DNA from: Bacteroidota bacterium
Lineage (GTDB): Bacteria; Bacteroidota; Bacteroidia; AKYH767-A; 2013-40CM-41-45
Reading direction: 5' to 3'
Assembly: GCA_043787975.1 (NCBI GenBank)
Contig: JAYVUK010000016.1
Coordinates: 351 to 64,350, forward strand
Length of the DNA stretch: 64,000 nucleotides
In this document: in pieces, positions 1 to 64,000 of the stretch
Numbering within the stretch: the first letter of the stretch is position 1
How the letters are laid out: every line of letters starts with the position of its first letter
Translations under genes and position numbers: made by a program
Notes under the pieces: generated by a model
The model's database searches: none
What the model saw: only the letters and a program-made list of their open reading frames with translations
What the model was told of the DNA's origin: nothing

Positions 1-1286
1 CATCTGAAGGATTTGTCGGCATAGGAGTTACAAGATTATTCATATTTCCAAACATCAACCCACTACCTGTTCCATCATTGTGCGCAGTTATGCCTGGGGT
101 TTGTATTTCTAACGTATTGCCAGGAGATGCTATATTAATACCAACCTTTCCATCCGTTGTAGTAGTACCTGAACTTGTTTGAGTATGGATGTATAAATCT
201 CCTGATGATGTGGACATAAAGTCTACCCATGTTCCATACGCAACATTATTCTCGGGATTATAGGTTAATCGAAGTTGAGGAGCGGGGGTATTAAGTAGAT
301 TATTCAAATGTTCGTCATAAATTTCAAGGTGCCGATGTGGGTGCTTTCCTGAACCTCCGAAAACACCGGAAGAAAAGTTTCCTATACCCATTCTACCTAG
401 CGCTTCGAAACGCGCTACCTCCGAACCACACCATCCGCTTGCGCTTCCAAAACCGGCTCCGTAGGGTGCAGAAAAAATAAAGCGTAAATTATCAGGGCCT
501 CCTTGTTCAGTATCTGGTGTGATGCCATCTCCCCAGGCAATTACGGCATCATTTTTTTCTTGTAAAATCGGAGGATCGCATTGACCGGGAATAATGGGTT
601 GGTCACCACCTGATGTATCGCCTCCGGCAGGCATAATACCGAAAAACGCAAAATCCTGCTGACGCACACAAAAAGTACCTATGTTCATCCATGTTCTCCA
701 TCCGGCAAAATATCCGGGTAAAGAATAATTTTTTCCCAATTGCAAAATACTTCTGGGATTATCAATCGGACAAAAGCCATATTCGTTAATACCAACACCG
801 GTCCGTTGCGTTCCATCTATGAGGCGGGTAGTCATGGTCATCCTTGCTTCCTTATTTGTGTAAATCCAAAGAGGCGCATCTTCCTGCTGGACGATTTCAG
901 CCCGGTTATACCAATTAGATGGATCTATCGGATTCGCCAAATTGCGAAGTCCGATTTTGAATCCGTTAATGAATGAACTACCAGTAGCATCATTCGTAAA
1001 TAGATGCCAATTGTCCCCTTGAGAAGTAGGTTGATGTTGATGAAGTAATTCTCCCGGACTAAACAAATTATAATCTCCGATTCCTACGAAACCCCAATTA
1101 TTATCAATTGTCATTGACCGGCGACTCCCACTTTTAAAATTTACATTCACAGGGTTACTGCTACCCAAATAATCAGTTGACGATATTGCATTGAGTGCAA
1201 TCGAAGCCTGCCCTTGAGCAGAATGAAATTTTGCGCTGATGATTATCATTGTAATTGACAGCAACAATTGGATTTTAGTTTTCATG
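1..1286 (-). CDS. Partial (N-terminal 428 aa) secreted tail-fibre-like surface protein; C-terminus lies beyond the window start
   Basis: Open minus-strand frame from the window edge to an ATG at 1284-1286 (MKTKIQLLLSITMIIISAKFHSAQGQ signal peptide). Contains GKVGINIASPGNTLEIQ, the VGIxxxSPxxxLxI motif typical of tail-fibre/BclA-like proteins and also present in the 7469-9853 protein. Not in the ORF track because it is truncated. Confidence 0.6.
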
Positions 1287-1303
1287 ATATTTTATTTAAG
1301 TGG

Positions 1304-2140
1304 TTAGTGCTTATTTTTTACAAACTTTCCAGTTTGTAATATTTTTTTTTCAGTCTTTAATGTAAAAAAATATAACCCTGAACTTAATCCTGAATTCTCT
1401 AAATTATATTTTTTTGTTGCCCCATAAATTTCTATGATCTTGACTACTTGAACAGAAGAATTATAAATAACAAGTTCATAGTCTTGTATGTTGCTCGGAA
1501 AGTCAAACTCAAAATTAATTTCTTCAGTTGTTGGATTCGGATATACTTTCACAAAAGTTGATGATAGGGCATCCATTTCAATTGCATCGTCAGGCAAAGT
1601 GCCACATAAAGAATACACATCTTCTGTCAATAAATTTCCGGTCGTATCGGCTTTTAAAAGAAACAGTTTAGCGCCACTAGGTGAATTAATAATAGGTCTA
1701 ATATCATAAGAACCACTAAAGCAGCCAAAGCAATAGGGAGCAAGAGTACTGTCCCTCTCAAATAGGAGAGTGCCATCTTGTCTATACACATAAAAATTAT
1801 TGCTCGAATTCGATTGAGGCATAATTGCATATTCAAACATTGTCGTATCGCAATCAAATAATGATTTTGTAACATATGCAACTACATATTCCCCTGAATT
1901 AATTAATGGAATAGGAAGGCTTATTGTAATATAAGGAGTATGATTTAAATTGAATAGTTTCAACTCGTTGGTTGAATAATCTACATAAGCATATTTAAAA
2001 TCGTTGTTTCCCATATTAATCATTTGTAAAGGCCGGGACTGAGTCACACTACCTGGACCGGGATATGTATGCTCGTAGGTTATCTGGGCATTACTTTTAG
2101 AATTTATCAGAATTAACAGACCAATCACAATCCTTTTCAT
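1304..2140 (-). CDS. Secreted hypothetical protein with type-A T9SS C-terminal sorting domain
   Basis: Signal peptide MKRIVIGLLILINSKSNAQ. C-terminal ~80 aa (VYPNPTTEEINFEF...YELVIYNSSVQVV...SSGLYFFTLKTEKKILQTGKFVK) matches the T9SS CTD pattern. Confidence 0.8.
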   Translation of the reverse strand: MKRIVIGLLILINSKSNAQITYEHTYPGPGSVTQSRPLQMINMGNNDFKYAYVDYSTNELKLFNLNHTPYITISLPIPLINSGEYVVAYVTKSLFDCDTTMFEYAIMPQSNSSNNFYVYRQDGTLLFERDSTLAPYCFGCFSGSYDIRPIINSPSGAKLFLLKADTTGNLLTEDVYSLCGTLPDDAIEMDALSSTFVKVYPNPTTEEINFEFDFPSNIQDYELVIYNSSVQVVKIIEIYGATKKYNLENSGLSSGLYFFTLKTEKKILQTGKFVKNKH

Positions 2141-2162
2141 AGCAGTTTTTTTAGGTTAGATA

Positions 2163-2188
2163 AATAATTACCTCTAAAGGTAATTATT
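2163..2188. promoter_or_regulatory. Perfect 10-6-10 palindrome AATAATTACC-N6-GGTAATTATT just upstream of the start of the 1304-2140 gene
   Basis: Read directly from the sequence. Exact reverse-complement half-sites with a 6-bp spacer, positioned in the promoter region of a minus-strand gene. Operator-like. Confidence 0.3.
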
Positions 2189-2503
2189 AAAAGCAGATGT
2201 AGCCGCGAGAAGAAAAGCGCAGCTTACCTCACAATCCAGGCAGCGGGTATGATAGATTAAATGGTCTATTAAAAGGTTGGTAAATCAGAAATATGAAATC
2301 AGAAAAAAATGTGTCTATTCTGTTGCTGCAAGCATGCAGCTTCCCAAAACGTTGATGGGAACGAAAGATTATAATGATAGCAGTGAGAACCAGGCAAGCA
2401 AAACAAAAACAGGTAACGGAAAAACGTTGACTCATAGGTTCATTTGAAAAGGAATCCTCAAATGAACTAAAGAAGGAGTTGCAATTTTTTCATATTTGTA
2501 ACT

Positions 2504-2764
2504 TTATTTTAGCAACCTGTAAATGGTTGTTTTTACAACCCCGTTTTCTTTTGCTACCTGGGCAATAGATTTTTTTTCGTTCAGTGATTTCCTGACATTA
2601 TTTTCCCATAGGATTCTCCTTAATGTTACCAAAGAAATTTTTTCGCTGCCGAACAAAAAATATAATTCATTTATCTTTTCTTCCCCGAGAATTTCAATGA
2701 TGTGCTTGTATCTTTCTTTTCTACGATTTCTAAGAGTCGCCTTCTCCTGTGAAATAGCTGCCAT
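2504..2764 (-). CDS. Small (86 aa) basic protein with C-terminal helix-turn-helix (resolvase/transposase-HTH-like)
   Basis: C-terminal SIAQVAKENGVVKTTIYRLLK resembles HTH_7/resolvase-type HTH. It sits alone in a ~1.1-kb gene-poor stretch. Could be a recombinase remnant or a small regulator. Confidence 0.4.
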   Translation of the reverse strand: MAAISQEKATLRNRRKERYKHIIEILGEEKINELYFLFGSEKISLVTLRRILWENNVRKSLNEKKSIAQVAKENGVVKTTIYRLLK

Positions 2765-3250
2765 GTTTTTTTTGATTTAAAGAAGTTTATACATGTTCAG
2801 TCATTATTAACTGATTGTTGCGTTAATAAAAATTCTTATCCGACATTAAATCTTATATCCAACTGCACAAATTCGTTCTGCAATCACTGAAAAATTTTAC
2901 TCTGCTCAATAATCTCCTTACAGGCGGGGAGGTGGCTGAAGTACGCAGTTGATTAAGAACAAGCCCTGAAAAATATCGCTCTTCTTTTCAGCCGGAGAAT
3001 TAATTGAGTACCGCAAGTGTAAAAGAAAACTCTCCTCTTGTCAAGCGAATAACAAACTTTAATTACGAATAGGTATCGGTTCTACGAGAAAACACAGCAA
3101 GTTGAAATCACTACAACATGGAAAAATTATGAAACCTGACAGGAGAATTCCTACCTGTCAGGAGGTGAGCTCCCTAAAGTGTTACCTGTTTGGCCAATCA
3201 ACTATAACCATTGAAACATTTCTTTACTTTTACTATCAAATCTGAGCTGC

Positions 3251-6200
3251 ATGAAAAAGATATTTACGCTCCTGTTATTTTTTTCCTCCATCCAATTCTG
3301 TTCTGCTCAATTGCTGTTGAAGCCGGGAGATGTGACTGATTCTTCACTTCCACAATGGGTAAAACTCATGTATGCTGAAAACCCAAATGTATTGCTGGTT
3401 GAGAAAGCACATGATGAATATTACCAGATTCATCCGGAAATTGAAAATCAACACACGGCTTATTATAATCATTGGAGAAGATATATTCAACCGTATGTGC
3501 AGGATGATGGCTCCATTAAATTTCCAACGCAAGAAGAAAAAAGTAACCTGGCAGAACGCAGAAAGAGTAGCATTCAATCTTCTTCTTTAAAGACACTCTC
3601 ACAATGGAATTTTGTCGGACCGGAAAAAAATTTTCGTGCGCGTTATGCTGCCGGCGATCCCGTAGCACAGATTTCATGGCATGCCAATGTGTATTGCATC
3701 GACCAAAGCATAAGCAATCCCAATACACTTTATTGCGGAGGAGAAAATGGCGGTGTTTACAAAAGCACTGACAAAGGTTCAACATGGAATTATGTTTCCT
3801 TAAATGAAAACATGACAACGGTTAGTTCCATTGCCATAAATCCTGTTGATGAAAATGATGTGCTTGTAAACTCTGACCAGCAAACGTATCGCAGCACAAC
3901 CGGTGGTGCAACATGGAGTGTTCCGAATGTTCAATTGAATAATCTTACGGTGTACCAGTTTATGCACAATCCTGTCAACACACAAATGGTGTATGCAGGA
4001 ACTGACAATGGTTTGAAGCGTTCGTTGGACGGAGGAAATACCTGGAATACAATTTTCACAGGCGAATGTCAATCGGTAGCTGTTCAACCCGGACATCCAA
4101 ACGTAGTGTTTGCATTGCGTTATGATGCCATTTCAAAAATTTCATATTTCTATAAATCGCTCGACAGCGGTGCGACATTCACCATCAAACCAACCGGTTG
4201 GTTTACTGTTCCGGTTGTTGACAACGGGTTAATTCAAAGTTACGGTGGACGTATTGCAATCACGGAAGCTGATCCAAATCGTGTGTACGTATTACTTGTT
4301 GGTGAAAGCCAGTCAACGGCTGTGTTACAACTCAACGGACAAATTGGTGTGTATCGAAGCGATGATGGCGGTGAAACGTGGAGTAATCCGCATGTATTGA
4401 TTGGTACACCGTACGATGCAACCACGCATCCGAACATGATGACGTTTGCCGGGGATAACAATACGTACAATCAAATCTATTACAACACCGCGCTCATCGT
4501 TTCACAATTAAATGCGGACCGGATTATTGTCGGCGGAATGAGCATGTGGAGAAGTGATGATGCGGGAGCTACGTTCCAGCCGGTCGGAGGTTATGTAGGA
4601 AATGTCGCAAATATTCATCCCGACAACCAGGAATTAAAAATATATAAAACCTCACCGACAACAGAAGAATTATGGTGGTCTTCTGACGGAGGAATAAATT
4701 ACTCAACGGATTTTGTTGCCACACAGGAATCGCGCACGAATGGAATTTACGGAACTGCATTCTGGGGATTTGACCAGGGCTGGAACGATGACATCCTGGT
4801 TGGCGGACGTTATCACAACGGCAATTCAGCTCGCAGAGATGGTTATCCCATCGGAGAGTTTCAGCAATTGGGCGGTGGAGAAGCCGCAACGGGTTATGTG
4901 AATTACAGCAACGAAAAGAAAACATATTACAGCGACATCGACGGAGTTGTTTTGCCGGATACACTAAACGGAGTGGCAGGAAGGTTTCCAATTAGCACGG
5001 ATCCGAATGAGAGTTATGTTGACAATTCAAGTTCACGTATGCTTTTCGATTGGGATTACTGGAATGTTTGTTACCTCGGTAAAGACAATATGATTTACAA
5101 AAGCACCAACGGAGGAAGTTCGTTCGGTGAATTTTTTACATTCGGAACCGTTGCAGCAGATAAAATTTACTGGATTGAACAAAGCCGTTCCAATACCAAC
5201 GTGCTGTATGCTCAGCAAGTGGTGAGCAACATCAGCAAGCTTTGGAAAACATCGGATCGCGGGATTACGTGGAATCAAATTCCATTGCCGCAAAATAAAC
5301 GTGAGCTCAACTTTACATTGAGTGCAACCCATGCCGGTGAATTGTGGATCAGCTATCCACATGGAGCCGACGGAAGCAAAGTCTATCACACCATCAACAG
5401 CGGAACAAACTGGACGAACACAACCACAACAACGTTGAATGGTTTTCAGATTAAAGCGATGTGTCATCAGTATGGAACAGATGGCGGAGTTTATCTCGGC
5501 ACCTATCACGGTCCGATCTTCTACCGTAACAATACCTTGAGCGACTGGCAGGTTGTTGGAACAAATCTTCCCTTTATTTCTTATCCGCTACGGCTGGTTC
5601 CTTTTTACCGTGATAATAAATTACGGTTGGCAACCTGGCATCTGGGCATCTGGGAAAACCAGTTGGTTGAACCGTCGAATTTGATTGTAGATTTTTCTGC
5701 AAACTTCGAGTCCTTCTATTGTCCCGGAGATACCATTAGATTTGTGCCACATTGCGTGGCTTCATCGAATGCAACGTATCAATGGAGTTTTCCGGGAGCA
5801 AGCCCTTTAACATCGACACTCATGTATCCGAATGTTGTTTATACCACGGCAGGGAATTTTGATGTCTCATTAATTGTAACTGATAACGGAGTAAGTGACA
5901 GCATCACCAAAACAAATTTTATCAGGACCATTCACAATGGTGTGTTGCCTTTGCTGGAAACTTTTGAAACAGGAAGTTTTAACACCGATTGGAAATTGCA
6001 AGGCACCGGAACGACTGCAAGCAACTGGAATGTTACCAATGTTGCCGGAGGATTCGGAGCAAGTACGTACTGTATGCAGTACGATAATTATAATTACGAT
6101 GCACAGGGCGCTCACGACGCAGTATGGACGGCAAAATATGATTTTACCAATGTGCAAACTGCAAAATTTTTTTTTGATGTTGCCTATACTCCTTACGGCG

Positions 6201-6742
6201 GACAATACAGCGACACCTTGGAAGTGCGTGCCTCCACCGATTGCGGAGCAACGTTTACATCGTTGTATTTAAAAGGAGGAGTGAATTTATCAACGGCTCC
6301 TCAGTTCAGTTCCGGAGCCTTTGTTCCGACATCATCACAGTGGAGAACCGATACCATTGATGTAACTTCATTGTCTGGCAACAGTGAAGTATTGTTTTCA
6401 TTTGAGAACATCGGCCGATACGGACAAATATTGTATGTCGACAATATTAACCTGGATGCTGTGATTAATTCCGTTCATGAACTTGAAAATAATTTTGAAT
6501 TTTCTGTGTATCCGAATCCGGTGAAAGACGATCTCAACCTCTCATTTTCCAAAGAAGATGCAAATGCTACAATTGAAATTGAAATTTTTAATGTTCTTGG
6601 AAATGAGATTTTCAAAAAGCAAATTGAACGCCCCGGAATTAACTTTCACCTTCCAACCGCTGATTTTTCAGCGGGATTTTATTTTATAAAAATTTCTTCA
6701 GGGAAGAGAAAAGGAATTGCGCGGTTCAATAAAATAAATTAA
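3251..6742 (+). CDS. Secreted BNR/Asp-box repeat protein with PKD domain, MAM/lectin-like jelly-roll and T9SS C-terminal sorting domain
   Basis: Signal peptide. At least 9 S-x-D-x-G-x-T-W Asp-box motifs (STDKGSTWN, STTGGATWS, SLDGGNTWN, SDDGGETWS, TSDRGITWN and others). PKD-like segment (IRFVPHCVASSNATYQWSFPGASP...FDVSLIVTDNGVSDSITK). C-terminal FEFSVYPNPVKDDLNLSF...EIEIFNVLGNEIF...GFYFIKISSGKRKGIARFNKIN is a T9SS CTD. Confidence 0.85.
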   Translation: MKKIFTLLLFFSSIQFCSAQLLLKPGDVTDSSLPQWVKLMYAENPNVLLVEKAHDEYYQIHPEIENQHTAYYNHWRRYIQPYVQDDGSIKFPTQEEKSNLAERRKSSIQSSSLKTLSQWNFVGPEKNFRARYAAGDPVAQISWHANVYCIDQSISNPNTLYCGGENGGVYKSTDKGSTWNYVSLNENMTTVSSIAINPVDENDVLVNSDQQTYRSTTGGATWSVPNVQLNNLTVYQFMHNPVNTQMVYAGTDNGLKRSLDGGNTWNTIFTGECQSVAVQPGHPNVVFALRYDAISKISYFYKSLDSGATFTIKPTGWFTVPVVDNGLIQSYGGRIAITEADPNRVYVLLVGESQSTAVLQLNGQIGVYRSDDGGETWSNPHVLIGTPYDATTHPNMMTFAGDNNTYNQIYYNTALIVSQLNADRIIVGGMSMWRSDDAGATFQPVGGYVGNVANIHPDNQELKIYKTSPTTEELWWSSDGGINYSTDFVATQESRTNGIYGTAFWGFDQGWNDDILVGGRYHNGNSARRDGYPIGEFQQLGGGEAATGYVNYSNEKKTYYSDIDGVVLPDTLNGVAGRFPISTDPNESYVDNSSSRMLFDWDYWNVCYLGKDNMIYKSTNGGSSFGEFFTFGTVAADKIYWIEQSRSNTNVLYAQQVVSNISKLWKTSDRGITWNQIPLPQNKRELNFTLSATHAGELWISYPHGADGSKVYHTINSGTNWTNTTTTTLNGFQIKAMCHQYGTDGGVYLGTYHGPIFYRNNTLSDWQVVGTNLPFISYPLRLVPFYRDNKLRLATWHLGIWENQLVEPSNLIVDFSANFESFYCPGDTIRFVPHCVASSNATYQWSFPGASPLTSTLMYPNVVYTTAGNFDVSLIVTDNGVSDSITKTNFIRTIHNGVLPLLETFETGSFNTDWKLQGTGTTASNWNVTNVAGGFGASTYCMQYDNYNYDAQGAHDAVWTAKYDFTNVQTAKFFFDVAYTPYGGQYSDTLEVRASTDCGATFTSLYLKGGVNLSTAPQFSSGAFVPTSSQWRTDTIDVTSLSGNSEVLFSFENIGRYGQILYVDNINLDAVINSVHELENNFEFSVYPNPVKDDLNLSFSKEDANATIEIEIFNVLGNEIFKKQIERPGINFHLPTADFSAGFYFIKISSGKRKGIARFNKIN

Positions 6743-6787
6743 GAAATTTTCTTTTCATCTTTTAAAAAATAAATGTCATCTACATGT

Positions 6788-6822
6788 CTTGTTCTCTCCT
6801 AAGAACACGAAGAATTTTTTCC
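6788..6822 (+). terminator. Putative rho-independent terminator downstream of the 3251-6742 gene
   Basis: Imperfect hairpin TCTTGTTCT-CTCCTA-AGAACACGAAGA followed by ATTTTTT. Confidence 0.35.
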
Positions 6823-6877
6823 AGAAAAAATTTTCAGTCCGGATAAATAGCCGAACGAAGATATTCAATTCGTAAAC

Positions 6878-7447
6878 TTAAGGACTTGTAAAATCAAAGC
6901 TTGCAATTGCATCATTGAATCTGACAGGGTTTTTGCTCCATGTTTCAATCGAATTACGCTGGCGGATAACAATGTAATACGAGTTACTCAAAACAGATGT
7001 CGGGAATCTCACATCCGCACTTCCACTGGTGTGAAGCAACACATTCACCGAAGTAAAAGTTGAATAGGGAGATGTTGCATTGTGCAACTCAACCGTTATT
7101 GAATCACAGGCCGTTGGGCTGGCGTTCAGACTATCATTGAATAACACCGGCTGCATTTGTCTATTCCCCAGATAAAATCCTTCAATAAATACTTTGAGAT
7201 TTATAATCTTAAGAAAAATATATGGTTGCTGATTTCCCTGTGTCAACATTTTTGTTCCACTTATCAAACTAGTATTGCATGGTTCTCCCATCGTCCAGGA
7301 AAGCGATTTGCCACCGGCTGAAAAATATCCTCCGCAGGAAGAAGTTGTTTTTGGACTGAGTATTTGGGAGTAGCAGTTGGGAGCAGCAGTAAGGAGAAGG
7401 AAGCAGATTTTTATTATTATTTTAATTGATTGGCTGAATTTTTTCAT
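6878..7447 (-). CDS. Secreted 189-aa protein consisting of a ~110-aa domain that is also present near the C-terminus of the giant 52262-62104 protein
   Basis: Signal peptide MKKFSQSIKIIIKICFLLLTA. Segment LKVFIEGFYLG...CDSITVELHNATSP...YYIVIRQRNSIETWSKNPV aligns with VNVKAYFEGYY...CDTVIVELHAATGAP...YYIAVRHRSAIWTWSTNPV of the giant protein. Confidence 0.75.
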   Translation of the reverse strand: MKKFSQSIKIIIKICFLLLTAAPNCYSQILSPKTTSSCGGYFSAGGKSLSWTMGEPCNTSLISGTKMLTQGNQQPYIFLKIINLKVFIEGFYLGNRQMQPVLFNDSLNASPTACDSITVELHNATSPYSTFTSVNVLLHTSGSADVRFPTSVLSNSYYIVIRQRNSIETWSKNPVRFNDAIASFDFTSP

Positions 7448-7468
7448 CGAACTAGTTTTGGGTGGTGA

Positions 7469-9853
7469 TTATTTTTCTGCTTTTACTTCCATACCCAACT
7501 GTGCTTTTATTTTTTCAATATCAGTTTTGAAAGCGGAATTATCTGTCTTCAGGTTTTCGTTCTCATTCTTAATTTCAGCAATCATTTTTTTCTGCTCTTC
7601 AATAATTGCTTGCTGCTCCTGCATAGCTTTTATCATCGGCATAATAAAATCTACATAGCGGAGAGAATAAACTTCTTTGTCATTCCTGGGAACATCAATA
7701 CCGGGAAAATCAAAACCACTTTCATGGGCTGCTTTCTCTACGTCCTGCGCAAGCAATCCAATGAAACGTTGCTGTTCAATCTGGCTGTGATCAATTTTAT
7801 TTACGACAGAATCCGGGGTTCCCCAAATGCGGTGTAGTTCTTTCGGACGCATGTTATACGTGACCGGCTTTAACCGCATGATAAAATTCAATCCCTTTAC
7901 ATCTTCCGCAATATTTGTTTTAAAGCGCGCATCACTATAGGATGTGATACCGGTTACCTGGGCGCGTATTTGCGAAACAGAAGTATTGCCGAGCAGCACC
8001 TGGTTGTCTCCCGTACATTGAGCATTGGCTACGCTATAACCCACCATCGTTACATTGGTACGGAAAGTAGAAAGCGATGAACTTCCACCGAGAAAAGTGC
8101 AAAAGTTAAAATTTACCCCGGCTGACCCAAGACCGGCAGAGTAACCAATCGCAGTATTCCCCAGGCCTCCCGGAGGTAGTTTAAGTGCGTTATATCCCAC
8201 GGCTGTGTTGGTAGTCCCTGTCGTGTTTGTAAAAAGCGCAGAGGTTCCACAAGCGGTATTTTCCAAACCAAGCGTGTTGTTTCTAAGCGCCCTGCTACCC
8301 ATGGCAGTATTTTCAATTCCTTCAATACCAGCTGTGCGTTGGTTTGAATAAAGAGCCTCAAAACCGATCGCAGTATTTTCGTATCCCGTGTTGTTTGTAA
8401 ACAACGCGGAGTGCCCAACGGCAGTGTTGTGAATTCCATTGGTAACAGCATCTGGAGCGTTTGCATTCAATGCAAAATGGCCAACTGCTACATTGCCGCT
8501 TACCCATGTTACACCACCGTTTGAAAAAGCCTGGTTAAATAATGAGTAACTACCTATGGATGTGTTTTCGCTTGCAGTCGTATTGCGGTAAAGTGCATCG
8601 TATCCATTGGCCGTGTTGTCGTACCCTGTTGTATTGAGACTCAACGCCTCATTTCCGATACCTGTGTTCTCGTATCCGGCAGTATTTGCACCAAGTGCAA
8701 GCAATCCAACACCGGTATTAAAACTTCCGGAAGTATTTAAGTAAAGTGTATATGCTCCGATGCCGGTATTCTGACTACCTGTGTTGTTGGCAGAAAGTGC
8801 CAGTCTTCCGTTTGCAGTGTTGTAGTTTCCTGTGGTATTCAAATAAAGCGCATTTGCCCCGACGGCTGTATTTTGATATCCTGTGCTGTTGGAACGCAGG
8901 GCGGAGGTTCCTATAGCCGTGTTATTGACGCCACTCGTACCGCTGGTCGGTTGATTTGAATAAAGTGCCTCGTAACCAACAGCCACGTTATAGCTTTGCC
9001 AAAATGCCCCGGCAGACGGACTAAAAGACTGAGTATACAAAGCGTTTGTTCCAATCGCAACATTATTACTTGCTTTCGCATTTGAATAGAGTGCGTTTAT
9101 CCCTATACTTATATTATCTCTTCCATTCGTGTTTGAATAGCCGGCATTGTTTCCAAAAAAAAGGTTGTTAACTCCCTGTGGACCTACCACATTCGACCTT
9201 CCGGCATTCCGTCCGATAAAAGAATTCGTTGAATCATCCGAATGAATCCACATCAAATCAGTCCCATCACTCTTACGCAATTTAATGAGCGGGTTGGTAT
9301 TGCTTTGCGAACTGTTAGCATCTACAATAAATTGAGACGCATTTGCAGAACCCTTGATATGAAGTTTTCCGAGAGGTGAACCAGCGTTGATTCCTACGTT
9401 ACCTGAATTTGCATTATTAATATCGTTGCCATTTGTTGTCCATTGAGAGTTTTGGCTCGCTCCGGAAAAGAGTGCATACGGAACACTCATCATTTGTTGT
9501 GTTCCCATATCCACATATGCGACACCTCCTGTCGCATCCATTTCTACCTGGATAAACTTTGCATTGGTTGCCCAAGCGATGGAAGCAAACGTTCCTATGA
9601 TCGGAGTTCCCTGGCCGACGTTTACACTAAATAGACCCAGCGAATTCGTAATGATACTCTGTGTTTCTTTATAAACAACAGTTCCGCCGGATGTTGCATC
9701 GTGAATGCTGAAACGCAATGAGATGTTTTGGTTCGCAATAACATCACCATTGTTATCACGGGCTACCGCCTGGTAAGGTATGGCCTGGGGGGGTTGCGCA
9801 AATGAATATGCTGTATACAAAAGGCAGCATACAATGTAAATATGTTTTTTCAT
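7469..9853 (-). CDS. Tail-fibre-like surface protein: signal peptide, Hep_Hag/YadA-head-like NTA-x-G-xxAL repeats, VGIN motif, C-terminal peptidase-S74 intramolecular chaperone domain and terminal coiled coil
   Basis: Start placed at the internal Met (MKKHIYIVCCLLYTAYSFAQ, coordinate 9853) because of the signal peptide. Many repeats of NTAIGTSAL, NTAVGANAL, NTGIGAYTL, NTANGYDAL. SDARFKTNIAEDVKGLNFIMRLKPVTYNM matches the start of the S74 auto-cleaving chaperone of endosialidases and phage tail fibres. C-terminal heptad-rich EEQKKMIAEIKNENENLKTD. Confidence 0.8.
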   Translation of the reverse strand: MKKHIYIVCCLLYTAYSFAQPPQAIPYQAVARDNNGDVIANQNISLRFSIHDATSGGTVVYKETQSIITNSLGLFSVNVGQGTPIIGTFASIAWATNAKFIQVEMDATGGVAYVDMGTQQMMSVPYALFSGASQNSQWTTNGNDINNANSGNVGINAGSPLGKLHIKGSANASQFIVDANSSQSNTNPLIKLRKSDGTDLMWIHSDDSTNSFIGRNAGRSNVVGPQGVNNLFFGNNAGYSNTNGRDNISIGINALYSNAKASNNVAIGTNALYTQSFSPSAGAFWQSYNVAVGYEALYSNQPTSGTSGVNNTAIGTSALRSNSTGYQNTAVGANALYLNTTGNYNTANGRLALSANNTGSQNTGIGAYTLYLNTSGSFNTGVGLLALGANTAGYENTGIGNEALSLNTTGYDNTANGYDALYRNTTASENTSIGSYSLFNQAFSNGGVTWVSGNVAVGHFALNANAPDAVTNGIHNTAVGHSALFTNNTGYENTAIGFEALYSNQRTAGIEGIENTAMGSRALRNNTLGLENTACGTSALFTNTTGTTNTAVGYNALKLPPGGLGNTAIGYSAGLGSAGVNFNFCTFLGGSSSLSTFRTNVTMVGYSVANAQCTGDNQVLLGNTSVSQIRAQVTGITSYSDARFKTNIAEDVKGLNFIMRLKPVTYNMRPKELHRIWGTPDSVVNKIDHSQIEQQRFIGLLAQDVEKAAHESGFDFPGIDVPRNDKEVYSLRYVDFIMPMIKAMQEQQAIIEEQKKMIAEIKNENENLKTDNSAFKTDIEKIKAQLGMEVKAEK

Positions 9854-9990
9854 GACGGGATATATTTCTTGATGTAATTTTCCGAAAAATACCAGCGTCA
9901 TGAAATAGCATGATGGTGTTAACACTAAAATGTCACGACCAATCTCAAATTATATCCTCGGAAATTTTAAGGAGCGTGAATAATCACGTA

Positions 9991-10620
9991 TCAATGAAAA
10001 GCTTTGTTGATGGCATCGGTTCGCGATTGCACATGCAGTTTGCGGTAAATACTTTGGGTATGCCTTCTCACCGTTTCAATGGAGATAAAAAGTTTTTCGG
10101 CTATTTCTTTATACCGGTAACCGTGAGAAAGGAGATTGAGCAATTCCCTTTCCCGTGTCGTTAAAGCAGAGGCTTCCTGTGTCATTACAGGTTTGGGCGT
10201 AAGCATCATGGATACGACTCTTCGTGCAATGCTGGCTGACATCGGTGAACCTCCTTCGTGCAATTCACGGATGGCAATCACTAATTTTTCAGGAGGTGTC
10301 TTCTTTACAATATATCCTGTGGCTCCCGCCAGTAACGCATTAAATATTTTTTCGTCCTCTTCATACACTGTACACATCATCACCTGGATACCGGGGCAAA
10401 TTTCAATGAGGCGCTTCACACATTCAATACCGTTCATTCCGGGAAGATTAATATCCATTAATATCACATCCGGCTTTCTCAAAGGAATTCTCTTCAATGC
10501 CTCTTCTCCATTCTCAAATACAGAATCGCACTGAAACCCTTTTTCTGAAGAAATAGTTTCTTCCAGCATGTTTCGGATCTCGCGATCATCTTCAACAATC
10601 GATATTCTTATATCAGGCAT
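9991..10620 (-). CDS. Two-component response regulator, NarL/FixJ (LuxR-type HTH) family
   Basis: N-terminal receiver (IVEDDREIRNML...DVILMDINLPGMNGIE) and C-terminal LuxR HTH (LTTRERELLNLLSHGYRYKEIAEKLFISIETVRRHTQSIYRKL). Confidence 0.9.
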   Translation of the reverse strand: MPDIRISIVEDDREIRNMLEETISSEKGFQCDSVFENGEEALKRIPLRKPDVILMDINLPGMNGIECVKRLIEICPGIQVMMCTVYEEDEKIFNALLAGATGYIVKKTPPEKLVIAIRELHEGGSPMSASIARRVVSMMLTPKPVMTQEASALTTRERELLNLLSHGYRYKEIAEKLFISIETVRRHTQSIYRKLHVQSRTDAINKAFH

Positions 10621-10682
10621 TTACGCTGTATTGATTTTCAAAATTATTTTTTTAATTCACCCGGTACAATAACCAGTTTGTG

Positions 10683-13600
10683 TTATGCAAAAGGAAAGGA
10701 AATACTCACCTGTGTTCCTTTACCGATTTCAACAGGAGAATAAATCGCAAACTCGCCGCCGATTTCCGTCATCCTTTGTTTCATATTTGGAAGCCCGTTG
10801 CCCGTATAATTCGTTGAAAAGCCCAGGCCGTCATCCATGATGTTCACTACCATTATTTTTTCTCTGAGTCCAATGTGAATTGTAACGGTCTCTGCCCTGC
10901 TGTGCTTTGAAATATTATGAAGCGCTTCCTTCACGACCAGGAAAATATTTCTTCGTGCTTCACCGGAAAGGGCATCGTCCGGAATTATTTCCGGAATTGT
11001 TATTTTTAATTTGATCCGTGTATCATCAAAATATTCATATCCGTATTTGTGTATGTGCGCAACCAGGTTTTGCAAGGTATCATTCCGCATATTGAGCGCC
11101 CAGATTATTTCATTCATGTTGTCCACCAGTTCGTGTGCAGAAGATGACATGCGTGAAATGAGGTAATTTTTTTCCTGTTCCGGATTTTTTTTCAGCAGGT
11201 CTCCCATCATCGCAATTTTAGTAAGTCCGGAACCGAGATCATCGTGCAATTCATTACTGATTCGAGTACGTTCAGAATTAATCCGTTGTTGCTGCTCATA
11301 CGCCCGATGTTCCGAATTCAGTCTGCGCCTGAAATAAAATGCAACTACGCTAGCAATGCATGCCGCAGAAAATAATGCAATAAAAATCTTGAACCACCAT
11401 GTCGACCAAAACGGGGGTTCAATACGTATGTGCATTTTTGTTGGTTCGCTCCACGCCTCATCCCCTTTGCTTGATCGCACCATAAATGTATAATCGCCGC
11501 CGGGGATATTCGTAAATGATGCAAATCTTTTCTTATCGGCATCCACCCAATCCTTGTCAAATCCTTCCAGTAAATATTCAAACCTTGTGTTGCTTCCATC
11601 TTTGAAATTAACGGTCGTATATTCAATCGTAAAATAATTCTGTCTATAAGAAAGCTGTAATGACTTTGAAAAATCAACTGCAGTATCTTTCCCGTTGATT
11701 TGCATTCTCTGAATGTAAAGATGTTGCTCCGGAGTTTTCTCCTTTAAATCATCGGGATTAAAATAAACAACAGCATGCGGAGTCAGCAGACAAACAAGAT
11801 TATGTAAGGAATCAAAAAAAGATGTTCGCATGAATTCATTGTCTGGCAACCCATCTGACATCTCAAAGTTTCTAAATTTTTTTACAACCGGATCAAACAT
11901 CGCCAAACCATTCTGTGTCCCCAACCATAAGTTCCCATTCTTATCCCGCGTAATTGACTTCACAATTTCATTACACAACCCCTCATTTCTTAAAAAATTT
12001 TCTGAGGTGTTCGTTACGTAATTATAGCGCATTAAACCATGACCGGTGGAAGAAGCGAGCCAAACGGTATTTCCAGTGTCGGGCAATAGATCACTGATGC
12101 TCTCCGATAAATTATCGTCCTTCGATTTTGTTTTGGGATAGTGTGTAAAAGAATTTTCTGTTCTGTTCCATCGAACAAATCCTTGTGCTGCGATAGAGGA
12201 AAACCAAATATTCCCATCGTGATCTTCCCTTATTTTTGTCACAAATGATAAAGGAAAGTCCTTTGCGTTACTGCCATAATAATATTTGGTTAATTTATTT
12301 TCGCGCGAAGAGTAGTGTGCTATAGCCATACTAGCCCTGTATCCAAACCAATAATCATTGTGTGAATCCTGAAAAATAGCTGATACTTCGTGATTGGGTA
12401 AATCACTGAATACCCCTTCGGGTCGCGTCAAACGGCTTTTTTCAATGTCGTATAAGAACAATCCGGAAAAGGTTCCTGCCCAGACGTCCTTCGCATGATC
12501 AACATACAGTCGTGTAATCACATTTTCATCTTCGTGCAACGGTTGATTGTTTATGCATTGCCTTACTTCCTCTGTCTCCTTATTTAAATTAAAAAGCCCC
12601 TTTGATTCTGTACCTACCACAAGCAAGGTGGAATCATACAGGGTAAAGCAAAGCAACTGCGCAAATGGTTCGTTATTTTTCTTTCTGAATTCATTAGAAA
12701 AATAATGAAAAGATGTTTTGCTCAGTGCTGTCCTGGAAAGCCCTCCTGCTGTTGAAATCCAAAGATTATTTTCTTTGTCTGGAAACATTCTACTTATTTC
12801 ATCTGAAGAAATTGACAACGGATCATAAATATCATGAATATGAATGGTGACATTTCCATTGGCCGGGTTGAATTCAAATAGTCCGCCCGATTCACTTCCG
12901 CATAAAAGTTTATCTCCAATTGGCAGAATTCCATTCAGTGTATTGTAAGAAGAAGAAAATGGCCTGTTCTCAGATGGAAAATAATACTTCGTTAATTTGT
13001 CTTCTGTAAAATTATATCTCCAAAGACCGCCTCCCCATGGAGAAAACCAAATATTTTTTTTAAGCGAATCAAGATATAATCCCCGGATGGCTAAGGCGGC
13101 GAAAAGAGGAGAAGAGGAATTTTTAAAACAGCTCACTCGTTTTGTCTTATTTTCAACCAGTACCATCCCGAAGTTATCGGAAGGAATCCATAAATCATTC
13201 TTTTGGTCAAGTACCGGGTTATCAAAATCAATGACAATTCCACGCAAAATTTTGCCTTCCTGTGAATCGGTAAAACGGGATTTATAATTCAGAAGTGAGT
13301 CATAAATGTCAATCACGCCATTGTAATTCACCCAAAGATTTTTATCGGCATCGGAGAAAATTTTTCTGATGAAAATATTTTTTTGCGACTCAAATTCCTT
13401 TTGTTTTATCCTGAAATTTTCAAAACGATTTTTATTCATATTGAAAACCCCCAACCCATTATTGGTTCCGATAACGAGCAAACCACCCGGCACCTCTGTC
13501 ATTGTTCGGACAAAATTCCCGGGTAGCGAATTTGAATCTGCTGCATTATGAAAAAAATTCTGAAACGAGCTTCCATCAAAACGATTCAATCCATTCTGCG

Positions 13601-13781
13601 TGGTAACCCAGATAAATCCACGGCTATCCTGGCAAATATCCCCGCAATCATTTTCCGACAGCCCATTCTTAATCGAATAATTTTCAAATCGAAACTGAAG
13701 CGGCTGGCCGTATGAAAAATTTAACAAAAGCAGGAAGAAAAGTGCGCCAATAAGTAATCGTAATTTCATGCTACGAATCAT
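10683..13781 (-). CDS. Sensor histidine kinase with periplasmic two-component-regulator beta-propeller plus Y_Y_Y domains, one TM helix, HisKA_3 and HATPase_c
   Basis: Signal peptide. Long repetitive propeller region. TM segment WWFKIFIALFSAACIASVVAFYF. H-box SNELHDDLGSGLTKIAMM (NarX-type HisKA_3). C-terminal ATPase (IMDDGLGF...GNGLPNMKQRMTEIGGEF). It sits immediately upstream of the LuxR-type regulator gene. Confidence 0.9.
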   Translation of the reverse strand: MIRSMKLRLLIGALFFLLLLNFSYGQPLQFRFENYSIKNGLSENDCGDICQDSRGFIWVTTQNGLNRFDGSSFQNFFHNAADSNSLPGNFVRTMTEVPGGLLVIGTNNGLGVFNMNKNRFENFRIKQKEFESQKNIFIRKIFSDADKNLWVNYNGVIDIYDSLLNYKSRFTDSQEGKILRGIVIDFDNPVLDQKNDLWIPSDNFGMVLVENKTKRVSCFKNSSSPLFAALAIRGLYLDSLKKNIWFSPWGGGLWRYNFTEDKLTKYYFPSENRPFSSSYNTLNGILPIGDKLLCGSESGGLFEFNPANGNVTIHIHDIYDPLSISSDEISRMFPDKENNLWISTAGGLSRTALSKTSFHYFSNEFRKKNNEPFAQLLCFTLYDSTLLVVGTESKGLFNLNKETEEVRQCINNQPLHEDENVITRLYVDHAKDVWAGTFSGLFLYDIEKSRLTRPEGVFSDLPNHEVSAIFQDSHNDYWFGYRASMAIAHYSSRENKLTKYYYGSNAKDFPLSFVTKIREDHDGNIWFSSIAAQGFVRWNRTENSFTHYPKTKSKDDNLSESISDLLPDTGNTVWLASSTGHGLMRYNYVTNTSENFLRNEGLCNEIVKSITRDKNGNLWLGTQNGLAMFDPVVKKFRNFEMSDGLPDNEFMRTSFFDSLHNLVCLLTPHAVVYFNPDDLKEKTPEQHLYIQRMQINGKDTAVDFSKSLQLSYRQNYFTIEYTTVNFKDGSNTRFEYLLEGFDKDWVDADKKRFASFTNIPGGDYTFMVRSSKGDEAWSEPTKMHIRIEPPFWSTWWFKIFIALFSAACIASVVAFYFRRRLNSEHRAYEQQQRINSERTRISNELHDDLGSGLTKIAMMGDLLKKNPEQEKNYLISRMSSSAHELVDNMNEIIWALNMRNDTLQNLVAHIHKYGYEYFDDTRIKLKITIPEIIPDDALSGEARRNIFLVVKEALHNISKHSRAETVTIHIGLREKIMVVNIMDDGLGFSTNYTGNGLPNMKQRMTEIGGEFAIYSPVEIGKGTQVSISFPFA

Positions 13782-13799
13782 TTAATATTTCGTTTTTTT

Positions 13800-16727
13800 T
13801 TAATCACGTTCATTTTCTTCTGCCGCCTCTTCCTTCTTTGACGCTTTAACAATAAAGGTTTTGCTGATTTTACTTCCCTTCGCATCAGTAATTTCAACGG
13901 AATATTTTCCCGCGACAAGAAAATACTTTTTATTCTCTGCTTGTTTTACAGTCACCGTTTTATTTGTCTTTTTATCAGTCAATGATTTTTCAAAAGCTTT
14001 CACAACCGAGGAATCCATTTCCAGATCATATTTTACATAATTTAATCCGGCTTCACTTGTATCATTTAAAGAATAAAGAGACAGTCCCTTTTCTGATTTG
14101 ATTTGAATTCTAGTGATTCCATTTTCTTTTATATAAAACGGAATCGTAACACTACTTGTAAAAGGAGATTCACCAAACGGATCAAACTTCTTTCCCCAGT
14201 TTTTATTGAATGTAATATCAGGAACATTAAACGCGAACAACGGTTTTTGCAAAAGCGAATCATTGAGTTGCTGCAGCTCATCCAACTTCGCAATGTATAT
14301 GGAGCGACCATGTGTACCGAGAACAATTTCATTTTCTCGCGGATGAAGTGCCAGGTCATGAACGGCAACGCGAGGTAATCCGCCATTCATCGTCGTAAAT
14401 GATTTTCCTTTGTTGAATGAAACATACAAACCGTTATCCGTTCCGGCATAGAGAATATTTTCATTTTTCAAATCTTCTTTCACCACATTAATTGGCTCAT
14501 CCGGCAGATCACTGCTAATCGGCTTCCAGGTCGTTCCATAATCTTCAGAAACAAAAAGATAGGGAAGGAAATGATCGAAGCGATAACCATTCAGTGAAAC
14601 ATACACCGTTCCTTCTTTAAAATTGGAAGGGCTTACACGGCTCGTGTATAAGCCCTGTGGCAACTGGTCTGAAATTTTTTTCCATGTATAGCCGTCATCT
14701 TTAGAAACCCAAACCAACCCGTCATCGGTGCCTAGGTAAATCAATCCGAACTTCAAAGGAGATTCAACAATGGTCGTGATTGTATTGTAAGGCACATCGC
14801 CTTTTTTGTCATGCATCGTTAAATCGTCAGACAACACTTTCATATCATCTCCTTTATTCATCGAACGATGAAAACGATTTGTTCCCATATAAAGAATATC
14901 CTGGTTGTGACGTGAAAGCCAGATTGGTGTCTGCCAGTTGAAACGATAATTCGGTTCGCCTAAATTATTTTTTGGTTTTACATCCTTGTTATCACCTGAG
15001 TTTTTATTGATGCGCGCATAATATCCGAACTGGGAACCTGTATACACCGTTGCATTGTCGCGCGTATCTACCTGCACCTGCATACCATCACCACCGGCAA
15101 TAAATTTGAAAGGATATTGTCCTTCCTGCAACCATGAACTGTTTTCTGTGTTGGTTGACGGTCCTGTCCACACTCCGTTATCCTGTAAGCCACCGTAGAC
15201 ATTGTAAGGTCTTTCCATATCCACAGCAACAGAATAAAACTGCCCGACCGCAGGTGTGTTTGCCTTGAACCAGTTTTTTCCGTCATCATAAGAAATATTT
15301 AATCCACCGTCATTGCAAATAATTATATGTCCGTCTTTTTTTGTACTCATCCATACGCAATGATGATCACCATGTGTATTATCACCATCAATTGATTTGA
15401 ATGTTTTTCCTCCGTCTGTTGACATCACTAAAGGAAGTCCGCAGATGATAATCTTATCCGGATTGAACGGTGACACAAATATTTTTCCGAAATAATAACC
15501 ATAGGTATAAGACAAGTTATGAAGATCTCCGGTATTGACCTTCTTCCATGTTGCTCCTGCATCATAGCTTTTGTATATCTCTGCACCAATGATCGGTGTA
15601 TCGAACAATGAATTGTTTGCATCATTGAGATACTCGGTAACGTCAGTTGGCCGGATGGAATCTTTCCTGATTAAATCTTTTACAACAGAAGCAGAATACT
15701 TTTCAGGAAAAGAATGACTTTTCAAAAAATCATTGAGTTTCTTGTCATCAAGTTTCAGAAAATTTTCTTTTGAAATATCTTTTAAATCTTTTGTGATGAT
15801 GACAGCAGTATCTTTTTTCTCTTCCTCTTTTTTATGAAACTGGTTGTCCAAAATAGCATATACTAATTTTGAATTGCCCGGATAAATTGCCATCCCGATT
15901 CTTCCAACACCTTCACCCGTTGGAAAACCTGATCCTTCCTTTGTAATCAGCGTCCAATGTTCTCCACCATCTATACTTTTATAAATTCCTGAAGATGCTC
16001 CGCTCTCCGTAAAATTCCATGCTCGTCTTTCGCGATGCCACATCGAAGCATACAAGATCGTTGCATTCGTCGGATCAATTGCCAGGTCAATCGCACCTGT
16101 ATTTTCATCCATGTACAGAACCTGTTTCCATGTTTGTCCGCCGTCAACAGTTTTATAAACTCCGCGTTCCTTATTCGGAGAATACAAATGACCAAGCGCT
16201 GCAACCCAAAGCGTATTTGGATCAGACGGATGCAACATAATTTTTCCGATGTGATGCGATTCAGGAAGGCCTTTATACTCCCATGTTTTTCCACTGTCAG
16301 TGCTTTGATAAATTCCGTTGCCTGCATACGAACTTCGGCTTGAATTCGCTTCGCCTGTTCCTACCCAGATGTTACGAGTCTTCCAATCAACTGCAATGTC
16401 ACCAATGGTGATCACATCTTCTTTATCAAACACAGGAGAAAAAGACTGCCCATTATTTTTTGTGTACCACAATCCTCCTGATGCATAGGCCACATAAAAC
16501 TCCGAAGGATCATCCGGATTTACTTCTACATCCACCGCACGGCCGCTCATGATCGAGGGACCGATATTTCTAAACTTGAGATTTTTTAGCAGTGAATTTT
16601 GTTCCAATGCTTTTCTTTTACCGATGCCTTGCATGCGATCGGCTGCCGACGTAGCAAGCTGTGTTGCCTGGGAAAACAAAAATACCGGAATCAGCAATGT
16701 GATAAATACAGATAGAATTTTTTTCAT
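13800..16727 (-). CDS. Secreted BNR/Asp-box repeat protein, sortilin/VPS10-like
   Basis: Signal peptide MKKILSVFITLLIPVFLFSQ. Repeated Asp-box motifs STDSGKTWE, TVDGGQTWK, SIDGGEHW, SYDAGATWK, STDGGKTFK, SKDDGYTWK, SEDYGTTWK. No recognisable T9SS CTD at the end. Confidence 0.8.
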   Translation of the reverse strand: MKKILSVFITLLIPVFLFSQATQLATSAADRMQGIGKRKALEQNSLLKNLKFRNIGPSIMSGRAVDVEVNPDDPSEFYVAYASGGLWYTKNNGQSFSPVFDKEDVITIGDIAVDWKTRNIWVGTGEANSSRSSYAGNGIYQSTDSGKTWEYKGLPESHHIGKIMLHPSDPNTLWVAALGHLYSPNKERGVYKTVDGGQTWKQVLYMDENTGAIDLAIDPTNATILYASMWHRERRAWNFTESGASSGIYKSIDGGEHWTLITKEGSGFPTGEGVGRIGMAIYPGNSKLVYAILDNQFHKKEEEKKDTAVIITKDLKDISKENFLKLDDKKLNDFLKSHSFPEKYSASVVKDLIRKDSIRPTDVTEYLNDANNSLFDTPIIGAEIYKSYDAGATWKKVNTGDLHNLSYTYGYYFGKIFVSPFNPDKIIICGLPLVMSTDGGKTFKSIDGDNTHGDHHCVWMSTKKDGHIIICNDGGLNISYDDGKNWFKANTPAVGQFYSVAVDMERPYNVYGGLQDNGVWTGPSTNTENSSWLQEGQYPFKFIAGGDGMQVQVDTRDNATVYTGSQFGYYARINKNSGDNKDVKPKNNLGEPNYRFNWQTPIWLSRHNQDILYMGTNRFHRSMNKGDDMKVLSDDLTMHDKKGDVPYNTITTIVESPLKFGLIYLGTDDGLVWVSKDDGYTWKKISDQLPQGLYTSRVSPSNFKEGTVYVSLNGYRFDHFLPYLFVSEDYGTTWKPISSDLPDEPINVVKEDLKNENILYAGTDNGLYVSFNKGKSFTTMNGGLPRVAVHDLALHPRENEIVLGTHGRSIYIAKLDELQQLNDSLLQKPLFAFNVPDITFNKNWGKKFDPFGESPFTSSVTIPFYIKENGITRIQIKSEKGLSLYSLNDTSEAGLNYVKYDLEMDSSVVKAFEKSLTDKKTNKTVTVKQAENKKYFLVAGKYSVEITDAKGSKISKTFIVKASKKEEAAEENERD

Positions 16728-16880
16728 CTCGCATATTATTTTAAGGGGATGAAGATAACAGGAAATAGGAATTCCTGTGGTTAAAAAAAACTAAAGACAA
16801 TTCCGATAACGTTTCGTAAATTCGATCTTTATTTCTTCATTTCTTTTAGTATTCGTCTTATACTATAAACCGGTAGCTCC

Positions 16881-18536
16881 ATGATAAAAATTTATTCCGT
16901 TTGTTTTCTTTTTTGCATTTCCAATTTCGTTTCAGCGCAAATACATGTTTTCCAAAAAGCATATGGAGGTCCTCGCCAGGATTATGGTTTCGGATTAGTT
17001 TCCACCAATGATGGCGGCTACGCAATGGTAGGGCATTCGAATAGCTATGGTTCACAAGATTTCAGCGTGCTGCTCATCAAGCTCGATGCAAATGCAAATG
17101 TGTCGTGGTCACATTTGTACGGAGGTTCAGGCACTGAAGAAGGTTTGAAACTTATTCAGACAAGCGACGGAGGTTTTGCTATTTGCGGAAAAACAAACAG
17201 TTATGGTTCCGGTAATTTTGATGCATTACTCATCAAAACGGATGCAAGCGGAACCCTGCAATGGATGAAAACATACGGAGGATTGGCTGAAGAACACCTG
17301 GTAAATTTGCGTCAAACAATTGATCATGGTTTTATTCTCAGCGGTTCCACCATGAGTTACGGACAGGGAAATTGGGATATGTTATTTATTAAAACCGATT
17401 CTGTTGGTGATACGCTGTGGACGAAAATTATCGGGGGAACCGGTTCCGACCAGGGAACAGATGCTGAACAAACCAATGATGGAGGATTTATTTTTTGCGG
17501 GAGAGAATCAAGCTGGGGAGCAGGGAGCGGTGATGTATTCCTGATGAAAACAAATGCAAACGGAGATTCAACCTGGTCGAGAACGCTCGGTGGTCCGGGT
17601 TACGAAGAAGGAATAAAAGTCAAGCAGACAAAGGATCGCGGATATATTGTGACAGGCGCATCAGCCGGCTTTACCAATACAAGCTATGATGTTTACCTGA
17701 ACAAACTTGATAGTGTCGGAAATCTCACCTGGTCAAAACTATATGCCGGGATTCATACGGATGCAACGTATGACGTATTGCAACTTGCAGATAGCGGCTA
17801 TGTCGTAACAGGCGAAACAGAAAGCTTTGGTAATAACCATGCACGACCGGCCCCTGCTTCTAAAGACATTCAATCCATCATTCAACCGGTGAATGTTCTT
17901 GGTACAGATCACTCAAACGTCCTGGTCATTCGTACCGATGTAAACGGAGATACATTGTGGTCGCGTGCTTATGGAGGTGACCGGCTGGATGAAGCATACA
18001 CAATCATTCAAACAGCTGATTCGGGATTTATGACCATCGCTTTTTCAATCAGTTTCGGTAACGACAGCATTGATTTCTACCTTATAAAAAGTGACAAGAA
18101 CGGTTATAGTGGTTGTGATGAAACGCCTGCTCCTCTCGATGTCATCACTCCGGCAACAATGATCATGACGATCGCTCCGCAGATTATTTCAGGAGTGAAT
18201 GTGACAAGCGCTTTCAACCTGTTAACGATCCCGGTTGCAACTCAACATGACATCTGTTCTGAGTTTACGGGAATAGATGAACCCGATAACAATACCAATG
18301 CCTTCACATTATTTCCAAATCCTGTACGAGATAAACTATTTGTGAATTATCATTTGTTATCCGGCAATGCCGCTATCGAAATTTACAACATGCTTGGAGA
18401 AAAAGTTTTTGCACTTGTTGCAAATAGTAACGAAAGAAAATTGGAGATTGATATGTCACAACTTGCGAGCGGAATCTATGATTGTCGCTTCGCTACCGGA
18501 GCACGAATTGTGACTACGAAATTTGTGAAAGAATAG
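16881..18536 (+). CDS. Secreted beta-propeller-type repeat protein (about eight ~48-aa YGG...DGGY...SYG...LIKTD...G..W repeats) with T9SS C-terminal sorting domain
   Basis: Signal peptide. Internal repeats visible in the translation. C-terminal FTLFPNPVRDKLFVNYHL...IEIYNMLGEKVF...SGIYDCRFATGARIVTTKFVKE is a T9SS CTD. Confidence 0.8.
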   Translation: MIKIYSVCFLFCISNFVSAQIHVFQKAYGGPRQDYGFGLVSTNDGGYAMVGHSNSYGSQDFSVLLIKLDANANVSWSHLYGGSGTEEGLKLIQTSDGGFAICGKTNSYGSGNFDALLIKTDASGTLQWMKTYGGLAEEHLVNLRQTIDHGFILSGSTMSYGQGNWDMLFIKTDSVGDTLWTKIIGGTGSDQGTDAEQTNDGGFIFCGRESSWGAGSGDVFLMKTNANGDSTWSRTLGGPGYEEGIKVKQTKDRGYIVTGASAGFTNTSYDVYLNKLDSVGNLTWSKLYAGIHTDATYDVLQLADSGYVVTGETESFGNNHARPAPASKDIQSIIQPVNVLGTDHSNVLVIRTDVNGDTLWSRAYGGDRLDEAYTIIQTADSGFMTIAFSISFGNDSIDFYLIKSDKNGYSGCDETPAPLDVITPATMIMTIAPQIISGVNVTSAFNLLTIPVATQHDICSEFTGIDEPDNNTNAFTLFPNPVRDKLFVNYHLLSGNAAIEIYNMLGEKVFALVANSNERKLEIDMSQLASGIYDCRFATGARIVTTKFVKE

Positions 18537-18572
18537 ATGAGCAAAGAAATCCGTATCCGTTTAATCAAAGCA

Positions 18573-18612
18573 AAAAGACCCCAGTGAACATTCACCGAGG
18601 TCTTTTTATATT
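18573..18612. terminator. Bidirectional rho-independent terminator between the convergent 16881-18536 and 18626-19360 genes
   Basis: Hairpin AAAGACCCCAGTGAACATTCACCGAGGTCTTT followed by TTATATTTT. There are T/A runs on both sides. Confidence 0.5.
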
Positions 18613-18625
18613 TTATCTAAATCAA

Positions 18626-19360
18626 TTATTTTCTGCTACCGAACAATCTCAACAAAGCAAGAAAGAGGTTGATAAAATCCAGGTAAAGTGTCAAAGCACC
18701 CATGATACTCATCTTGGCAGTTGCTTCGGTTCCTGTTTCCACCTGGGCGCTCATGTCTTTCAGTTTCTGTACATCATACGCTGTCAAGCCGGTAAACACA
18801 ATCACGGCAATGAAACTGATGATATAGCTTAATCCGCTACTACCGATAAACATGTTCACAAGCGATGCAATGATAATTCCTATCAGTGCCATGAAGAGTA
18901 GACTTCCAAGTTTCGTTAAATCAGTCTTTGTGGTGTAACCAATAAGAGCCATGATGCCAAACATCGCAGCTGTTGAAATAAAAATTGTATAGATAGATGC
19001 TGAAGTGTATGCAAGAAAGATAAAGCTTAAGCTCATTCCCATCAATACGGAATACACTAGAAACACCGCAGTAAGTGCAGTTGATGAAAGACGGCTGATT
19101 CCGAAACTCATGAGGAGCACCAACCCGATCGGAGCAAACATGACTACGTATCCGAGACCTGACAAACCTCTTGTCTCCGGATTGAGAAGGTATTGCATGT
19201 ACGTCATATCTGTACCGAAAACATAAGCGGTAATGGCTGATATGGCTAGCGCAACTCCCATCCATGAAAACACATTCGCAATAAACGATTTTGCAACTGC
19301 TGGTTGTGCTAAACCGGGTTGATTGGTAATGTTGAAATTAAAATTCTGATTGTTATCCAT
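18626..19360 (-). CDS. Bax-inhibitor-1/YccA family inner-membrane protein
   Basis: 7-TM profile and family-typical motifs (AKSFIANVFSWMGVALAISAITAYVF...GLTAYDVQKLKDM). Confidence 0.8.
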   Translation of the reverse strand: MDNNQNFNFNITNQPGLAQPAVAKSFIANVFSWMGVALAISAITAYVFGTDMTYMQYLLNPETRGLSGLGYVVMFAPIGLVLLMSFGISRLSSTALTAVFLVYSVLMGMSLSFIFLAYTSASIYTIFISTAAMFGIMALIGYTTKTDLTKLGSLLFMALIGIIIASLVNMFIGSSGLSYIISFIAVIVFTGLTAYDVQKLKDMSAQVETGTEATAKMSIMGALTLYLDFINLFLALLRLFGSRK

Positions 19361-19421
19361 TTTAGTTTTTGATTTTATTTAGTGGAACCCCGACTGTCGA
19401 ATTTCACGCCAAAGGTATACA

Positions 19422-20039
19422 TTATGAAAGATTGGCAGAAATGAGTCGGATGAATTCTGCTCTCGTCTTTTCATTTTCAAACTCGCCTGTGAAAGCCGAA
19501 GTCGTTGCAACAGAATTCTGTTTTTGAATACCACGCATCAGCATGCACAAATGTTTTGCTTCAATTACGACAGCTACGCCAAGAGGTTTCAAAGTGTCCT
19601 GGATACAGTCGCGGATTTCAGTCGTCAGCCTCTCCTGGACCTGCAGCCGTCTTGCAAATGCATCCACGACGCGTGGAATTTTACTTAACCCGACGATACA
19701 TCCGTTTGGAATATAAGCCACATGCGCTTTCCCGAAAAAAGGAAGAAGATGATGCTCACACAACGAATAAATCTCGATGTCTTTTACAATTACCATCTGC
19801 CTGTAATCTTCTCGGAACATAGCTGATTTCAAAATATCAGCCGGATTAAGATCATAGCCATGCGTAAGAAACTGGATGGCTTTGGCAGCGCGTTCAGGCG
19901 TTCGTTTTAATCCTTCCCGGTGACCATCTTCACCTATGTTATGGAGTATTCCTGAATAATTTTCTGAAATCTTTTTTAGCAACTTCGGGTTATACTGATC
20001 AATCTTACTATAACCATCCATTTCGTTTTCTTCCTGCAT
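19422..20039 (-). CDS. folE: GTP cyclohydrolase I
   Basis: Conserved FolE core ([15 protein letters not shown]...[48 protein letters not shown]). Confidence 0.9.
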
Positions 20040-20056
20040 AGCTTTTTCTTTTTAAG

Positions 20057-20147
20057 CTGCGAATTACGAATCAATACGAATGTACGAATCGCAGACTTTA
20101 AATAATATTCTACTCAGTTCAATTCGTAAATTAGTATTCATTCGTAC
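20057..20147. repeat. Intergenic repeat element: four direct TACGAAT heptamers bracketed by CTGCGA/TCGCAG, followed by two inverted ATTCGTA copies
   Basis: CTGCGAATTACGAATCAATACGAATGTACGAATCGCAG ... AATTCGTAAAT ... CATTCGTAC between folE and queD. The same TACGAAT array recurs at 24817-24847. Confidence 0.7.
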
Positions 20148-20564
20148 TTAGTATCCCCCGAAGTATTCCACAAAGTTCTTTTCCGTTTCCTGGATTTTCA
20201 CACAATGCAATTTACATCCAAGTGCATTGATGGGAGTTTCAACCTGGTTCCATATTTCAATCGCAAGAACTTCTGTAGAAGGAAGTTTATCCTTCATAAA
20301 ATCAACATCGAGGTTCAGGTTTTTATGATCCACTTTACTGATCACTTTTGAATGCAGAATTTTTCCTACGTCAGACAGGTTGGCAACAAAACCGGTCTCC
20401 GGATTTATTTCACCTTTCACGGTAACAGTAAGTTCATAATTATGTCCGTGCCAATTTGGATTGGCACACTTCCCAAAGACTTCTGAGTTCTTTTCATCCG
20501 TCCATTCTTTACGACTAAGTTTATGAGCAGCGCTGAACGTTTCTTTACGTGTGATGTAAATCAT
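20148..20564 (-). CDS. queD: 6-carboxy-5,6,7,8-tetrahydropterin synthase / 6-pyruvoyl-tetrahydropterin synthase family
   Basis: C-x5-HGH zinc motif (CANPNWHGHNYEL) and ETFSAAHKL. Start moved to the internal Met (MIYITRKETF), which gives ~138 aa. Adjacent to folE. Confidence 0.8.
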   Translation of the reverse strand: MIYITRKETFSAAHKLSRKEWTDEKNSEVFGKCANPNWHGHNYELTVTVKGEINPETGFVANLSDVGKILHSKVISKVDHKNLNLDVDFMKDKLPSTEVLAIEIWNQVETPINALGCKLHCVKIQETEKNFVEYFGGY

Positions 20565-20700
20565 TTTTTTGAGTATGGCACAAAGATAATCGTAAATGTT
20601 TATCGGGTATTTGATAACCTTCCAAATGTTACTCACCGCTGTATATTTTTTTTACTTACTTTTCGGTTTTCGTCAACAATAATCTAATTTCGCAGGCACA

Positions 20701-21681
20701 ATGAGTCGTGTATTAATAACCGGTGCGGCCGGATTTCTAGGATCACACCTGAGTGACCGCTTTATTAAAGAAGGATTCCATGTCATCGGCATGGATAATC
20801 TCATTACGGGCTCTGTAAAAAACATCGAACATCTTTATAAGTTGAAGGAGTTTGAATTTTATCACCACGATGTTTCAAAGTTTGTTCATGTGCCGGGCGA
20901 GCTCGATTACATTCTTCATTTTGCATCCCCTGCAAGCCCGATTGATTATTTAAAAATTCCAATCCAGACATTGAAGGTAGGTTCGCTTGGAACTCACAAC
21001 CTGCTTGGCTTAGCCAAGTCAAAGAAGGCCAGAATACTTGTTGCCTCTACCTCTGAAGTATATGGCGATCCGCTCGTGCATCCGCAGAACGAAGATTACT
21101 GGGGCAATGTGAATCCCGTAGGTCCGCGTGGTGTGTATGACGAAGCGAAACGTTTCCAGGAAGCGATCACCATGGCGTATCATACGTATCATCATCTTGA
21201 AACACGCATCGCACGTATCTTCAATACATACGGTCCACGCATGAGGTTGAATGATGGTCGGGTGCTTCCGGCATTCATCGGTCAGGCCTTGCGCGGAGAA
21301 GATTTAACTGTATTTGGTGATGGAAGCCAGACCCGTTCATTTTGCTATGTGGATGATTTGGTGGAAGGAATTTATCGTTTGCTGATGAGCGACTATCCGC
21401 ATCCTGTTAACATCGGAAATCCGGATGAGATAACAATCAAAGATTTTGCTGAAGAAATAATTCGCCTGACCGGAACGCAACAAAAAGTAATCTACAAATC
21501 GTTACCTACGGATGATCCGAAACAACGGCAACCTGATATTACCCGTGCAAAAGCTATTCTTGACTGGCAACCAAAAATAAACCGTGCTGAAGGTTTAAAA
21601 ATCACCTATCAATATTTCAAAAATCTTCCGGCGGACGAATTGTATAATACGGCTCACCGGTCATTCAAAGAAAAAGTATAA
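20701..21681 (+). CDS. UDP-glucuronate decarboxylase (UDP-xylose synthase), NAD-dependent SDR
   Basis: [34 protein letters not shown]...[19 protein letters not shown]. Hallmark UXS motifs. Confidence 0.85.
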
Positions 21682-21686
21682 CAAAT

Positions 21687-21741
21687 GTTTACGGTTTACA
21701 AGTTTACGGTTTACGTAAACCGTAAACCGTAAACCGTAAAC
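21687..21741. repeat. Intergenic palindromic repeat: GTTTAC(G/A) x4 followed by GTAAAC(C/G) x4, with a perfect 26-bp palindrome at its centre
   Basis: GTTTACGGTTTACAAGTTTACGGTTTAC|GTAAACCGTAAACCGTAAACGGTAAAC. Centre GTTTACGGTTTACGTAAACCGTAAAC is self-complementary. Confidence 0.75.
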
Positions 21742-21755
21742 GGTAAACAAAGATA

Positions 21756-22343
21756 ATGTCAGAACAAAACTCAACATACTTCGCCCATCCGACCGCTGTG
21801 ATTGATGATGGTTGTATCCTTGGAAAAGGAACGAAGATCTGGCACTTCTCTCACCTCATGACCGGTTGCGTGATCGGTGAACATTGTAACCTTGGACAAA
21901 ACGTAGTGGTGTCTTCGGGAGTCGTGTTAGGAAATAATGTGAAAGTTCAGAACAATGTTTCTATTTACACCGGAGTTACCTGTGATGATGATGTATTTCT
22001 CGGACCTTCTGTGGTGTTCACGAATGTGATTAATCCTAGAAGTGCTGTCAGCCGGAAAAATCAGTACGCCAAAACACACGTCGGAAAAGGTGCTTCAGTT
22101 GGCGCCAATGCAACCATTGTGTGTGGACATAACATTGGTGAGTTTGCATTCATCGGTGCAGGAGCAGTGGTTACAAAAGACATTCCTGCTTATGCACTTG
22201 TCATCGGAAACCCTGCCCGTCACGCAGGATGGATGAGTGAATTCGGACATCCTTTGAAATTTGACTCAACCGGAATTGCTGTTTGCATAGAAAGTAAACA
22301 GGAATATAAACTTGAAGGAAATAAAGTCAAAAGAACAAAATAG
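21756..22343 (+). CDS. Hexapeptide-repeat N-acetyltransferase, WbpD/WlbB-like (UDP-2-acetamido-3-amino-2,3-dideoxy-glucuronate N-acetyltransferase family)
   Basis: Left-handed beta-helix repeats. HPTAVIDDG...KIWHFSHL...[14 protein letters not shown]...[49 protein letters not shown] is characteristic of WbpD-type enzymes. Confidence 0.7.
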
Positions 22344-22349
22344 TATTTT

Positions 22350-22406
22350 CGGTTTCCGGTTTACTGTTAACGTAAACTGTAAACTGTAAACACGAAACTG
22401 TAAACA
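22350..22406. repeat. Intergenic repeat: GTTTAC hairpin followed by GTAAACT direct repeats (five GTAAAC/GAAAC copies)
   Basis: CGGTTTACTGTTAACGTAAACTGTAAACTGTAAACACGAAACTGTAAAC. Same hexamer family as 21687-21741 and 26997-27065. Confidence 0.7.
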
Positions 22407-22410
22407 GAAA

Positions 22411-23451
22411 ATGTTAGACGAAAAATCAAAAATAAAATTTGCAATCGTTGGAAGCGGACACATTGGAAAGCGCCATGCAGAAATGATCCGGAGAAATCCC
22501 GAATCTGAATTGGTGGCCATGTCTGATATTAAAACGAAATCCGAACTCGGGTTGAGTGATCTTGAAGTCCCTTTTCTCACTTCCATGGACGAGCTGTTGA
22601 AATCGAACATTGATTTTGATGTCGTCAGTATTTGCACTCCGAATGGTTTGCATGCCGAACAATGTCTCAAAGCACTTGATAACAAAAAACACGTTGTCAT
22701 TGAAAAACCAATGGCACTCACCGTTGCCGATTGTGAAAAAATTATCTTCAAAGCATTACAGGTTTCACGACAGGTTTTTTGCGTGATGCAGAACCGATAT
22801 TCCCCTCCGTCAATCTGGATGAAGGATGTTGTGGATAGAAACCTGTTGGGAAAAATCTTTCTCGTTCAGTTGAATTGTTACTGGAACAGGGATGAGCGCT
22901 ATTATACCGGAAAAAACTGGAAAGGAAATGCTGACTTAGACGGAGGAACGTTGTTCACGCAATTCTCTCACTTCATTGACATCATGTATTGGCTCTTTGG
23001 CGATATCAATGGCATACAAGGTAAGTTTGCTGACTTCAGCCATCAACAAACAACAGCATTCGAAGATTCCGGGCTCGTCACCTTTAATTTTGTGAATGGA
23101 GGAATGGGAAGTCTTAATTATTCAACTTCTGTGTGGGATAAAAATCTTGAAAGTAGTATCACCGTCATTGGAGAAAACGGCAGTATAAAAATTGGCGGAC
23201 AGTACATGAACGAAGTTGAACATTGTCACATTAAAAACTATACGATGCCTGAACTTGCTCCCGGCAATCCTGCAAATGATTATGGTGTGTACAAAGGCTC
23301 TGCGGCGAATCATCATTACATTTTTGAAAATGTCATTGACACCCTGAAAGGCAGAACCATTGCAACAACGAATGCTCTTGAAGGATTGAAAGTGGTTGAT
23401 ATCATCGAGCGGATTTACGCGCTGCGTAAATTAAAAAAACTTCAGAAGTAA
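22411..23451 (+). CDS. Gfo/Idh/MocA-family oxidoreductase, WbpB-like (UDP-GlcNAcA 3-dehydrogenase family)
   Basis: N-terminal Rossmann KFAIVGSGHIGKRHAEMI and overall Gfo/Idh/MocA architecture. It is next to the WbpD-like gene. Confidence 0.7.
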   Translation: MLDEKSKIKFAIVGSGHIGKRHAEMIRRNPESELVAMSDIKTKSELGLSDLEVPFLTSMDELLKSNIDFDVVSICTPNGLHAEQCLKALDNKKHVVIEKPMALTVADCEKIIFKALQVSRQVFCVMQNRYSPPSIWMKDVVDRNLLGKIFLVQLNCYWNRDERYYTGKNWKGNADLDGGTLFTQFSHFIDIMYWLFGDINGIQGKFADFSHQQTTAFEDSGLVTFNFVNGGMGSLNYSTSVWDKNLESSITVIGENGSIKIGGQYMNEVEHCHIKNYTMPELAPGNPANDYGVYKGSAANHHYIFENVIDTLKGRTIATTNALEGLKVVDIIERIYALRKLKKLQK

Positions 23452-23524
23452 ATTAGCTGATTTGCAGATTAGCTAATTAGCTAATTATCACATCGACCCA
23501 TTATCAAATTATCAAATCAAATTT
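23452..23524. repeat. Intergenic element with self-complementary ATTAGCTAATTAGCTAAT and direct TTATCAAA repeats
   Basis: AATTAGCTGATTTGCAGATTAGCTAATTAGCTAATTATCA...ATTATCAAATTATCAAATCAAATTT immediately upstream of the dehydrogenase gene. Confidence 0.5.
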
Positions 23525-24814
23525 ATGTACCAGGATTTAAAAGAAAAGAAAAGAAAATTAGCCGTGCTCGGTTTAGGATATGTCGGTTTACCGATTGCTC
23601 TTGAGTTTGCAAAAAAAATCAGCGTCATCGGTTTTGACATCAGCGAGGAGCGGATCGGGAAAATGAAAAATGGAATTGATCCAAGCGGAGAACTTGATTC
23701 AGATGATTTCAAAAATTGCGACATTGAATTCACAGCCGACCAGGCAAAATTAAAAGATGCGTCTTTTTTTATTGTCACAGTTCCGACGCCGATTGACGAA
23801 CACAACCTGCCGGATCTTCGTCCTCTCTTGAGTGCTACCAAATACATTGGGAAAGCGCTGAAGAAAGGCGACTACGTGGTGTATGAATCCACTGTTTATC
23901 CCGGTTGTACAGAAGAAGATTGCCTTCCGATTCTCGAAGAACTTTCAGGACTGAAATGCAAACAGGATTTTAAACTTGGATTTTCACCGGAACGAATCAA
24001 TCCCGGTGACAAGGAACACACCATTTCAAAAATTCTTAAGGTAGTTTCAGGATGCGATGATGAAGCGCTTGACAACATTGCAAAAACGTATGAGATCATT
24101 GTGAATGCCGGAGTATTCAAAGCTGCTTCCATTAAAGTTGCAGAAGCAGCAAAGATCATTGAGAATACACAGCGCGATGTGAACATTGCTTTGATGAATG
24201 AGCTTTCTATCATCTTCAATAAAATGGGCATCAATACGTATGATGTACTGAAGGCTGCAGGCACCAAATGGAATTTCATTAATTTTTTCCCGGGTCTTGT
24301 GGGCGGTCATTGCATCGGCGTAGATCCTTATTATCTTACTTACAAAGCACAGGAAGTCGGGTACCACGCGCAGGTCATCAACAGCGGACGATATGTGAAT
24401 GACAGCATGGGATTTTATGTCGCCAAACAAACGGTGAAAAAAATTATTGCAACAGGTAAAGATGTTTCGAAATCAAAAGTGCTGGTGATGGGTGCAACAT
24501 TCAAAGAAAATGTGGAAGACATTCGCAATTCAAAAGTTGCCGATGTCGTGAAAGAATTGATTTCATACGGTGTACAAGTAGATGTGACCGATCCGAAAGC
24601 AGATTCAAAACACATGAAACATGAATATGGTTTTGACCTCGTGGAAAAAATCGGAACTGATTACGATGCCGTCATTGTCGCGGTGAATCATACCGAATAT
24701 ATCAACCTGGATGAAAAATATTTTCAATCCATCACCGGGAAAGATGCGATCATCGTTGACCTGAAAGGAATTTACAAAGACAGAATAGAAAACCTTACTT
24801 ATTGGAGTTTGTAA
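23525..24814 (+). CDS. UDP-N-acetyl-D-glucosamine/mannosamine 6-dehydrogenase (nucleotide-sugar dehydrogenase, WbpA/TviB/WecC family)
   Basis: KLAVLGLGYVGLPIALEFAKK, catalytic region GGHCIGVDPYYL, three-domain UDP-glucose/GDP-mannose dehydrogenase layout. Confidence 0.85.
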   Translation: MYQDLKEKKRKLAVLGLGYVGLPIALEFAKKISVIGFDISEERIGKMKNGIDPSGELDSDDFKNCDIEFTADQAKLKDASFFIVTVPTPIDEHNLPDLRPLLSATKYIGKALKKGDYVVYESTVYPGCTEEDCLPILEELSGLKCKQDFKLGFSPERINPGDKEHTISKILKVVSGCDDEALDNIAKTYEIIVNAGVFKAASIKVAEAAKIIENTQRDVNIALMNELSIIFNKMGINTYDVLKAAGTKWNFINFFPGLVGGHCIGVDPYYLTYKAQEVGYHAQVINSGRYVNDSMGFYVAKQTVKKIIATGKDVSKSKVLVMGATFKENVEDIRNSKVADVVKELISYGVQVDVTDPKADSKHMKHEYGFDLVEKIGTDYDAVIVAVNHTEYINLDEKYFQSITGKDAIIVDLKGIYKDRIENLTYWSL

Positions 24815-24816
24815 GC

Positions 24817-24847
24817 TACGAATACGAATCAATACGAATTTACGAAT
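24817..24847. repeat. Intergenic TACGAAT x4 repeat array
   Basis: CTACGAATACGAATCAATACGAATTTACGAATAGCG. Near-identical to the array at 20057-20094. Confidence 0.7.
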
Positions 24848-24855
24848 AGCGTTTC

Positions 24856-25887
24856 ATGAAAAATATTTTAGTTACGGGTGGTACGGGGTACATTGGTTCG
24901 CATACGGTTGTCGAGTTGCTGAATTCAGGTTATCATGTTTTAATCATTGACAACCTGAGTAATTCAAGAATCGAAGTGGTGGAAAGCATCTATAAAATCA
25001 CCGGCAAGCGCCTTTCTTTTTTTGAAATTGATTTGTGTGACAGCGTTGCTGTAAAGAATTTTTTTGATGAAAACAGCGTTGACGCAACCATCCACTTTGC
25101 AGCGTTCAAAGCAGTTGGCGAATCCGTAGAACATCCGTTAAAATACTACCGCAACAATCTTCTTTCATTGATCAACCTGTTGCAAAATTATTCCGAAAAA
25201 AAACTTGACAATTTTGTTTTTTCTTCATCCTGTTCAGTGTACGGCCAGGCTGCAAAACTTCCCGTTGATGAAAGCACACCATTTCAAAAAGCAGAATCTC
25301 CTTACGGGCATACAAAACAAATTAGTGAGGAAATACTTGCCGGTACTGTTCGCGCAAACAATTTCAACACGATCGCATTGCGATACTTCAACCCGGGAGG
25401 TGCTCATGAAAGCGCATTGATCGGTGAGTACCCGCTTCATGCTCCGAATAACCTCGTTCCTGTCATTACACAAACAGCAATTGGCTTACGCAACTCTACG
25501 ACTGTTTTCGGAAACGATTATTCAACTCCTGACGGAACCTGTATCCGCGATTACATTCATGTCGTGGATATTGCCAAAGCCCACGTAGTGGCAATTGAAC
25601 GGTTGATGGACAAAAAAAATAAAAACCAATTCGAGGTGTTTAATCTCGGAACGGGAAAAGGGAATTCTGTGCTGGAAGCAATTCACGCATTTGAAAAAGT
25701 AGCCGGGATGAAATTGAATTACACCATCGGCAAACGAAGACCGGGTGATGTGGAAAAAGTATGGGCTGATACAACGCTTGCAAACAACGAGTTCGGATGG
25801 AAAGCCAAACTTTCATTGGAAGACATTATGCACTCAGCCTGGATGTGGGAAAAGAAAATGAATGAAAAATTGAAAATTGAAAATTGA
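24856..25887 (+). CDS. galE: UDP-glucose 4-epimerase
   Basis: ILVTGGTGYIGSH, YxxxK (PYGHTKQISEE), full-length GalE-like SDR. Confidence 0.85.
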   Translation: MKNILVTGGTGYIGSHTVVELLNSGYHVLIIDNLSNSRIEVVESIYKITGKRLSFFEIDLCDSVAVKNFFDENSVDATIHFAAFKAVGESVEHPLKYYRNNLLSLINLLQNYSEKKLDNFVFSSSCSVYGQAAKLPVDESTPFQKAESPYGHTKQISEEILAGTVRANNFNTIALRYFNPGGAHESALIGEYPLHAPNNLVPVITQTAIGLRNSTTVFGNDYSTPDGTCIRDYIHVVDIAKAHVVAIERLMDKKNKNQFEVFNLGTGKGNSVLEAIHAFEKVAGMKLNYTIGKRRPGDVEKVWADTTLANNEFGWKAKLSLEDIMHSAWMWEKKMNEKLKIEN

Positions 25888-25899
25888 AAATTGAAAATT
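25864..25899. repeat. Heptanucleotide tandem repeat (TGAAAAT/GAAAATT) x5 spanning the galE stop codon
   Basis: GAAAAATTGAAAATTGAAAATTGAAAATTGAAAATT. It encodes the galE C-terminus KLKIEN and contains the TGA stop. Confidence 0.8.
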
Positions 25900-25912
25900 A
25901 TTTTTTCACGCA

Positions 25913-26992
25913 ATGATTTTTAAAAAACATATATTATTAACCGGCGGTGCAGGTTTCATCGGGTCACATGTAGTACGGTTGTTTGTCAACAAGTATCTTC
26001 ACTATAAAATTGTGAACCTTGACAACCTCACATACGCTGGCAATCTTGAAAACCTGAAAGACATTGAGCACAAGGAAAACTACGAGTTTATAAAAGGTGA
26101 CGTCGTCGACAGTACCTTTATTCAACATCTTTTCTCCGAAAAAAAATTTGATGCTGTCATCCATCTTGCAGCCGAATCGCATGTTGATCGGAGCATTGCC
26201 AACCCAATGGACTTTATCATGACAAATGTTGTCGGAACGGTCAATCTTTTAAACGCAGCGAAGAATAATTGGCAACATCCAAATCCTGAATCTGAAAGTT
26301 CAAATCTTTTTTATCATATCAGTACCGATGAAGTATACGGTTCACTTGAAATACATTCAGAAAAAAAATTTACAGAAGACACTCCCTACGATCCTCACAG
26401 CCCGTACTCGGCTTCGAAAGCAAGCTCCGATCATTTTGTCCGTGCATATTATGACACCTACAAATTCCCTGTTGTAATTTCCAATTGCTCCAACAACTAC
26501 GGATCACATCATTTTCCCGAAAAATTAATTCCGCTTGCCATTCATAATATTAAAAACAACAAACCCATTCCTGTTTATGGACAAGGTGAAAACGTTCGTG
26601 ATTGGTTGTTTGTGGAAGACCATGCAAGAGCGATTGATGTGATATTCCACCAGGCAAAAGCCGGAGAAACATACAACATCGGCGGAAACAACGAATGGAA
26701 GAACATTGACCTAATTCATTTACTCTGTGAAATCATGGATCGCAAACTGAATCGCTCAACAGGTTCTTCAGCAAAACTGATTACATTCGTGAAAGACAGG
26801 GCAGGACATGACCTGCGTTATGCCATTGACTCTTCAAAACTTCAGCGGGAACTTGGATGGAAACCTTCCCTGAAATTGGAAGAAGGACTTGAAAAAACTG
26901 TTGACTGGTATTTATCCAACGAAGAATGGCTAAACCATGTCACTTCAGGTAATTATAAAAAGTATTATGAGCAACAATATTCACACAGATAA
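25913..26992 (+). CDS. rfbB: dTDP-glucose 4,6-dehydratase
   Basis: ILLTGGAGFIGSH, HLAAESHVDRSI, YSASKASSDHFVRAY. Canonical RfbB motifs. Confidence 0.9.
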   Translation: MIFKKHILLTGGAGFIGSHVVRLFVNKYLHYKIVNLDNLTYAGNLENLKDIEHKENYEFIKGDVVDSTFIQHLFSEKKFDAVIHLAAESHVDRSIANPMDFIMTNVVGTVNLLNAAKNNWQHPNPESESSNLFYHISTDEVYGSLEIHSEKKFTEDTPYDPHSPYSASKASSDHFVRAYYDTYKFPVVISNCSNNYGSHHFPEKLIPLAIHNIKNNKPIPVYGQGENVRDWLFVEDHARAIDVIFHQAKAGETYNIGGNNEWKNIDLIHLLCEIMDRKLNRSTGSSAKLITFVKDRAGHDLRYAIDSSKLQRELGWKPSLKLEEGLEKTVDWYLSNEEWLNHVTSGNYKKYYEQQYSHR

Positions 26993-26996
26993 GGTA

Positions 26997-27065
26997 TACG
27001 GTTTACAGTTTACAGTTTACCATCTTTGACAACACTTGTAAACCGTAAACAATAAACCGTAAACT
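26997..27065. repeat. Intergenic inverted-repeat element: GTTTACA x3 ... ~18-nt loop ... GTAAAC x3
   Basis: ACGGTTTACAGTTTACAGTTTACCATCTTTGACAACACTTGTAAACCGTAAACAATAAACCGTAAAC. Confidence 0.7.
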
Positions 27066-27068
27066 GAT

Positions 27069-28064
27069 TTGATGTACGAAAAATCTTTTCATAGCGAATC
27101 ATTGAATGACAAAACTTTTCTTGTCACAGGTGGAGCCGGTTTTATCGGATCCAACCTGGTTGAATACTTATTGAAATACGGAGCTGCAAAAGTTCGTGTA
27201 CTCGACAACTTGCTTACTAGCAAAATAGAAAACATAAAACCGTTTTTATCTCATCCGAATTTTGAATTCATAGAAGGAGATATTCGCGATCTTGAATCAT
27301 GCAGACAGGCATGCGATAAAATTCAGTTTGTCTCGCACCAAGCTGCACTTGGATCGGTGCCGCGTTCGGTGAACGACCCGATTACGTCTCATGAAATCAA
27401 TTCGACGGGTTTTTTAAACATGCTGGTTGCTGCACGTTATGAAAAGGTGAAGAGAATCGTGTATGCAAGTTCTTCTTCTGTGTATGGCGATCATCCGTTG
27501 CTGCCGAAGAAGGAAGATGAAACGGGAAATTTACTCTCACCATATGCTGTCACAAAAGAAACAAACGAACTGTATGCCGCCGTGTTTGCTTCAACCTACA
27601 AAATGCAGATTACAGGTTTACGGTATTTCAATATATTCGGTCCGAAGCAAAGCCCGGATGGACCTTATGCTGCGGTAATTCCATTGTTTATTCAATCCGT
27701 CCTGCAAAACAAATCACCCTTCATTGATGGTGATGGAGGCCAAACACGCGATTTTACATTTGTAGAAAATGCTGTTCAGGCCAACATGAAAGCCATGCTT
27801 TGCAAGGATGACAAGGCGATGAATACGGTATACAATGTGGCTGTCGGTGAGCGCATTTCCATCCGTGAACTTTTCAACTTGATTGCCGAACTCGGTAAAG
27901 TGAAATTAAATCCGGTTCATCGTGAAACACGGGCAGGCGATATCCGCGATTCACTTGCTGATATTTCAAAGTCAAAAAAATTGCTTGGATACGAACCGAC
28001 AACTTTTATCAAAGAAGGTTTGCAGATTACACTCGATTGGTTCAGGCAAAACATGCCATCTTAA
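27069..28064 (+). CDS. NAD-dependent nucleotide-sugar 4-epimerase, WbpP/TviC-like (UDP-GlcNAc / UDP-GlcNAcA C4 epimerase family)
   Basis: FLVTGGAGFIGSNL, YASSSSVYGD, YAVTKETNELY. Extended SDR of the CapD/WbpP type. Confidence 0.75.
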   Translation: MMYEKSFHSESLNDKTFLVTGGAGFIGSNLVEYLLKYGAAKVRVLDNLLTSKIENIKPFLSHPNFEFIEGDIRDLESCRQACDKIQFVSHQAALGSVPRSVNDPITSHEINSTGFLNMLVAARYEKVKRIVYASSSSVYGDHPLLPKKEDETGNLLSPYAVTKETNELYAAVFASTYKMQITGLRYFNIFGPKQSPDGPYAAVIPLFIQSVLQNKSPFIDGDGGQTRDFTFVENAVQANMKAMLCKDDKAMNTVYNVAVGERISIRELFNLIAELGKVKLNPVHRETRAGDIRDSLADISKSKKLLGYEPTTFIKEGLQITLDWFRQNMPS

Positions 28065-28073
28065 TTTTCACGA

Positions 28074-28829
28074 ATGAGTTTTTTAAAAAACCTTTTTTCC
28101 GGGAAATCGAAAGAACCACCATTCCCTTCAATCACAGATTATTCCGGTGTAGTTACCGATATTCATTCTCACCTGATTCCAAACATTGATGACGGAGTAA
28201 AGTCGGATGAAGAGTGCGCTGAAATGCTTCGGGCCTTTGTAAGTCTTGGCTATAAGAAGGTAATCACAACGCCACACATCATGCATGATCATTACCGAAA
28301 CACGCCCGAAATAATTCTTGAAGGACTGGAAAAAATAAAAGCTGTTGCTGCGAAAGAAAATATCCCCATAACGATTGATGCTGCTGCGGAGTATTATATT
28401 GATGAAGGCTTTATGCAAAAATTATCGTCCGGAAAAATTCTTACAATCAACGGAAAATATTTGCTGGTGGAAATTTCATACATGAATCCTCCCGACAATT
28501 TACCCCAGGCTTTTTTTGAAATCGGTCTTGCAGGTTACACACCTTTACTTGCTCATCCTGAGCGCTACCCTTTTTGGTATCCGAAGTTTGATGAATACCG
28601 TAGATTAAAAGACCAGGGAATATTATTCCAGGTGAACATTGGTTCCATTGCCGGATATTACGGTCCGGGAGCCAAGAAAATTGCCGAAAAATTGATCGAT
28701 GAAAATTTAGTTGACTTCATCGGAAGTGATCTCCACGGTGATCGACACCTCCAGGCAATGAAGATTGCGCTCAACGATAAATATTTGTGGAAATTAGTCG
28801 GAAGAGGACTAAAAAACTCTACCCTCTGA
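28074..28829 (+). CDS. PHP-family protein-tyrosine phosphatase, CpsB/YwqE type (capsule biosynthesis)
   Basis: DIHSHLIPNIDDG metal-binding motif at the N-terminus and C-terminal HPERY, DLHG motifs. Confidence 0.8.
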   Translation: MSFLKNLFSGKSKEPPFPSITDYSGVVTDIHSHLIPNIDDGVKSDEECAEMLRAFVSLGYKKVITTPHIMHDHYRNTPEIILEGLEKIKAVAAKENIPITIDAAAEYYIDEGFMQKLSSGKILTINGKYLLVEISYMNPPDNLPQAFFEIGLAGYTPLLAHPERYPFWYPKFDEYRRLKDQGILFQVNIGSIAGYYGPGAKKIAEKLIDENLVDFIGSDLHGDRHLQAMKIALNDKYLWKLVGRGLKNSTL

Positions 28830-28834
28830 TTTTA

Positions 28835-29308
28835 TTATTTGCCTTTCGCAGAATCTTTTTTCTCATCCATCGTGCATCCTTTCTTCATGTCATGATTGCA
28901 CTCTTTTCCGCCTTCTTCCATTTCATCACAACATTTTCCATGTGACTCCTTCATTTCATCGCACTGTTTTCCTGAACAGCACTCTTCCCCGCCTGTCCGG
29001 CAAGCAGGCATTTCATGACAACCTGAGTGCATCCCGCAATCGCCTTTCATACCATTCATGTGAACATGTTTCTCAATCATCATTTCAGGCATACAATTTT
29101 CCGAAGGAGTACAGATTCCTGTGCGGCACGCCATCCGGCATGCTCCTCTTCCAAGCTGGCAAAGCAAGCTAAGGCCCGCAACGATGAGAACGCACCAGGA
29201 AATAAATTTGAATAATTTTCCGAGGCTTTCAGCTTTTGTTTTCGCAAGGAGATACATGCCTGCTACCAAGGCAAGCAATGTAAAAGCAATAGAGAGATAA
29301 AGGTTCAT
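28835..29308 (-). CDS. Small membrane protein (2 predicted TM helices) with a ~100-aa Cys/His/Met/Glu-rich tail; putative metal-binding
   Basis: MNLYLSIAFTLLALVAGMYLL...WCVLIVAGLSLLC then CRMACRTGICTPSENCMPEMMIEKHVHMNGMKGDCGMHSGCHEMPACRTGGEECCSGKQCDEMKESHGKCCDEMEEGGKECNHDMKKGCTMDEK. Last gene of the minus-strand GT2 operon. I do not recognise a family. Confidence 0.6.
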   Translation of the reverse strand: MNLYLSIAFTLLALVAGMYLLAKTKAESLGKLFKFISWCVLIVAGLSLLCQLGRGACRMACRTGICTPSENCMPEMMIEKHVHMNGMKGDCGMHSGCHEMPACRTGGEECCSGKQCDEMKESHGKCCDEMEEGGKECNHDMKKGCTMDEKKDSAKGK

Positions 29309-29445
29309 GGTTTATCGTTTTTGTTTGTCTGACAAAGATAGAGTGTTATATTACAAGTGAAGCGTCAGCATGAATAAGATCACAACACAGTTAATAACAA
29401 CAAAAGAAAGTTAAATGGATTCACTAAAGTGGATTCCGCTCTCAT

Positions 29446-30606
29446 TTAACCTGGAAATCTACTTCCCTGTACTTTAATTACTCTTCCCTTCCATTGGTAC
29501 GAACCAACAAGTGAAGTCATCCCAATCACAGAAATATAAATCAAATAAATTAATTGAGCGAATAAAAACAGCCAACCAAAATTTTTCTTTCTGAAGAATG
29601 ATCTCATGCCATTCAATAACAAATATTCAGGAATTATCTTTACAAAGAAAATAACCAGGAAAAATGGAATGACGAAGGGATGAAACATGCAAATAAAAAA
29701 CAGGATTAATAATCCTCCATGCAGCGCATATGCGATCAAAGCAATTGTCAATGTAAACAGGCTCATCCTCATTGGAATCTTGGAAGCCCAGCGTTTGCGT
29801 TGATTGAACAGAGTACGCACGGAACTCATGGCACCTGTATAAACAATAGCTTCGGATGATTTAAGGAAATGAATCTTCGAAGAATCCTTCCTTGAAATCT
29901 TACCAAGGAGTTCCGTGTCGTCACCTGAAGCGTTTTGTTCCCGGTCAGAAAATCCATTCACCTCCAAAAATATTTTTTTTGAGTACGCCAGGTTGGCTCC
30001 GTTACACATCATCGGTTGATGATTTGAAATGCTTCCCGCTCCTATTCCAATCAAACCCATGAACTCCAGGCTTTGCAACTTCTCAAAACTGTTTTTCTCT
30101 TCCGAAAAACAAACGGGGCCGGTAATCATCCATGGATGTTCCGTTTCATAGTAGCTCACCATGGTTCCCAGCCAGCCGGGCAACATCCTGCAATCGGCAT
30201 CGGTGGTTACAATTAATTCTCCGGATGACTTTTGAATCGCATGCGCAATCGCCTGTTTCTTATAAAGAGTTCCCTGTCCTTTATTATTGTTGAGAAGGAC
30301 TATTTTATAATTCAGATGTTGTTCAATAATCCGATTCACAATGGCAACAGTATCATCCGTTGAATGATCATCCACAACAATTATTTCAATCAACTTAACC
30401 GGATAATTTTGTTTTAAAATATCGTGCAGGCAATTTGAAATAGTTGACGCTTCATTTCGTGCAGGAACGATGATGGATACCGTTGTTTTAAAATCAGCTT
30501 TTGCTGAATGAAACCGGTTTATTTTTTTCCATCCCATAAAACACCAAAAAATAAATCCTGCATAAAGAACACCTATAAACAAAAGTGAAATTAAAAAAAG
30601 CATCAT
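29446..30606 (-). CDS. Family-2 glycosyltransferase, membrane-embedded processive type
   Basis: N-terminal TM, then IIVPARNEA...VVDDHSTD (DxD region), TDADC, and QRKRW (the QxxRW motif of processive GT2 synthases). Extra TM helices at the C-terminus. Confidence 0.8.
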   Translation of the reverse strand: MMLFLISLLFIGVLYAGFIFWCFMGWKKINRFHSAKADFKTTVSIIVPARNEASTISNCLHDILKQNYPVKLIEIIVVDDHSTDDTVAIVNRIIEQHLNYKIVLLNNNKGQGTLYKKQAIAHAIQKSSGELIVTTDADCRMLPGWLGTMVSYYETEHPWMITGPVCFSEEKNSFEKLQSLEFMGLIGIGAGSISNHQPMMCNGANLAYSKKIFLEVNGFSDREQNASGDDTELLGKISRKDSSKIHFLKSSEAIVYTGAMSSVRTLFNQRKRWASKIPMRMSLFTLTIALIAYALHGGLLILFFICMFHPFVIPFFLVIFFVKIIPEYLLLNGMRSFFRKKNFGWLFLFAQLIYLIYISVIGMTSLVGSYQWKGRVIKVQGSRFPG

Positions 30607-31607
30607 CTCGTTTTTATCCTTTCAAGGTTGAACATAAAAATAAATACCGTCCCAATCAATGCAGGAATCACCAGGTTGATAAGCCAAAGAGAGAGTGTTG
30701 AATTTAAAATTCCAAGGGTATGATCGGTCACCTGGCCGAGAAAAAAAGTCGCAACTGCACCCCTCACTCCTAGTTCGGTAAGCGCAATGGTTGGAATCAA
30801 CGACATCAAAAAATAAATCATACTGATGAGTATCATTGCAACAGGATATGAAACCTCAATCCTGAATACGTGAAGCAAAAAATAAAATTGGGCCGTGAAC
30901 ATAAAATAGCGGATGGCTGCAAGCACCACTACATTCAACAATTCCCTGTACGAATAATAACTAAACACTTCGGTGTATTTCAGCCATGATTTCGCCCACC
31001 TGAATTTACGAAGGACGATTTCCAAAAACGAAACGTTCAGAAAAGCAAGGACACATCCGCTAATGAATACAGCGACGAGAACAATTGTGCCGACAAAAAA
31101 GTACGTATTGATGTGGACAAAAAACCGCAAATAAAACAGGAGGCCGACAGAACCGGCAACCATCGTAACAAGTAATTGACTAAGATTCTCAATCACCGTA
31201 ATCAGGGTGGCTTTGATACGATCAGCAGTATCCAGGTGAAATACTCTTCCGGCATATTCACCGATCCTGTTAGGGGTAAAAAAACTGATGGTTAAACCCG
31301 AGAAAACCGCTTCCAAAGATTTCAGGAAACTGATGTGCTGGATTTTGCTGATCATCATTTTCCATTTCATCGCTTCAACCGACCAGTTGATGAACATCAA
31401 TACAAAGATGACAATAAGCAGGAGGAATTTTGAGCGATCCCGAAAAACTGTTCTGTACTCATCAACCAGTAACAAAATATTTTCCTTTTCAAAAACCTGC
31501 TTATAGATAAACCAGATTGCTAACAATGCAATGGTAATTTTGATTACCATCGGCAGTAATTGGTTTGATTTATTTTTTTTCCTTTGCTCCATTGCAATCA
31601 ACAACAA
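30603..31607 (-). CDS. Polytopic membrane protein, flippase-like / lysylphosphatidylglycerol-synthase-TM-region (UPF0104) family
   Basis: About 8 TM helices. The stop overlaps the GT2 start (ATGA). This family is commonly paired with GT2 genes. Confidence 0.65.
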
Positions 31608-31645
31608 GTATAGGAATTTTATTCCTGCACGCTAGTACGCTGAAA

Positions 31646-32209
31646 ATGCCGGCAACCACCGATAAAATAATTTTAGGAATTGATCCCGGAACCACCGTGA
31701 TGGGTTATGGTTTGATCCGTCTGAAGGGAGCCAACATGGAATTGATTACGCTCGGAGTGTTACACCTTCATAAACTGGACGGTCACTCATTGAAACTGAA
31801 ACGGATTTTTGAAAAAACACTTTCATTGATTGATGAATACCATCCGGATGATCTTGCCATCGAAGCACCATTCTTTGGAAAAAATATCCAATCCATGCTC
31901 AAACTCGGCAGAGCACAGGGAGTAGCGATGGCTGCAGGTTTATACAGAACCATTCCCATCTTCGAATACTCTCCTAAAAAAATAAAACAGTCGATTACCG
32001 GAAATGGAAATGCATCAAAAGAACAAGTTGCGCTGATGCTGAAAACATTGTTGGCACTTCGTGAATTGCCGGATTACCTGGATGCAACAGATGGATTGGC
32101 AGCAGCCGTTTGTCATCATTTTCAAAATAAAAATATAGGAGGAAAAAAAATTGCGGGAGGCTGGAAAGCTTTTCTCTCTGCAAATCCCGATCGCATTGCT
32201 GTTAAATAA
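31646..32209 (+). CDS. ruvC: Crossover junction endodeoxyribonuclease RuvC
   Basis: [28 protein letters not shown]. Start moved to MPATTDK because the longer frame overlaps the upstream divergent gene. Confidence 0.85.
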
Positions 32210-32597
32210 ATTCCTTCCTGATTTGTTCAGCCGTTTCTTCCAACTCTTCTTTTGAAAAAGAAAGTTTCGGGCTTGCGAAATTCATATCACTCACACGGTT
32301 GATTGGAATAAGATGAATGTGAGCATGCGGAACTTCCAGTCCGATCACTGCTACTCCAATACGTTTGCAGGGCACCGCTTTCTCAATTGCTTTTGAAACC
32401 CGTTTAGCGAAATGCCAAAGCTCCTGGTACAGTTCATCCTCCACGTTAAACAGATAATCAATTTCCTTTTTGGGAATGACAAGTGTATGTCCTTTTGAAA
32501 GCGGGTTAATGTCAAGAAAAGCCAAACAGGTGGCACTCTCAGCAATTTTGTAGCAAGGAATTTCTCCGCTTACGATGCAACTGAAAAGAGAAGGCAT
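32202..32597 (-). CDS. HIT-family (histidine triad) nucleotide hydrolase
   Basis: [10 protein letters not shown] and the HAHIHLIP histidine triad. Confidence 0.85.
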
Positions 32598-32624
32598 TTT
32601 AGTGTTGAAAAAATTTCTGTGAAT

Positions 32625-33095
32625 TTATCGTTTTATCTCTACGATCTCAAACTCCAATTTGCCGGAAGGGACACTGATCTCGGCAATGTCACCGACTTTT
32701 TTTCCAAGCAATCCCTTGCCAATCGGTGAACTGACAGATATTTTTCCGAGTTTAAGATCCGCTTCGTTTTCAGCAACGAGTGTGTAACTCATGACCTGTC
32801 CGTTGGTTTTATTTTTTATTTTTACGGTTGAAAGAACCAGAGCTTTTGAGTTGTCTAATTTACTCTCATCTATCAAGCGGGCGTTTGCCATCACTTCTTC
32901 CAATTTTGAAATGCGAAACTCAAGCATTCCCTGGGCGTCTTTAGCAGCATCGTATTCCGCGTTCTCAGAAAGATCACCCTTGTCGCGCGCCTCCGCTATT
33001 TGCTGCGATATACGCGGACGCTCCACGTTCCTCAATTGAAACAATTCTTCCTGTAATTTTTTTAATCCTTCTTCCGTGTAATATTGAACTCCCAT
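32625..33095 (-). CDS. greA: Transcription elongation factor GreA
   Basis: N-terminal coiled coil with DLSENAEYDAAKDAQ. C-terminal FKBP-like domain (GKISVSSPIGKGLLGKKVGD). Confidence 0.9.
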   Translation of the reverse strand: MGVQYYTEEGLKKLQEELFQLRNVERPRISQQIAEARDKGDLSENAEYDAAKDAQGMLEFRISKLEEVMANARLIDESKLDNSKALVLSTVKIKNKTNGQVMSYTLVAENEADLKLGKISVSSPIGKGLLGKKVGDIAEISVPSGKLEFEIVEIKR

Positions 33096-33184
33096 TGTTT
33101 GAACCGTTTATTCTGTTAATTCATGAAAGCAAAACAATCCCGATGGTTATCGGGATTGTTGCAATGCAAATGTAAAGATTTTTT

Positions 33185-34246
33185 TTACAAACTAAATCGT
33201 GCTCCGAAAGAATGCGTTCCGCTAAACGGATCGGTCGCGCGATAAGAATAATCTAAACCAAAAGTTTTTCCGGTTTTCCCGAGCGGAACCTGGAACGTAA
33301 AACCTGCCGAAGGACCTGTATAAACAGTGGTTCTCAGGTTATCATCGAAAATATTATTTTCATACGTAAATCCTCCGCGAAGCATGAAGTAATTTTTAAA
33401 CCCATATTCAAGTCCAAGCGAGTATTGATCATTTGAAAATGAATTGGAATTAAAAGTTCCGGCAACAGAGATACGATGATCCTTTGCAGGGAGAATGTCG
33501 TAGGTAACTCCGATATTAACCAACGACGGCATTTCAAAACCGGACGAACGTTGCTCAAGTGTTAATTCATAACCTGCGGGAGTTGTCACACGCGTTGATA
33601 ATCCGTCACCTCCAAATTTCATTGGTGTTCCGACATTTTTTAAAGCAATACCGAATTTCAAATTGTCTTTGTCTTCGTTAGAACCGGTTACATATTGAAT
33701 TCCGGCATCCACGGCAAAACCTCCTGCACTTACATTGGAAATACTTTCATCGATCACTTTCACATTGATTCCTCCATAGATGCTGTGAGAAAATGTTTTC
33801 GCATAGGACAGGTTAATGTTAATCAGGCTTGGAGAAAATGTTCCCAGCCCGCCATCAGGGCTTTCCGTGGTTGTAACAGCAATATCACCAAAATCCATCG
33901 CCATTACTGCAAAGCCAAATGCACCACCTGACTCACCCAGTTTTTGGGTCATTCCGAATGCATTCACATTGATCTCCGATCCTTTGAGCCACTCTGTGTG
34001 TGACACTACAATATCGGTCTGTTTTGTAAACGCAATACCGGCTACATTTCCAAAAATAGCTTCCACTCCATGAACGGATCCGGAGTTTGCACTTCCCCAA
34101 CCGGATGACCTTGCCCAGGGATTAATGAGAAGTTCTGTCGCTCCGGCTTGTCCGGCACGATCAGGATTTCCCGCTTTTATTTTCGCACACGGAAAAACAA
34201 TTGCTGCGATGGATAAAGTAACAATGTATTTATAGAGCTGTTTCAT
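33185..34246 (-). CDS. Outer-membrane beta-barrel protein, PorV/LptO-like (FadL-fold T9SS shuttle); assignment tentative
   Basis: Signal peptide. AGQAGATELLINPWARSSGWGSANSG resembles the conserved N-terminal PorV motif (LLIxPDARSxGMG). Ends in aromatic F-x-x-R-F-S-L. Located directly downstream of a large protein with a divergent T9SS CTD. Confidence 0.45.
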   Translation of the reverse strand: MKQLYKYIVTLSIAAIVFPCAKIKAGNPDRAGQAGATELLINPWARSSGWGSANSGSVHGVEAIFGNVAGIAFTKQTDIVVSHTEWLKGSEINVNAFGMTQKLGESGGAFGFAVMAMDFGDIAVTTTESPDGGLGTFSPSLININLSYAKTFSHSIYGGINVKVIDESISNVSAGGFAVDAGIQYVTGSNEDKDNLKFGIALKNVGTPMKFGGDGLSTRVTTPAGYELTLEQRSSGFEMPSLVNIGVTYDILPAKDHRISVAGTFNSNSFSNDQYSLGLEYGFKNYFMLRGGFTYENNIFDDNLRTTVYTGPSAGFTFQVPLGKTGKTFGLDYSYRATDPFSGTHSFGARFSL

Positions 34247-34290
34247 ACGCTATTCTTGTGTTCTGTTTGTTTATATATGATATGCAAGAT

Positions 34291-37200
34291 TTAGAATGTA
34301 TCTAGATCGATTGGTCGTAAAACACCAAACCACTTGATCGTCTTTTCACCAATTCCGGGAGCATTAATGTGAATGATATACACACCGCTGGCTATCGGAA
34401 CCCCTGCCGTATTTTTAAGATTCCATTCAAGCGCTGTTTCAAGATTCAACTCAGGATAAATTGCTCCTGCCGTATTATCTGTACTTACGTCACGCTTCAA
34501 CGTCCTCACAAGTATTCCACTTGGTGTATAGATCGTCACAACACACTTTGCCGGCAGATTAATAATCTTAATGCGGTTATCCAACTGATTCTGTTCATAA
34601 GAAGAGAATGCGTAATAAGGATTCGGTACCACGTTAACCGTATCCAACGCTTTCTTCGCTGTTTCAAGATCACCGGTTAAGGCAACGAGATCATCGGTGT
34701 TGAACTGGTATTTAGGGAAGTTATTATTCGTAGGAGGTACGTCTGTCTGGTATGCTTCATAAGGTTTTGCCATGCGAATACGAATGGTCGCCGTAGTGGA
34801 TAATAATGTTTCTCCCCTGTTCAGCATCGGGTAGCCAACCCACATGCATGATGCCCATGGTCTCTTATAATTTAATAAGCCGCTCGAACCACCATAATTT
34901 GAAGTCGTTAGCACTCTCTTAAGTCTTGAATAGAGGAACTGGCAACCGTCATACATTGGAAATGTATCATTATGAGCAAACACATATACAATGTGTTTAC
35001 CTCCAAAAACAACATTGCCTGCTTCATCAAAATAAGTTGAAGTTGGATTCCATTTCATGTCAGCACCATTGTCCGAAGCTAAATGACTATCCTCACCAAA
35101 AGCGATGTTCAAACGTTCACCAGTTTCCAGGTTGACGGCATAACCAGGAAAGTAACTAAAACCAGTACCTGTATCAGCAACTAAATCGTTTCCACTTAGC
35201 TTTAAAGATGTACTTCTTCTTGGTGTGCCTTTCAAAGCATTTCCAACTGTAGCGGCTGAATTATCTCCTTGTTCAATCACCATACACTTACTCCAATAGC
35301 GTGTATCAGGCGTAAACACAATATTTACACTCGCCTGATCTTTAAACTGGTTTAGCGCATGAGCTTGTCCGTTTGAATTCATATCTGATGTCGGAGGATT
35401 AGCGTGCTTAAACTGCGTGCTGTCCCAAGCCGCAAACTTATAAGCAGTCCATGTTCCACCAATCAGTTTTCCCCAAACATTCTTGCCATCCAGTTTAGCA
35501 ATCTGGCTTCCGGTTACTGCATAATATTTATAATCAGCCGGGTCACTTCCACTTGCGATCCAGTTGAATTCACCGTCTCCATCAGCCACTCCACCTAACC
35601 AACGTTGAGCTGAATTTTCAAAATTAATGGTCGCCTCAATAAATTGTGGAATAGCATTTTTACCGACAATCGCTCCCGGGTAGAGAAGTGGAGTATCGAC
35701 AGGTGCAGTTGTTGGAGTATTAGTCAACTGACTCATGTTTATATAAAAACCATAATCAACAGGAAATCCGTCTGCGTTATTAAATTTGACTAACTGATCA
35801 TAAGGACTTCCAATCGCAGCTACCCCATTTAATGTGTCACCTGTTGACAGATTTTTTAAATGCCATTTTGAACCGTAGTTAATAGAGTCTGACCACAATT
35901 GAAAATTACCTCCTTTTACATTTACAGGATCAAATACACGAATGTCCACTGGACCTCTCGCTCTTTGGTAAACAGGGTGCAGTGAACGTCCGGGATGTGT
36001 AGTGTTGAAAAGTAAATCATCAACGGTTGCCGGAGTAAAGTCCAGCGCTAACCTGTCTGATTCTACCACATGACCATTTCCTTGTCCTTCAAGTCTTGTA
36101 ATTTCAGGTCCGTCTCCAAAAGAAGAATTCAAAACCAATCCATTAAATTCCGGTGTAACAATGTGTGGAATGGCAGTATATGTTTTAATTCTTCTTCTTC
36201 CTGATATGTAAGGTTTGCCATCTCCGTCAGGTGTAAGACCATAATTAAATGCATCAATCTCGATGTGATTGTATCCATAGGCAATTACGGTATAGTAATA
36301 TGTCTTATGATTAATTAGCTTATCGTCACCCGTAGCAAATTTGTCTTTCGTGAGTCGGAATACATGGCGCAAACCTACATCCGCTCCGGCAACTTCCTCA
36401 ACTCCGTAATAAGCTGTTGTAACCTGGTCTTTGAAATAATTCACAAGTTGACCTACTCCATTTGATTTATCACATTGGAAAACCAAACTGGCTTTGTCAG
36501 GATTACGAATGTCGTTAATGGTTACAGAACCATCTTTCAATTGGAATACCTGGTATCCTTCAAAATGATAGAATGGATCTGGATCACCTTGGTTCAGGTT
36601 CGGGTCAATTTCAGTATACGTTTCATCCGTACCACCTACCGGGTGATTATTGGTTCCTTCAGGATTTGAAATGGAAAACAAAAGTTCCTGGCTCATTTCG
36701 CGAATGCTGAGATCAGGAGCATCAGGACCATTTGTAATAGCAAAATTATGATCAAATAATTTCTGAGCTTTATCATCAGCCAAAAGAAGCAATGCGATGG
36801 ATCCGGAAGAACCACATGCTGTTCCGGGTCCGCCTGAACCGGCGCGAGCCCATACTGCTCCTGTTGTAATATAATTTACTGCACCAGGCTGTAAGGTAAA
36901 CGGACCGGCGGTTTGTAAAAATCGTCTGTCGTCAGGGTTATTACCGGCAGTTACTTCATCCCAAACCGGTTGGGGAACATGATTCGTACCCCATCCTGTC
37001 GGATCTGAACAACCAGGGAACATAAAATTGGCTGGAATGTTTGTATGTCCAAGATTCGCACCGTGTCCGTCTCCTCCATAAGTAATTACATTTCCATCTT
37101 TCCAGATTCCTCTTAAATAGTTGTAGTAATCGCTGGCACTATTCGGATTACCTATCACTGAAAAATCATTGTTGTAATAAATAAACTTCGACATGATGAT

Positions 37201-38379
37201 AAGTTCGGGCTTCACGGTATCAGGTATCGTATCAATTACTCCGGAAGAATCCGGAAGATATGTACAATCTATGCAACCATCCCTGTCATTATCGACTCCG
37301 TCACCCGGATCCGCTTTTGGTCCCTGGAAAAAGTCATATCCGACTGCAGGCGGATTAAAACCGTAACCCGTGATTCCATCATCGTATGAATCTCCATTGT
37401 AGCAATAGCCAAAACCTCGTTTTACATCACAACCTACATAATCATCCAAATAATTTCCAAGATCCGGATCTACCCAAGCACCAAAGTAGGTGGTATCCAC
37501 TTCGAGTATTGAGCGGTTAATAATTTTATATTTATAAAACGTCATGTTGTTGATTTCATCGTTGGTGGCAAATGCAAATGCCTGCGCCTGGACCTCGAGA
37601 CCGATCGCCTGCCCATTTGTTTCTCCATGAACGTTTCCGACATCGTTAAACACCCACCAGATACTTTGGTCACCTAAAAGGTATTCACCTGTAGCGCTAT
37701 TAGGATCATTATTAGGGAGCTGGAGGTTGTAACCCGGGTAATCACCATTTTCATAGTTGTACTCACCATCAGCATCAGCATCATGAAACGGTGCTAAGAA
37801 ATGAGATTGTCCCAACGATCCATCACCGTTACCCGGCCATTCCTTAATATCAAGAGGAGGATTTGGGTTTGGTGTGTGGTTCGGAAGAAAACCACTTGCA
37901 TATTCTTCTACTTCTTCATGCGTCACTTCCCAATGCCTGTCATATTTAAGACATACGCTGGCTGTCGTCGTTGCAGCGCCACCGGTTGTATCAATAGGGC
38001 CCGGCCAGAAATCAATTCCGCTCTGGCGGTATGTTTGCGCGGCTACTTTTAAATTGTTTCCATTGTCTTTTCCACCAATCCAGAGAGCTCCTGCAAAAAG
38101 CGAATATTTTTTTGAATCCTTTGGAACTTCATACCTAGCGCTACCAACTAAATCCCACCACATATCACCATTGATCCAGATCGGGCAACGGATGTTGTTA
38201 ATATCAAGATCCTTGTGAGATGAAGAATTGGTACAAGTCGCTGCAACCACAGGCAGGGTAGGATCACGATGTATCCCTCCCCCGGACCCGGAACCTGAGC
38301 CTCCACCGATATTTTCTTTTGCAGAAAGAATACCGGCATAACAAAATGAAACAATGATTAAAAGAGCAAATTTTTTCAT
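34291..38379 (-). CDS. Large (1362 aa) secreted protein with N-terminal Gly/Ser linker and a divergent T9SS-type C-terminal domain; possible PorU-like (C25 peptidase family) by gene context
   Basis: Signal peptide plus GGGSGSGSGGG. C-terminus VVTIYTPSGILVRTL...ASGVYIIHINAPGIGEKTIKWFGVLR is CTD-like but carries an extra PIDLDTF. A candidate His/Cys pair (DGHGANLGH ... PGCSDP) is present. Size and position upstream of the PorV-like gene fit porU. Confidence 0.4.
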   Translation of the reverse strand: MKKFALLIIVSFCYAGILSAKENIGGGSGSGSGGGIHRDPTLPVVAATCTNSSSHKDLDINNIRCPIWINGDMWWDLVGSARYEVPKDSKKYSLFAGALWIGGKDNGNNLKVAAQTYRQSGIDFWPGPIDTTGGAATTTASVCLKYDRHWEVTHEEVEEYASGFLPNHTPNPNPPLDIKEWPGNGDGSLGQSHFLAPFHDADADGEYNYENGDYPGYNLQLPNNDPNSATGEYLLGDQSIWWVFNDVGNVHGETNGQAIGLEVQAQAFAFATNDEINNMTFYKYKIINRSILEVDTTYFGAWVDPDLGNYLDDYVGCDVKRGFGYCYNGDSYDDGITGYGFNPPAVGYDFFQGPKADPGDGVDNDRDGCIDCTYLPDSSGVIDTIPDTVKPELIIMSKFIYYNNDFSVIGNPNSASDYYNYLRGIWKDGNVITYGGDGHGANLGHTNIPANFMFPGCSDPTGWGTNHVPQPVWDEVTAGNNPDDRRFLQTAGPFTLQPGAVNYITTGAVWARAGSGGPGTACGSSGSIALLLLADDKAQKLFDHNFAITNGPDAPDLSIREMSQELLFSISNPEGTNNHPVGGTDETYTEIDPNLNQGDPDPFYHFEGYQVFQLKDGSVTINDIRNPDKASLVFQCDKSNGVGQLVNYFKDQVTTAYYGVEEVAGADVGLRHVFRLTKDKFATGDDKLINHKTYYYTVIAYGYNHIEIDAFNYGLTPDGDGKPYISGRRRIKTYTAIPHIVTPEFNGLVLNSSFGDGPEITRLEGQGNGHVVESDRLALDFTPATVDDLLFNTTHPGRSLHPVYQRARGPVDIRVFDPVNVKGGNFQLWSDSINYGSKWHLKNLSTGDTLNGVAAIGSPYDQLVKFNNADGFPVDYGFYINMSQLTNTPTTAPVDTPLLYPGAIVGKNAIPQFIEATINFENSAQRWLGGVADGDGEFNWIASGSDPADYKYYAVTGSQIAKLDGKNVWGKLIGGTWTAYKFAAWDSTQFKHANPPTSDMNSNGQAHALNQFKDQASVNIVFTPDTRYWSKCMVIEQGDNSAATVGNALKGTPRRSTSLKLSGNDLVADTGTGFSYFPGYAVNLETGERLNIAFGEDSHLASDNGADMKWNPTSTYFDEAGNVVFGGKHIVYVFAHNDTFPMYDGCQFLYSRLKRVLTTSNYGGSSGLLNYKRPWASCMWVGYPMLNRGETLLSTTATIRIRMAKPYEAYQTDVPPTNNNFPKYQFNTDDLVALTGDLETAKKALDTVNVVPNPYYAFSSYEQNQLDNRIKIINLPAKCVVTIYTPSGILVRTLKRDVSTDNTAGAIYPELNLETALEWNLKNTAGVPIASGVYIIHINAPGIGEKTIKWFGVLRPIDLDTF

Positions 38380-38421
38380 CTTATACGTATTTATTTTAAG
38401 TTTCTTAGTAGATAATTAAGA

Positions 38422-41400
38422 TCAGAAATTTAATTGTAATCCCAAACGAATTCTTCTTGGCAAACTGTAATGATTCGGATTGTTAGCAGCAATCTGGTAT
38501 TGATCGAAATAAGCCTGCGGACTCGGAGCTGTAGCTGCACGAACAATTCCTGCGGAAGAGGTTAGGTAACCATCATCGCCGGCATTACCGGTTGTATTAT
38601 AAACAGACGTTATATTTTGCGCGTCAAGAACATTCAGCACCTGGAGGTACACATTCAGGCTTAAAGGCTTGCGACTCTCTCCATCTTTTTTCTTTCCCAT
38701 TTTAATATCAAAATCTTTGTCTACCTTAAGATCAACATTTGTTGACCATGGCAAGCGTGAACCATTGATTGATCCTGCAATTACATTACGTGATGTCACC
38801 GTTAAATCAGCTGTAGGAGCGATGTTGCTTTGACGTGTATAAGGTGTTCCTGATCCAGCGCGGAATACTAAACTCAACCCTGTTTTAGCAAAGAACTGTT
38901 TGTTAAACCAAACAGGACCATCGTAGTTTTTTCCGGATCCATAATGATAATCGAGGGATACAACAAAAGTATGACGCTGATCAAAATCAAGCGGCTTGAT
39001 TTCCCTGAGATTGTTTTGTCCTGCATTGGCAAGCAACCCTGCATTGGAAGTTGCCTTGGAACCCGTTCCATCAGCAAACTGTAGCGTGTAGCTTAAATTC
39101 ATTTTTACATTTCCGGTTTTCCTTAAGTCATATGTAAAGGATAATCCCTTTACCGTACCGAAATCAATGTTACCATATGTTGTATAAGAAATCGGGAAGG
39201 CAGCGAACGCACTAACCTGATGAATCATGTCCCTCAATTCTTTGTAGAATGCAGAAATAGAAAAAGCAGAACTTTTACTTAGTTTTTGCTGGAAAGCAAT
39301 TTCATAATCAGTCGTCCTTTCCGGCTTCAGGTCAGGATTATTAAAAGTCCCACTGATACCGTCATACCAACCTAAATAGCTACTTGGAGTCATCCTTAAT
39401 AAAGACTCATCCGGCCGCTGCACCAGGATGTCGTAGTGAGCTGCGAAATATGCTTCATCTGAAATAGGAAAAGAAAATGCGATACGAGGCATCACGTTAA
39501 CCTGCGGTTCGTAATCTTTAAAGGCTTCTATCTCAATTTGCTTTTGAATTCCGCTTGAATGTTCCGGATGCTTAAGGTAGGGACCTGTTGAATTATTAGT
39601 AATAAGTGAAAGATCTGTTGTTTCTGCTCCCTGGCCATCGAACCACTTATCGCCTTTTCTATAACCAACAATGGATGTTGGGTTATTAAAATCATTCGCA
39701 TAAACAACATAATCATCCTCAATGTTTGAAGGAATCGGCGTATTACCCGGTAAATGTGTAGCCCCTGATCTAACATCGCCTGCGTTAAATGCAGTCCACA
39801 AAGAGTATGGATCTACCAACGTTTTCTGATTCGCATCAAAACGGTCAACACGCACACCGACATTAAAAATCAAATCATTCACAGAAAATCTGTCTGAAAT
39901 ATATCCGGCAGTATAATTCGGTTCAAACGGAGCAACCTGGCGCGTATAATTTTTATTTCCATCCTGGTGAAAAAAGAAATCATCCAGGCTTGGTTTTGCG
40001 TCTGAAATTTTTCCGGTATAATCATAACCATAATAAGCACCGAGAACAGGTGCAAGCTCATCAGCAGTAAACAAATTAAGATTATAGGTGGAAGGAGTAT
40101 ACGAATCAATATCCAAATATGCATAATTAGGAATACCAAGCTGTTGATGGATGTTCTCATGAAATCCGGGAGCAACCTGGCTTGGATTGTGAACATTCGT
40201 TGTAGGCACATTGAGAGGATGATACGAAATGATCGTATCAATAATACCATCACCATTTATATCAATGCCCGGGAACTCAAGATATTTAGTACTGGTATCC
40301 AATGTATGTTGAAAATTTGTAGCCACTCCTTCCAATCCTCGCATCAGATTCCATAATGAACTTGCATTGATGTTCCACCCTCGGTCAACACGCTGTTCGT
40401 ATTCCATTCCTATCACAATGTTATGGTCCTTGATGTCAGCAGAACCGGAAGCAGTAACCCGTAACTGCGATTGATTTGTAATACTGTAACCGGCAGGTAC
40501 ACGACCCGGTGATGCCCATAAACCGTTAACATAAAGATTAATCCGGTTGTCACCATTCACTAAAGCGTGGTTGTCAGTTATGTCTGTGAGTGTATTGTAA
40601 TACCCGTTTGCATCGGGAGCCAAATTATAATATTGCGTCGTGTAGTTTGTCGTTACGGGGTTAAGATCGGAAGGATGAAAATCCACAAGATAGTCCACAT
40701 AATTTCCAAGCTCAATCGGTGAATTAACCGTTATTCCATCTACAGTTTTAGGAGTTCCGCTAAAATACAGACCAGCCTTATGAGTTACGAATTGACCCAC
40801 GTAACCATAATCAAAAAAATTGTCTTTATGCTGATCATTTTGCCCGGTTGTTTTGTTTTTTGAATAATCAACCTGGATACTATAGAATGCATTCTTAATT
40901 GCAGAAGATGACTTAGACTGGTTTTCAGAATTACCAAAACGTTGAGTAATTTTTCCAAATACTCTCCAGTTGTTATCTAATTGCTGCGCGTTATTGGCTG
41001 CATTAAAGAGTCCGTAAAAATCTCTTGTCGCAGTCGCATTTCGGCTATCCTTGAAATCATAGGAACCACCAACTGTCAATGTTACATTTTTCACAGGTCT
41101 GAAATCTAGTTTTCCATTGATCCGATAGCCTTGCGAAGCTACATTCTGTCTTGCATTCACGTGCTCCAGCGAGTCATAAGTAAAAAAGGCAGCGCGCTGA
41201 TTAAAACCGTTTCCTGTAGTTGATTGCACCAACGGATTCAGCGAGATCTCGGCGAGCTTATCATCTTTTGCTTTCCACACACCACCGGAACGCGGATCCG
41301 GATCCCCATCGTAGTAATAATCTCCGGCAAAAAAGAAACCCGCTAACGGCTGACCAGATTTTCGACCGGTGGAATCTCTTGGCGTAAATATAGGACCGGA

Positions 41401-42165
41401 TAAATCAAAAGATATAATGTTGTTGTTATAGTCATCAAACAATTTTGAACTCAAAGCATCAATACCTCCCGCAAAATCTTTGGAAGGACCTCTCGTTGTT
41501 ACACTGATTACACCACCTGTTACATCTCCGTATTGTGCAGGAAGACCACCCGTGATCACGGTAATTTGTTCTGTTCCCTTGTTTGAAATACCAACTCCAC
41601 CACGCACCTTTATTCCGTCAACATAATAAGCCGTTGCATCAGAACGTGAACCTCGAATGTTCAATTCACCACCCTCGTCACGCTGGTAGACTCCTGCGCT
41701 TTGTGATGCAATTGAATTCACATCACGAACCGGTGCTGCCTGAATATCTTCGTATGTAACTGTTTTTTGTGTTTGCGGACTTCCTTTGTCAATTAGCGGA
41801 ACGCTGTATTCGCTCACTTCAACCGTCTTTAAATCTACTGCTCCCTTTCCCAATTCCAGATCAACAAATGATATTTTATCGGTGGAAACAATAACACCTG
41901 TTTTCTCAAAGGGACTGTATCCGACACTCGTTGCCTTCACGTCATATTTTCCCGGGTTGAGTGGCTTGATTGAATAATTACCATCGATGTCGGTAACAGT
42001 GGCTTGCACCTGCGATCCGCCAAGCAATGCGGCTACACTTGCAAAAGGAACTCCTTCCTTCGTTCCCTTTTCAAGAACACGTCCCTTTATTTCGCCCGTT
42101 TGTGCGAAGGCATTTAAACCGAGAATTGAAATTAAGAATAGCGGCAGGTAAAGCTTACGTCCCAT
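38422..42165 (-). CDS. Outer-membrane TonB-dependent-receptor-like protein (carboxypeptidase-regulatory-like N-domain + plug + large beta-barrel), 1247 aa
   Basis: Signal peptide. GEIKGRVLEKGTKEGVPFASVAAL...DIDGNYSI (CarbopepD_reg fold). Plug-like NIRGSRSDATAYYVDGIKV. C-terminal LQLNF ends in Phe, typical of OM barrels. Confidence 0.7.
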   Translation of the reverse strand: MGRKLYLPLFLISILGLNAFAQTGEIKGRVLEKGTKEGVPFASVAALLGGSQVQATVTDIDGNYSIKPLNPGKYDVKATSVGYSPFEKTGVIVSTDKISFVDLELGKGAVDLKTVEVSEYSVPLIDKGSPQTQKTVTYEDIQAAPVRDVNSIASQSAGVYQRDEGGELNIRGSRSDATAYYVDGIKVRGGVGISNKGTEQITVITGGLPAQYGDVTGGVISVTTRGPSKDFAGGIDALSSKLFDDYNNNIISFDLSGPIFTPRDSTGRKSGQPLAGFFFAGDYYYDGDPDPRSGGVWKAKDDKLAEISLNPLVQSTTGNGFNQRAAFFTYDSLEHVNARQNVASQGYRINGKLDFRPVKNVTLTVGGSYDFKDSRNATATRDFYGLFNAANNAQQLDNNWRVFGKITQRFGNSENQSKSSSAIKNAFYSIQVDYSKNKTTGQNDQHKDNFFDYGYVGQFVTHKAGLYFSGTPKTVDGITVNSPIELGNYVDYLVDFHPSDLNPVTTNYTTQYYNLAPDANGYYNTLTDITDNHALVNGDNRINLYVNGLWASPGRVPAGYSITNQSQLRVTASGSADIKDHNIVIGMEYEQRVDRGWNINASSLWNLMRGLEGVATNFQHTLDTSTKYLEFPGIDINGDGIIDTIISYHPLNVPTTNVHNPSQVAPGFHENIHQQLGIPNYAYLDIDSYTPSTYNLNLFTADELAPVLGAYYGYDYTGKISDAKPSLDDFFFHQDGNKNYTRQVAPFEPNYTAGYISDRFSVNDLIFNVGVRVDRFDANQKTLVDPYSLWTAFNAGDVRSGATHLPGNTPIPSNIEDDYVVYANDFNNPTSIVGYRKGDKWFDGQGAETTDLSLITNNSTGPYLKHPEHSSGIQKQIEIEAFKDYEPQVNVMPRIAFSFPISDEAYFAAHYDILVQRPDESLLRMTPSSYLGWYDGISGTFNNPDLKPERTTDYEIAFQQKLSKSSAFSISAFYKELRDMIHQVSAFAAFPISYTTYGNIDFGTVKGLSFTYDLRKTGNVKMNLSYTLQFADGTGSKATSNAGLLANAGQNNLREIKPLDFDQRHTFVVSLDYHYGSGKNYDGPVWFNKQFFAKTGLSLVFRAGSGTPYTRQSNIAPTADLTVTSRNVIAGSINGSRLPWSTNVDLKVDKDFDIKMGKKKDGESRKPLSLNVYLQVLNVLDAQNITSVYNTTGNAGDDGYLTSSAGIVRAATAPSPQAYFDQYQIAANNPNHYSLPRRIRLGLQLNF

Positions 42166-42608
42166 ATTGAGTTAAGTTAATTTAAGTTAACATTTATTGA
42201 AGGTCGTAAAAGTAAAAATCGAATGATGAAAAACAAAAATTATTTTAATTTTTTTTCCTCCCCAATGATGATGCGGCTTTCAGCAGATATGACATGCTTT
42301 AAATTGCATCCTTTTTAGAGCGCAGATAACATTTGTTTACATTTTTCTCATCCTACTTTTTTGATTCATGTTTAATTAAATCAGCGTTCAAAGTTGTACA
42401 TCGAAAAACAGATTGCCAAATCAACTTTTGTGATAAATATACAAGTCTAAGAACATTGATTGTTGAATTCTAGTCATCCGAAATGTGCTGATGTTTAAAA
42501 GAAACAATGTCACCAAAAAGTAAATTAAGCAAGAGGATGAGCCTGCAAAATGTTTTACACAATGGTAACGAGTTTTCAACAATAAGAGCCATCTCTCACT
42601 AAATAAAT

Positions 42609-42616
42609 TATTTTTG
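42609..42616 (+). promoter_or_regulatory. Candidate Bacteroidota sigma-A -7 element (TATTTTTG) upstream of smc
   Basis: Matches the TAnnTTTG consensus, 23 bp upstream of the smc ATG. Confidence 0.3.
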
Positions 42617-42638
42617 CGCATCAACCAACTACCCCATT

Positions 42639-45600
42639 ATGCGCTTAACAACATTAGAGATTAAAGGATTCAAGAGTTTCGGTGAAAAAATTGTCATTCA
42701 CTTCGATAAGGGAGTTACTTCCATTGTTGGACCCAACGGCAGCGGGAAGTCCAATGTAGTGGATGCCATGCGCTGGGTATTGGGCGAACAGAAGACGCGC
42801 ATGCTGCGCTCTGAAAAAATGGAGAACATCATTTTCAACGGAACCAAAACACGTAAGCCTTCCAACCTTGCCGAGGTGTCGCTCACGTTTGAAAATACAA
42901 AAAACATTCTTCCGACAGAATACGCCAACATTACCATCACCCGCAAACTGTACCGTTCGGGCGACAGTGAATATTTGTTGAACGGAGTTACGTGCCGGTT
43001 GAAAGACATCACTGATTTATTTCTCGATACGGGAATCGGCTCTGATTCATATGCCATCATCGAATTAAAAATGATTGATGAAATTCTGAATGATAAGAAC
43101 AATGCGATTAAATTATTGTTTGAAGAAGCTGCAGGGATTTCAAAATACAAGATTCGCAAGAAACAAACATTTCAAAAGCTGGAAGAAACAGAAGCTGATC
43201 TGAACCGCGTGAATGATTTGCTTTTTGAAATAGAGCGCAACATGAAAACGCTCGAATCACAAGCAAAGAAAACGGAACGGTATTACAAAATAAAAGAACA
43301 ATACAAAGAGCTGAGTTCCGAATTGGCATTGTTCACGCTTGCTTCAAGCAAAACCACATTTGATGAATTGCAGCAGAAGGAAGAAAGACAGCTCGAGGAA
43401 AAAATTGTGCTCGATACGCAGATCAATGAAACCGAAGCGGAGTTGCAAAAACAAAAACTTCACGCACTGGATACTGAAAAAGCATTGGCTGAAAGGCAAA
43501 AAGAACTGAACGAAAAAATAAATTTTATCCGTCAGCAGGAGAATGAAAAGAAAATCAGTCACGAGAAATTAAAGTACCTGCAGGATAAAGAGCAGGCGTT
43601 GACCAACCAGCTTTCGCAGGATAAATCATCGCTCATTGAAACGAAGGATGCCATTAAAAAAATTGAAGAAGAAAAATTCAACGAAGAAAATCTTCTCACG
43701 CAATTGCAATCGCAGTTGGAAGAACTGAAAACAGTTCTTGAACAAACCCGGATGAATCATGATTCGCTGAAGAGCGATGTGCTTCGGATGACACAGGAAG
43801 CGCAGACGATCCAGCTTTCCATGCATGAATCAGAAAAAAGTTTTGCCGTAATCCAGGCAAAAAAAGATTCCCTGCAAAAAGAAACGGAACGGTTAAAAAA
43901 CGATTCCGAAATCAAACAGAAAGAACACGATGATCTTGCTGAGAAAACAAATGCTGCCGACCAGATAAAGACGGAAAAAGAAAAGGAATTTTCAGCCGCT
44001 GTTGAATCGGAAGAAAAATTATCCGCTACCATTGTAAACATTGATGAAGAATTAAAGAAAGTAACGGAAGACGTGATGGCGGAAAGCCGCAAGCTGGATG
44101 CAAAACAGAATGAATACAACCTCACCAAAAGCCTGGTCGATAATTTAGAAGGATATCCGGAGTCGCTGAAATATTTGCGAAAGAATTCTCCATCGGCAAG
44201 CAAGGCGCCTTTGTTCTCCGACATCCTTTCCTGTAAACCTGAATTCAAAACTGCGATTGAAAATTACCTCGATCCGTTTATGAATTATTTTGTGATTGAA
44301 AATATTGAAGATGCAAGTAAAGCTGTTAACATACTGAACGAGGCATCAAAAGGTCGTGCTAATTTTTTCATTCTCGATAATTTTAAAAGTGAGAAAGAAA
44401 CAACTGTTCAGAACGTTGAAGGGTGTGTTTCCGCACTCAGCATCCTGGACGTGGAAGAAAAATATCATTCGCTCTGCAATTACCTCTTAAAAAATGTTTG
44501 CCTCGTCACGGATGACCAGGAAAGAACGCCTTTCCTGCAGAACGAAAACAAGTCACTTGTCTTTATTTCTCAAAACGGAAAATATTGCCGTACACGGCAT
44601 TCGCTCTCCGGTGGCTCAGTAGGGCTGTTCGATGGCAAACGAATCGGCCGCGGAAAACACCTGGAAGAACTTTCAAAAGAAATAGAAAAACTTTCCAATG
44701 CGTCAGAAAAACTGAAATCAAAACGCGATCTGCTTCAGCAGGATCTTCAGAAAACAAAACAGCAAAAAGAAAAAACTTCAGCAGAAAAAAATAAACTTCA
44801 GCACGAGGTTCACCAGGTGATCCAGCATTATTCTTCTTTGAAAAGCAAATCGGAGCACTTACTTGCTTCTATTGAAAATAACATCAAGATCACGTCCAGC
44901 CTGGAAGAACAACTGCACGCTATAGACAATACCTTACAGCATAGTGATCTCAGTTTGCATGAACACCTGCAATCGCTCAAGGTAAATTTTGATGCCGTCA
45001 ATTCGCAACTTGCTTCCGTTCAGCAGCAGTTCACTGAAAAAGCAGAACTACTGAACGCACAAAGCAATGAATACAACCAGCAGAACATTCATTGCATTCA
45101 ACAACAGAATAAAATTGCCACCATCATCCGCGATCTTTCTTATAAGGTGAACCTGGTGGATATGCTCAATAAGAATATCGCATCAAACACCAATGAGTTT
45201 GAGATTATTCAACAGCAGATAAAAGAGTTGTTAAACAATTCCACCGACTTTGATGCGCAATTAATTCTTCTGTATGAAGAAAAGGAAACGTTCGAACAGC
45301 AGGTATCATTGATCGAAACCGATTATTTCAAGGCGCGCGGAACAGTGGATGAACTGGATACTAAAATCCGGCAGTTACGTCATCAAAAAGAGCAGGCTGA
45401 ACTGATTGCACAATCCCTGAAAGACCGCACAACGGAATTAAAAATCCAGCTCAACTCTTTGAAAGAACGACTGAGTGTTGAGTTCAATATTGATATCAAT
45501 GACATGCTCGACAAAGATCCTTCTCCAGACTGGACAGAAGAAGATCTACGTGAAAAAGTAAACAAAGTAAAATCTCAGATTGATAATTACGGTCCGATTA

Positions 45601-46199
45601 ACCCGATGGCTGTCGAAGCATACAATGAAATCAACGAGCGCTACACGTTCATCAATACGCAAAAGGAGGATTTGGCAAAAGCAAAAGAATCGTTGCTGCA
45701 AACCATCAGCGAGATTGAAGTTACAGCACGCGAAAATTTCATGACGGCATTCACAGCCATTCGTGGGAATTTTATTAAAGTGTTCCGTTCGCTGTTTACT
45801 GAGGACGATGATTGCGACTTGATTCTTCTTGATCCATCCAATCCGACAGAAAGTGAAATTCAGATTATTGCGAAACCAAAAGGCAAACGTCCGATTTCCA
45901 TTTCACAGCTTTCAGGTGGAGAAAAAACATTGACGGCCACTGCTTTACTTTTCGGAATCTACTTGCTGAAACCTGCACCGTTCTGCATCTTTGATGAGGT
46001 AGATGCTCCTCTGGATGATACGAACATTGACAAGTTCAACAACATCATCCGTACATTTTCCAAGGACTCACAGTTCATCATTATTACGCACAATAAGCGC
46101 ACGATGGCAGCCACCGATATTATTTACGGCATTACCATGGTTGAACAAGGCATTACACAGGTAGTTCCTGTTGACCTGGCGGAAATGGCTGAGGCATAA
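42639..46199 (+). CDS. smc: Chromosome segregation protein SMC
   Basis: N-terminal Walker A (IVGPNGSGKSN), long coiled coils, hinge, C-terminal signature LSGGEKTLTATALLFGIY and Walker B (CIFDEVDAPLD). Confidence 0.95.
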   Translation: MRLTTLEIKGFKSFGEKIVIHFDKGVTSIVGPNGSGKSNVVDAMRWVLGEQKTRMLRSEKMENIIFNGTKTRKPSNLAEVSLTFENTKNILPTEYANITITRKLYRSGDSEYLLNGVTCRLKDITDLFLDTGIGSDSYAIIELKMIDEILNDKNNAIKLLFEEAAGISKYKIRKKQTFQKLEETEADLNRVNDLLFEIERNMKTLESQAKKTERYYKIKEQYKELSSELALFTLASSKTTFDELQQKEERQLEEKIVLDTQINETEAELQKQKLHALDTEKALAERQKELNEKINFIRQQENEKKISHEKLKYLQDKEQALTNQLSQDKSSLIETKDAIKKIEEEKFNEENLLTQLQSQLEELKTVLEQTRMNHDSLKSDVLRMTQEAQTIQLSMHESEKSFAVIQAKKDSLQKETERLKNDSEIKQKEHDDLAEKTNAADQIKTEKEKEFSAAVESEEKLSATIVNIDEELKKVTEDVMAESRKLDAKQNEYNLTKSLVDNLEGYPESLKYLRKNSPSASKAPLFSDILSCKPEFKTAIENYLDPFMNYFVIENIEDASKAVNILNEASKGRANFFILDNFKSEKETTVQNVEGCVSALSILDVEEKYHSLCNYLLKNVCLVTDDQERTPFLQNENKSLVFISQNGKYCRTRHSLSGGSVGLFDGKRIGRGKHLEELSKEIEKLSNASEKLKSKRDLLQQDLQKTKQQKEKTSAEKNKLQHEVHQVIQHYSSLKSKSEHLLASIENNIKITSSLEEQLHAIDNTLQHSDLSLHEHLQSLKVNFDAVNSQLASVQQQFTEKAELLNAQSNEYNQQNIHCIQQQNKIATIIRDLSYKVNLVDMLNKNIASNTNEFEIIQQQIKELLNNSTDFDAQLILLYEEKETFEQQVSLIETDYFKARGTVDELDTKIRQLRHQKEQAELIAQSLKDRTTELKIQLNSLKERLSVEFNIDINDMLDKDPSPDWTEEDLREKVNKVKSQIDNYGPINPMAVEAYNEINERYTFINTQKEDLAKAKESLLQTISEIEVTARENFMTAFTAIRGNFIKVFRSLFTEDDDCDLILLDPSNPTESEIQIIAKPKGKRPISISQLSGGEKTLTATALLFGIYLLKPAPFCIFDEVDAPLDDTNIDKFNNIIRTFSKDSQFIIITHNKRTMAATDIIYGITMVEQGITQVVPVDLAEMAEA

Positions 46200-46270
46200 A
46201 ACGACTGTCATGCTGAACTTGCATGAGCATCTCTGAATTCACGAGCCTATTCTGTGCGTGAGCAAAAAAG

Positions 46271-46305
46271 AAAAGTCTTCCTCCAAATTGAGGAAGACTT
46301 TTTCA
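46271..46305. terminator. Bidirectional rho-independent terminator between smc and the convergent thioredoxin-like gene
   Basis: AAGTCTTCCTC-CAAATT-GAGGAAGACTT flanked by A-run and T-run. Confidence 0.65.
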
Positions 46306-46332
46306 ATATGGGATTATGTAAGAAGAATAAAT

Positions 46333-47541
46333 CTACTTCTGCATGTTCGTCAGCAAAGTGGTTGTCTGGCTGTAATCCGCGTTCGTACGCTTTGCTATTT
46401 CAATGGAATGATTCGCGACCTGGAATCCCTGGTCTTTTTTTCCTAACACATAATAAATACAGGCAAGGAGATAATTGTTTTTATAATTATCATTGAGTTT
46501 CACGGAGCGTTCTGCCCACTGCTCTGCGATGGCCATCTTATCCTTTTCTCCGTTGAACCGTTCATAAATAACACGGGCAATATCGCAAAGCCTCCGTGAA
46601 TCTTCCGCAGCATATTTATCAATAAACTTTTTGGACGCTACCAAATAAGCATCCCATTCCGATTTCATTTTGAGCTTATTTAAATCAGCATATGCGCATA
46701 TTTTTTCTGCCAGATCAAGTCCGTTGGTATGCATGATACTTTTCTTTGCTGTTTCATAACCGTTTGAATCAAGCAACTGGACATATTGCATCAGGTATGA
46801 GTTGTAAACATTGATGAACTTCGTATTCACGCTATCGGATGTGTAGGCTGCTTCCAGCGCCTTTTTGTTACCAATAATTCTCTTCATAATCGGCATGGAG
46901 GGATCCTTAAGAATATCATTGATAATTCTCCAGTTATTCTGAACGGTAAACGTACTGTCAGGCTGTTTCAATAAATACTCGTTGATCATCGGCTGCGCAT
47001 CCATTCCTGACATCTCTTGCATCCTGAAATAAAACTGCACTTCGTATGGGGTTGCCGCACCTGTTTCATATTGTTTTTTGAAATAACGCATTTGACGCCT
47101 TGGGTCAAGTGCTTCTCTACCCAATTCCATAAAAGCCGGTTTGTATTTGCGGCCGGCCGCGCGGTGCGCGAGTTCACCACTGTTATCATAAAACAGCAGT
47201 GCAGGAAAGGTATGGGCCTTTAACCCTGTGGCTATTTTCACTCCTTCTTTCTCAAAGTCCATTTTAATACAAACGAAATTTGCATTGAAAAAATCTGCCA
47301 CTTCCTTGTTCGTATAAACACTGTCCTTCATAAATTCACAATAGTGGCACCAATCGGCAAAGCCATGCAGAAACACCATCTTATGCTCCGCCTTGGCTAC
47401 AGTCAATGCCTGTTCAAGCGTGATGGCCCTGAAATTTATTCCGGACTTACCATCACTTGCTTTCACTTGCGTAATAGATTGAATGATGAAGAGCAAAAAA
47501 ACGATGACTACTGCTTTAAAATAAGGGTTTGAATTTTTCAT
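46333..47541 (-). CDS. Secreted thioredoxin-fold protein (thioredoxin-like domain followed by alpha-helical/TPR-like region)
   Basis: Start set at MKNSNPYFKAVVIVFLLFII (signal peptide). FLHGFADWCHYCEFMK contains a CxxC thioredoxin-type motif. Confidence 0.7.
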   Translation of the reverse strand: MKNSNPYFKAVVIVFLLFIIQSITQVKASDGKSGINFRAITLEQALTVAKAEHKMVFLHGFADWCHYCEFMKDSVYTNKEVADFFNANFVCIKMDFEKEGVKIATGLKAHTFPALLFYDNSGELAHRAAGRKYKPAFMELGREALDPRRQMRYFKKQYETGAATPYEVQFYFRMQEMSGMDAQPMINEYLLKQPDSTFTVQNNWRIINDILKDPSMPIMKRIIGNKKALEAAYTSDSVNTKFINVYNSYLMQYVQLLDSNGYETAKKSIMHTNGLDLAEKICAYADLNKLKMKSEWDAYLVASKKFIDKYAAEDSRRLCDIARVIYERFNGEKDKMAIAEQWAERSVKLNDNYKNNYLLACIYYVLGKKDQGFQVANHSIEIAKRTNADYSQTTTLLTNMQK

Positions 47542-47699
47542 AGGCAAATTTATTAGGTCGTAAATGTATATAGTAAGCAATGAAATGCAAATGAATTCAA
47601 AAGAGCCCCTCTCCTTCCGGGAGGGATTGGGTGAGGAATTCTGCAAACGCGGTGCCCGACCCAAAATAAGGACTGAAGTTCCAGGCAACTCCTTAAAAT

Positions 47700-47735
47700 A
47701 AAAAATCCCCCGATAAATCGGGGGACTTTTTATTA
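47700..47735. terminator. Bidirectional terminator hairpin downstream of the 47755-51765 gene
   Basis: AAAAAATCCCCCGATAAATCGGGGGACTTTTTATT. Confidence 0.6.
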
Positions 47736-47754
47736 ATTGTATTTAAGATTGAGC

Positions 47755-50700
47755 TTACTGAACAACAACTCTCATTGTTTGAATTTCTGCTCCTTCTCTT
47801 TCGATACTCAACAGGTACATACCTTTTGCATAACTGCTCAGGTCAATTTCCTGGATGTTAGCACCTGCTTGCGCTGTACTTGGCTGGCTCATCATTACAT
47901 TACCAATCAGGTCAACTACTTTAAGAGTATATTTCTCTTTCATTGAAGCGTTGAATGTTACATTCAATTTACCTGAAGTCGGGTTCGGATAAGCATTCAT
48001 TTCAGAAGCAATTGCTGCTTCGTTTGCTGTACGGCAAAGTAAGTTCACTGAAATTGGAAGTGTTCTTGGCGCTGCTGCTCCTCCGCATGCATTGCTTGCA
48101 GTTACTGTAAGTGTAGCAAAGTTCGAAGTTGCAGTCGTGAAGTTCACGGTTGCATTCGCACCTGCTCCAACTACGGTAGCTCCACCTGTAATTGACCAAG
48201 TATAAGTAACACCTGCTACCGGACCAACTGAGTAGTTACCTGCAGCTGTGCTCTTACAAACACTGCTTGAACCTGCAATTGCGCCCGGCTGATCAGGACG
48301 TGCAGACACCGTTAAGCAACGTGCAGTTCCACCACCACAAGCATTCACCGCAGTTACACAAACACTACCTGTGTTGGTAAATCCAGCACCGTAGTTAACG
48401 GTCATGGTTAAAGAAGCTGTGTTATTCGGAGATGCCATGGTAGCACCTGCAGGCACTGTCCATGAATAAGATGTTGCACCTGCTACCGCAGAAACTGTAT
48501 AAACAACACCTGACTGTCCGCATAAATTTGAAGCAGTACCTGTAAGTGTAGCTGGTTGAAGCGGAGTAGAACGAACTGCAACAACTCTCACCGGACCTGC
48601 TCCACAACCGCTGCTTCCATAAACGCTTACGTTACCTGATACAAACCCAACAGGGAATGTAATGTTCACGCAATATGTATTACCAGGCAATGTCTGAGGA
48701 GTTGGAAGGCCGTTAATCAACGAACCTGCCGGACCTGACCATGTAATAGAAGTAGCGCCATTAAATGGAGATACACAATATTGAACCGTACTTCCACCAC
48801 ATACACCGATGTTAGGGAAAGAAGCTTGTTGCGGCATGCTGGTTATTGCTCCGTAAACGAAGAGAGAGTTCTCACCGCTGATACCTGAACAACTTACAGC
48901 ATAAACGCGAACCTGTCCACTGTTAAAGCCGGCAGCAACATTCACAGAAATTGTAGTTGAACCTTGTCCAGCTGCGAGTGTAAAGCCTGTTCCTGTAACT
49001 GTCCATACATACGAAGTTGCATTGGCAGCCGGAGGAATAGAATACGTTACGGTTGTAGGACCGCAAACACTAAGAGAAGGTCCTGCAGGTTGAGCAGGGA
49101 ATGCAGGTCTGCCGGTAATAACCGGAACAGGAATGCAAGATGCTGAACTTGTACCGCAAGCATTGGTAGCAGTTACACAAATGAATCCGCCACCGTACGT
49201 AAGACTATAGTTAACAGTAATTGAATTGGTTGTTGAAGAACCACTTGCTCCAATTGGAAGTGTCCAAGCGTACGTCATACCCGGTACATTTGCAACGGTA
49301 TAAACAATACCAACCTGGCCTTTACAAGCACCTGCTGGACCGGCAATTGCACTTGGTTGTGCCGGAGCTGCTCCAACACCTACTACAACAGCAGTAGCTG
49401 TACCTGTACAACCTGAATTATCAGTAATTGTAACAGTATAAGTACCTGCAGCAAGACCTATTGCTGTTTGTGTAGTCTGAACCGGAACAGAGTTCCATGA
49501 ATAACCGGTATATGTTCCGCTTCCACCGCTTGGTGTTACAGAAGCTGTACCTGTTGAACCTCCACAGCTACTGTTTGTAGTTGAGGTAGCTCCTTCAATT
49601 TTATCAGGCTCTGTTAAATGTACATTGCCTGAAGTACCTGAACATCCTGCGTTATCTGTTACAGTGAAAGTATAATCACCTGCAGTATAACCACACAAAA
49701 GACCTGTAGAACCCGGTGCATATGATCCACTACCACCTGTCGCTGATACGTTAACGCAAGTTGAGTAACCGAAACACTGGATTGGCGCATTTGGAGTTGC
49801 AGTAACAAGAACCGGATTTGATGTATGGAATACACCGGTTGGCTCAACACAACCATCTGCTGTACAAGGATTGCCGTCATTGGTATTAACCGAAGGGTGA
49901 ACTGTATTTCCTGCAGCACAATTATCTTGTGTACAAACCAAACCATCGCTAGTTCCACCACCTGTGTTCGTTAAGTTGGTATGGAACACGCCTGTTGGCT
50001 CGGTACAACCATCAGCTGTACAAGGATTGTTGTCATTTGTTGGAAGTGCATTGTGAACCGTTACTCCGTTGTTACAATCATCAGACGTACAAGCTAAACC
50101 ATCGTTTGCGCCACCACCTATATTGGTTAAGTTGTTATGGAACACGCCTGTTGGCTCTGTACAACCATCAGCTGTACAAGGGTTGTTGTCATTTGTTGGA
50201 AGTGCATTGTGAACAACTACTCCGTTGTTACAATCATCAGAAGTACAAGCTAAACCATCGCTTGATCCACCACCTATATTGGTTAAGTTGTTATGGAACA
50301 CGCCTGTTGGCTCTGCACAACCATCAGCTGTACAAGGGTTGTTATCATCTGTAGGAAGTGCATTGTGAACTGTTACTCCGTTGTTACAATCATCCGATGT
50401 ACAAGCTAAACCATCGCTCGTTCCACCGCCTGTGTTCGTTAAGTTGGTATGGAACACGCCTGTTGGCTCTGTACAACCATCAGCTGTACAAGGGTTGTTA
50501 TCATCTGTAGGAAGTGCATTGTGAACAACTACTCCGTTATTACAATCATCAGAAGTACAAGCTAAACCATCGTCTGATCCACCACCTGTGTTTGTTAAGT
50601 TCGTATGGAACACACCTGTTGGTTCAACACAACCATCCGTTGTACAAGGATTGTTATCATTGGTTGAAATCGGATTATTAACTGATACACCGTTGTTACA

Positions 50701-51765
50701 ATCGTCAGAAGTACAAGCTAAACCATCGCTTGTTCCACCGCCTGTATTTGTTAAGTTCGTATGGAATACACCGGAAGGATTTGTACAACCATCTGCCGTA
50801 CAAGGGTTACCATCGTCTGTTGGAACATTTGTATGAGATACACCTGTTATAGGATCACAAGCATCTGCAGTACAAATATTGTTGTCATCAGAAGATGCAC
50901 CTGGGCTAGTTGTCCAGTTTACTGTATTCGATACACAACCTGCAGTCACAATTACATTATGAGGACCAACAGAAAGACCCGGAATATTAATCGTAGTTCC
51001 AGAAAAGGCAACACCAACACCTCCATCAAGAGAATACGTACCTGATGCTGAAAATCCTGAACCTGATAATGTAATTTGTGCAGAACCATTGCTCCCTCCT
51101 AAACAAACCGGAGGAGTGTTACCTGTAAGAGCCGCTGTTAAATTACAACCATTTAATTGAATTGCACAGGCAACTACACCCGATGCAGTACCAGTGGATG
51201 CACTGATTGGCTGAGACACTGTATTTCCATCTACATAAGATGTAGCAATACACTGTGTAAGACCACCACCCGATGCCATTTGAAGAGCAAAAGCAGGATT
51301 ACTATTCGCTGTCCATGCTGTCGTATTGGTAAAAGTAAATCGACCCACTTTAACCGGAACGCCAGGAGGCAATGTAGGCGCACTACCTTCTACAACCGGA
51401 CTTTCAGTAATTCTTAAATGATGCGTTGTAAGCGTGTGACTAACCGTGTACGCATTTGTGGTAAAGCCGGGTTGCGACAGGATAGGATCCTTCGATCCTG
51501 CCACAAACACATAAGCGCTTGCAGTGGGAGTACCACCATTTAGAATAGTCGCAGAGTAATTAACTCCAAATGAGCAACCACCTAATTTAACCTGCGAAGT
51601 ACCATCATTGGTAAGGTACAGATCGTAGGATACTGAGTTCGTTGTGGAAGAGCAGCCTTGTAATGTGAATGTAACATGGTTCTGTGAAAACCCTGCTAAA
51701 GACAGCAAAACAAAACACACCACTAACCACATTTTTCGTAACTGATTTGTTGATGTTGTTTTCAT
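47755..51765 (-). CDS. Large (1336 aa) secreted adhesin-like protein: tandem Dictyostelium-type Cys repeats (D-x-N-P-C-T-x-D-x-C), SprB-type repeats, Ig/PKD-like domains and T9SS C-terminal sorting domain
   Basis: Signal peptide. About seven 52-aa units of DDNNPCTADGCTEPTGVFHTNLTNTGGGTSDGLACTSDDCNNGVTVHNALPT. SprB-like GSGSYAPG...YTFTVTDNAGCSGT...YTVTITDNSGCTGTA. C-terminal MNAYPNPTSGKLNVTF...LKVVDLIGNVMM...GMYLLSIEREGAEIQTMRVVVQ. Confidence 0.85.
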   Translation of the reverse strand: MKTTSTNQLRKMWLVVCFVLLSLAGFSQNHVTFTLQGCSSTTNSVSYDLYLTNDGTSQVKLGGCSFGVNYSATILNGGTPTASAYVFVAGSKDPILSQPGFTTNAYTVSHTLTTHHLRITESPVVEGSAPTLPPGVPVKVGRFTFTNTTAWTANSNPAFALQMASGGGLTQCIATSYVDGNTVSQPISASTGTASGVVACAIQLNGCNLTAALTGNTPPVCLGGSNGSAQITLSGSGFSASGTYSLDGGVGVAFSGTTINIPGLSVGPHNVIVTAGCVSNTVNWTTSPGASSDDNNICTADACDPITGVSHTNVPTDDGNPCTADGCTNPSGVFHTNLTNTGGGTSDGLACTSDDCNNGVSVNNPISTNDNNPCTTDGCVEPTGVFHTNLTNTGGGSDDGLACTSDDCNNGVVVHNALPTDDNNPCTADGCTEPTGVFHTNLTNTGGGTSDGLACTSDDCNNGVTVHNALPTDDNNPCTADGCAEPTGVFHNNLTNIGGGSSDGLACTSDDCNNGVVVHNALPTNDNNPCTADGCTEPTGVFHNNLTNIGGGANDGLACTSDDCNNGVTVHNALPTNDNNPCTADGCTEPTGVFHTNLTNTGGGTSDGLVCTQDNCAAGNTVHPSVNTNDGNPCTADGCVEPTGVFHTSNPVLVTATPNAPIQCFGYSTCVNVSATGGSGSYAPGSTGLLCGYTAGDYTFTVTDNAGCSGTSGNVHLTEPDKIEGATSTTNSSCGGSTGTASVTPSGGSGTYTGYSWNSVPVQTTQTAIGLAAGTYTVTITDNSGCTGTATAVVVGVGAAPAQPSAIAGPAGACKGQVGIVYTVANVPGMTYAWTLPIGASGSSTTNSITVNYSLTYGGGFICVTATNACGTSSASCIPVPVITGRPAFPAQPAGPSLSVCGPTTVTYSIPPAANATSYVWTVTGTGFTLAAGQGSTTISVNVAAGFNSGQVRVYAVSCSGISGENSLFVYGAITSMPQQASFPNIGVCGGSTVQYCVSPFNGATSITWSGPAGSLINGLPTPQTLPGNTYCVNITFPVGFVSGNVSVYGSSGCGAGPVRVVAVRSTPLQPATLTGTASNLCGQSGVVYTVSAVAGATSYSWTVPAGATMASPNNTASLTMTVNYGAGFTNTGSVCVTAVNACGGGTARCLTVSARPDQPGAIAGSSSVCKSTAAGNYSVGPVAGVTYTWSITGGATVVGAGANATVNFTTATSNFATLTVTASNACGGAAAPRTLPISVNLLCRTANEAAIASEMNAYPNPTSGKLNVTFNASMKEKYTLKVVDLIGNVMMSQPSTAQAGANIQEIDLSSYAKGMYLLSIEREGAEIQTMRVVVQ
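49820..50895. repeat. Coding tandem repeat array, period ~156 bp, ~7 copies (Cys-repeat units of the 47755-51765 gene)
   Basis: Near-identical 52-aa units in the translation. The antisense ORF 49995..50354 shows the same periodicity. Coordinates are approximate. Confidence 0.75.
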
Positions 51766-51836
51766 ATTTGTTGATTTTTAGTTGATAGTTATTTAGTTGA
51801 TAGTTATTTGTTGTTCTTGTTATATTTTAATTCCGT

Positions 51837-52172
51837 TTAGAATGGCCTAGCAATGCCTACGAAGTTTGCATTGTTTGCATCCCAGATTGAGAAATCGTCA
51901 AGCGCTGTGTTGCCATCACCATTCAAATCGGTTGGATTGTATCCAAACGCAAAATTGGCATTATCAAAATCCCAAAGGGAGAAATCATCAAGGGCCACAT
52001 TCCCATCCTGGTTCATATCACCTGAATAGATAGCATAAACGGGAACACCGGCTATCGAATCTACTCTAACCATATTATTACCATACGCCTTATTTTGAGC
52101 AAAGGCAGAATTTGTAGCAAATAAGAGCATCAATGCTCCGATTACGAGATAACTTCTTTTCATTGTTTTCAT
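51837..52172 (-). CDS. Small secreted protein consisting of a pair of dockerin-like Ca-binding repeats; paralogue of the C-terminal 60 aa of the giant upstream protein
   Basis: Signal peptide MKTMKRSYLVIGALMLLFATNSAFAQ. DMNQDGNVALDDFSLWDFDNANFAFGYNPTDLNGDGNTALDDFSIWDANNANF is ~80% identical to DINQDENVALDDFSIWDLDNSNFAFGYNPTDLNGDGNTALDDFSIWDANNANF at the end of the 52262-62104 protein. The D-x-N-x-D-G-x-V-x-x-x-D loops are dockerin/EF-hand-like. Confidence 0.8.
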   Translation of the reverse strand: MKTMKRSYLVIGALMLLFATNSAFAQNKAYGNNMVRVDSIAGVPVYAIYSGDMNQDGNVALDDFSLWDFDNANFAFGYNPTDLNGDGNTALDDFSIWDANNANFVGIARPF

Positions 52173-52212
52173 TTTATTTTGAGATTATATTTTTCTCCAA
52201 AGGTAACCTGTG

Positions 52213-52246
52213 AAGTCATGGGCCTTGATTAAGGACCCATGACTTT
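52213..52246. promoter_or_regulatory. Intercistronic stem-loop between the giant gene and the dockerin-only gene
   Basis: AAGTCATGGGCC-TTGATTAA-GGACCCATGACTT, an 11-12 bp stem. On the transcribed minus strand it is not followed by a clean T-run, so it may be an attenuator or processing/stability element rather than a terminator. Confidence 0.4.
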
Positions 52247-52261
52247 TAGGTTAAATATTAA

Positions 52262-55200
52262 TTAAAATATAGGATGTGCGGAGAATACGAAGTTCGCATT
52301 GTTGGCATCCCAGATAGAGAAGTCATCAAGAGCGGTATTACCATCTCCGTTCAAATCCGTAGGGTTATAACCGAATGCAAAATTAGAGTTGTCCAAATCC
52401 CAGATAGAGAAGTCGTCCAAAGCCACGTTTTCATCCTGGTTTATATCACCCATATAGAAACACCATTTTGTACCATACAGTATCTGGTTATCCTGATATG
52501 CTTGATTCTGCGCAGTCGTGAAGTCATAATTAGTTATGGCAGCCAACGTAACCGGGTTGGTACTCCATGTCCAAATAGCACTTCTGTGTCTTACAGCAAT
52601 GTAATACGGTGTTCCGATAGCAGCTACCGAACAAGAACCGGTAACCTGACCGTTGGTACCGATCACAGCTTTGTAACTGTCAATCAAAGCAGGTATTCCA
52701 CTTCCAGGTGCTCCCGTTGCAGCGTGCAATTCAACAATAACAGTATCACACATCAGGTTGGTAGCACCCGGGATACTGAGATCGAACAAAGTAGAATCCA
52801 TTCTACCCCAATCAGAATGATAGTAACCTTCGAAGTATGCTTTCACGTTCACTACTGCGCCACCACCACAAGGAGTAGGTGTAATAGTAACTGAACCTGT
52901 TGCAGTACAACCCGCACCATTTGTTGCAATCACTGTATACACATGAGGACCTGCAGTTAAGCCGGTCGCTACCGGGTTAGCAATACTGGTACTGCTTAAG
53001 TTAGAAGCAGGCGACCATGCATAGGTGAAGACAAAGGCAGGATTATTAACACCACCTGCAATAGTCATCGTGAAATCATTTGTTACACCAAAACCTCCTA
53101 CGTTACATGCACTGGCTGCTGTAGAGAAACGAAGCGCCGTACGCAAACGCACCGGACCGTTATATGCACCCGGAGGCACTGTGAAGGTCACCGTAACATT
53201 TCCACCTGAAGGAACTGCAGTACTTGGAAGAATTGTTTCCAATGCATCTGTCAAAGTTCCATTCGTGTTATAGTCCATAAACACTGCAACATTCTCAGTG
53301 AAACCAGGATTATCATGTAAATAGATCTGGTAGGTAGTACCTGCAGTCAACGTGATTGTTGGCAATGCAGTCTGATCATTATATCCAGGTAATGGAGTAA
53401 ACAATGTATTGTATGACCACAGTACGGTGGCACCTGTTGCATCCTTGATTTTAACAGTGTCGGTGAAATCAGTACCATCAAAGCTGGCATAAGAAGGAAG
53501 ACAATATGCCGGGTTCGCATTGCTATGGAAAGTACCTTGTAATTGCGACGTCAGTGGAGCACAACCCGTTTGCGGTGTTGCAGTCACGCCATCCAGTAAA
53601 ACAGCCGGCGAATATGTTACAGTAATGGACGCGGTAGATGAGCAACCTGATGTCGTTCCTGATACAGTATAAGTAGTCGTTGTAATTGGTGTTGCAATAA
53701 CATCAGCAACGGTACTAGTATTCAGTCCGGTACCAGGGCTCCATACATAATCAGTAGCTCCATGACCATGCAGATGAACGGATCCTGAACCACAAAGTAA
53801 CAATGGCAGGGACTCATCAGCAGTGATCGTAACTGTTGGAGCCGGATTCACGGTAACACTAAGACCAGGAGCTGAAGTAGCTGTAGCCTGAGGTGAACAA
53901 TTGTCTGTTACAACAAGGTAATAGTTATGTAAACCAACAGGAGGTGAAATTACAAGAGGTACTCCTGTTCCAACTACCGGTCCGCCGATACCGTCTGTCC
54001 AAGTATATGAAGTATATGGCGCTCCGCCACCTGTTGCAGTACCATTCAGTGAAATAGTTGAACCGAAACAGATCGTAGGGTTATTCACAGTTGAAGTAAC
54101 TGTTAATGGAGCACCTACAGTAATTGTAATCGAAGACGTGCTGGTACATCCTTGTGCATTGGTAACCGTTACTGTATACGTAGTAGTCGTATTAACCGTA
54201 GCAACCGGGTTCGCAATTGTACTGTTACTCAAACCTGCAGCGGGACTCCATGAATATAAATTCGCTCCTGAAGGAACAGCAAATGTAACATTGATAGTCT
54301 GAGACGGGCCACCACACGATGCCGTATTCACACCACCCCAGTTATTCACCCCGATTGCAGGACGAATGTTATATCCAGGTGTTGTGCAGGTACATGTAGT
54401 TCCATCGGCAGACAATTCCATTGGTAAAGATCCCTGGCAAGCACCGTTTAGTGATCCGCAGGTATTTCCAACCATCCAGACAAACGCACCATCGGTAACG
54501 CTGGTTGTTACATGGTTGTGAAGAGCATTCGCCAAAGTCTGCGCATTTGCAGGTGTTGTCGCCGTTCTTCCGATCGCATCAAATGTTCCTGAAATAGTTA
54601 CACTTTGATAGGATGCAGGAACAAGCGCAGTACAGAAAGCATCCCATGCCTGGCACTGAGCCAAGGTAGGAGTTACTAACGTAGTGAATGAACCTGAATA
54701 CGAAACATTGGTTTGTACACTCGCACCCAACGTGGTTGTACTACCGGCACATACACTAAGGTTAGTGGCTGTAGCCGTTACATTGGATGACAACCCGCTT
54801 ATAACTGTAATAGAAGCAGTACTTGTACAACCCGTTGCTGTAGTTGTTCCCGTCACGGTATAAGTCGTAGTCGCAACAGGTGTTGCAACAGGATTAGAGA
54901 TACTGGTACTGCTAAGACCTAAAGCAGGTGTCCATGCATACGTATCAGCACCTGATCCGGTAAGTTGGATAGAGCCGATACCATTGCAAATCTGACCACT
55001 TTGTGTCACACTAACTGCTGTTCCGGGGAACACGTTTATTGTAGCTGTTGCAGTTGTCGTATTACCACAACCGTCAGAAACGGTAACTGTATAAGGTGTA
55101 GTCACCAACGGGTTCACAGTAATTGAAGTAGTAGTTGCACCTGTTGACCAGCTGTAGCTGTATGGTAAACCGCCACCGGCAACACCGGCAGTAATTGTAA

Positions 55201-58200
55201 CACTTGATCCGGGGCAAACAGTTCCGGAAGGAACTGGTGTAGGAGTTACAACAAGCGGCGCACCAACTATTAAATTAGCTTGTGTGCTTGCACTTTGACA
55301 TGTACCGCTTACGCAACGTGCATAGAACGGATATGTACCAGCTGGAGAGTTGATTCCAGGATTATAAGGCGATCCTGTTGCCACCTGGGTTCCACCAACA
55401 CTTGCATCATACCATGCAACGGTTGACACCGGTGCAGTAAAGTAATATTGTAACGTAGCAGTTGCAGGGAAAGCCGCATCAGGTCCTCCGGTGTTATCAT
55501 TGAAAGACTCGCTATACGTAATGTTCACTGAACCACCGGCAGGGTTTAACAAGTTCACAAGAGTAATTGAATCGGCAGCAGTACCACCACCACCGGTGAT
55601 CCATGTTGTTCCACCGGTCCAGGTAGTCAATGTTGATCCCTGGAAGCAAGGCGATGTTCCGATAATTCCGGAACCGTTGAATGCAAGACGTATCTCACTT
55701 CCAAACGTACCCGTAACAACCTGTGTAATTCCGTTGATGATAAGATGTGCGCCAATAACGGTTACACCCGGAGGCGTTGCAGGAAGAGTGAATGTTGCGA
55801 TGGTATTGATTCCAGGACATAATCCCTCATCAGAAGAAGGATTGGTTAAAGGAATCGTGATAGAACCTGATAATACACCACTCAAACAAGAAGCCGTTAA
55901 ATTCTGTGCAGTCGTTGATCCACCAAGACACTGATTGTAACCGGTCACTGTAGGAGCTGTAGGAATTGCATCTACCGTAATGGTCTGTGAAGCAGTTGCA
56001 TTACATCCTAATGTAGTATATCCTGTAACGGTATAGGTAGTTGTAGCAGAAGGGCTGGCATTTACAGGAGATCCTGTAGTTGCATCTAACCCTAAAGCAG
56101 GCGCCCATGTATAGTTACCTGATCCGCTCGCTGTAAGCTGAACTGATCCTGACACGCAATAACGTGCAGCAGCAGGTACCGGAGAAACAGTAATCACATC
56201 CGGAGCAACTACGCTAAATGTAAAGTTAGTACAACCTGAAGAAGCACCAAATGTATTTCTTGGCTCAATTCTCCATGAATACGTACCTGACGTCAATGCA
56301 CCTGTTGTGAAGGTAAGTCCAGCCTGTGCAGAAGAAATCAATGTAGCTGCCGGAGGGCCGCCAGCACTGAAATACACGTCGTAACTTGTTGCGCTGAAAG
56401 CAGCTGGCCAGCTTAGTGTAACCGGGCCTGTACAAACAGTACTTCCTGTTGCAGGAGTTGTTGGAGCCGGGATACAAGGAGGAACGGCAGCATTGATACA
56501 AATATCAAATGTAGAACCGATTCCACCTGAACCTGCAGCGGCATCGTACACTCTCACGAAATACCTGTTTCCGACTACAAGACCACCGACAATTGCGCTT
56601 TCAGTAGCACCTGCTCCTGTAAGGTTACGGCAAAGAATGCTTGTTTTTGTACCGCAGTTTCCAGGAGATACTCCTGCATCCCAAACTTCAAATACGGGGT
56701 TGTAACCACCGTTTCCGGTTACTGTAATGGATGCGCTTGTATTGATCGCATCGAAACTGTACCATACATCATCATCGGCAATACCGTTGCAAGATACTTC
56801 GGCAGAAGCAGTAGCAGCGCTTGTTACAACACCGTTTATTGCATTCTGTGAACATACACCTGCGGTTACCGTTCCCGGTACGCAGGTAGAATTTGTTAAG
56901 TTAGTTAAGCGGATTGCTGTAGCACATTCGTCATTCGCGGCTTTTGCAAATACGATGATACCAAATTCACCTGTTGGTCCCCAATCAGGACTTTCTATTG
57001 AAACAGTAGGAGCAGATGTGTAATTATTTCCACCCGCACCAAGAGTAATTGAAGTTACAGCTCCTGCTCCGATATTTATATATGCCGAAGCATTTGAACC
57101 GCCACCACCTGAGAACGTCACACGTGATGAACTAGCAACTCCTAATGTACCACCTACGGTATAGTTTGAACCAGGATTTGTAATGGTAAATCCTGATACA
57201 GAAGTACCTGTTAAGATAGCAGTCGCAGTTGCAGTAGTTCCGGTCTGGTTATGATAAACACGCGCATAATACGTAGCCCCCGGAGATAAACCGGACATAT
57301 TAGCCACCACCGTCAAACCTATTGTACCCAATTGGCACTGAGGAGTGGACAATGGTAAATAAGACGCATCTAAGATTTGTAATTTCGGAATATAACCTCC
57401 TGAAGCATAGATTTTAACCTGCATGCTAGGGTCATTCGCAACAAACGAGAACCATACATCTTTCGAGTTTGGTAACGCATCGCACGTTGAAACATCCACT
57501 GAAGGAGTTGCATAACGGGTTGTAAAGAAGTTTGATGAATTGGTTGTATTGTTCCATGCAATGTTTGTAGGGAATGCCGTTAAAGCAGGCAACGGAATCG
57601 GGTTGAACGACTCATCGTTATCAGGAGCCGTAGGAACAGGAATAGAATAGCCACCATAAACTCCCGGTGTAAATTTGATTCTACTATGCGGATCCGGAGA
57701 AATTGCCAAACTATTCACACCTACGTTTGCAGCTGCAGTGGCAATGGTATCAAAAGCATTCTTATTTTCAAATTGCTGCGCAAAAACTTCACCTTTCTTT
57801 GGTGCTGCCGAAATAACCGCTCCGTTTAAACCACATGAATAGGAATACCGGAGATTCACCGTACCGTTATACAACTGCATGTTGCCATAATTGTAAGCAA
57901 TGCTGTTATCAGTTTCATCCAATACAATTTGGAAATAAAGCTCTGGCCCGAGATTTCCGAATGCAGTCATCTTCCACCATTCAGCAGTTATTTTTCTGCT
58001 ACCAATAGGATCGGAAGAAATATAATAACGCATCGCACTAGGGATCTGAGCTGTCGTATTCGGATTCGTAGTAAGGTCATCCCAAAACGCAGCAAGACAA
58101 TTATTAAGTGTACCGCTTCCAATTTGGTTGAGCCAGGTTGAGTAGGTTGGAGAAGCAAAGAAGTTTTGCAAAATAACATATCCATTTGTACATGCTCTGA

Positions 58201-61200
58201 AACCGGTAACGGTAACTCCCTGGTATTGGAAAGTAGAAGAAGGTATTGTCACAACATTTGACACACCATCATCAGAACTTGCTATACCTGAATATACAAG
58301 CCCTGTTCCATCACCACCCTGCACAACGGGCATGATTGAGTTAAAATTAACAGCATTGGATTTTGCAACACTGAATGACAACGGCGTTAGCGGAGTAAAA
58401 CCCGTAGTTGCCCAGGCATAATAATCATCTCCTGTAGGAGCGATCGGACCCGGAGCAACTGTAGCGGTCGTCCTGGAACCTGGAGTAACGAGAGCACCCG
58501 CTGCTGCTGCCGTGCTTCTTACTGTCCATGGACCTGTTGTTGCCGTACCATTGCAGGCGAATAATTTATCGTTATCTGAAGCCAATCCATCACTTGAATT
58601 AAAGTTCATCGTGATGGTCGGGTTGAGACCGAATACAGACGCTCCGAAAGAACCTGCGTTAGCAACGGCTCTGAAACTTCGGTTACCAATTGGTGTACCT
58701 GAAGGAGAAACCGTTCCTGTCGGAGCAGCTGCATCACTTACTGTAACCGTAGTAGTGGTGCTTCCGGTGGTAACCGCTGTAGGAGTGCTACCCGCAAACC
58801 ATCCAAAAGTACCTGAAAAAGGAAAGCTAAACGTGCTTGCTCCTCCTCTTCCTATCACGGTCATGGAGCCATTTTTAATAAATGCATTTGACGCACCAAA
58901 AGTACTTGCTTGACCGGCATAGCCATTCCAGGAGAATTTCAAATTATTACCACCTAAATCCAGTACGTTACCCGGTGTATTCAAACTACCAAACAACACA
59001 AGCGGCGGTGGAGGGAAAGTACCAAATGCCGGAGGTGTATTTGTAGCTGTTGCTGAACCTATCAACGTCAGGTTACCATTTAAAATTAGTCCATTTCCAT
59101 TACCATTTAAAAACAATGCATGCATCTTCCTGCTGGCAGGAATATAAGCATCATCTAATTGAGCAGGGGAAGTTGTTGCAGGAGCAAAAAAGTTAAGAAT
59201 CAACTCGTAACCTGCAATACGTACCGATGGATTCGTTGCAATAGTGGTATAAGTACCTCCTGTTAGAGTTCCTGATCCGATACCAAAAGCACATGAAGGA
59301 GCAACCACATAACCGTAGCCGGAGTTCGTAATGTTAAAGCTTAATATCTGGCCAGTCGCCCCGATGACAGGAGTAGCCGCAGGGAAGCAGTTTGCAGGGA
59401 ATGCAAGCGTCGCTGTTCCTGAACTAAATGCTAAGGTCGGAGGCGTGATGTATGTTTTTGTTACAGTCGTAGCCACATATACGGAAACAATCTTTCCTGA
59501 ATTGACCGTAATGGTAAAATCAGTGCTTAACAAAGCTGTTGCGCCGGCAGGTTGAGTACCGCCAGTTACCGTAATTGTTGGTGCAGTAGTATAACCTGAG
59601 CCCGTGTTTGTAACTAAGTTCAATGCTGTAGGAGGTGAGAAACCAACCTGCGGGGCAATGGAGTAGTTATTACCGCCACCCGTAGTAAACAAGGCACCAA
59701 CACCGGAACTATTTTGAGGATCCGCACTCAACGCATTTACACCTTGATCACTATTAATAGTAAGACCTCCTGTAACTGTACCTTCACCCGATTTTTGAAT
59801 GAGCATCATACTGAACCCGGCAACACTATACGGAACTACAGCTGTAGCTGCCGCAGCCGATCCTGTAGCATTTGGAACAATTACAATTGCAGGACCTGTA
59901 GAAGAAGCATATCCTGTACCTGCGTTTAGCAAGTTTGCGCTACGCACTGTTGAGGTAGCAGCATCCCAATTTACTGAAATCTGTGCTGGCGTACCTACAT
60001 AACGGAAACTACCAACAACTCCTGATACATGAGTAGGAGGGGCAATTCCTTGTGCAGTTGTAAGGACAGCAGTATATAAGTTACCTCCGTAAAAATATTG
60101 TGTTCCTACGGTTAGTGCAGTCGTAATGTACGGATTGCCAATTGTACCGGCAGGCCCTACCCATAAAAATACCGCTGTACCACCTGTAGCGGTAGCTGTA
60201 CCACTGGTGTGGGTCGGAGCGGAAGTACCCGAAGTACCTGCAGTAGAACATACATAAATATCTGTTGTAGTTGTACGCACGTTACCTATCGCCAATGAAA
60301 CACTTGGTACCCAAAGAGCGGAACCCGCACAAGAAGGAATAGGAGCAACGGTATAACCACCACCCATATTTGTAACGACAACATTAGCAACCATGATATT
60401 GAGCGGGCGACCAAAAATTAAGGCCGTATTATCAAATTTTAACAAGCCATTGGTGTTTAAAGAACCTGCTGTTTGAGTTTCCTGTTGAGAAATTGTTAAT
60501 GGCGTAGATGTATTGATTACGTTATTTCCTGAAAACGAAGTAAAACCTTTGATAATACCCCTTGTTCCATCACCTTCAAAGGTACCGGTTCCGTCAAGCG
60601 TGGAAGCAGTACCGTTAAATGTTAAAAAACCGATTGCATAATTCACATACCCATTGTTAGTAAAATTACCGGCTACGTTCACTGTTGGACCCGCCAAAGC
60701 AGTTGTATATGGTAAAAATTTACCACCTGCATTGATTAATACGTTACCGGACATTGATAAAGTGTTTGTGTTGGTAGCATTCCACTGAAGTTGACCGCTA
60801 ACAGTAAGATTAGTCACATTCGCAACCTGATCAACCGTTACAGTTGAACCTGCAGAAATAACAACATTGTCAGTAATTGCAGGCACCGCACCACCCCATG
60901 TAGCAGGACTGCTCCATAATCCACCAAGTGCAATAGAACTTACGAAAGCAGGTGTGGTTTGTGTCCCTGAAACAAAAGTCCCAAAATAAAGAGGACCTCC
61001 GCTACATAAACTATTCATAGAATATACATAGAAATCGTATGTCGTAGACAACGTCAAACCTGTAGCATTAAATGAAGTGGCAGCGCCAGTCGAAACAACA
61101 GTTCCCCCATCACCTCCAATATTTCCACCTATTGAATAAGAAGTTCCATTAACAGGAGTATTATGAGCAGCTCCGGTTGCGTATCTTACCGTTAAATAAC

Positions 61201-62104
61201 TATCTGAACCCGGAGCAGCAGTAAATGAAACTCCAATAATAGAAGGTGAAATAGCAGTCAACACCAAAGCCGAAACAGGATTAGTTGGGGCACCACAAGG
61301 AGCAACAATAGAAACCTGACCTCTTGCACCGGCGCCGCCGGTAGGAGTAGTTGAACTTACCCAACCCTGACCACCAGAACCACCACCACCCGGAGCAATA
61401 CCCGGTTGACCAGCAGCATCAAGACCTAAACCACAAGAAGCGGTAACTCCGCCATTACCTCCAGGAAAAGCACCACTTCCACCAGTACCTATTGTTCCGG
61501 GACAAGCAATATTAGGAGTTGTTCCATTTGCAGCAGAACCTGCTGCTCCTCCACCTTTACCACTTACACCAGCAGAAGTAGTACCCGTAGTTATACCTGC
61601 ACTACCCGCACCACCTGAAAATAAAGTTGTTCCAACAGTACCGGCACCAGCTGCGCCTCCTGCAACTGTTCCACAAGCACTGCCACCTAAACCAGCACCT
61701 CCACCTGTCGCAGTTAATGTTCCGGCAGGACCCGTAAATGTTGTAGTACCTCCAGCACCTCCATTTCCAAGAACCGCTCCAGCAGTACCACCGGCACCAA
61801 TTGTCACTGTATATGTTTCACCGGGAATAACAGTAAACGTACTGGAAGCAAGACCTCCACCGCCACCGCCGCTACCCTCACCCTGAGCAGAGCAAGAAGG
61901 AGAGCCACCACCAGCACCACCACCTCCACCCCAGGCGTAAACGGTAATAGAGGTTACACCAGCAGGCACTGTATAAACGCCGGATGTAGTAAACGTTAAT
62001 TGAGCAAACGAACTCGTGGTCCAAAGTCCTGTTACGAACAAAAGACAAATCAACAGGCGACTGAACCTTGTTGATGCTCCCATAGTGTAATTGTTGTTTT
62101 TCAT
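52262..62104 (-). CDS. Giant (~3280 aa) secreted surface protein: N-terminal glycine-rich domain, many Ig-like/PKD/SprB-type repeat domains, a ~110-aa domain shared with the 6878-7447 protein, and a C-terminal dockerin-like repeat pair; no T9SS CTD
   Basis: Start chosen at MKNNNYTMGASTRFSRLLICLLFVTGLWTTSSFAQ (signal peptide). The ORF track extends it to 62203. N-terminus VYTVPAGVTSITVYAWGGGGGAGGGS...GETYTVTIGAGGTAGA is of Gly-rich-domain type. Repeated TTTYTVTGT.../GCTSTASITV Ig-like modules. Ends ...NPTDLNGDGNTALDDFSIWDANNANFVFSAHPIF. Confidence 0.85.
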   Translation of the reverse strand: MKNNNYTMGASTRFSRLLICLLFVTGLWTTSSFAQLTFTTSGVYTVPAGVTSITVYAWGGGGGAGGGSPSCSAQGEGSGGGGGGLASSTFTVIPGETYTVTIGAGGTAGAVLGNGGAGGTTTFTGPAGTLTATGGGAGLGGSACGTVAGGAAGAGTVGTTLFSGGAGSAGITTGTTSAGVSGKGGGAAGSAANGTTPNIACPGTIGTGGSGAFPGGNGGVTASCGLGLDAAGQPGIAPGGGGSGGQGWVSSTTPTGGAGARGQVSIVAPCGAPTNPVSALVLTAISPSIIGVSFTAAPGSDSYLTVRYATGAAHNTPVNGTSYSIGGNIGGDGGTVVSTGAATSFNATGLTLSTTYDFYVYSMNSLCSGGPLYFGTFVSGTQTTPAFVSSIALGGLWSSPATWGGAVPAITDNVVISAGSTVTVDQVANVTNLTVSGQLQWNATNTNTLSMSGNVLINAGGKFLPYTTALAGPTVNVAGNFTNNGYVNYAIGFLTFNGTASTLDGTGTFEGDGTRGIIKGFTSFSGNNVINTSTPLTISQQETQTAGSLNTNGLLKFDNTALIFGRPLNIMVANVVVTNMGGGYTVAPIPSCAGSALWVPSVSLAIGNVRTTTTDIYVCSTAGTSGTSAPTHTSGTATATGGTAVFLWVGPAGTIGNPYITTALTVGTQYFYGGNLYTAVLTTAQGIAPPTHVSGVVGSFRYVGTPAQISVNWDAATSTVRSANLLNAGTGYASSTGPAIVIVPNATGSAAAATAVVPYSVAGFSMMLIQKSGEGTVTGGLTINSDQGVNALSADPQNSSGVGALFTTGGGNNYSIAPQVGFSPPTALNLVTNTGSGYTTAPTITVTGGTQPAGATALLSTDFTITVNSGKIVSVYVATTVTKTYITPPTLAFSSGTATLAFPANCFPAATPVIGATGQILSFNITNSGYGYVVAPSCAFGIGSGTLTGGTYTTIATNPSVRIAGYELILNFFAPATTSPAQLDDAYIPASRKMHALFLNGNGNGLILNGNLTLIGSATATNTPPAFGTFPPPPLVLFGSLNTPGNVLDLGGNNLKFSWNGYAGQASTFGASNAFIKNGSMTVIGRGGASTFSFPFSGTFGWFAGSTPTAVTTGSTTTTVTVSDAAAPTGTVSPSGTPIGNRSFRAVANAGSFGASVFGLNPTITMNFNSSDGLASDNDKLFACNGTATTGPWTVRSTAAAAGALVTPGSRTTATVAPGPIAPTGDDYYAWATTGFTPLTPLSFSVAKSNAVNFNSIMPVVQGGDGTGLVYSGIASSDDGVSNVVTIPSSTFQYQGVTVTGFRACTNGYVILQNFFASPTYSTWLNQIGSGTLNNCLAAFWDDLTTNPNTTAQIPSAMRYYISSDPIGSRKITAEWWKMTAFGNLGPELYFQIVLDETDNSIAYNYGNMQLYNGTVNLRYSYSCGLNGAVISAAPKKGEVFAQQFENKNAFDTIATAAANVGVNSLAISPDPHSRIKFTPGVYGGYSIPVPTAPDNDESFNPIPLPALTAFPTNIAWNNTTNSSNFFTTRYATPSVDVSTCDALPNSKDVWFSFVANDPSMQVKIYASGGYIPKLQILDASYLPLSTPQCQLGTIGLTVVANMSGLSPGATYYARVYHNQTGTTATATAILTGTSVSGFTITNPGSNYTVGGTLGVASSSRVTFSGGGGSNASAYINIGAGAVTSITLGAGGNNYTSAPTVSIESPDWGPTGEFGIIVFAKAANDECATAIRLTNLTNSTCVPGTVTAGVCSQNAINGVVTSAATASAEVSCNGIADDDVWYSFDAINTSASITVTGNGGYNPVFEVWDAGVSPGNCGTKTSILCRNLTGAGATESAIVGGLVVGNRYFVRVYDAAAGSGGIGSTFDICINAAVPPCIPAPTTPATGSTVCTGPVTLSWPAAFSATSYDVYFSAGGPPAATLISSAQAGLTFTTGALTSGTYSWRIEPRNTFGASSGCTNFTFSVVAPDVITVSPVPAAARYCVSGSVQLTASGSGNYTWAPALGLDATTGSPVNASPSATTTYTVTGYTTLGCNATASQTITVDAIPTAPTVTGYNQCLGGSTTAQNLTASCLSGVLSGSITIPLTNPSSDEGLCPGINTIATFTLPATPPGVTVIGAHLIINGITQVVTGTFGSEIRLAFNGSGIIGTSPCFQGSTLTTWTGGTTWITGGGGTAADSITLVNLLNPAGGSVNITYSESFNDNTGGPDAAFPATATLQYYFTAPVSTVAWYDASVGGTQVATGSPYNPGINSPAGTYPFYARCVSGTCQSASTQANLIVGAPLVVTPTPVPSGTVCPGSSVTITAGVAGGGLPYSYSWSTGATTTSITVNPLVTTPYTVTVSDGCGNTTTATATINVFPGTAVSVTQSGQICNGIGSIQLTGSGADTYAWTPALGLSSTSISNPVATPVATTTYTVTGTTTATGCTSTASITVISGLSSNVTATATNLSVCAGSTTTLGASVQTNVSYSGSFTTLVTPTLAQCQAWDAFCTALVPASYQSVTISGTFDAIGRTATTPANAQTLANALHNHVTTSVTDGAFVWMVGNTCGSLNGACQGSLPMELSADGTTCTCTTPGYNIRPAIGVNNWGGVNTASCGGPSQTINVTFAVPSGANLYSWSPAAGLSNSTIANPVATVNTTTTYTVTVTNAQGCTSTSSITITVGAPLTVTSTVNNPTICFGSTISLNGTATGGGAPYTSYTWTDGIGGPVVGTGVPLVISPPVGLHNYYLVVTDNCSPQATATSAPGLSVTVNPAPTVTITADESLPLLLCGSGSVHLHGHGATDYVWSPGTGLNTSTVADVIATPITTTTYTVSGTTSGCSSTASITVTYSPAVLLDGVTATPQTGCAPLTSQLQGTFHSNANPAYCLPSYASFDGTDFTDTVKIKDATGATVLWSYNTLFTPLPGYNDQTALPTITLTAGTTYQIYLHDNPGFTENVAVFMDYNTNGTLTDALETILPSTAVPSGGNVTVTFTVPPGAYNGPVRLRTALRFSTAASACNVGGFGVTNDFTMTIAGGVNNPAFVFTYAWSPASNLSSTSIANPVATGLTAGPHVYTVIATNGAGCTATGSVTITPTPCGGGAVVNVKAYFEGYYHSDWGRMDSTLFDLSIPGATNLMCDTVIVELHAATGAPGSGIPALIDSYKAVIGTNGQVTGSCSVAAIGTPYYIAVRHRSAIWTWSTNPVTLAAITNYDFTTAQNQAYQDNQILYGTKWCFYMGDINQDENVALDDFSIWDLDNSNFAFGYNPTDLNGDGNTALDDFSIWDANNANFVFSAHPIF

Positions 62105-62549
62105 GTTGGTTGAATTTAAGTTATTGTTTCTATTGTTTGTTTTTATTTTATTTGGCAGGGTATATAAAAGAAAAATGCATCGCCGCACAAAGTGCCACAA
62201 CACATTTTAAAGAAGACAAAGCCGTTAAATAATCAGTGTAAAATTTCACGCAAGTTATACTGTTTAAGTTAAGCTACTTTTTATTTTTATCGGGAATTCC
62301 CTTTTGTTGATACTAAAGAGAATGTAAATATGAATGTAATTTTTAATAAATCCAAATTTTTTTTTCAACAATTCACCCGCATCTGTTAAACACTTTCACA
62401 AAACCTTCATTGAATTGCGGGATAATGATAGAAAGAAACATTTGTCTTCGCAAATTATTTCTATACTTTTTCTTAACATTTTGGTGAACGAGATGATTTC
62501 TATGGTGAACAGAACTTGATTGCATGTTTACCGTTGTTGTTTATGTATA

Positions 62550-64000
62550 TCAAAAGCCGATGTTCGCGCCTACACTAATTGTTGTTCTTTTTCCCCTGAA
62601 GTAAGGTTGCGTATACGTATTCACATCCACTCCGTGATGATCGGAGATAATAACTCCTGCATTGATGTAACAATCGTTGATCAACTGATACTGCGCTTTC
62701 ACGCTAAGCTCTTTCGCTTCCCAATACACATATTGGATAAACGGATCTCCCTTGCCACTGCCGGAACCGGGAATGGTTGTATAGGGATATTCGTATCCTT
62801 TTTGTGCAATGCTCCAGGAAATTTCTGTGGTTAATTTAGCCAATGGTTTATACCCGGCACTGAAAAAAATTTCCTGTGCATTATCACCGAGGTAATGACC
62901 CAGGTTGTAAAGGTTGGATGAAAACGCTGATGTGCTTACATAATGACGATACGTGATAGGGTTGGTGCGTGTGTATTCGGCTGTTAGAAATAAATTATCA
63001 ACCATGAAGTTACTCAACCTCCCTCCTATTTTTCCACTGATAAAATTCGATTGCGTTTTTGAATCGAACAGGTTGCCGAACGAAATTTCATCAATGAAAA
63101 AAGACGTGTAGAGATGTATGTTTTTCAGTTGTCTTGAACTGATGTTAAAAAACATCTGTGAATTTTCTCCCAACCAATTGCTGCCTGCTCCGCTGAGTGT
63201 ATGATCGACCGATTTATAAAAGAAGAATGGAACGAGGTAGGCAGGTTGTACCGCTTTATCACTATAGATAATCGAGTTCCCGATGGAAACATCGAAGTGT
63301 TTCCACGGAGTTAACGTAAGCATGTTTGCCGCGAGGTATTTTGGATGAAATACCAGCCGGTAACCGGGATAATTAAAGTAACTGTTTGAACTGTCAATCA
63401 CCTGTGATACCAGCCAACCGTGCACATAATTAAAATCAAGCCAGCTCACAGGATGTAAATGCAACCGAAGCTGCGTGAACGAAGGCGCATGTCCAGAAAA
63501 AATATTAGCGCCGTGTTCATTGTCGCCCCATACAAAATGATCCTTGATAAGGCCCACACTTCCCCAACTCCAGGCATACGTCAATCCACCGCGCATCTCA
63601 CTGTAATCGCCTTGCAGGGTTACACCATCAACTTTGTAATCCGCTCCGGGAAATTGATTGAGATACGACGGAGATGCGAGACGTTTGTTCTCGTGGTTAT
63701 CGCGAAGGCTTGCATAGAAGCCGAAATTTTTCCCGATGTAGGCAAACATTTCCGCACCATTCCAGCGATGATACATGGCATGAATGGTATCATTCGAAAA
63801 CACATTCACGCCAAGAATGGGATTGAATGAAAGTGTAAACAGGGAATCCTTGTAATAGAAAAGATCACGGCGCTTCTTAAAATTTTTATCCGGCTTTAAT
63901 TCTTTGTTGTAATCTTCTAGGTAAAACTCAACTTCCTTTTTCTGGCGATCGTTCAGCAATTCTTTTTTTGATTCGGCTTCATGGAGCTTTTCCGCAATCA
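62550..64000 (-). CDS. Outer-membrane beta-barrel protein (Wzi-like or similar), N-terminus beyond the window end
   Basis: The frame stays open to the window edge upstream of MLNDRQKK. Rich in aromatic/Gly beta-strand pattern. C-terminal ...TISVGANIGF ends in Phe. It lies directly upstream of the giant gene on the same strand. Confidence 0.6.
   Translation of the reverse strand, partial: IAEKLHEAESKKELLNDRQKKEVEFYLEDYNKELKPDKNFKKRRDLFYYKDSLFTLSFNPILGVNVFSNDTIHAMYHRWNGAEMFAYIGKNFGFYASLRDNHENKRLASPSYLNQFPGADYKVDGVTLQGDYSEMRGGLTYAWSWGSVGLIKDHFVWGDNEHGANIFSGHAPSFTQLRLHLHPVSWLDFNYVHGWLVSQVIDSSNSYFNYPGYRLVFHPKYLAANMLTLTPWKHFDVSIGNSIIYSDKAVQPAYLVPFFFYKSVDHTLSGAGSNWLGENSQMFFNISSRQLKNIHLYTSFFIDEISFGNLFDSKTQSNFISGKIGGRLSNFMVDNLFLTAEYTRTNPITYRHYVSTSAFSSNLYNLGHYLGDNAQEIFFSAGYKPLAKLTTEISWSIAQKGYEYPYTTIPGSGSGKGDPFIQYVYWEAKELSVKAQYQLINDCYINAGVIISDHHGVDVNTYTQPYFRGKRTTISVGANIGF

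Follow-up and report, generated by a model that had tools for sequence, protein, structure and literature searches.

The DNA analysed here (the window, 64,000 nucleotides at its full length) contains an operon on the plus strand and, divergent from it, a two-gene unit on the minus strand. The gene calls agree with the labels given in the original prediction, which had described a sugar-nucleotide gene run with hairpin-forming heptamer repeats in nearly every spacer. The locus makes surface polysaccharide precursors. The genes and the repeat elements are as follows.

19422-20636, minus strand: two-gene unit of a PTPS/queD-like gene and folE (GTP cyclohydrolase I), with a family 2 hairpin between the genes
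20057-20146, minus strand: family 2 hairpin; (G/T)ACGAAT units at 20059-20089, inverted ATTCGTA units at 20122-20146, centre of 32 nt; occupies the whole spacer from the PTPS/queD-like stop to the folE start, both genes being on the minus strand
20701-28829, plus strand: operon encoding a UXS-like protein, a hexapeptide acetyltransferase, a WbpB-like oxidoreductase (Gfo/Idh/MocA), a UDP-sugar dehydrogenase, a GalE-like and an RmlB-like protein, an epimerase and a CpsB/CapC phosphatase
21686-21749, plus strand: family 1 hairpin; four GTTTACN units, then five NGTAAAC units, without a loop; 4 nt 3' of the UXS-like stop and 6 nt 5' of the acetyltransferase ATG
22347-22405, plus strand: family 1 hairpin; degenerate 5' arm (CGGTTTC CGGTTTAC TGTTAAC), 3' arm of GTAAACT units; in the spacer between the acetyltransferase and WbpB-like genes
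23452-23486, plus strand: self-complementary ATTAGCTA array, period 8, 4.6 copies; forms a hairpin that begins directly 3' of the WbpB-like stop codon
23500-23520, plus strand: direct array of two ATTATCAA units and ATCAAAT, unstructured; a few nt 5' of the UDP-sugar dehydrogenase ATG (23525)
24817-24847, plus strand: family 2 direct array TACGAAT x4 without inverted partner, unstructured; 8 nt 5' of the GalE-like ATG (24856)
25866-25899, plus strand: direct array GAAAATT x5, unstructured; period 7, 4.9 copies, 100% matches; includes the GalE-like stop codon (25885-25887), its end being 13 nt 5' of the RmlB-like ATG (25913)
26996-27065, plus strand: family 1 hairpin; three GTTTACN units, 17-nt loop, three to four NGTAAAC units; begins directly 3' of the RmlB-like stop, 6 nt 5' of the epimerase ATG (27072)
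51777-51813, minus strand: TAGTTGA/TAGTTA array, period 7/15, unstructured; beyond the sugar-nucleotide run, 12 nt 5' of the start of a gene for a T9SS PKD-domain protein (47755-51765, minus strand)

The folE gene covers 19422-20039. The PTPS/queD-like ORF (20148-20636) begins with GTG; its spacer boundaries were set with the ATG at 20570, and a promoter-like motif, TATCTTTG, is present at 20588 on the minus strand. Tandem Repeats Finder reported period-7 or period-8 arrays at all sites cited in the original prediction. The perfect 26-bp palindrome announced for the first family 1 element was located at 21702-21727 (GTTTACGGTTTACGTAAACCGTAAAC). At 20057-20094, where four TACGAAT copies had been described, an array is indeed found, with three of the four units exact. 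The GAAAATT, ATTATCAA/ATCAAAT and TAGTTGA-type arrays had been overlooked. The N position of the GTTTACN units is uniform within an array and varies between arrays (G/C, T/A or A/C).

The window has 59 copies of GTTTAC, with 35.9 +/- 7.0 expected. Twenty of these copies lie in three spacers (nine at 21687-21748, five at 22359-22405 and six at 27001-27064), and the frequency of the other 39 is that of the background. For TACGAAT the count was 25 against 8.6 +/- 2.6 expected, nine of them falling within two spacers (20065-20146 and 24817-24847). In the run (20040-28073), six of nine spacers contain the same 6-mer four or more times, and among the window's 16 further short spacers none does (hypergeometric p ~5e-4), which bears out the predicted spacer repeats. 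The GAAAATT array across the GalE-like stop codon makes a seventh. For comparison, across 75 homologous loci of other genomes this number is reached in 8 short spacers out of 279. Misassembly can be discounted as the source of the arrays: two SRA assemblies made independently (L001 and L111) match the window at 100% identity over 20932-24845 and 21825-24845, both contigs terminating within the TACGAAT x4 array at 24845.

RNA folding yielded strong structures for five of the elements (-13 to -35 kcal/mol; z -3.4 to -7.1 against shuffled controls). These were the family 2 hairpin (20040-20147, minus strand; -28.3 kcal/mol, z -4.06), the family 1 hairpins at 21686 (-34.9 kcal/mol, z -7.06), 22347 (-18.7 kcal/mol, z -3.39) and 26996 (-23.6 kcal/mol, z -5.25), and the ATTAGCTA hairpin (-13.1 kcal/mol, z -3.73). 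The three A/T-rich direct arrays just 5' of start codons showed no structure. Hence the description as hairpin families is correct for five elements and fails for TACGAAT x4 at 24817 (-3.1 kcal/mol, z +0.32); the GAAAATT array gave z +0.96. All five hairpins begin 0-4 nt after a stop codon; the distance from their end to the next start is 6 nt in three cases and about 13 and 25-38 nt in the other two. A plus-strand TAnnTTTG promoter motif was not found within any internal spacer of the operon.

The same gene order as in the window operon is found in the relatives L112-L115 and L118. In relatives with 84% identity of the WbpB-like protein the operon has non-repetitive spacers of 8, 21, 1, 10 and 39 nt; those of L118 are also plain (45, 38, 35 and 33 nt). 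In a 93% relative the spacers measure 62, 53, 154, 71 and 15 nt, compared with 74, 67, 73, 41 and 25 nt in the window. The sole shared element is the hairpin between the RmlB-like and epimerase genes; its counterpart in L118 is decayed, with no compensatory changes (-14 kcal/mol, z -1.4). Because the 84% relatives keep the operon with plain spacers, the arrays appear to be lineage-specific gains and not operon machinery.

The pattern GTTTACNGTTTAC-N(0-30)-GTAAACNGTAAAC was scanned over 185,579 species genomes. The GTTTACN...NGTAAAC hairpin was found in at least 109 stretches, with chance matches estimated at ~0.1; 84 of the 109 listed stretches are Bacteroidota by record title, including cultured Larkinella, Spirosoma, Flavobacterium, Myroides and Marinirhabdus. 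Genes were called on each side of 88 copies, of which 86 are intergenic and two lie inside called ORFs. The 86 are flanked by 63 co-directional (73%), 13 divergent and 10 convergent gene pairs. The 95 flanking proteins matched 178 Pfam families, none of them by more than two proteins, and have unrelated housekeeping functions; no sugar-nucleotide family is among their 25 most frequent families. The hairpin is therefore a widespread family, generic and not operon-specific. Together with the plain spacers in the 84% relatives, this contradicts a dedication to the sugar-nucleotide operon. No match for the elements was found in Rfam.

In the matched loci 114 tandem arrays had period 7, compared with 3-14 each for periods 5, 6, 8 and 9. 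Thirty-five of the 114 consist of other heptamers, several with inverted partners. The other families of the window recur in other Bacteroidota as well: the TACGAAT...ATTCGTA hairpin in loci L098 and L196, TAGTTGA x5 with inverted copies in L064, GAAAATT in L145, and, 5' of dehydrogenase genes, ATCAAAT-type arrays in L116 and L118. Intergenic recurrence of the GTTTAC and TACGAAT hairpins in many other Bacteroidota genomes agrees with the proposal of reused structured intergenic families other than ordinary terminators, and among the options originally offered a REP-like element comes nearest. The hexamer core and the arm order are kept across four classes of Bacteroidota: the opposite order had no match among 199 loci, and in clusters unselected by the search pattern the ratio was 9 to 0 (7 to 0 without two Logan contigs whose sequence is that of the window). 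A loop motif, GCTGACGCACG, is common to copies within JANLUX01 and within JANLZB01, in both orientations. The fixed arm order and shared loop motifs suggest common descent of the copies within a family. Orthologous Larkinella copies differ by two compensatory double changes, which points to maintenance of arm pairing.

We consider it somewhat probable (about 0.55) that the elements are dispersed, largely palindromic heptanucleotide minisatellites and not regulatory parts of the operon. Seeding would first place a short copy from one of the families (GTTTACN/NGTAAAC, TACGAAT/ATTCGTA or others) in a spacer of ~10 nt, seemingly with a preference for sites close to an existing copy. Slipped-strand mispairing would then add or remove 7-nt units and homogenise each array; such growth and shrinkage is suggested because the units are homogeneous within arrays and spacer lengths differ in relatives. 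The arms would remain complementary, through either hairpin-templated DNA correction or selection. As there are no internal promoters or terminators, the element would be passively transcribed within the operon mRNA. There the base of the stem-loop (-13 to -35 kcal/mol) would bring stop and start within ~10 nt, so that an insertion of 50-80 nt keeps the close stop-start spacing of the relatives. Arrays may be tolerated because the hairpin holds the two codons adjacent, and downstream translation would probably need the upstream ribosome to open the stem. Stabilisation of the upstream mRNA, if any, would be a secondary effect. Bacteroidota are poor in Shine-Dalgarno sequences and their initiation relies on unstructured leaders; the arrays that form no hairpin would be A/T-rich unstructured leaders beside start codons, tolerable in this phylum.

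The window arrays can be likened to period-7 'long simple sequence repeats'; heptamers are the commonest class of these and polymerase slippage has been proposed for them (Mrazek, 2007, as summarised in PMC4679880). We propose them as the Bacteroidota counterpart of the long known and unexplained cyanobacterial STRR heptamer repeats. Several points speak against minisatellites. Conservation of core and arm order across four classes, and of the arms in Bacteroidales, could mean a sequence-specific function in addition to concerted evolution. Repeats in six of nine spacers of one operon are extreme clustering for a non-functional repeat. As signs of a seeding or dispersal route, neither target-site duplications nor conserved flanks were found, nor a transposase in the window or in the 25 commonest Pfam families of the flanking proteins. 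A stem of -35 kcal/mol 6 nt before a start should depress initiation, a cost that argues for a compensating benefit. Copy number does not differ between near-identical sequences (the window and L001 or L111; L118 and L119; L126 and L127), so that slippage was not directly seen. The counts for the source organism come from 64 kb of its genome.

It is possible, though unlikely, that the elements are instead selected intercistronic RNA stem-loops that tune the relative enzyme output by 3' exonuclease protection, processing or translational coupling, in the manner of REP or BIME stem-loops of E. coli operons. This would account for folds far stronger than those of shuffled controls, the snug fit between stop and start codons, the predominance of co-directional flanks and the Larkinella double changes, as well as for orthologous sites in rumen Bacteroidales, where the arms are conserved and the loops have completely diverged. 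However, the sense strand has no advantage: it was the more stable in 18 and the antisense strand in 24 of 42 comparisons, and sense folds contained 54 G-U pairs versus 76 in antisense folds. Moreover, the genes flanking 23 of the 86 copies are divergent or convergent, the Bacteroidales copies are placed beyond the terminators of tRNA-Pro and 5S rRNA, a location with little expected transcription, close relatives have the operon without hairpins, the L118 copy has decayed and three arrays at the locus are entirely unstructured. The same idea was put forward for hairpin-forming 7-bp STRRs between hupS and hupL of cyanobacteria, for which transcript stability or translational coupling was proposed (PMC2670836).

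Rather improbable is a spread as non-autonomous REP- or MITE-like mobile elements, copied for instance by an HUH/Y1 transposase recognising the heptamer-arm hairpin. Mobility would fit genomes with many copies (the hairpin loci number at least 9 for CAZCXH01 and at least 10 for JANLUX01), the loop motifs that copies of one genome share in either orientation, the fixed arm order, the difference in presence between related genomes, and a hairpin in CAZCXH01 that lies inside a ~145-bp repeat (85-90% identity) with ~21-bp terminal inverted repeats (TTATACTGTGCGCGGGATAAA). Yet neither target-site duplications nor conserved flanks were found around copies, those in the window consist of heptamer arms only, and units that are uniform within and different between arrays suggest local amplification and not copy-paste of a fixed element. 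Nor did the 64-kb window or the 25 commonest Pfam families of the 95 flanking proteins include a transposase, and viral contigs contained one match to the hairpin pattern.

Arrays of binding sites for one DNA- or RNA-binding protein, be it a polysaccharide regulator or a translation factor like S1 or a cold-shock protein, are very doubtful. Distant Bacteroidota have the conserved hexamer core in common, the 14-nt centre GGTTTACGTAAACC is operator-like in appearance, and direct arrays lie 7-13 nt 5' of start codons, a placement as in the TAACTGA repeats upstream of start codons in Beggiatoaceae, for which S1 or cold-shock protein binding was proposed (PMC4679880). But a single regulator, as originally suggested, does not sit well with five or more unrelated units at one locus (GTTTACN, TACGAAT, GAAAATT, ATTAGCTA and ATTATCAA). 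Furthermore, flanking genes elsewhere are without common function, orthologous operons are without arrays, lone GTTTAC hexamers outside arrays are at background frequency, and the known Bacteroidetes SOS-repressor motifs (GGA-N5-TCC and CTAA-N5-TTAG) differ from the window heptamers (PMC8565304).

Contingency repeats, in which fast gain and loss of units switches or tunes surface-polysaccharide expression, are hardly credible: the product of the locus, the spacer lengths that differ between 93% relatives and the one array overlapping the 3' end of a coding region would suit phase variation, but intergenic 7-nt units cannot shift reading frames, the arrays are identical in three independent samples of the organism and likewise in the pairs L118/L119 and L126/L127, and elsewhere the same families adjoin housekeeping genes. 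Intrinsic terminators or attenuators dividing the run into separate transcription units, the latter among the options first offered, are equally implausible despite stable stem-loops directly 3' of stop codons, as a T-tract follows none of the hairpins (in line with the original prediction), a terminator scan of the spacers was empty, the coding strand has no TAnnTTTG motif downstream of the hairpins, convergent pairs are not enriched (10 of 86), and the Bacteroidales hairpins sit downstream of, and do not replace, canonical hairpin-plus-T-run terminators of tRNA-Pro and 5S rRNA.

Re-reading of 19800-27400 recovered every repeat of the original prediction in the spacers of the sugar-nucleotide run (the operon from the UXS-like gene to CpsB plus the minus-strand folE/queD pair; nine spacers, 20040-28073), and the gene labels assigned at that stage agree with Pfam. 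Two arrays, GAAAATT x5 and ATTATCAA x2, had been overlooked. Tandem Repeats Finder called period-7 or period-8 arrays at all sites.

Genes of the run (Pfam) and arrays of the window
Minus strand: GTP cyclohydrolase I; PTPS/queD-like
Plus strand, in order: UXS-like; hexapeptide acetyltransferase; WbpB-like oxidoreductase; UDP-sugar dehydrogenase; GalE-like; RmlB-like; further epimerase; CpsB/CapC phosphatase
21687-21748: period-7 array (Tandem Repeats Finder)
22363-22405: period-7 array (Tandem Repeats Finder)
23451-23517: period-8 array (Tandem Repeats Finder)
23500-23517: ATTATCAA x2 (Tandem Repeats Finder)
25866-25899: period-7 array, GAAAATT x5, perfect, spanning the GalE-like stop codon 25885-25887 (Tandem Repeats Finder)
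26997-27064: period-7 array (Tandem Repeats Finder)
51777-51813: TAGTTGA/TAGTTA heptamer array, 12 nt upstream of the gene for a T9SS (Por_Secre_tail) PKD-domain protein of 1336 aa

GTTTAC was found 59 times on both strands of the window against 35.9 +/- 7.0 in shuffles. Three spacers (21687-21748, 22359-22405 and 27001-27064) held 20 of these copies, and the 39 outside them are as expected by chance. TACGAAT was present 25 times against 8.6 +/- 2.6 expected, with nine copies inside spacers (20065-20146 and 24817-24847), where the unit spacing is irregular (6-10 nt). The window thus has three GTTTACN sites and two TACGAAT sites. When all spacers were scored, at least four copies of one 6-mer were present in six of the nine spacers of the run and in none of the 16 remaining short spacers of the window; across 75 homologous loci of other genomes, 8 of 279 short spacers reached this count. 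The window arrays are all located in spacers, the one overlap with coding sequence being that of GAAAATT, which encodes the last residues of the GalE-like protein. The GAAAATT junctions contain TGA and hence provide a stop in every frame. The elements measure 35-90 nt, their arms consist of variable numbers of 7-nt units without a conserved flank, and the units within each array are homogenised to that array's own variant. Two independent SRA assemblies (L001 and L111) span two and three of the spacers, respectively, and match the window there at 100% identity; both end at the same base, 24845, inside a TACGAAT array. This indicates that the arrays are real and that they break assemblies. Such arrays fragment short-read metagenome assemblies and could be mis-called as terminators or small RNAs.

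The reading that we favour, at a probability of about 0.55, is that the elements are palindromic heptamer minisatellites of the kind known as STRR or long simple sequence repeats. Short copies would be seeded, apparently with a preference for nearby sites, and arrays would grow by slippage in 7-nt steps. Hairpin-templated correction may keep the arrays self-complementary; alternatively, a spacer that must hold stop and start codons close together may tolerate nothing but a compact hairpin. To our knowledge, heptamer tandem repeats have been known from cyanobacteria since 1990 and later from scattered bacteria, and their role and spread are unexplained.

RNA from the coding strand of each spacer was folded and scored by z. 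This gave five strong stem-loops and left four arrays without structure, so that the original description of hairpin repeats holds for part of the elements only.

Hairpins in the spacers of the run
20040-20147, minus strand: -28.3 kcal/mol, z -4.1
21682-21755: -34.9 kcal/mol, z -7.1
22344-22410: -18.7 kcal/mol, z -3.4
23452-23524: -13.1 kcal/mol, z -3.7
26993-27068: -23.6 kcal/mol, z -5.3

Structure was absent from the RNA folds of TACGAAT x4, GAAAATT x5 and the 51777 array (z +0.3 to +1.0), and the ATTATCAA stretch stayed unpaired in the fold of its own spacer. Each of these four arrays stands 7-13 nt ahead of a start codon. The stem-loops begin 0-4 nt past the upstream stop codon. Those at 21682 and 26993 end 6 nt before the downstream start (21749 to 21756 and 27065 to 27072), and the distance to the downstream start is about 13 nt for the 22344 hairpin, about 38 nt for 23452 and about 25 nt for the minus-strand TACGAAT hairpin. 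Bacteroidota largely lack Shine-Dalgarno sequences and are thought to need unstructured leaders; it is in this phylum that hairpins are seen to end a few bases from start codons. The unstructured A/T-rich arrays by start codons would be leaders that a Shine-Dalgarno-poor phylum should tolerate. The arrays are presumably co-transcribed with the operon. The base of the stem would set stop and start about 10 nt apart, a distance comparable to that in relatives, whose spacers measure 1-21 nt, and a terminating ribosome would open the outer stem and free the start region. In this way translational coupling could be preserved or even enforced.

Many homologues of the WbpB-like protein were found. 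In GCA_016702675 and three further genomes, where the protein is 84% identical, the gene order is kept with spacers of 8, 21, 1, 10 and 39 nt, none of which contains repeats. L118, another relative at 84%, has downstream synteny in common with the window and plain spacers of 33-45 nt, with the exception of the RmlB-to-epimerase spacer, where a degenerate GTTTA...GTAAAC hairpin occupies the orthologous position. Decay of this hairpin was not balanced by compensatory changes (-14 kcal/mol, z -1.4). In contigs at 92-93% identity the spacers measure 62, 53, 154, 71 and 15 nt against 74, 67, 73, 41 and 25 nt in the window, a comparison of lengths only; a metagenome scan for relatives returned identities of 81% or below only. 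These comparisons indicate that the arrays are gains of a narrow lineage, that they turn over, and that the operon is functional without them. The locus is a natural experiment, in which plain spacers of 1-39 nt in relatives can be set against repeat-filled spacers of 41-79 nt here.

The GTTTAC hairpin was sought elsewhere with the pattern GTTTACNGTTTAC-N(0-30)-GTAAACNGTAAAC in one genome per species (185,579 species). At least 109 stretches matched, where about 0.1 chance matches were estimated. Judged by record title, 84 of the 109 matches listed are Bacteroidota and the remainder are scattered. The Bacteroidota carriers listed comprise Chitinophagaceae, Larkinella, Spirosoma, Fibrella, Runella, Flavobacteriales, Prevotella and other Bacteroidales, cultured strains among them, and the GTTTACN loci among these matches fall in the classes Chitinophagia, Cytophagia, Flavobacteriia and Bacteroidia. 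Several MAGs have at least 6-10 GTTTACN loci each. The cultured carriers Larkinella, Spirosoma luteum and Flavobacterium subsaxonicum make experiments practical. No homology to the window beyond the repeat was detected in the 109 pattern-matched loci. Genes were called crudely, and 88 copies had one on both sides; 86 of these copies are intergenic and two lie within called ORFs; the genes around the 86 are co-directional in 63 cases, divergent in 13 and convergent in 10, with typically 5-40 nt left between hairpin and gene on either side. The 95 flanking proteins match 178 Pfam families, each at most twice. No functional enrichment was present among them, and neither a sugar-nucleotide family nor a transposase was among the 25 most frequent Pfam families.

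Heptamers dominate the tandem arrays of the pattern-matched loci, with 114 arrays of period 7 and 3-14 for periods 5, 6, 8 and 9. Other heptamers make up 35 period-7 arrays, and an inverted partner array accompanies many of them. L098 (-26.6 kcal/mol) and L196 (-38.4 kcal/mol) carry TACGAAT...ATTCGTA hairpins, and TACGAAT arrays are also present in L120, L122 and L061; GAAAATT is found in L145, ATCAAAT-type arrays in L116 and L118, and a TAGTTGA hairpin array at L064 2981-3044. The opposite arm order, with GTAAAC arrays first, had no match among 199 loci. In clusters outside the selection by the search pattern, GTTTAC came first 9 to 0, or 7 to 0 when the two Logan contigs identical to the window were excluded. 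Viral contigs, used as a control for arm order, gave one match against none, too few to inform.

Copies of the hairpin outside the window
L012 5654-5721, L035, L078, L087; L023 3070-3123, L030, L063, L081, L110: rumen Bacteroidales copies
L028, L060, L092, L096, L098, L099, L107 (JANLUX01); L017, L052, L084 (JANLZB01); L067, L070, L091: copies with GCTGACGCACG-like loops
L027 3219-3359; L048 3459-3602 and 1685-1737; L083 6742-6887; L105 2610-2666: CAZCXH01 repeats

That the hairpins are selected RNA stem-loops is unlikely. Pairing of the arms is nevertheless maintained: comparison of Larkinella orthologues showed two double changes that compensate each other, G-C to T-A and A-T to G-C. REP/BIME stem-loops are transcribed and can stabilise upstream mRNA. 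Among 42 copies in tight co-directional spacers the sense strand was more stable in 18 and less stable in 24, and 54 G-U pairs were counted in sense folds against 76 in antisense folds. This strand test gave no sign of selection specific to the mRNA strand. Two sets of rumen Bacteroidales orthologues have kept the hexamer cores, with loops that cannot be aligned. These copies adjoin the hairpin-plus-T-run terminators of tRNA-Pro(CGG) and 5S rRNA, just beyond them, and are followed by the TAnnTTTG promoter-like motif of the next gene. Transcription at these sites should be low. Rfam at gathering thresholds had no match anywhere in the window, and matches below threshold (E below 1) were chance matches to miRNA precursor hairpins only.

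A REP- or MITE-like element moved by a transposase is improbable. REPs are single imperfect palindromes of 20-40 nt with a conserved GTAG/CTAC-type tetranucleotide and a cognate RAYT (IS200/IS605-type Y1) transposase. Like the REP/BIME elements of Enterobacteriaceae and Pseudomonas, the present elements are dispersed intergenic imperfect palindromes, often intra-operon and lineage-specific. Unlike REPs, they are built as arrays of 7-nt units rather than as a single palindrome with a conserved tetranucleotide, and 13 of 86 copies lie between divergent genes. No RAYT-like gene or Y1 transposase was detected in the 64-kb window or among the 25 top Pfam families of flanking proteins. They are small, non-coding, multi-copy and hairpin-forming, as are MITEs and, in Nostoc, the very small dispersed repeats on which Elhai et al. 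reportedly wrote in 2008. In CAZCXH01, a Chitinophagaceae MAG, the GTTTAC hairpin is the centre of a dispersed repeat of about 145 bp (85-90% identity) whose ends are imperfect inverted repeats of about 21 bp, TTATACTGTGCGCGGGATAAA ... TTTATCCCG..AGTATAA, which make this repeat MITE-like. Terminal inverted repeats distinct from the arms are confined to this subfamily. In the window, copies are made up of heptamer arms and have no further terminal repeats. Target-site duplications, which flank the terminal inverted repeats of MITEs, were not found at copy boundaries, nor was a flank consensus; direct repeats of at least 4 nt bordered 13% of the copies against 8 +/- 4% in shuffled pairings. The hairpin loops in JANLUX01 and JANLZB01 have a common GCTGACGCACG-like motif in either orientation, and its orientation does not consistently follow that of the neighbouring genes.

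It is similarly doubtful that the GTTTACR/YGTAAAC hairpin and its sister families form a conserved sequence-specific device of Bacteroidota, either a hairpin recognised by a dedicated protein that would couple the translation of neighbouring cistrons or a new class of self-propagating hairpin without transposon-like ends. Such a device or a novel way of copying, rather than drift, would explain the fixed arm order, the hexamer core kept in four classes and the arms retained while loops diverge. Arrays that serve as protein-binding sites are less probable again. TAACTGA intergenic heptamers are known from Beggiatoaceae, cyanobacteria and five Bacteroidetes, and other heptamer repeats from Gramella and Aequorivita spacers (MacGregor, 2015; PMC4679880). 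The TAACTGA arrays are nearly all direct (one indirect set among 170) and were read as single-stranded binding sites (PMC4679880). Unlike these, most window elements are self-complementary hairpins, and GTTTACN is not among the units of that study. Phase variation has very little to commend it: the arrays lack the promoter or frame position of contingency repeats, no copy-number differences, as expected of such repeats within populations, were seen between the near-identical sequences compared, and three independent assemblies of the organism, a small sample, are identical at the arrays, which lie between cistrons. Terminators are just as improbable, the stems being A/T-rich, repeat-built, intra-operon and missing in relatives instead of G+C-rich with a T-run; the terminator scan of the spacers gave no terminator-like site, and the earlier observation that a clean T-tract is lacking was borne out, since no T-run follows any hairpin and the tails are A-rich. 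Of the interpretation first given, dispersed structured repeats of a REP-like kind survive, and a dedicated regulatory system, terminators and sites for one regulator do not.

Heptamer minisatellites resemble repeats that are already described. In cyanobacteria, STRR are hairpin-forming 7-bp repeats that occur within operons, for instance between hupS and hupL; their function is unexplained, and transcript stability or translational coupling has been proposed (PMC2670836). Like the STRR of heterocystous cyanobacteria, the window arrays are intergenic tandem 7-nt units (at least three, head to tail) with several heptamer families per genome, found at many sites, with at least 9-10 GTTTACN loci in single MAGs, and common to related genera. 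They differ in phylum (Bacteroidota), in units (GTTTACN, TACGAAT, GAAAATT and others), in being typically a direct array followed by an inverted array in fixed order, and in filling spacers that are only about 10 nt long in relatives. Mrazek et al. (2007), as summarised in PMC4679880, described long simple sequence repeats of period 5-11 with heptamers commonest and polymerase slippage possible; according to a further paper, the bacterial surplus of heptameric repeats, though noted, has received little study (PMC4692102). With these and the TAACTGA repeats, the present arrays have in common the dominance of heptamers, the intergenic position, direct arrays a few nt before starts and a sporadic distribution. 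No paper in the literature library searched contained the GTTTAC arrays or the other array sequences. New points are that the arm order is fixed, that the family spans much of the Bacteroidota and that one operon can be compared cleanly with and without arrays. If the arrays are only tolerated passengers, they belong to the ordinary natural history of genomes.

The TAnnTTTG motif (the Bacteroidota -7 promoter) was absent from the plus strand of all internal spacers scanned. Antisense promoter-like TAnnTTTG motifs at 21748-21755 and 23518-23525 (minus strand) abut the acetyltransferase and dehydrogenase start codons and may be chance matches. Separately, several phyla, Patescibacteria among them, have a perfect palindrome of 27 nt, GTTTACAGTTTAC(T/A)GTAAACTGTAAAC, or one close to it, and in many cases it precedes a start codon by 1-10 nt.

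Positions of the 27-nt palindrome and its close variants
L004 2517, L006 1593, L009 4766, L022 3207, L032 1029, L033 6625
L065 6880 and 7889, L074 4514, L088 3391, L094 3308, L106 5974

The palindrome may be an operator-like site, of a class apart from the long arrays; an SOS operator was considered and rejected because published Bacteroidetes SOS motifs differ. Elsewhere in the window, the 51777-51813 array is preceded by a small minus-strand ORF (about 52170-51838) whose product has D-x-N-G-D motifs like those of dockerins. The gene for the 1336-aa PKD_6/Dicty_CTDC surface protein contains a tandem repeat with a 156-nt period (49931-50808; 5.6 copies, 87% matches), which reflects a repeated domain of the protein and has no relation to the heptamers. 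A 3313-aa ORF (52262-62203, minus strand) has weak Pfam matches to Gly_rich_2, GEVED, G8 and Ig_7, and the neighbouring 1362-aa ORF 34291-38379 has no Pfam match. Two spacers without arrays fold strongly, 47689-47754 (-24.8 kcal/mol) and 46200-46332 (-37.1 kcal/mol); the latter, between the convergent SMC gene and a 451-aa ORF, is probably a bidirectional terminator.

Follow-up and report, generated by a model that had tools for sequence, protein, structure and literature searches.

The three minus-strand genes at positions 28835 to 31607 of the window (the whole 64,000-nucleotide stretch of a Bacteroidota genome that was analysed) are best understood as two separate things. Genes 1 and 2 would form a glycolipid module, and gene 3 would independently encode a tethered, metal-binding protein. 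We place the probability of this combined reading at about 50%. The division itself follows a supported observation, namely that genes 1 and 2 are a conserved, translationally coupled two-gene unit.

The first-pass annotation had described three minus-strand genes, and all three open reading frames are present. Gene 1 (30603..31607) is a 334-aa maximal ORF for a flippase-like polytopic membrane protein of the PplT / LPG_synthase_TM (UPF0104) type. Gene 2 (29446..30606) encodes a 386-aa integral-membrane GT2 with a GT-A domain and a minimal cellulose-synthase-like fold, and gene 3, the small gene (28835..29308), a protein of 157 aa in which a two-helix N-terminus precedes a Cys/Met/His-rich tail. 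The stop of gene 1 and the start of gene 2 overlap in an ATGA (30603..30606, minus strand), which is read directly from the sequence and denotes translational coupling. Coupling had been claimed for all three genes, but it holds only for the first two, since gene 3 starts 137 bp past the GT2 stop (spacer 29309..29445, minus strand). The earlier statement that the genes converge on a sugar-nucleotide cluster is correct: the last gene of this cluster (20701-28829) encodes a CpsB/CapC-type PHP phosphatase (28074..28829, plus strand; PF19567, 1.4e-48), lies outside the minus-strand unit and has its stop codon 5 bp from that of the small gene.

Gene 1 exceeds the gathering score of PF03706 (LPG_synthase_TM / PplT) with 54.6 bits vs 33.4 (E=1.6e-14), and the match spans residues 20-292 and profile positions 1-275 of 302. 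Its start is ambiguous, being either TTG at 31607 (334 aa) or ATG at 31550 (315 aa). The 315-aa form was chosen in the public gene call; similarity to relatives, however, reaches residue 2. PF03706 is the MprF lipid-flippase domain, which is often fused to or paired with glycosyltransferases (bioRxiv 10.1101/2022.03.11.483950). Our literature search for PF03706 together with glycosyltransferase returned nothing. The 4-bp overlap of genes 1 and 2 recurs in locus L001 and in the distant locus L014, and adjacency of flippase and GT2 genes is kept down to 36-45% identity (L014, L017). In L004/L005 and L016 the flippase gene is absent beside the GT2.

The gene 2 product scores above the Pfam gathering thresholds of PF00535 (95.6 bits vs 23.3; 4e-27) and of the GT21-like PF13506 (25.4 bits vs 21.7). 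The QRKRW motif recognized in the first-pass annotation occupies residues 269-273 (nt 29788..29802, minus strand) on an interface helix (residues 263-275) of the AF2 model. Q269, R272 and W273 are invariant in an alignment of 44 GT2 homologues, as are D80, D84, D136 and D138, and the enzyme carries the D,D,D,QxxRW signature of processive membrane synthases. The flanking transmembrane (TM) helices that had been described were recovered in the same model (pLDDT 90.6), one at the N-terminus and three at the C-terminus.

These features could belong to a processive oligo- or polysaccharide synthase (PNAG-, chitin- or hyaluronan-like), with the PF03706 protein as an export or accessory part and the small gene unrelated to both. 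We consider this doubtful, although it is the alternative that survives best. Besides the invariant signature, it is consistent with Foldseek matches to hyaluronan and cellulose synthases (E ~1e-12 to 1e-13, TM ~0.6), with PgaC_IcaA as the second-best NCBIfam match (4.6e-22), and with the sugar-nucleotide cluster and CpsB-type phosphatase next door, an adjacency that is kept in the distant L014. However, QxxRW is also known from lipid GT2s that are not processive (GlcCer synthase and HpnI, for example), and hence is insufficient for membership among the processive synthases. The top Foldseek match, ahead of HAS and BcsA (TM ~0.6), is the non-processive PcManGT (6yv7); no solved lipid GT2 of the HpnI, CruG or GlcCer-synthase type appears among the Foldseek matches. 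The four predicted TM helices are fewer than in the channel-forming synthases BcsA and HAS, but a polysaccharide channel might possibly be formed by oligomerisation of the GT2 or jointly with gene 1. No PgaD, BcsB, PilZ or outer-membrane export partner is encoded among the neighbours, and where a characterised glycosyltransferase has a PF03706 partner, the latter acts on lipids (PMC12713373, PMC10128005). Moreover, the enzyme falls far under every equivalog cut-off of the processive synthases in NCBIfam (PgaC_IcaA 78.6/422.3, NodC 51.6/550, CelA 16.7/699). Full-length NCBIfam matches are limited to two lipid glycosyltransferases, CruG (residues 34-376) and HpnI (residues 28-380), with scores that are also far below the cut-offs of these two end-to-end aligned models (66.4 vs 600 and 42.4 vs 310, respectively). 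The first-pass annotation had proposed a synthase-type exopolysaccharide system. Since QxxRW is not diagnostic and the products of known operons in which a glycosyltransferase accompanies a PF03706 protein are glycolipids, such a system is not established; the non-processive top match, the four TM helices and the missed equivalog cut-offs point in the same direction.

The best reading of genes 1 and 2 is that of a pair resembling, by analogy, the hexSDF, gpgSDF and HpnI/HpnL modules. From this likeness we infer that the GT2 would transfer a nucleotide-sugar-derived sugar onto a membrane lipid or lipid-linked acceptor at the cytoplasmic face, and that the flippase-like protein would then carry the glycolipid to the outer leaflet.

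The small protein had been described as a two-TM protein, and an N-terminal two-helix hairpin is indeed predicted (AF2; helices 3-27 and 31-62, pLDDT 68-82 over residues 1-70). The hairpin segment, residues 1-53 (29150..29308, minus strand), holds two membrane helices and a Lys-rich connecting loop, AKTKAESLGKLFK. Residues 54-157 and the stop codon (28835..29149, minus strand) make up the tail, which is predicted to be disordered, ends with KKDSAKGK and has a pLDDT <50, the model yielding the hairpin only. The enrichment of the tail in Cys, His, Met and Glu was likewise confirmed. Its 104 residues include 14 Cys (13%), 12 Met (12%), 6 His (6%) and 13 Glu, so that Cys, His and Met account for 31% (43% with Glu), vs 4.6% for Cys, Met and His in the other proteins of the window. 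The strings CCSGKQCDEM, HGKCCDEMEE and CGMHSGCHEMPAC, which had been quoted as examples, are all found in the protein. No Pfam or NCBIfam family matches at E<=0.1 except for a chance-level hit to DUF2768, and PDB searches with the single sequence and with a profile gave nothing meaningful. Membership in the metallothionein, HMA copper chaperone, zf-HC2 anti-sigma or zinc-ribbon families was checked as well, and neither a profile match nor CxC or CxxC (HxxxCxxC) spacing was detected. The tail contains no CxC and no CxxC at all; across the family these motifs average 0.1 and 0.2 per tail, respectively, and CC and MM doublets dominate.

Relatives of the small protein are numerous. A profile search collected 510 representative clusters at E<=1e-3, and a word-index search about 100 proteins; among the ORFs of the window, that of the small protein alone fits the family profile (1.8e-34). 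The metagenome scan for the family used a 19-sequence alignment subset. A scan of the genome collection yielded four uncultured Bacteroidota MAGs only, and no cultured host was identified. Family members share the motif LLAxxAGMxLLAKTKKExLG in the conserved hairpin, where G17, L20, L21, K23, E27, L29, G30 and C50 are invariant in the alignment, followed by the compositionally biased tail. Mean pairwise identity is 0.63 in the hairpin vs 0.43 in the tail. The tails vary in sequence and length but retain their composition (about 10% Cys, 11% Met and 5% His, with Gly, Glu and Lys). These data support the small gene as a genuine, conserved member of a sizeable Bacteroidia family that neither Pfam nor NCBIfam contains. 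Conservation of the hairpin suggests that the protein oligomerises or docks to a partner in the membrane.

The orientation of the tail can be approached indirectly, through additional domains that some relatives carry. P0205 has a C-terminal PepSY_like domain (6e-12), and a PepSY_like gene is located directly upstream of P0020. At least eight members carry an LTXXQ / Spy / CpxP-like domain, which is an extra C-terminal domain of some family members only and is absent from the window protein. PF07813 matches four of eight of these LTXXQ-type members (best 3e-6), below the Pfam cut-off for most of them, and a PDB profile search with the domain found 5ihf at 0.0025 and Spy at 0.04. PepSY_like and LTXXQ / Spy / CpxP-like domains are extracytoplasmic domain types, and their fusion to some family members suggests that the tail faces the periplasm. 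The distribution of Lys and Arg, 3.6 per 13 residues in the connecting loop vs 2.2 per 15 after TM2, is a weak positive-inside signal. The hairpin would accordingly reside in the inner membrane with its N-terminus outside and the Lys-rich loop in the cytoplasm, and the disordered tail most likely faces the periplasm.

A membrane-tethered metallothionein facing the cytoplasm, with its thiolates kept reduced inside the cell, is unlikely. A Cys-rich composition with CC doublets is characteristic of thiolate-cluster proteins in the cytoplasm, three Arg follow TM2 in the window protein, and the positive-inside bias is weak. Against this orientation stand the PepSY_like and Spy/CpxP-like fusions, the position of the most Lys-rich segment in the connecting loop, and the tails of L031, L036 and L034, which are Met/His-rich and Cys-poor as is typical of periplasmic Cu/Ag binders.

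From composition we infer, returning to a periplasmic tail, that it is probably a binder of soft metals (Cu, Zn, Cd), located at the surface of the membrane as a tethered buffer or chaperone. In an oxidising periplasm, many of the Cys could form disulfides instead. Tentatively, and with odds that we put clearly below even, the family may represent an unrecognised and widespread type of Bacteroidia protein in which an inner-membrane hairpin, docking to a membrane complex or becoming part of one, displays a periplasmic metallothionein-like tail as a soft-metal sponge or chaperone.

The tail might also not be mainly a metal binder but a redox or disulfide-rich element, or a disordered envelope holdase or stress sensor in a role akin to that of Spy/CpxP. 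This too is improbable, even though several members are fused to Spy/CpxP-like domains and no metal-homeostasis gene, transporter or regulator, recurs beside family members. One family context does recur, comprising an ECF sigma factor, a TonB_C protein, an NlpC/P60 protein and, weakly, a MauE/DoxX-like membrane protein. However, the joint enrichment of Cys, Met, His and acidic residues is the classic ligand set for soft metals, conservation of the composition without that of the sequence is more readily explained by ligand density than by a folded redox site, and CxxC redox motifs are rare. Further recurrent neighbours are MacB/FtsX (three related loci), Tle1-like (four related loci), PepSY_like (one) and LEA_2 proteins (two); they give no functional lead, since each is confined to one sub-clade.

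The small gene is probably transcribed from a promoter of its own. A motif like the Bacteroidetes-type -7 box, of the TAnnTTTG type, TATCTTTG, lies within the spacer at 29333-29340, 24 nt upstream of its ATG, and similar boxes precede family genes in unrelated neighbourhoods (TACATTTG in both L007 and L013, for instance). A sigma-70 promoter scan of the spacer was uninformative because the host belongs to the Bacteroidota, and an Rfam scan of the region gave one chance-level match only. No convincing terminator was detected in the spacer after the GT2 (terminator scan; RNA folding z = -0.48), and hence co-transcription of the small gene by read-through is possible.

In the first-pass annotation the three genes had been combined into one synthase-dependent exopolysaccharide operon, in which the small protein would be a metal-binding or redox partner of the synthase. 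The same order and strand of the three adjacent genes in the window, L001, L011, L019 and L020, the missing terminator, and a GT2 with QxxRW and a CesA-like fold agree with such an operon, but we regard it as very unlikely. The small gene adjoins the GT2 only in close relatives in which the entire neighbourhood is syntenic. In L004/L005 an OppC-like permease gene is inserted between the two, and in L012 the insertion consists of genes for an OppC-like permease, an HTH regulator and a T9SS protein. About 25 other loci of the small-protein family have unrelated neighbours and no GT2 nearby. Conversely, the distant GT2 orthologue loci L014-L017 are devoid of the small gene; in some of them flippase and GT2 genes remain paired, in one the GT2 stands by itself, and in L014 the CpsB/CapC gene directly abuts the GT2 at a distance of 15 bp with no small gene between. 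GT2 homologues number more than 7467 (word-index search, E<=1e-10) vs about 100 small proteins or 510 clusters, figures that come from different search methods. The 137-bp gap with its promoter-like box also separates the small gene from the pair. The first-pass annotation had itself counted a lack of conservation alongside the GT2 against its proposal, and beyond close syntenic relatives no such conservation was found; with adjacency limited to one clade and interrupted by insertions, the partnership of small protein and synthase did not hold up. Gene 3 would rather have been acquired at the convergent GT2/cpsB junction in one sub-clade.

The genes for PgaD and IcaD, small proteins with two TM helices, follow those of their GT2s, and the window GT2 has a partial PgaC_IcaA match, but an equivalent accessory subunit of a PgaC/IcaA-like GT2 is the most improbable identity of the small protein, which has no Pfam or NCBIfam match at E<=0.1 beyond chance and no pgaA or pgaB gene in its surroundings. 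The analogy was rejected for lack of co-conservation between the small gene and the GT2.

Rejecting the idea that an exopolysaccharide synthase has a metal or redox subunit here prevents a misleading annotation. The flippase-GT2 pair becomes a candidate module for synthesis and flipping of a glycolipid, in a phylum for which the glycolipids of the envelope have been poorly charted. If the tail binds periplasmic metals, the small protein would represent a new kind of metal buffering in bacteria, one that is tethered to the membrane, in uncultured environmental Bacteroidia. Our searches found no description or annotation of a bacterial class of membrane-hairpin proteins with Cys/Met/His-rich tails, and a literature search for membrane-anchored bacterial metallothioneins retrieved eukaryotic CYSTM/PLAC8 papers and general copper reviews only.

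The closest known systems for genes 1 and 2 are gpgSDF of P. aeruginosa and hexSDF of C. difficile, both experimentally characterised glycolipid operons (PMC12713373, PMC10128005). As in the window, a glycosyltransferase is encoded together with a stand-alone protein of the MprF flippase domain (UPF0104/PF03706), and the proposal is that a membrane lipid receives its sugar inside the cell before it is flipped (PMC10128005, PMC12713373); that GpgF and HexF act as flippases is itself putative. In contrast to these operons, no deacetylase is encoded in the window or in related loci. The glycosyltransferases differ as well: a polytopic CesA-like GT2 in the window, a soluble GT4 in the case of GpgS, and an enzyme with an MGDG-synthase-type annotation in that of HexS. 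Thus, we regard the pair as functionally like gpgSDF and hexSDF by analogy, but not as a member of this group. For the hopanoid genes HpnI (GT2) and HpnL (PF03706), HpnI aligns with the window GT2 over the full length, though weakly. The best PDB match of the GT2 in both sequence and structure is PcManGT (PDB 6yv7), a minimal membrane mannosyltransferase of cellulose-synthase-like type from Pyrobaculum, which is also a short membrane GT2 with a CesA-like arrangement and few TM helices. It differs in being archaeal, in serving N-glycan synthesis and in having no reported PF03706 partner, and the similarity is limited to 18% identity and a TM of ~0.6. BcsA, hyaluronan synthase, PgaC/IcaA and NodC share D,D,D,QxxRW, a GT-A domain accompanied by interface helices and the general fold with the window GT2, which has fewer TM helices (four) and is devoid of accessory or export genes nearby.

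The small protein is of a size similar to that of PgaD/IcaD, likewise has two TM helices at its N-terminus and is encoded right behind a GT2, but there is no homology, and PgaD/IcaD have no Cys/Met-rich tail. The bacterial metallothioneins and periplasmic Met/His-rich metal binders (SmtA/BmtA, MymT, PcoE/SilE, ZraP) are likewise small, rich in Cys, Met and His, largely disordered without metal and conserved in composition instead of sequence. ZraP is a member of the LTXXQ/Spy/CpxP superfamily, from which the additional domain of some family members also comes. No sequence match connects metallothioneins or Met/His-rich binders to the small protein, and its family is set apart from both groups by a highly conserved two-helix membrane anchor and by CC/MM doublets in place of CxC/CxxC.

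The three minus-strand ORFs proposed in the first-pass annotation are all present in the window: a flippase-like gene (gene 1; 30603–31607, 334 aa as the maximal ORF), a membrane GT2 gene (gene 2; 29446–30606, 386 aa) and a small gene for a Cys/Met/His-rich protein (gene 3; 28835–29308, 157 aa). Translational coupling had been assumed for all of them. It holds for genes 1 and 2, which are joined by an ATGA overlap, but not for gene 3, whose ATG lies 137 bp past the GT2 stop. A Bacteroidetes-type -7 box, TATCTTTG (29333–29340), is located 24 nt upstream of this ATG. The start of gene 1 is ambiguous: the maximal ORF begins at TTG 31607 and the public gene call at ATG 31550, and despite this shorter call the similarity to relatives reaches residue 2. 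Taken as maximal ORFs, gene 1 (from TTG 31607) and ruvC (from TTG 31565), which is divergent and on the opposite strand, share 31565–31607. Alignments with relatives place the likely true start of ruvC near residue 28, which would leave a short divergent promoter region. Downstream, the genes indeed converge on the sugar-nucleotide cluster, the last gene of which encodes a CpsB/CapC phosphatase.

Gene 3 had been regarded as a metal-binding or redox partner of the synthase, but it is not co-conserved with the GT2, the outcome that the first-pass annotation itself had named as refuting this view. A word-index search returned 30 homologues of gene 3, and around the closest of these the genes for OMP, GreA, HIT, RuvC, flippase, GT2, the small protein, CpsB and epimerases are all syntenic. 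Since the whole neighbourhood is conserved there, adjacency of gene 3 and the GT2 carries little weight in this close clade. In the same clade the two genes are separated by an OppC-like permease gene at loci L004 and L005, and by genes for an OppC-like permease, an HTH regulator and a T9SS LamG protein at L012. At distant loci of the gene 3 family, where the neighbours are unrelated, no GT2 was found. At L007, L008 and L013 the small gene follows a MacB/FtsX permease gene beside rplT-infC-thrS, and the gene for member P0020 is preceded by a PepSY_like gene. Elsewhere the neighbours are Tle1-like, thiol-cytolysin, GlmS, ADH, PEBP, LEA_2 and CMAS genes or an ECF-sigma/TonB_C/NlpC-P60 cluster. 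The GT2 family in turn comprises more than 7467 homologues, and its distant loci lack the small gene; at one of them, L014, cpsB directly abuts the GT2. The simplest history is that one sub-clade gained the small gene where the GT2 and cpsB converge.

Promoter-like boxes are found upstream of the small gene in every context. Read-through from the GT2 may nevertheless occur, because no terminator was detected after this gene. A GTAACTATT...TTTTACCTTCGTA-like block precedes the small gene at L001 (approximately 7960–8000), L004 (approximately 7960–8000) and L012 (approximately 5960–6000). It is shared although the preceding genes differ, and could be a promoter or operator. While the original observation was largely correct as such, its interpretation as a three-gene operon is not supported.

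The three Cys-rich strings quoted from gene 3 are present in its product. The tail of 104 residues contains 14 Cys, 12 Met, 6 His and 13 Glu, so that Cys, His and Met make up 31% (43% with Glu), compared with 4.6% for Cys, Met and His in the other proteins of the window. The window protein has no match in Pfam, NCBIfam or the PDB. A full profile search, however, gave 510 representative clusters at E ≤ 1e-3, of which 272 reach E ≤ 1e-10; hence, the family is far larger than the word-index search implied. All members have about 90–250 aa, and all named sources are uncultured Bacteroidia or Bacteroidota bins. The informative source names read "hypothetical protein" throughout, except for a handful of automatic labels that are evidently spurious (RcnA, heme A synthase, EcfT). 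These small membrane proteins form a family that truly lacks annotation and whose composition is both unusual and conserved.

Its N-terminus is a strongly conserved two-helix hairpin (consensus LLAxxAGMxLLAKTKKExLGxFFKxxSW; residues 3–27 and 31–62 in the AF2 model of gene 3) with several invariant Gly, Leu, Lys and Glu positions. Pairwise identity averages 0.63 in the hairpin and 0.43 in the tail. The tails are predicted to be disordered and vary in sequence and length, but keep their composition family-wide (pooled: C 9.8%, M 11.3%, H 5.4%, G 13.8%, E 10.4%, K 11.8%) and often end in KKDS/TxKK. In some members Met, His and Arg abound in the tail while Cys is almost missing. CC and MM doublets predominate and CxC and CxxC are rare, unlike in canonical metallothioneins; this excludes a zinc-ribbon or zf-HC2 anti-sigma pattern.

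Fused domains indicate the probable orientation. Member P0205 carries a C-terminal PepSY_like domain (6e-12, above cut-off). At least eight members end in an extra domain of roughly 90 aa that contains two LTxxQ motifs and resembles Spy/CpxP/DUF4890; carriers include P0198, P0213, P0225, P0257, P0273 and the ORFs L022 127–963, L031 4983–5612 and L036 2094–2756. Pfam assigns PF07813 in four of eight (best 3e-6) and DUF4890 in two; searched as a profile, the domain picked up the CpxP/Spy-type structures 5ihf (0.0025), Spy (0.04) and CpxP (0.23). A separate DUF4890-like gene lies directly downstream of the L031 ORF (5649–6020). Since both domains are of extracytoplasmic types and the connecting loop is Lys-rich, we favour, on indirect evidence of moderate strength, an N-out, loop-in, tail-out topology. 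Most simply, the disordered tail would then face the periplasm and offer, through its dense Cys, Met, His and acidic residues, a surface for binding soft metals. The unusually strong conservation of the hairpin suggests that it does more than anchor, for example that it oligomerises or docks to a partner in the membrane. No recurrent metal-homeostasis gene was found near the family loci. We assign a probability of roughly 0.35 to the family being membrane-tethered, periplasmic and metallothionein-like. In one sub-clade (L041–L043, 1130–5432; L028, 647–2889) the small gene ends a same-strand run encoding an ECF sigma factor, a TonB_C protein, NlpC/P60 and a membrane protein of 379 aa that weakly matches MauE/DoxX-like proteins. 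This run may represent a setting of envelope stress or thiol oxidation.

Gene 1 scores above the cut-off of PF03706 (LPG_synthase_TM). Gene 2 matches PF00535 and barely exceeds the cut-off of PF13506 (GT21), but misses every NCBIfam equivalog cut-off by far; only the lipid glycosyltransferases CruG and HpnI match over the full length, and PgaC_IcaA aligns to part of the protein. In the AF2 model (pLDDT 90.6) one N-terminal TM helix is followed by a GT-A domain and three C-terminal TM helices, and the QRKRW motif noticed earlier (residues 269–273, invariant in 44 homologues) is carried on an interface helix. In a Foldseek search of the PDB the top hit is the non-processive PcManGT, a minimal cellulose-synthase-like enzyme whose entry describes it as a mannosyltransferase; hyaluronan and cellulose synthases come next with TM about 0.6. 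The predicted fold is thus cellulose-synthase-like, as had been sensed from the sequence. Neither this fold nor QxxRW establishes processivity.

Adjacency of genes 1 and 2 is kept down to 36–45% identity, and the 4-bp overlap recurs in L014; at L016 and L004/L005 the GT2 has no flippase gene beside it. MprF carries PF03706 as its lipid-flippase domain, and this domain is widespread both by itself and in combination with glycosyltransferases (bioRxiv 10.1101/2022.03.11.483950). The characterised operons gpgSDF and hexSDF serve to make aminoglycolipids and encode a PF03706 protein along with a glycosyltransferase and a deacetylase (PMC12713373, PMC10128005). Because of this domain and this precedent, we read genes 1 and 2 as a putative synthesis-and-flip module for a glycolipid or lipid-linked glycan. 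A true oligo- or polysaccharide synthase is a serious, though less probable, rival. In several lineages the gene directly after the GT2 encodes an OppC-like ABC permease (BPD_transp_1, in some cases with OppC_N) that stands alone, with no further ABC components in view around it (L004 6741–7955, L012 2972–4189, L016 6219–7385, L017 6182–7288). At L004 and L012 this gene overlaps the GT2 stop. The window GT2 is not followed by such a permease, which may repeatedly serve GT2s of this family as a functional partner.

Elsewhere in the window, minus-strand genes for 353-aa (33185–34246) and 1362-aa (34291–38379) proteins are syntenic beside greA in all relatives including L014. Neither protein matches Pfam; the former looks like an outer-membrane beta-barrel. 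A giant minus-strand ORF of 3313 aa (52262–62203) with Gly_rich_2, G8, Ig_7 (CHU_C-associated) and GEVED domains adjoins a gene (47755–51765) for a PKD-repeat protein of 1336 aa that bears a T9SS sorting tail. Both are probably T9SS-secreted surface proteins.

Compared with known systems, gene 3 resembles metallothioneins and the periplasmic Met/His-rich binders PcoE/SilE and ZraP in composition only; it differs from them by its membrane hairpin and its CC/MM pattern. Gene 2 has the fold and signature of processive synthases, yet scores below the equivalog cut-offs for these enzymes, and their accessory and export genes are absent nearby. Genes 1 and 2 would work like the hexSDF, gpgSDF and HpnI/HpnL modules, yet are not members of them, as a deacetylase is missing and the equivalog cut-offs are not reached. 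This leaves what is presumably an ordinary, if uncharacterised, pair of the glycolipid type.

Follow-up and report, generated by a model that had tools for sequence, protein, structure and literature searches.

Three genes in a row occupy positions 47755-62104 of the window (the whole 64,000-nucleotide stretch of DNA that was analysed), all of them on the minus strand. A first-pass annotation had taken this range for one giant adhesin; the giant is there, but two further genes lie within the range. The gene of the giant secreted protein (52262..62104, minus strand) specifies 3280 amino acids (aa) when read from ATG, in an ORF that stays open to a GTG at 62203. Its Sec signal peptide (cleaved between ..SSFA and Q) is followed by Gly_rich_2, fn3, G8, GBD_T9SS_assoc, Ig_7 and GEVED domains. 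The protein ends with an X module, a 7-stranded beta-sandwich of ~110 aa (52517..52852, minus; residues ~3085-3196), and then a linker hairpin and dockerin (52265..52516, minus; residues ~3197-3280) that run to the C-terminus, ..SAHPIF. A strong RNA hairpin (52204..52253, minus; -28.3 kcal/mol, z -5.9) is predicted in the interval between the giant's stop codon and the next gene, which encodes a dockerin-only secreted protein of 111 aa (51837..52172, minus). This small protein consists of a signal peptide (cleaved between ..SAFA and QNKAY), the linker hairpin and the dockerin, without an X module. The third gene (47755..51765, minus) encodes a candidate anchoring partner of 1336 aa, with a signal peptide, an N-terminal cohesin-like domain (51166..51681, minus; residues ~29-200), Cys-rich Dicty_CTDC repeats and PKD_6 domains, five in number. 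It ends in a T9SS type A CTD (47758..47991, minus; residues 1259-1336).

Elsewhere in the window, a 189-aa secreted protein (6878..7447, minus) has a signal peptide, a ~50-aa 'LTQGNQQPY' motif and an X module, without a dockerin. The gene at 7469..9925 (minus) encodes a tail-fibre-like protein of 818 aa that has Peptidase_S74 as its C-terminal domain. The signal peptides of the giant, 111-aa, 1336-aa and 189-aa proteins, as read by eye, are all cleaved before Gln. The giant, 111-aa and 189-aa ORFs all lie, on the minus strand, where the first-pass annotation had placed them.

The C-terminal tail of the giant protein

The giant's C-terminus had been read as a ~110-aa domain followed by two dockerin-like Ca-loops, and the dockerin-like character of this tail is confirmed. 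Each of its two loops (D-x-N-x-D-x(6)-D) is followed by a helix, and the loop sequences, DINQDENVALDD and DLNGDGNTALDD, are the same in the 111-aa protein. The Ca ligands (D137 N139 D141 D148 and D167 N169 D171 D178) are nearly invariant in an alignment of 40 sequences, and the helices lie at 146-157 and 176-187 of the tail model. The repeats thus have the makeup of a dockerin: two tandem ~22-residue segments, each with an EF-hand-like Ca loop (Asp/Asn at 1, 3, 5 and 12) and a helix.

Pfam and NCBIfam HMM searches of the window proteins, a check that the first-pass annotation had proposed, matched no dockerin, cohesin or X family, so that family-level scans were needed; the dockerin match did emerge among homologues. 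(What this means for Dockerin_1, Pfam PF00404, is that the window's own dockerin copies have no significant match, at E 6.4, and that 28 of 40 family members match at E<=0.01, the best at 3.2e-07.) When the family profile was compared with PDB sequences, the 12 best matches were all solved dockerins (E 1.7e-4 to 0.015) and were confined to the dockerin part; the X part matched no Pfam family in any of the 40 members. In the AF2 model of the X-Doc tail (pLDDT 96.7, pTM 0.91), the X module stands directly N-terminal of the dockerin and packs with it as a rigid unit. The top 10 Foldseek matches of this model are all XDoc chains, and identity to solved XDoc structures is 11-17% in structural alignments. 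This model predicts for the giant's tail the fold that the X-module/type II dockerin dyad has in clostridial scaffoldins. The suggestion that the ~110-aa domain might have a cohesin-like fold did not survive the structure check, which gave the dyad match with the tail instead. The relation of the X module to the clostridial X modules (family X60) may be one of analogy or of very distant homology. A tblastn match of the tail at 39874-40032, within a TonB-receptor gene, is weak (E>1) and is taken as chance.

The absence of a T9SS CTD from the giant, noted earlier, holds in Pfam and NCBIfam, where no sorting domain was matched. X-Doc occupies the C-terminus in place of a type A CTD (TIGR04183 / PF18962), and, its 'CHU_C-associated' Ig_7 domains notwithstanding, there is no match to a type B CTD (CHU_C PF13585, TIGR04131). 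For crossing the outer membrane, no recognised route was found in the giant.

As a tag, X-dockerin is confined strictly to the C-terminus (about 100 ORFs, from 77 loci), and the full tag is found in 3,891 cluster representatives at E<=1e-30 (~3,900 protein clusters). For the window itself, the relatives suggest Chitinophagales-like Bacteroidota. Its carriers are Bacteroidota and Ignavibacteria, and its cargo includes GH18 chitinase, M12B peptidase, Endonuclease I and SprB-repeat proteins, with adhesin-like giants dominating. The dockerin helices are genome-specific: their identity is 0.69 within and 0.38 between genomes, as against 0.45 and 0.40 for the X domain. The observed helix difference exceeds those of all 2000 label permutations and persists when pairs are matched on X identity. 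A caveat is that the genome labels stand for metagenome bins. A helix code common to all X-dockerin proteins of one genome points to one shared, co-evolving receptor per genome. A coarse co-evolution analysis (partial Mantel) of helix identity against identity of the neighbouring cohesins, with X controlled, gave a partial r of 0.14, a value reached or exceeded in 383 of 5000 permutations and not significant. Part of the family-wide signature could stem from gene conversion restricted to the dockerin; saturated synonymous sites (below) tell against recent conversion, but in the small/giant pair alone.

The 189-aa protein had been described as essentially the ~110-aa domain alone, which overlooks the ~50-aa motif at its N-terminus. 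Its X domain is 33% identical to the giant's over 115 aa (E 3e-17), and is thus a diverged paralogue. Nor is the protein a free-standing version of that module of the giant: it comes from a subfamily of its own, in which a signal and a short motif precede X and dockerin, and has lost its dockerin, ending exactly at the X/linker boundary (..DFTSP). The conserved neighbours of this small X(-dockerin) subfamily are Peptidase_S74 tail-fibre-like genes, and the 189-aa protein probably stands outside the giant's cassette.

The dockerin-only gene and its cohesin-like neighbour

The tail of the giant and the 111-aa protein are 69% identical over 86 aa (E 2e-41), and their two-loop core of 61 codons is 87% identical in aa and 75% in nucleotides, so that the earlier estimate of ~80% aa identity with clear DNA similarity was about right. 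The similarities of the giant to both small proteins lie far beyond chance, with own-HMM scores of 100-133 bits. The 111-aa protein is identical to database protein P0021, and further dockerin-only members are present in metagenomes. The gene order giant, dockerin-only, cohesin-like recurs in four other genomes, L003, L004, L028 and L079, making five cassettes with that of the window. Across these five, the helices of the small protein are closer to those of its own giant (identity 0.72) than to those of other small proteins (0.39), and the true pairing of small proteins with giants scores best among all 120 possible assignments. In the linker, on the other hand, small proteins are closer to each other (0.67) than to giants (0.56).

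Two simple origins of the 111-aa gene have to be weighed against this pattern. Its place directly 3' of the giant, whose tail it copies, is what would be expected of a decaying fragment left by tandem duplication (the small ORFs then being a duplication scar). But the gene has its own signal peptide, with cleavage falling exactly at the domain boundary, and it is kept at the same position in the four other genomes. Moreover, pN for the window's small/giant pair is 0.09 while pS is 0.91 (0.61-0.95 across all five cassettes), which signifies strong purifying selection on an old duplicate. The scar is rejected on these grounds, its likelihood being next to nil. The direct repeats, with about 75% DNA identity, could also make of the 111-aa gene a silent cassette that recombines with the 3' end of the giant gene and varies its C-terminus, as the first-pass annotation proposed. 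Yet no identical run exceeds 11 nt in the window (in the other cassettes the maximum is 7-17 nt), the small gene carries a signal peptide of its own, and the aa sequences of the recognition helices are held the same and not diversified. The comparison of related strains that was to reveal recombination turned up two contigs only (L080 and L081, independent metagenome contigs of the same strain), both 100% identical to the window. This origin, too, is rejected as very improbable. Helices that track those of the cassette's own giant while synonymous sites are saturated, together with conservation in five cassettes, argue that the dockerin-only gene is functional. Its product probably competes for the cohesin or caps it.

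The hairpin 3' of the giant's stop codon is found in four genomes (the window, L003, L004 and L028) and, as modelled at 52204..52253, looks like a terminator or attenuator. No RNA structure is predicted ahead of the cohesin gene in the window. A scan for Sigma-70 promoters and terminators, which is ill-suited to Bacteroidota, gave nothing above shuffled expectation.

The first-pass annotation proposed to test the ~110-aa domain for a cohesin-like fold; the domain for which such a fold is predicted stands instead at the head of the 47755-51765 protein, which lay within the annotated range and was left uninterpreted there. The AF2 model of this domain (pLDDT 90.3) agrees with the plan of a cohesin, a jelly-roll beta-sandwich of nine strands in about 140-170 residues. 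The Pfam Cohesin HMM (PF00963) matched 0 of 23 domain sequences at E<=0.1, the domain profile matched no PDB sequence at E<=10, and the domain as a single-sequence database query found nothing; the 23-sequence profile found 217 proteins. The assignment to the cohesins stands on predicted folds only. At its other end the 1336-aa protein matches Por_Secre_tail (PF18962, E 1.6e-14, residues 1259-1329) and TIGR04183 (E 1.3e-12), and Por_Secre_tail terminates 14 of 16 adjacent proteins with N-terminal cohesin-like domains.

In about 15-17 genomes, the gene directly downstream of a dockerin gene is a cohesin-like one; with a start within 600 nt as the limit and the cohesin-like domain at the N-terminus, this is the case for 19 of the 93 dockerin ORFs that have sequence downstream of them, and in 15 of the 49 genomes. 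The other 74 have no adjoining cohesin-like gene, which weighs against the docking cassette proposed below. As a rule, the putative receptor is one N-terminal cohesin, borne by a stalk or by a Coh-CTD protein of ~285 aa. Fusions occur as well: 20 of 120 cohesin-like homologues are Coh-X-Doc proteins, and 1-3 cohesin-like domains were seen within several X-Doc giants. As a conserved partner, the barrel-like gene of 469 aa that lies upstream of the giant (62550-63959) was considered and rejected, no relative adjoining X-Doc genes elsewhere.

A proposed docking cassette and its alternatives

The three proteins can be read together as a dockerin-cohesin docking cassette. The giant carries its predicted X-module/dockerin dyad where a T9SS sorting domain might stand; the 1336-aa stalk protein, encoded two genes downstream, would be exported and kept on the cell surface through its type A CTD at one end, and present the putative cohesin distally at the other. 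Ca-dependent binding of the giant's dockerin by this distal cohesin would then tether the giant. The 111-aa bare dockerin, having the same code and its own signal peptide, might compete for, cap or chaperone the same cohesin and so tune or time the loading of the giant. The RNA predictions part the gene of the 111-aa protein from the giant by a hairpin and place no structure between it and the cohesin gene. The tethering or competition first suggested for the locus is the best fit to a dockerin-only gene that is conserved in four other genomes, matches its own giant in the helices and is saturated at synonymous sites, and we regard the docking cassette as the probable though far from certain explanation.

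There are other readings of the same modules. X-dockerin proteins might be T9SS cargo in trans, folding in the periplasm, plugging into the cohesin of a CTD-bearing partner and hitchhiking through the translocon or being passed on at the exit side; which proteins are exported and displayed would be set by the genome-specific code of the dockerins, and the dockerin-only protein would serve as a placeholder, occupying the cohesin until cargo displaces it. This is unlikely as a whole; if true, it would constitute a second, non-covalent route of T9SS recruitment, open to thousands of X-dockerin proteins without a sorting domain. It is distinctly unlikely that X-dockerin acts by itself as a C-terminal signal for export or sorting, a new type of targeting domain (for the T9SS or another system) which the secretion apparatus would read directly and to which cohesin-like neighbours are accessory or unrelated. 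That no docking takes place, the beta-sandwich of the 47755-51765 protein being a carbohydrate- or ligand-binding module and the dockerin-like repeats Ca-dependent structural or EF-hand-type elements, is quite improbable.

If the docking model holds, a divergent version of the cohesin-dockerin pair, overlooked by standard annotation, is a common means of surface mounting in Bacteroidota and Ignavibacteria, for giant adhesins, chitinases, nucleases and peptidases alike. It would account for a class of large surface-type proteins without a T9SS sorting domain by tying their display to T9SS-anchored receptors. It would also supply, ready-made in nature, orthogonal plug-and-socket pairs that are specific to each genome, and a simple testable case of a stand-alone dockerin as assembly regulator.

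Comparison with known systems

Cohesin-dockerin pairing is familiar above all from the clostridial cellulosomes, which it holds together and in which recognition is species-specific; the genome-specific dockerin helices of the X-dockerin family are comparable. In the clostridial scaffoldins CipA (C. thermocellum) and ScaA (A. cellulolyticus), the X-module/type II dockerin binds type II cohesins of the cell-anchored proteins SdbA, OlpB and ScaB/ScaC (PDB 2b59, 3kcp, 5g5d, 4wi0); X-dockerin dyads at scaffoldin C-termini have been described (PMC3413522). What the predicted fold of the giant's tail has in common with these is an Ig-like X module that packs on a Ca-binding dockerin of two repeats, right at the C-terminal end of a secreted protein of very large size, and the predicted partner, a cohesin fold on a surface-anchored protein, is likewise similar. 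Unlike the clostridial examples, the present proteins belong to Gram-negative Bacteroidota and to Ignavibacteria, at 11-17% identity. Their anchor is a T9SS type A CTD rather than SLH or sortase, their cohesin family is missed by Pfam, and their cassette includes a conserved dockerin-only gene. Their X-Doc is also a general cargo tag of enzymes and adhesins that extends beyond scaffoldins.

The arrangement had been thought undescribed. This appears true of the X-dockerin family, of which no description was found in the literature, but related arrangements have been reported in Cloacimonadota and Chlorobiota. The cellulosome-like system of the cloacimonadote 'Ca. Stygibacter' (FCB group), itself inferred from sequence only, has enzymes with C-terminal dockerins and a cohesin scaffoldin with a T9SS-type CTD for surface attachment (PMC8542988). 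Its domains are canonical and found by InterPro, whereas those described here are cryptic, and its scaffoldin has tandem cohesins and CBMs; the account of it describes neither an X module nor a dockerin-only gene, both present here (PMC8542988). In the Chlorochromatium epibiont, Cag_2038, a giant BIg protein with a C-terminal dockerin, adjoins Cag_2037, which has an N-terminal type II cohesin (bioRxiv 10.64898/2026.03.19.712371). This is again a dockerin-ended giant beside a cohesin-headed neighbour in the FCB group, their interaction being proposed from structure prediction, but Cag_2037 is an RTX protein exported by T1SS in place of a T9SS CTD protein, and the account mentions neither an X module nor a dockerin-only gene nor a tag shared across a family (bioRxiv 10.64898/2026.03.19.712371).

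Anchoring by T9SS type A or type B CTDs (for example, SprB with SprF) operates in the same phyla on the same classes of cargo (giant adhesins, chitinase, nuclease, peptidases), and there, too, a C-terminal module decides surface fate. The giant's tail is neither type A nor type B, however, and its attachment, if the docking model is right, would be non-covalent and in trans, by way of a CTD-carrying partner.

Modules at the giant's C-terminus and their spread

What the first-pass annotation presented as a single adhesin does contain the giant, a 3280-aa protein (52262-62104), but comprises three minus-strand genes, the others encoding a 111-aa dockerin-only protein (51837-52172) and a 1336-aa stalk protein with a cohesin-like domain (47755-51765). 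A 189-aa protein is encoded on the same strand at 6878-7447, 45 kb from this three-gene group. By inspection, all four proteins have an N-terminal signal peptide with cleavage before Gln. Pfam and NCBIfam detect Gly_rich_2, fn3, G8, GBD_T9SS_assoc, Ig_7 and GEVED domains in the giant and, as had been claimed, neither a type A nor a type B T9SS C-terminal sorting domain (CTD); the C-terminal end of the 1336-aa protein is a type A CTD (Por_Secre_tail/TIGR04183).

The resemblance of the giant's C-terminal modules to the two small proteins holds: its tail is 69% identical to the 111-aa protein over 86 aa (E 2e-41; 87% aa and 75% nt identity over the 61 codons of the two-loop core), and its ~110-aa beta-domain, X, is 33% identical to the 189-aa protein over 115 aa (E 3e-17). 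The giant's last 197 residues, used as a database query, retrieve 62 proteins, with X and the two-loop tail together in all of them. The window's dockerin copies score below significance against Pfam Dockerin_1, which is matched by 28 of 40 aligned family members; the 12 best PDB-sequence matches of the family profile are all solved dockerins, and Ca-ligand positions 1, 3, 5 and 12 are nearly invariant in both loops of the family alignment. Judged from predicted structures, the basis also of the cohesin-like assignment discussed below, the giant's tail is an X-module/dockerin dyad (X-Doc). X, for which a test for a cohesin-like fold had been suggested, does not come out as cohesin-like and would instead match the X module in the dyad by which clostridial scaffoldins are anchored (for background see PMC3413522).

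A homologue scan restricted to one genome per species yielded at least 180 relatives, of which 77 loci were kept, from bins of Chitinophagales, Ferruginibacter, Saprospiraceae, Flavobacterium, Crocinitomicaceae and Ignavibacteria; several copies in one genome are common (the genomes compared are mostly metagenome bins). Purpose-built HMMs for X and for linker plus dockerin, with E-values relative to small local databases, place the unit in about 100 ORFs of these loci; it reaches the last residue in almost all of them, in proteins of 220 to over 3500 aa. An exhaustive profile search gives 3,891 cluster representatives at E<=1e-30 (9,617 at 1e-10), and among the 150 best matches listed of the 3,891 the unit is C-terminal in nearly all. 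X-Doc is a widespread, strictly C-terminal tag. Its cargo includes GH18 chitinase with CBM5/12, M12B (reprolysin-like) metallopeptidase and Endonuclease I (enzyme loci L019 7592-10567, L025 6092-10567 and L037 7916-10570, in other genomes), SBBP propellers and SprB-repeat proteins. In studied Bacteroidota, these classes of protein usually carry T9SS sorting domains.

The 189-aa protein, previously regarded as the giant's module in free form, is better placed as a dockerin-less member of another X-Doc subfamily. It shares a signal peptide, a ~50-aa 'LTQG(F/N)QQPY' motif and X with ~260-aa dockerin-bearing database proteins (P0001, P0002, P0006, P0038); its end coincides with the border between X and linker, and the next gene lies 135 nt beyond, a gap too short for a dockerin. 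Like its relatives' genes, its gene adjoins a tail-fibre-like gene with a Peptidase_S74 domain, or the conserved N-terminal region of such genes (window 6878-9925 on the minus strand; homologous loci L001, L027, L040, L063 and L068). Peptidase_S74 is an intramolecular chaperone domain.

A probable cohesin-like partner

When the window's neighbours are compared with the loci by BLAST, matches to the N-terminal ~200-300 residues of the 1336-aa protein turn up directly 3' of X-dockerin genes, and an iterative HMM search finds the homologous domain opening a gene whose start lies -36 to ~450 nt beyond the dockerin gene in about 17 loci. By a strict count, a cohesin-like gene follows 19 of 93 dockerin ORFs with sufficient downstream sequence (15 of 49 genomes). 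A type A CTD terminates 14 of 16 complete neighbouring proteins. No Pfam match to the domain was found among 23 members, and none among PDB sequences.

A profile search with this domain gives 217 relatives, prevailingly of ~285 aa (signal peptide, cohesin-like domain, Por_Secre_tail); fusions of ~411 aa to X-Doc (P0065-type) make up 20 of 120 relatives among the matches listed. Cohesin-like domains, between one and three per protein, also occur within several X-Doc proteins (L042 3857-10561, whose giant has three; L051 5069-9358; L076 8843-10555). Such proteins resemble adaptor scaffoldins and, should their dockerin recognise cohesins of the type they carry, could link up into chains or higher-order assemblies. 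Predicted fold, gene adjacency and fusion support a cohesin-dockerin pairing, and we infer that the giant and its 1336-aa neighbour form such a pair.

Several other features of the window were noted. The stalk's Cys-rich Dicty_CTDC repeats are encoded by a 156-nt tandem repeat (49931-50808; 5.6 copies, 87% match), inside which two independent metagenome contigs 100% identical to the window (L080 and L081) both end, at 50543, so that the number of repeat units may vary or be uncertain. Immediately 5' of the giant lies an ORF of 469 aa (62550-63959, minus strand) whose end, ..GANIGF, resembles that of an outer-membrane beta-barrel; it has no Pfam match, and no relatives were found beside X-dockerin genes of other genomes. 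Also on the minus strand, a gene resembling those of TonB-dependent receptors, with a CarboxypepD_reg domain (38422-42165), is followed by genes for large proteins of 1362 aa (34291-38379) and 353 aa (33185-34246), both without a Pfam match; 33185-42165 may represent a SusC-type locus whose partners go unrecognised.

The dockerin-only gene and a genome-specific helix

The order of large X-Doc gene, ~110-aa dockerin-only gene and cohesin-like/CTD gene is also found in L003, L004, L028 and L079, and metagenomes contain additional dockerin-only proteins, each with a signal peptide of its own. The small proteins share NQDG (vs NQDE in the giants, in 4 of 5 cassettes), a linker and a signal peptide whose cleavage site coincides with the X/linker boundary, which indicates that these genes trace to one old duplication. 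In the linker they are closer to one another than to their own giant (0.67 vs 0.56); in the helices they match their own giant at 0.72 and other small proteins at 0.39, and the real small-to-giant pairing has the best score of all 120 possible assignments.

The first-pass annotation considered that the small gene might be a mere duplication scar, or part of a recombination cassette varying the giant's C-terminus. Between small gene and giant tail, synonymous change has reached saturation (pS 0.91 in the window and 0.61-0.95 across the five cassettes), amino-acid replacements in the window are few (pN 0.09), the longest stretches of identity span 7-17 nt and gene order is kept in four other loci. 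A decaying scar is thereby ruled out, and the short identity runs and saturation argue against a recombination cassette as well as against recent gene conversion between the two. Between 51840-52022 and 52265-52447 the synonymous-difference proportion (0.91-0.93, over ~36 synonymous sites) exceeds the ~0.75 expected at saturation, which may reflect codon choice minimising DNA identity between direct repeats, or chance. The dockerin-only gene is conserved and appears to be functional, its bare dockerin apparently kept matched to the giant's by selection.

A strong, GC-rich hairpin lies directly 3' of the giant's stop codon (52204-52253, minus strand; -28.3 kcal/mol, z -5.9), with equivalents after the large gene in L003 (3025-3078), L004 (10575-10612) and L028 (542-567); no RNA structure is predicted between small gene and cohesin gene in the window. 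The hairpin may be a terminator or attenuator uncoupling the giant's expression from that of the downstream pair, and this arrangement suggests co-expression of the small gene with the cohesin gene and not with the giant. Since a dockerin-only protein can do little except bind, its most economical role would be to occupy the cohesin as a competitor, cap or placeholder.

The helix following each Ca loop is nearly constant inside one genome and different among genomes (ALDDFSIWD in the window, DGLDYNEWE in JADJZY, DNSDYTLWE in OZ260109). Helix identity is 0.69 within and 0.38 between genomes, a difference reached by 0 of 2000 label permutations; for the adjacent X domain the values are 0.45 and 0.40. 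The contrast persists when pairs are matched on X identity (for instance 0.71 vs 0.37 in the 0.3-0.4 range of X identity). The pattern, read here as a genome-specific recognition code, is what one would expect of dockerins that share and co-evolve with a receptor, and gene conversion restricted to the dockerin could contribute to it; a whole-domain partial Mantel test of dockerin against neighbouring cohesin was not significant.

Proposed assembly and known systems

In the best-supported reading, which we consider somewhat more likely than not, T9SS would export the 1336-aa stalk protein and anchor it through its CTD, the stalk's distal cohesin would grip the giant's X-dockerin, and the bare dockerin would modulate occupancy of that cohesin. 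The main gap in this model is the passage of CTD-less X-Doc proteins across the outer membrane.

The arrangement had been thought undescribed. This holds, in the literature searched, for the Bacteroidota/Ignavibacteria X-Doc family, its cryptic cohesin, the genome-specific code and the dockerin-only gene, but related systems are on record: Cloacimonadota have been inferred to possess a cellulosome-like system whose scaffoldin bears a CTD (PMC8542988), and in a Chlorobiota epibiont a giant dockerin protein has been modelled together with the cohesin protein of the adjacent gene (bioRxiv 10.64898/2026.03.19.712371). The closest structural analogue of the giant's tail and its stalk, as predicted, would be the clostridial X-Doc/type II cohesin anchor.
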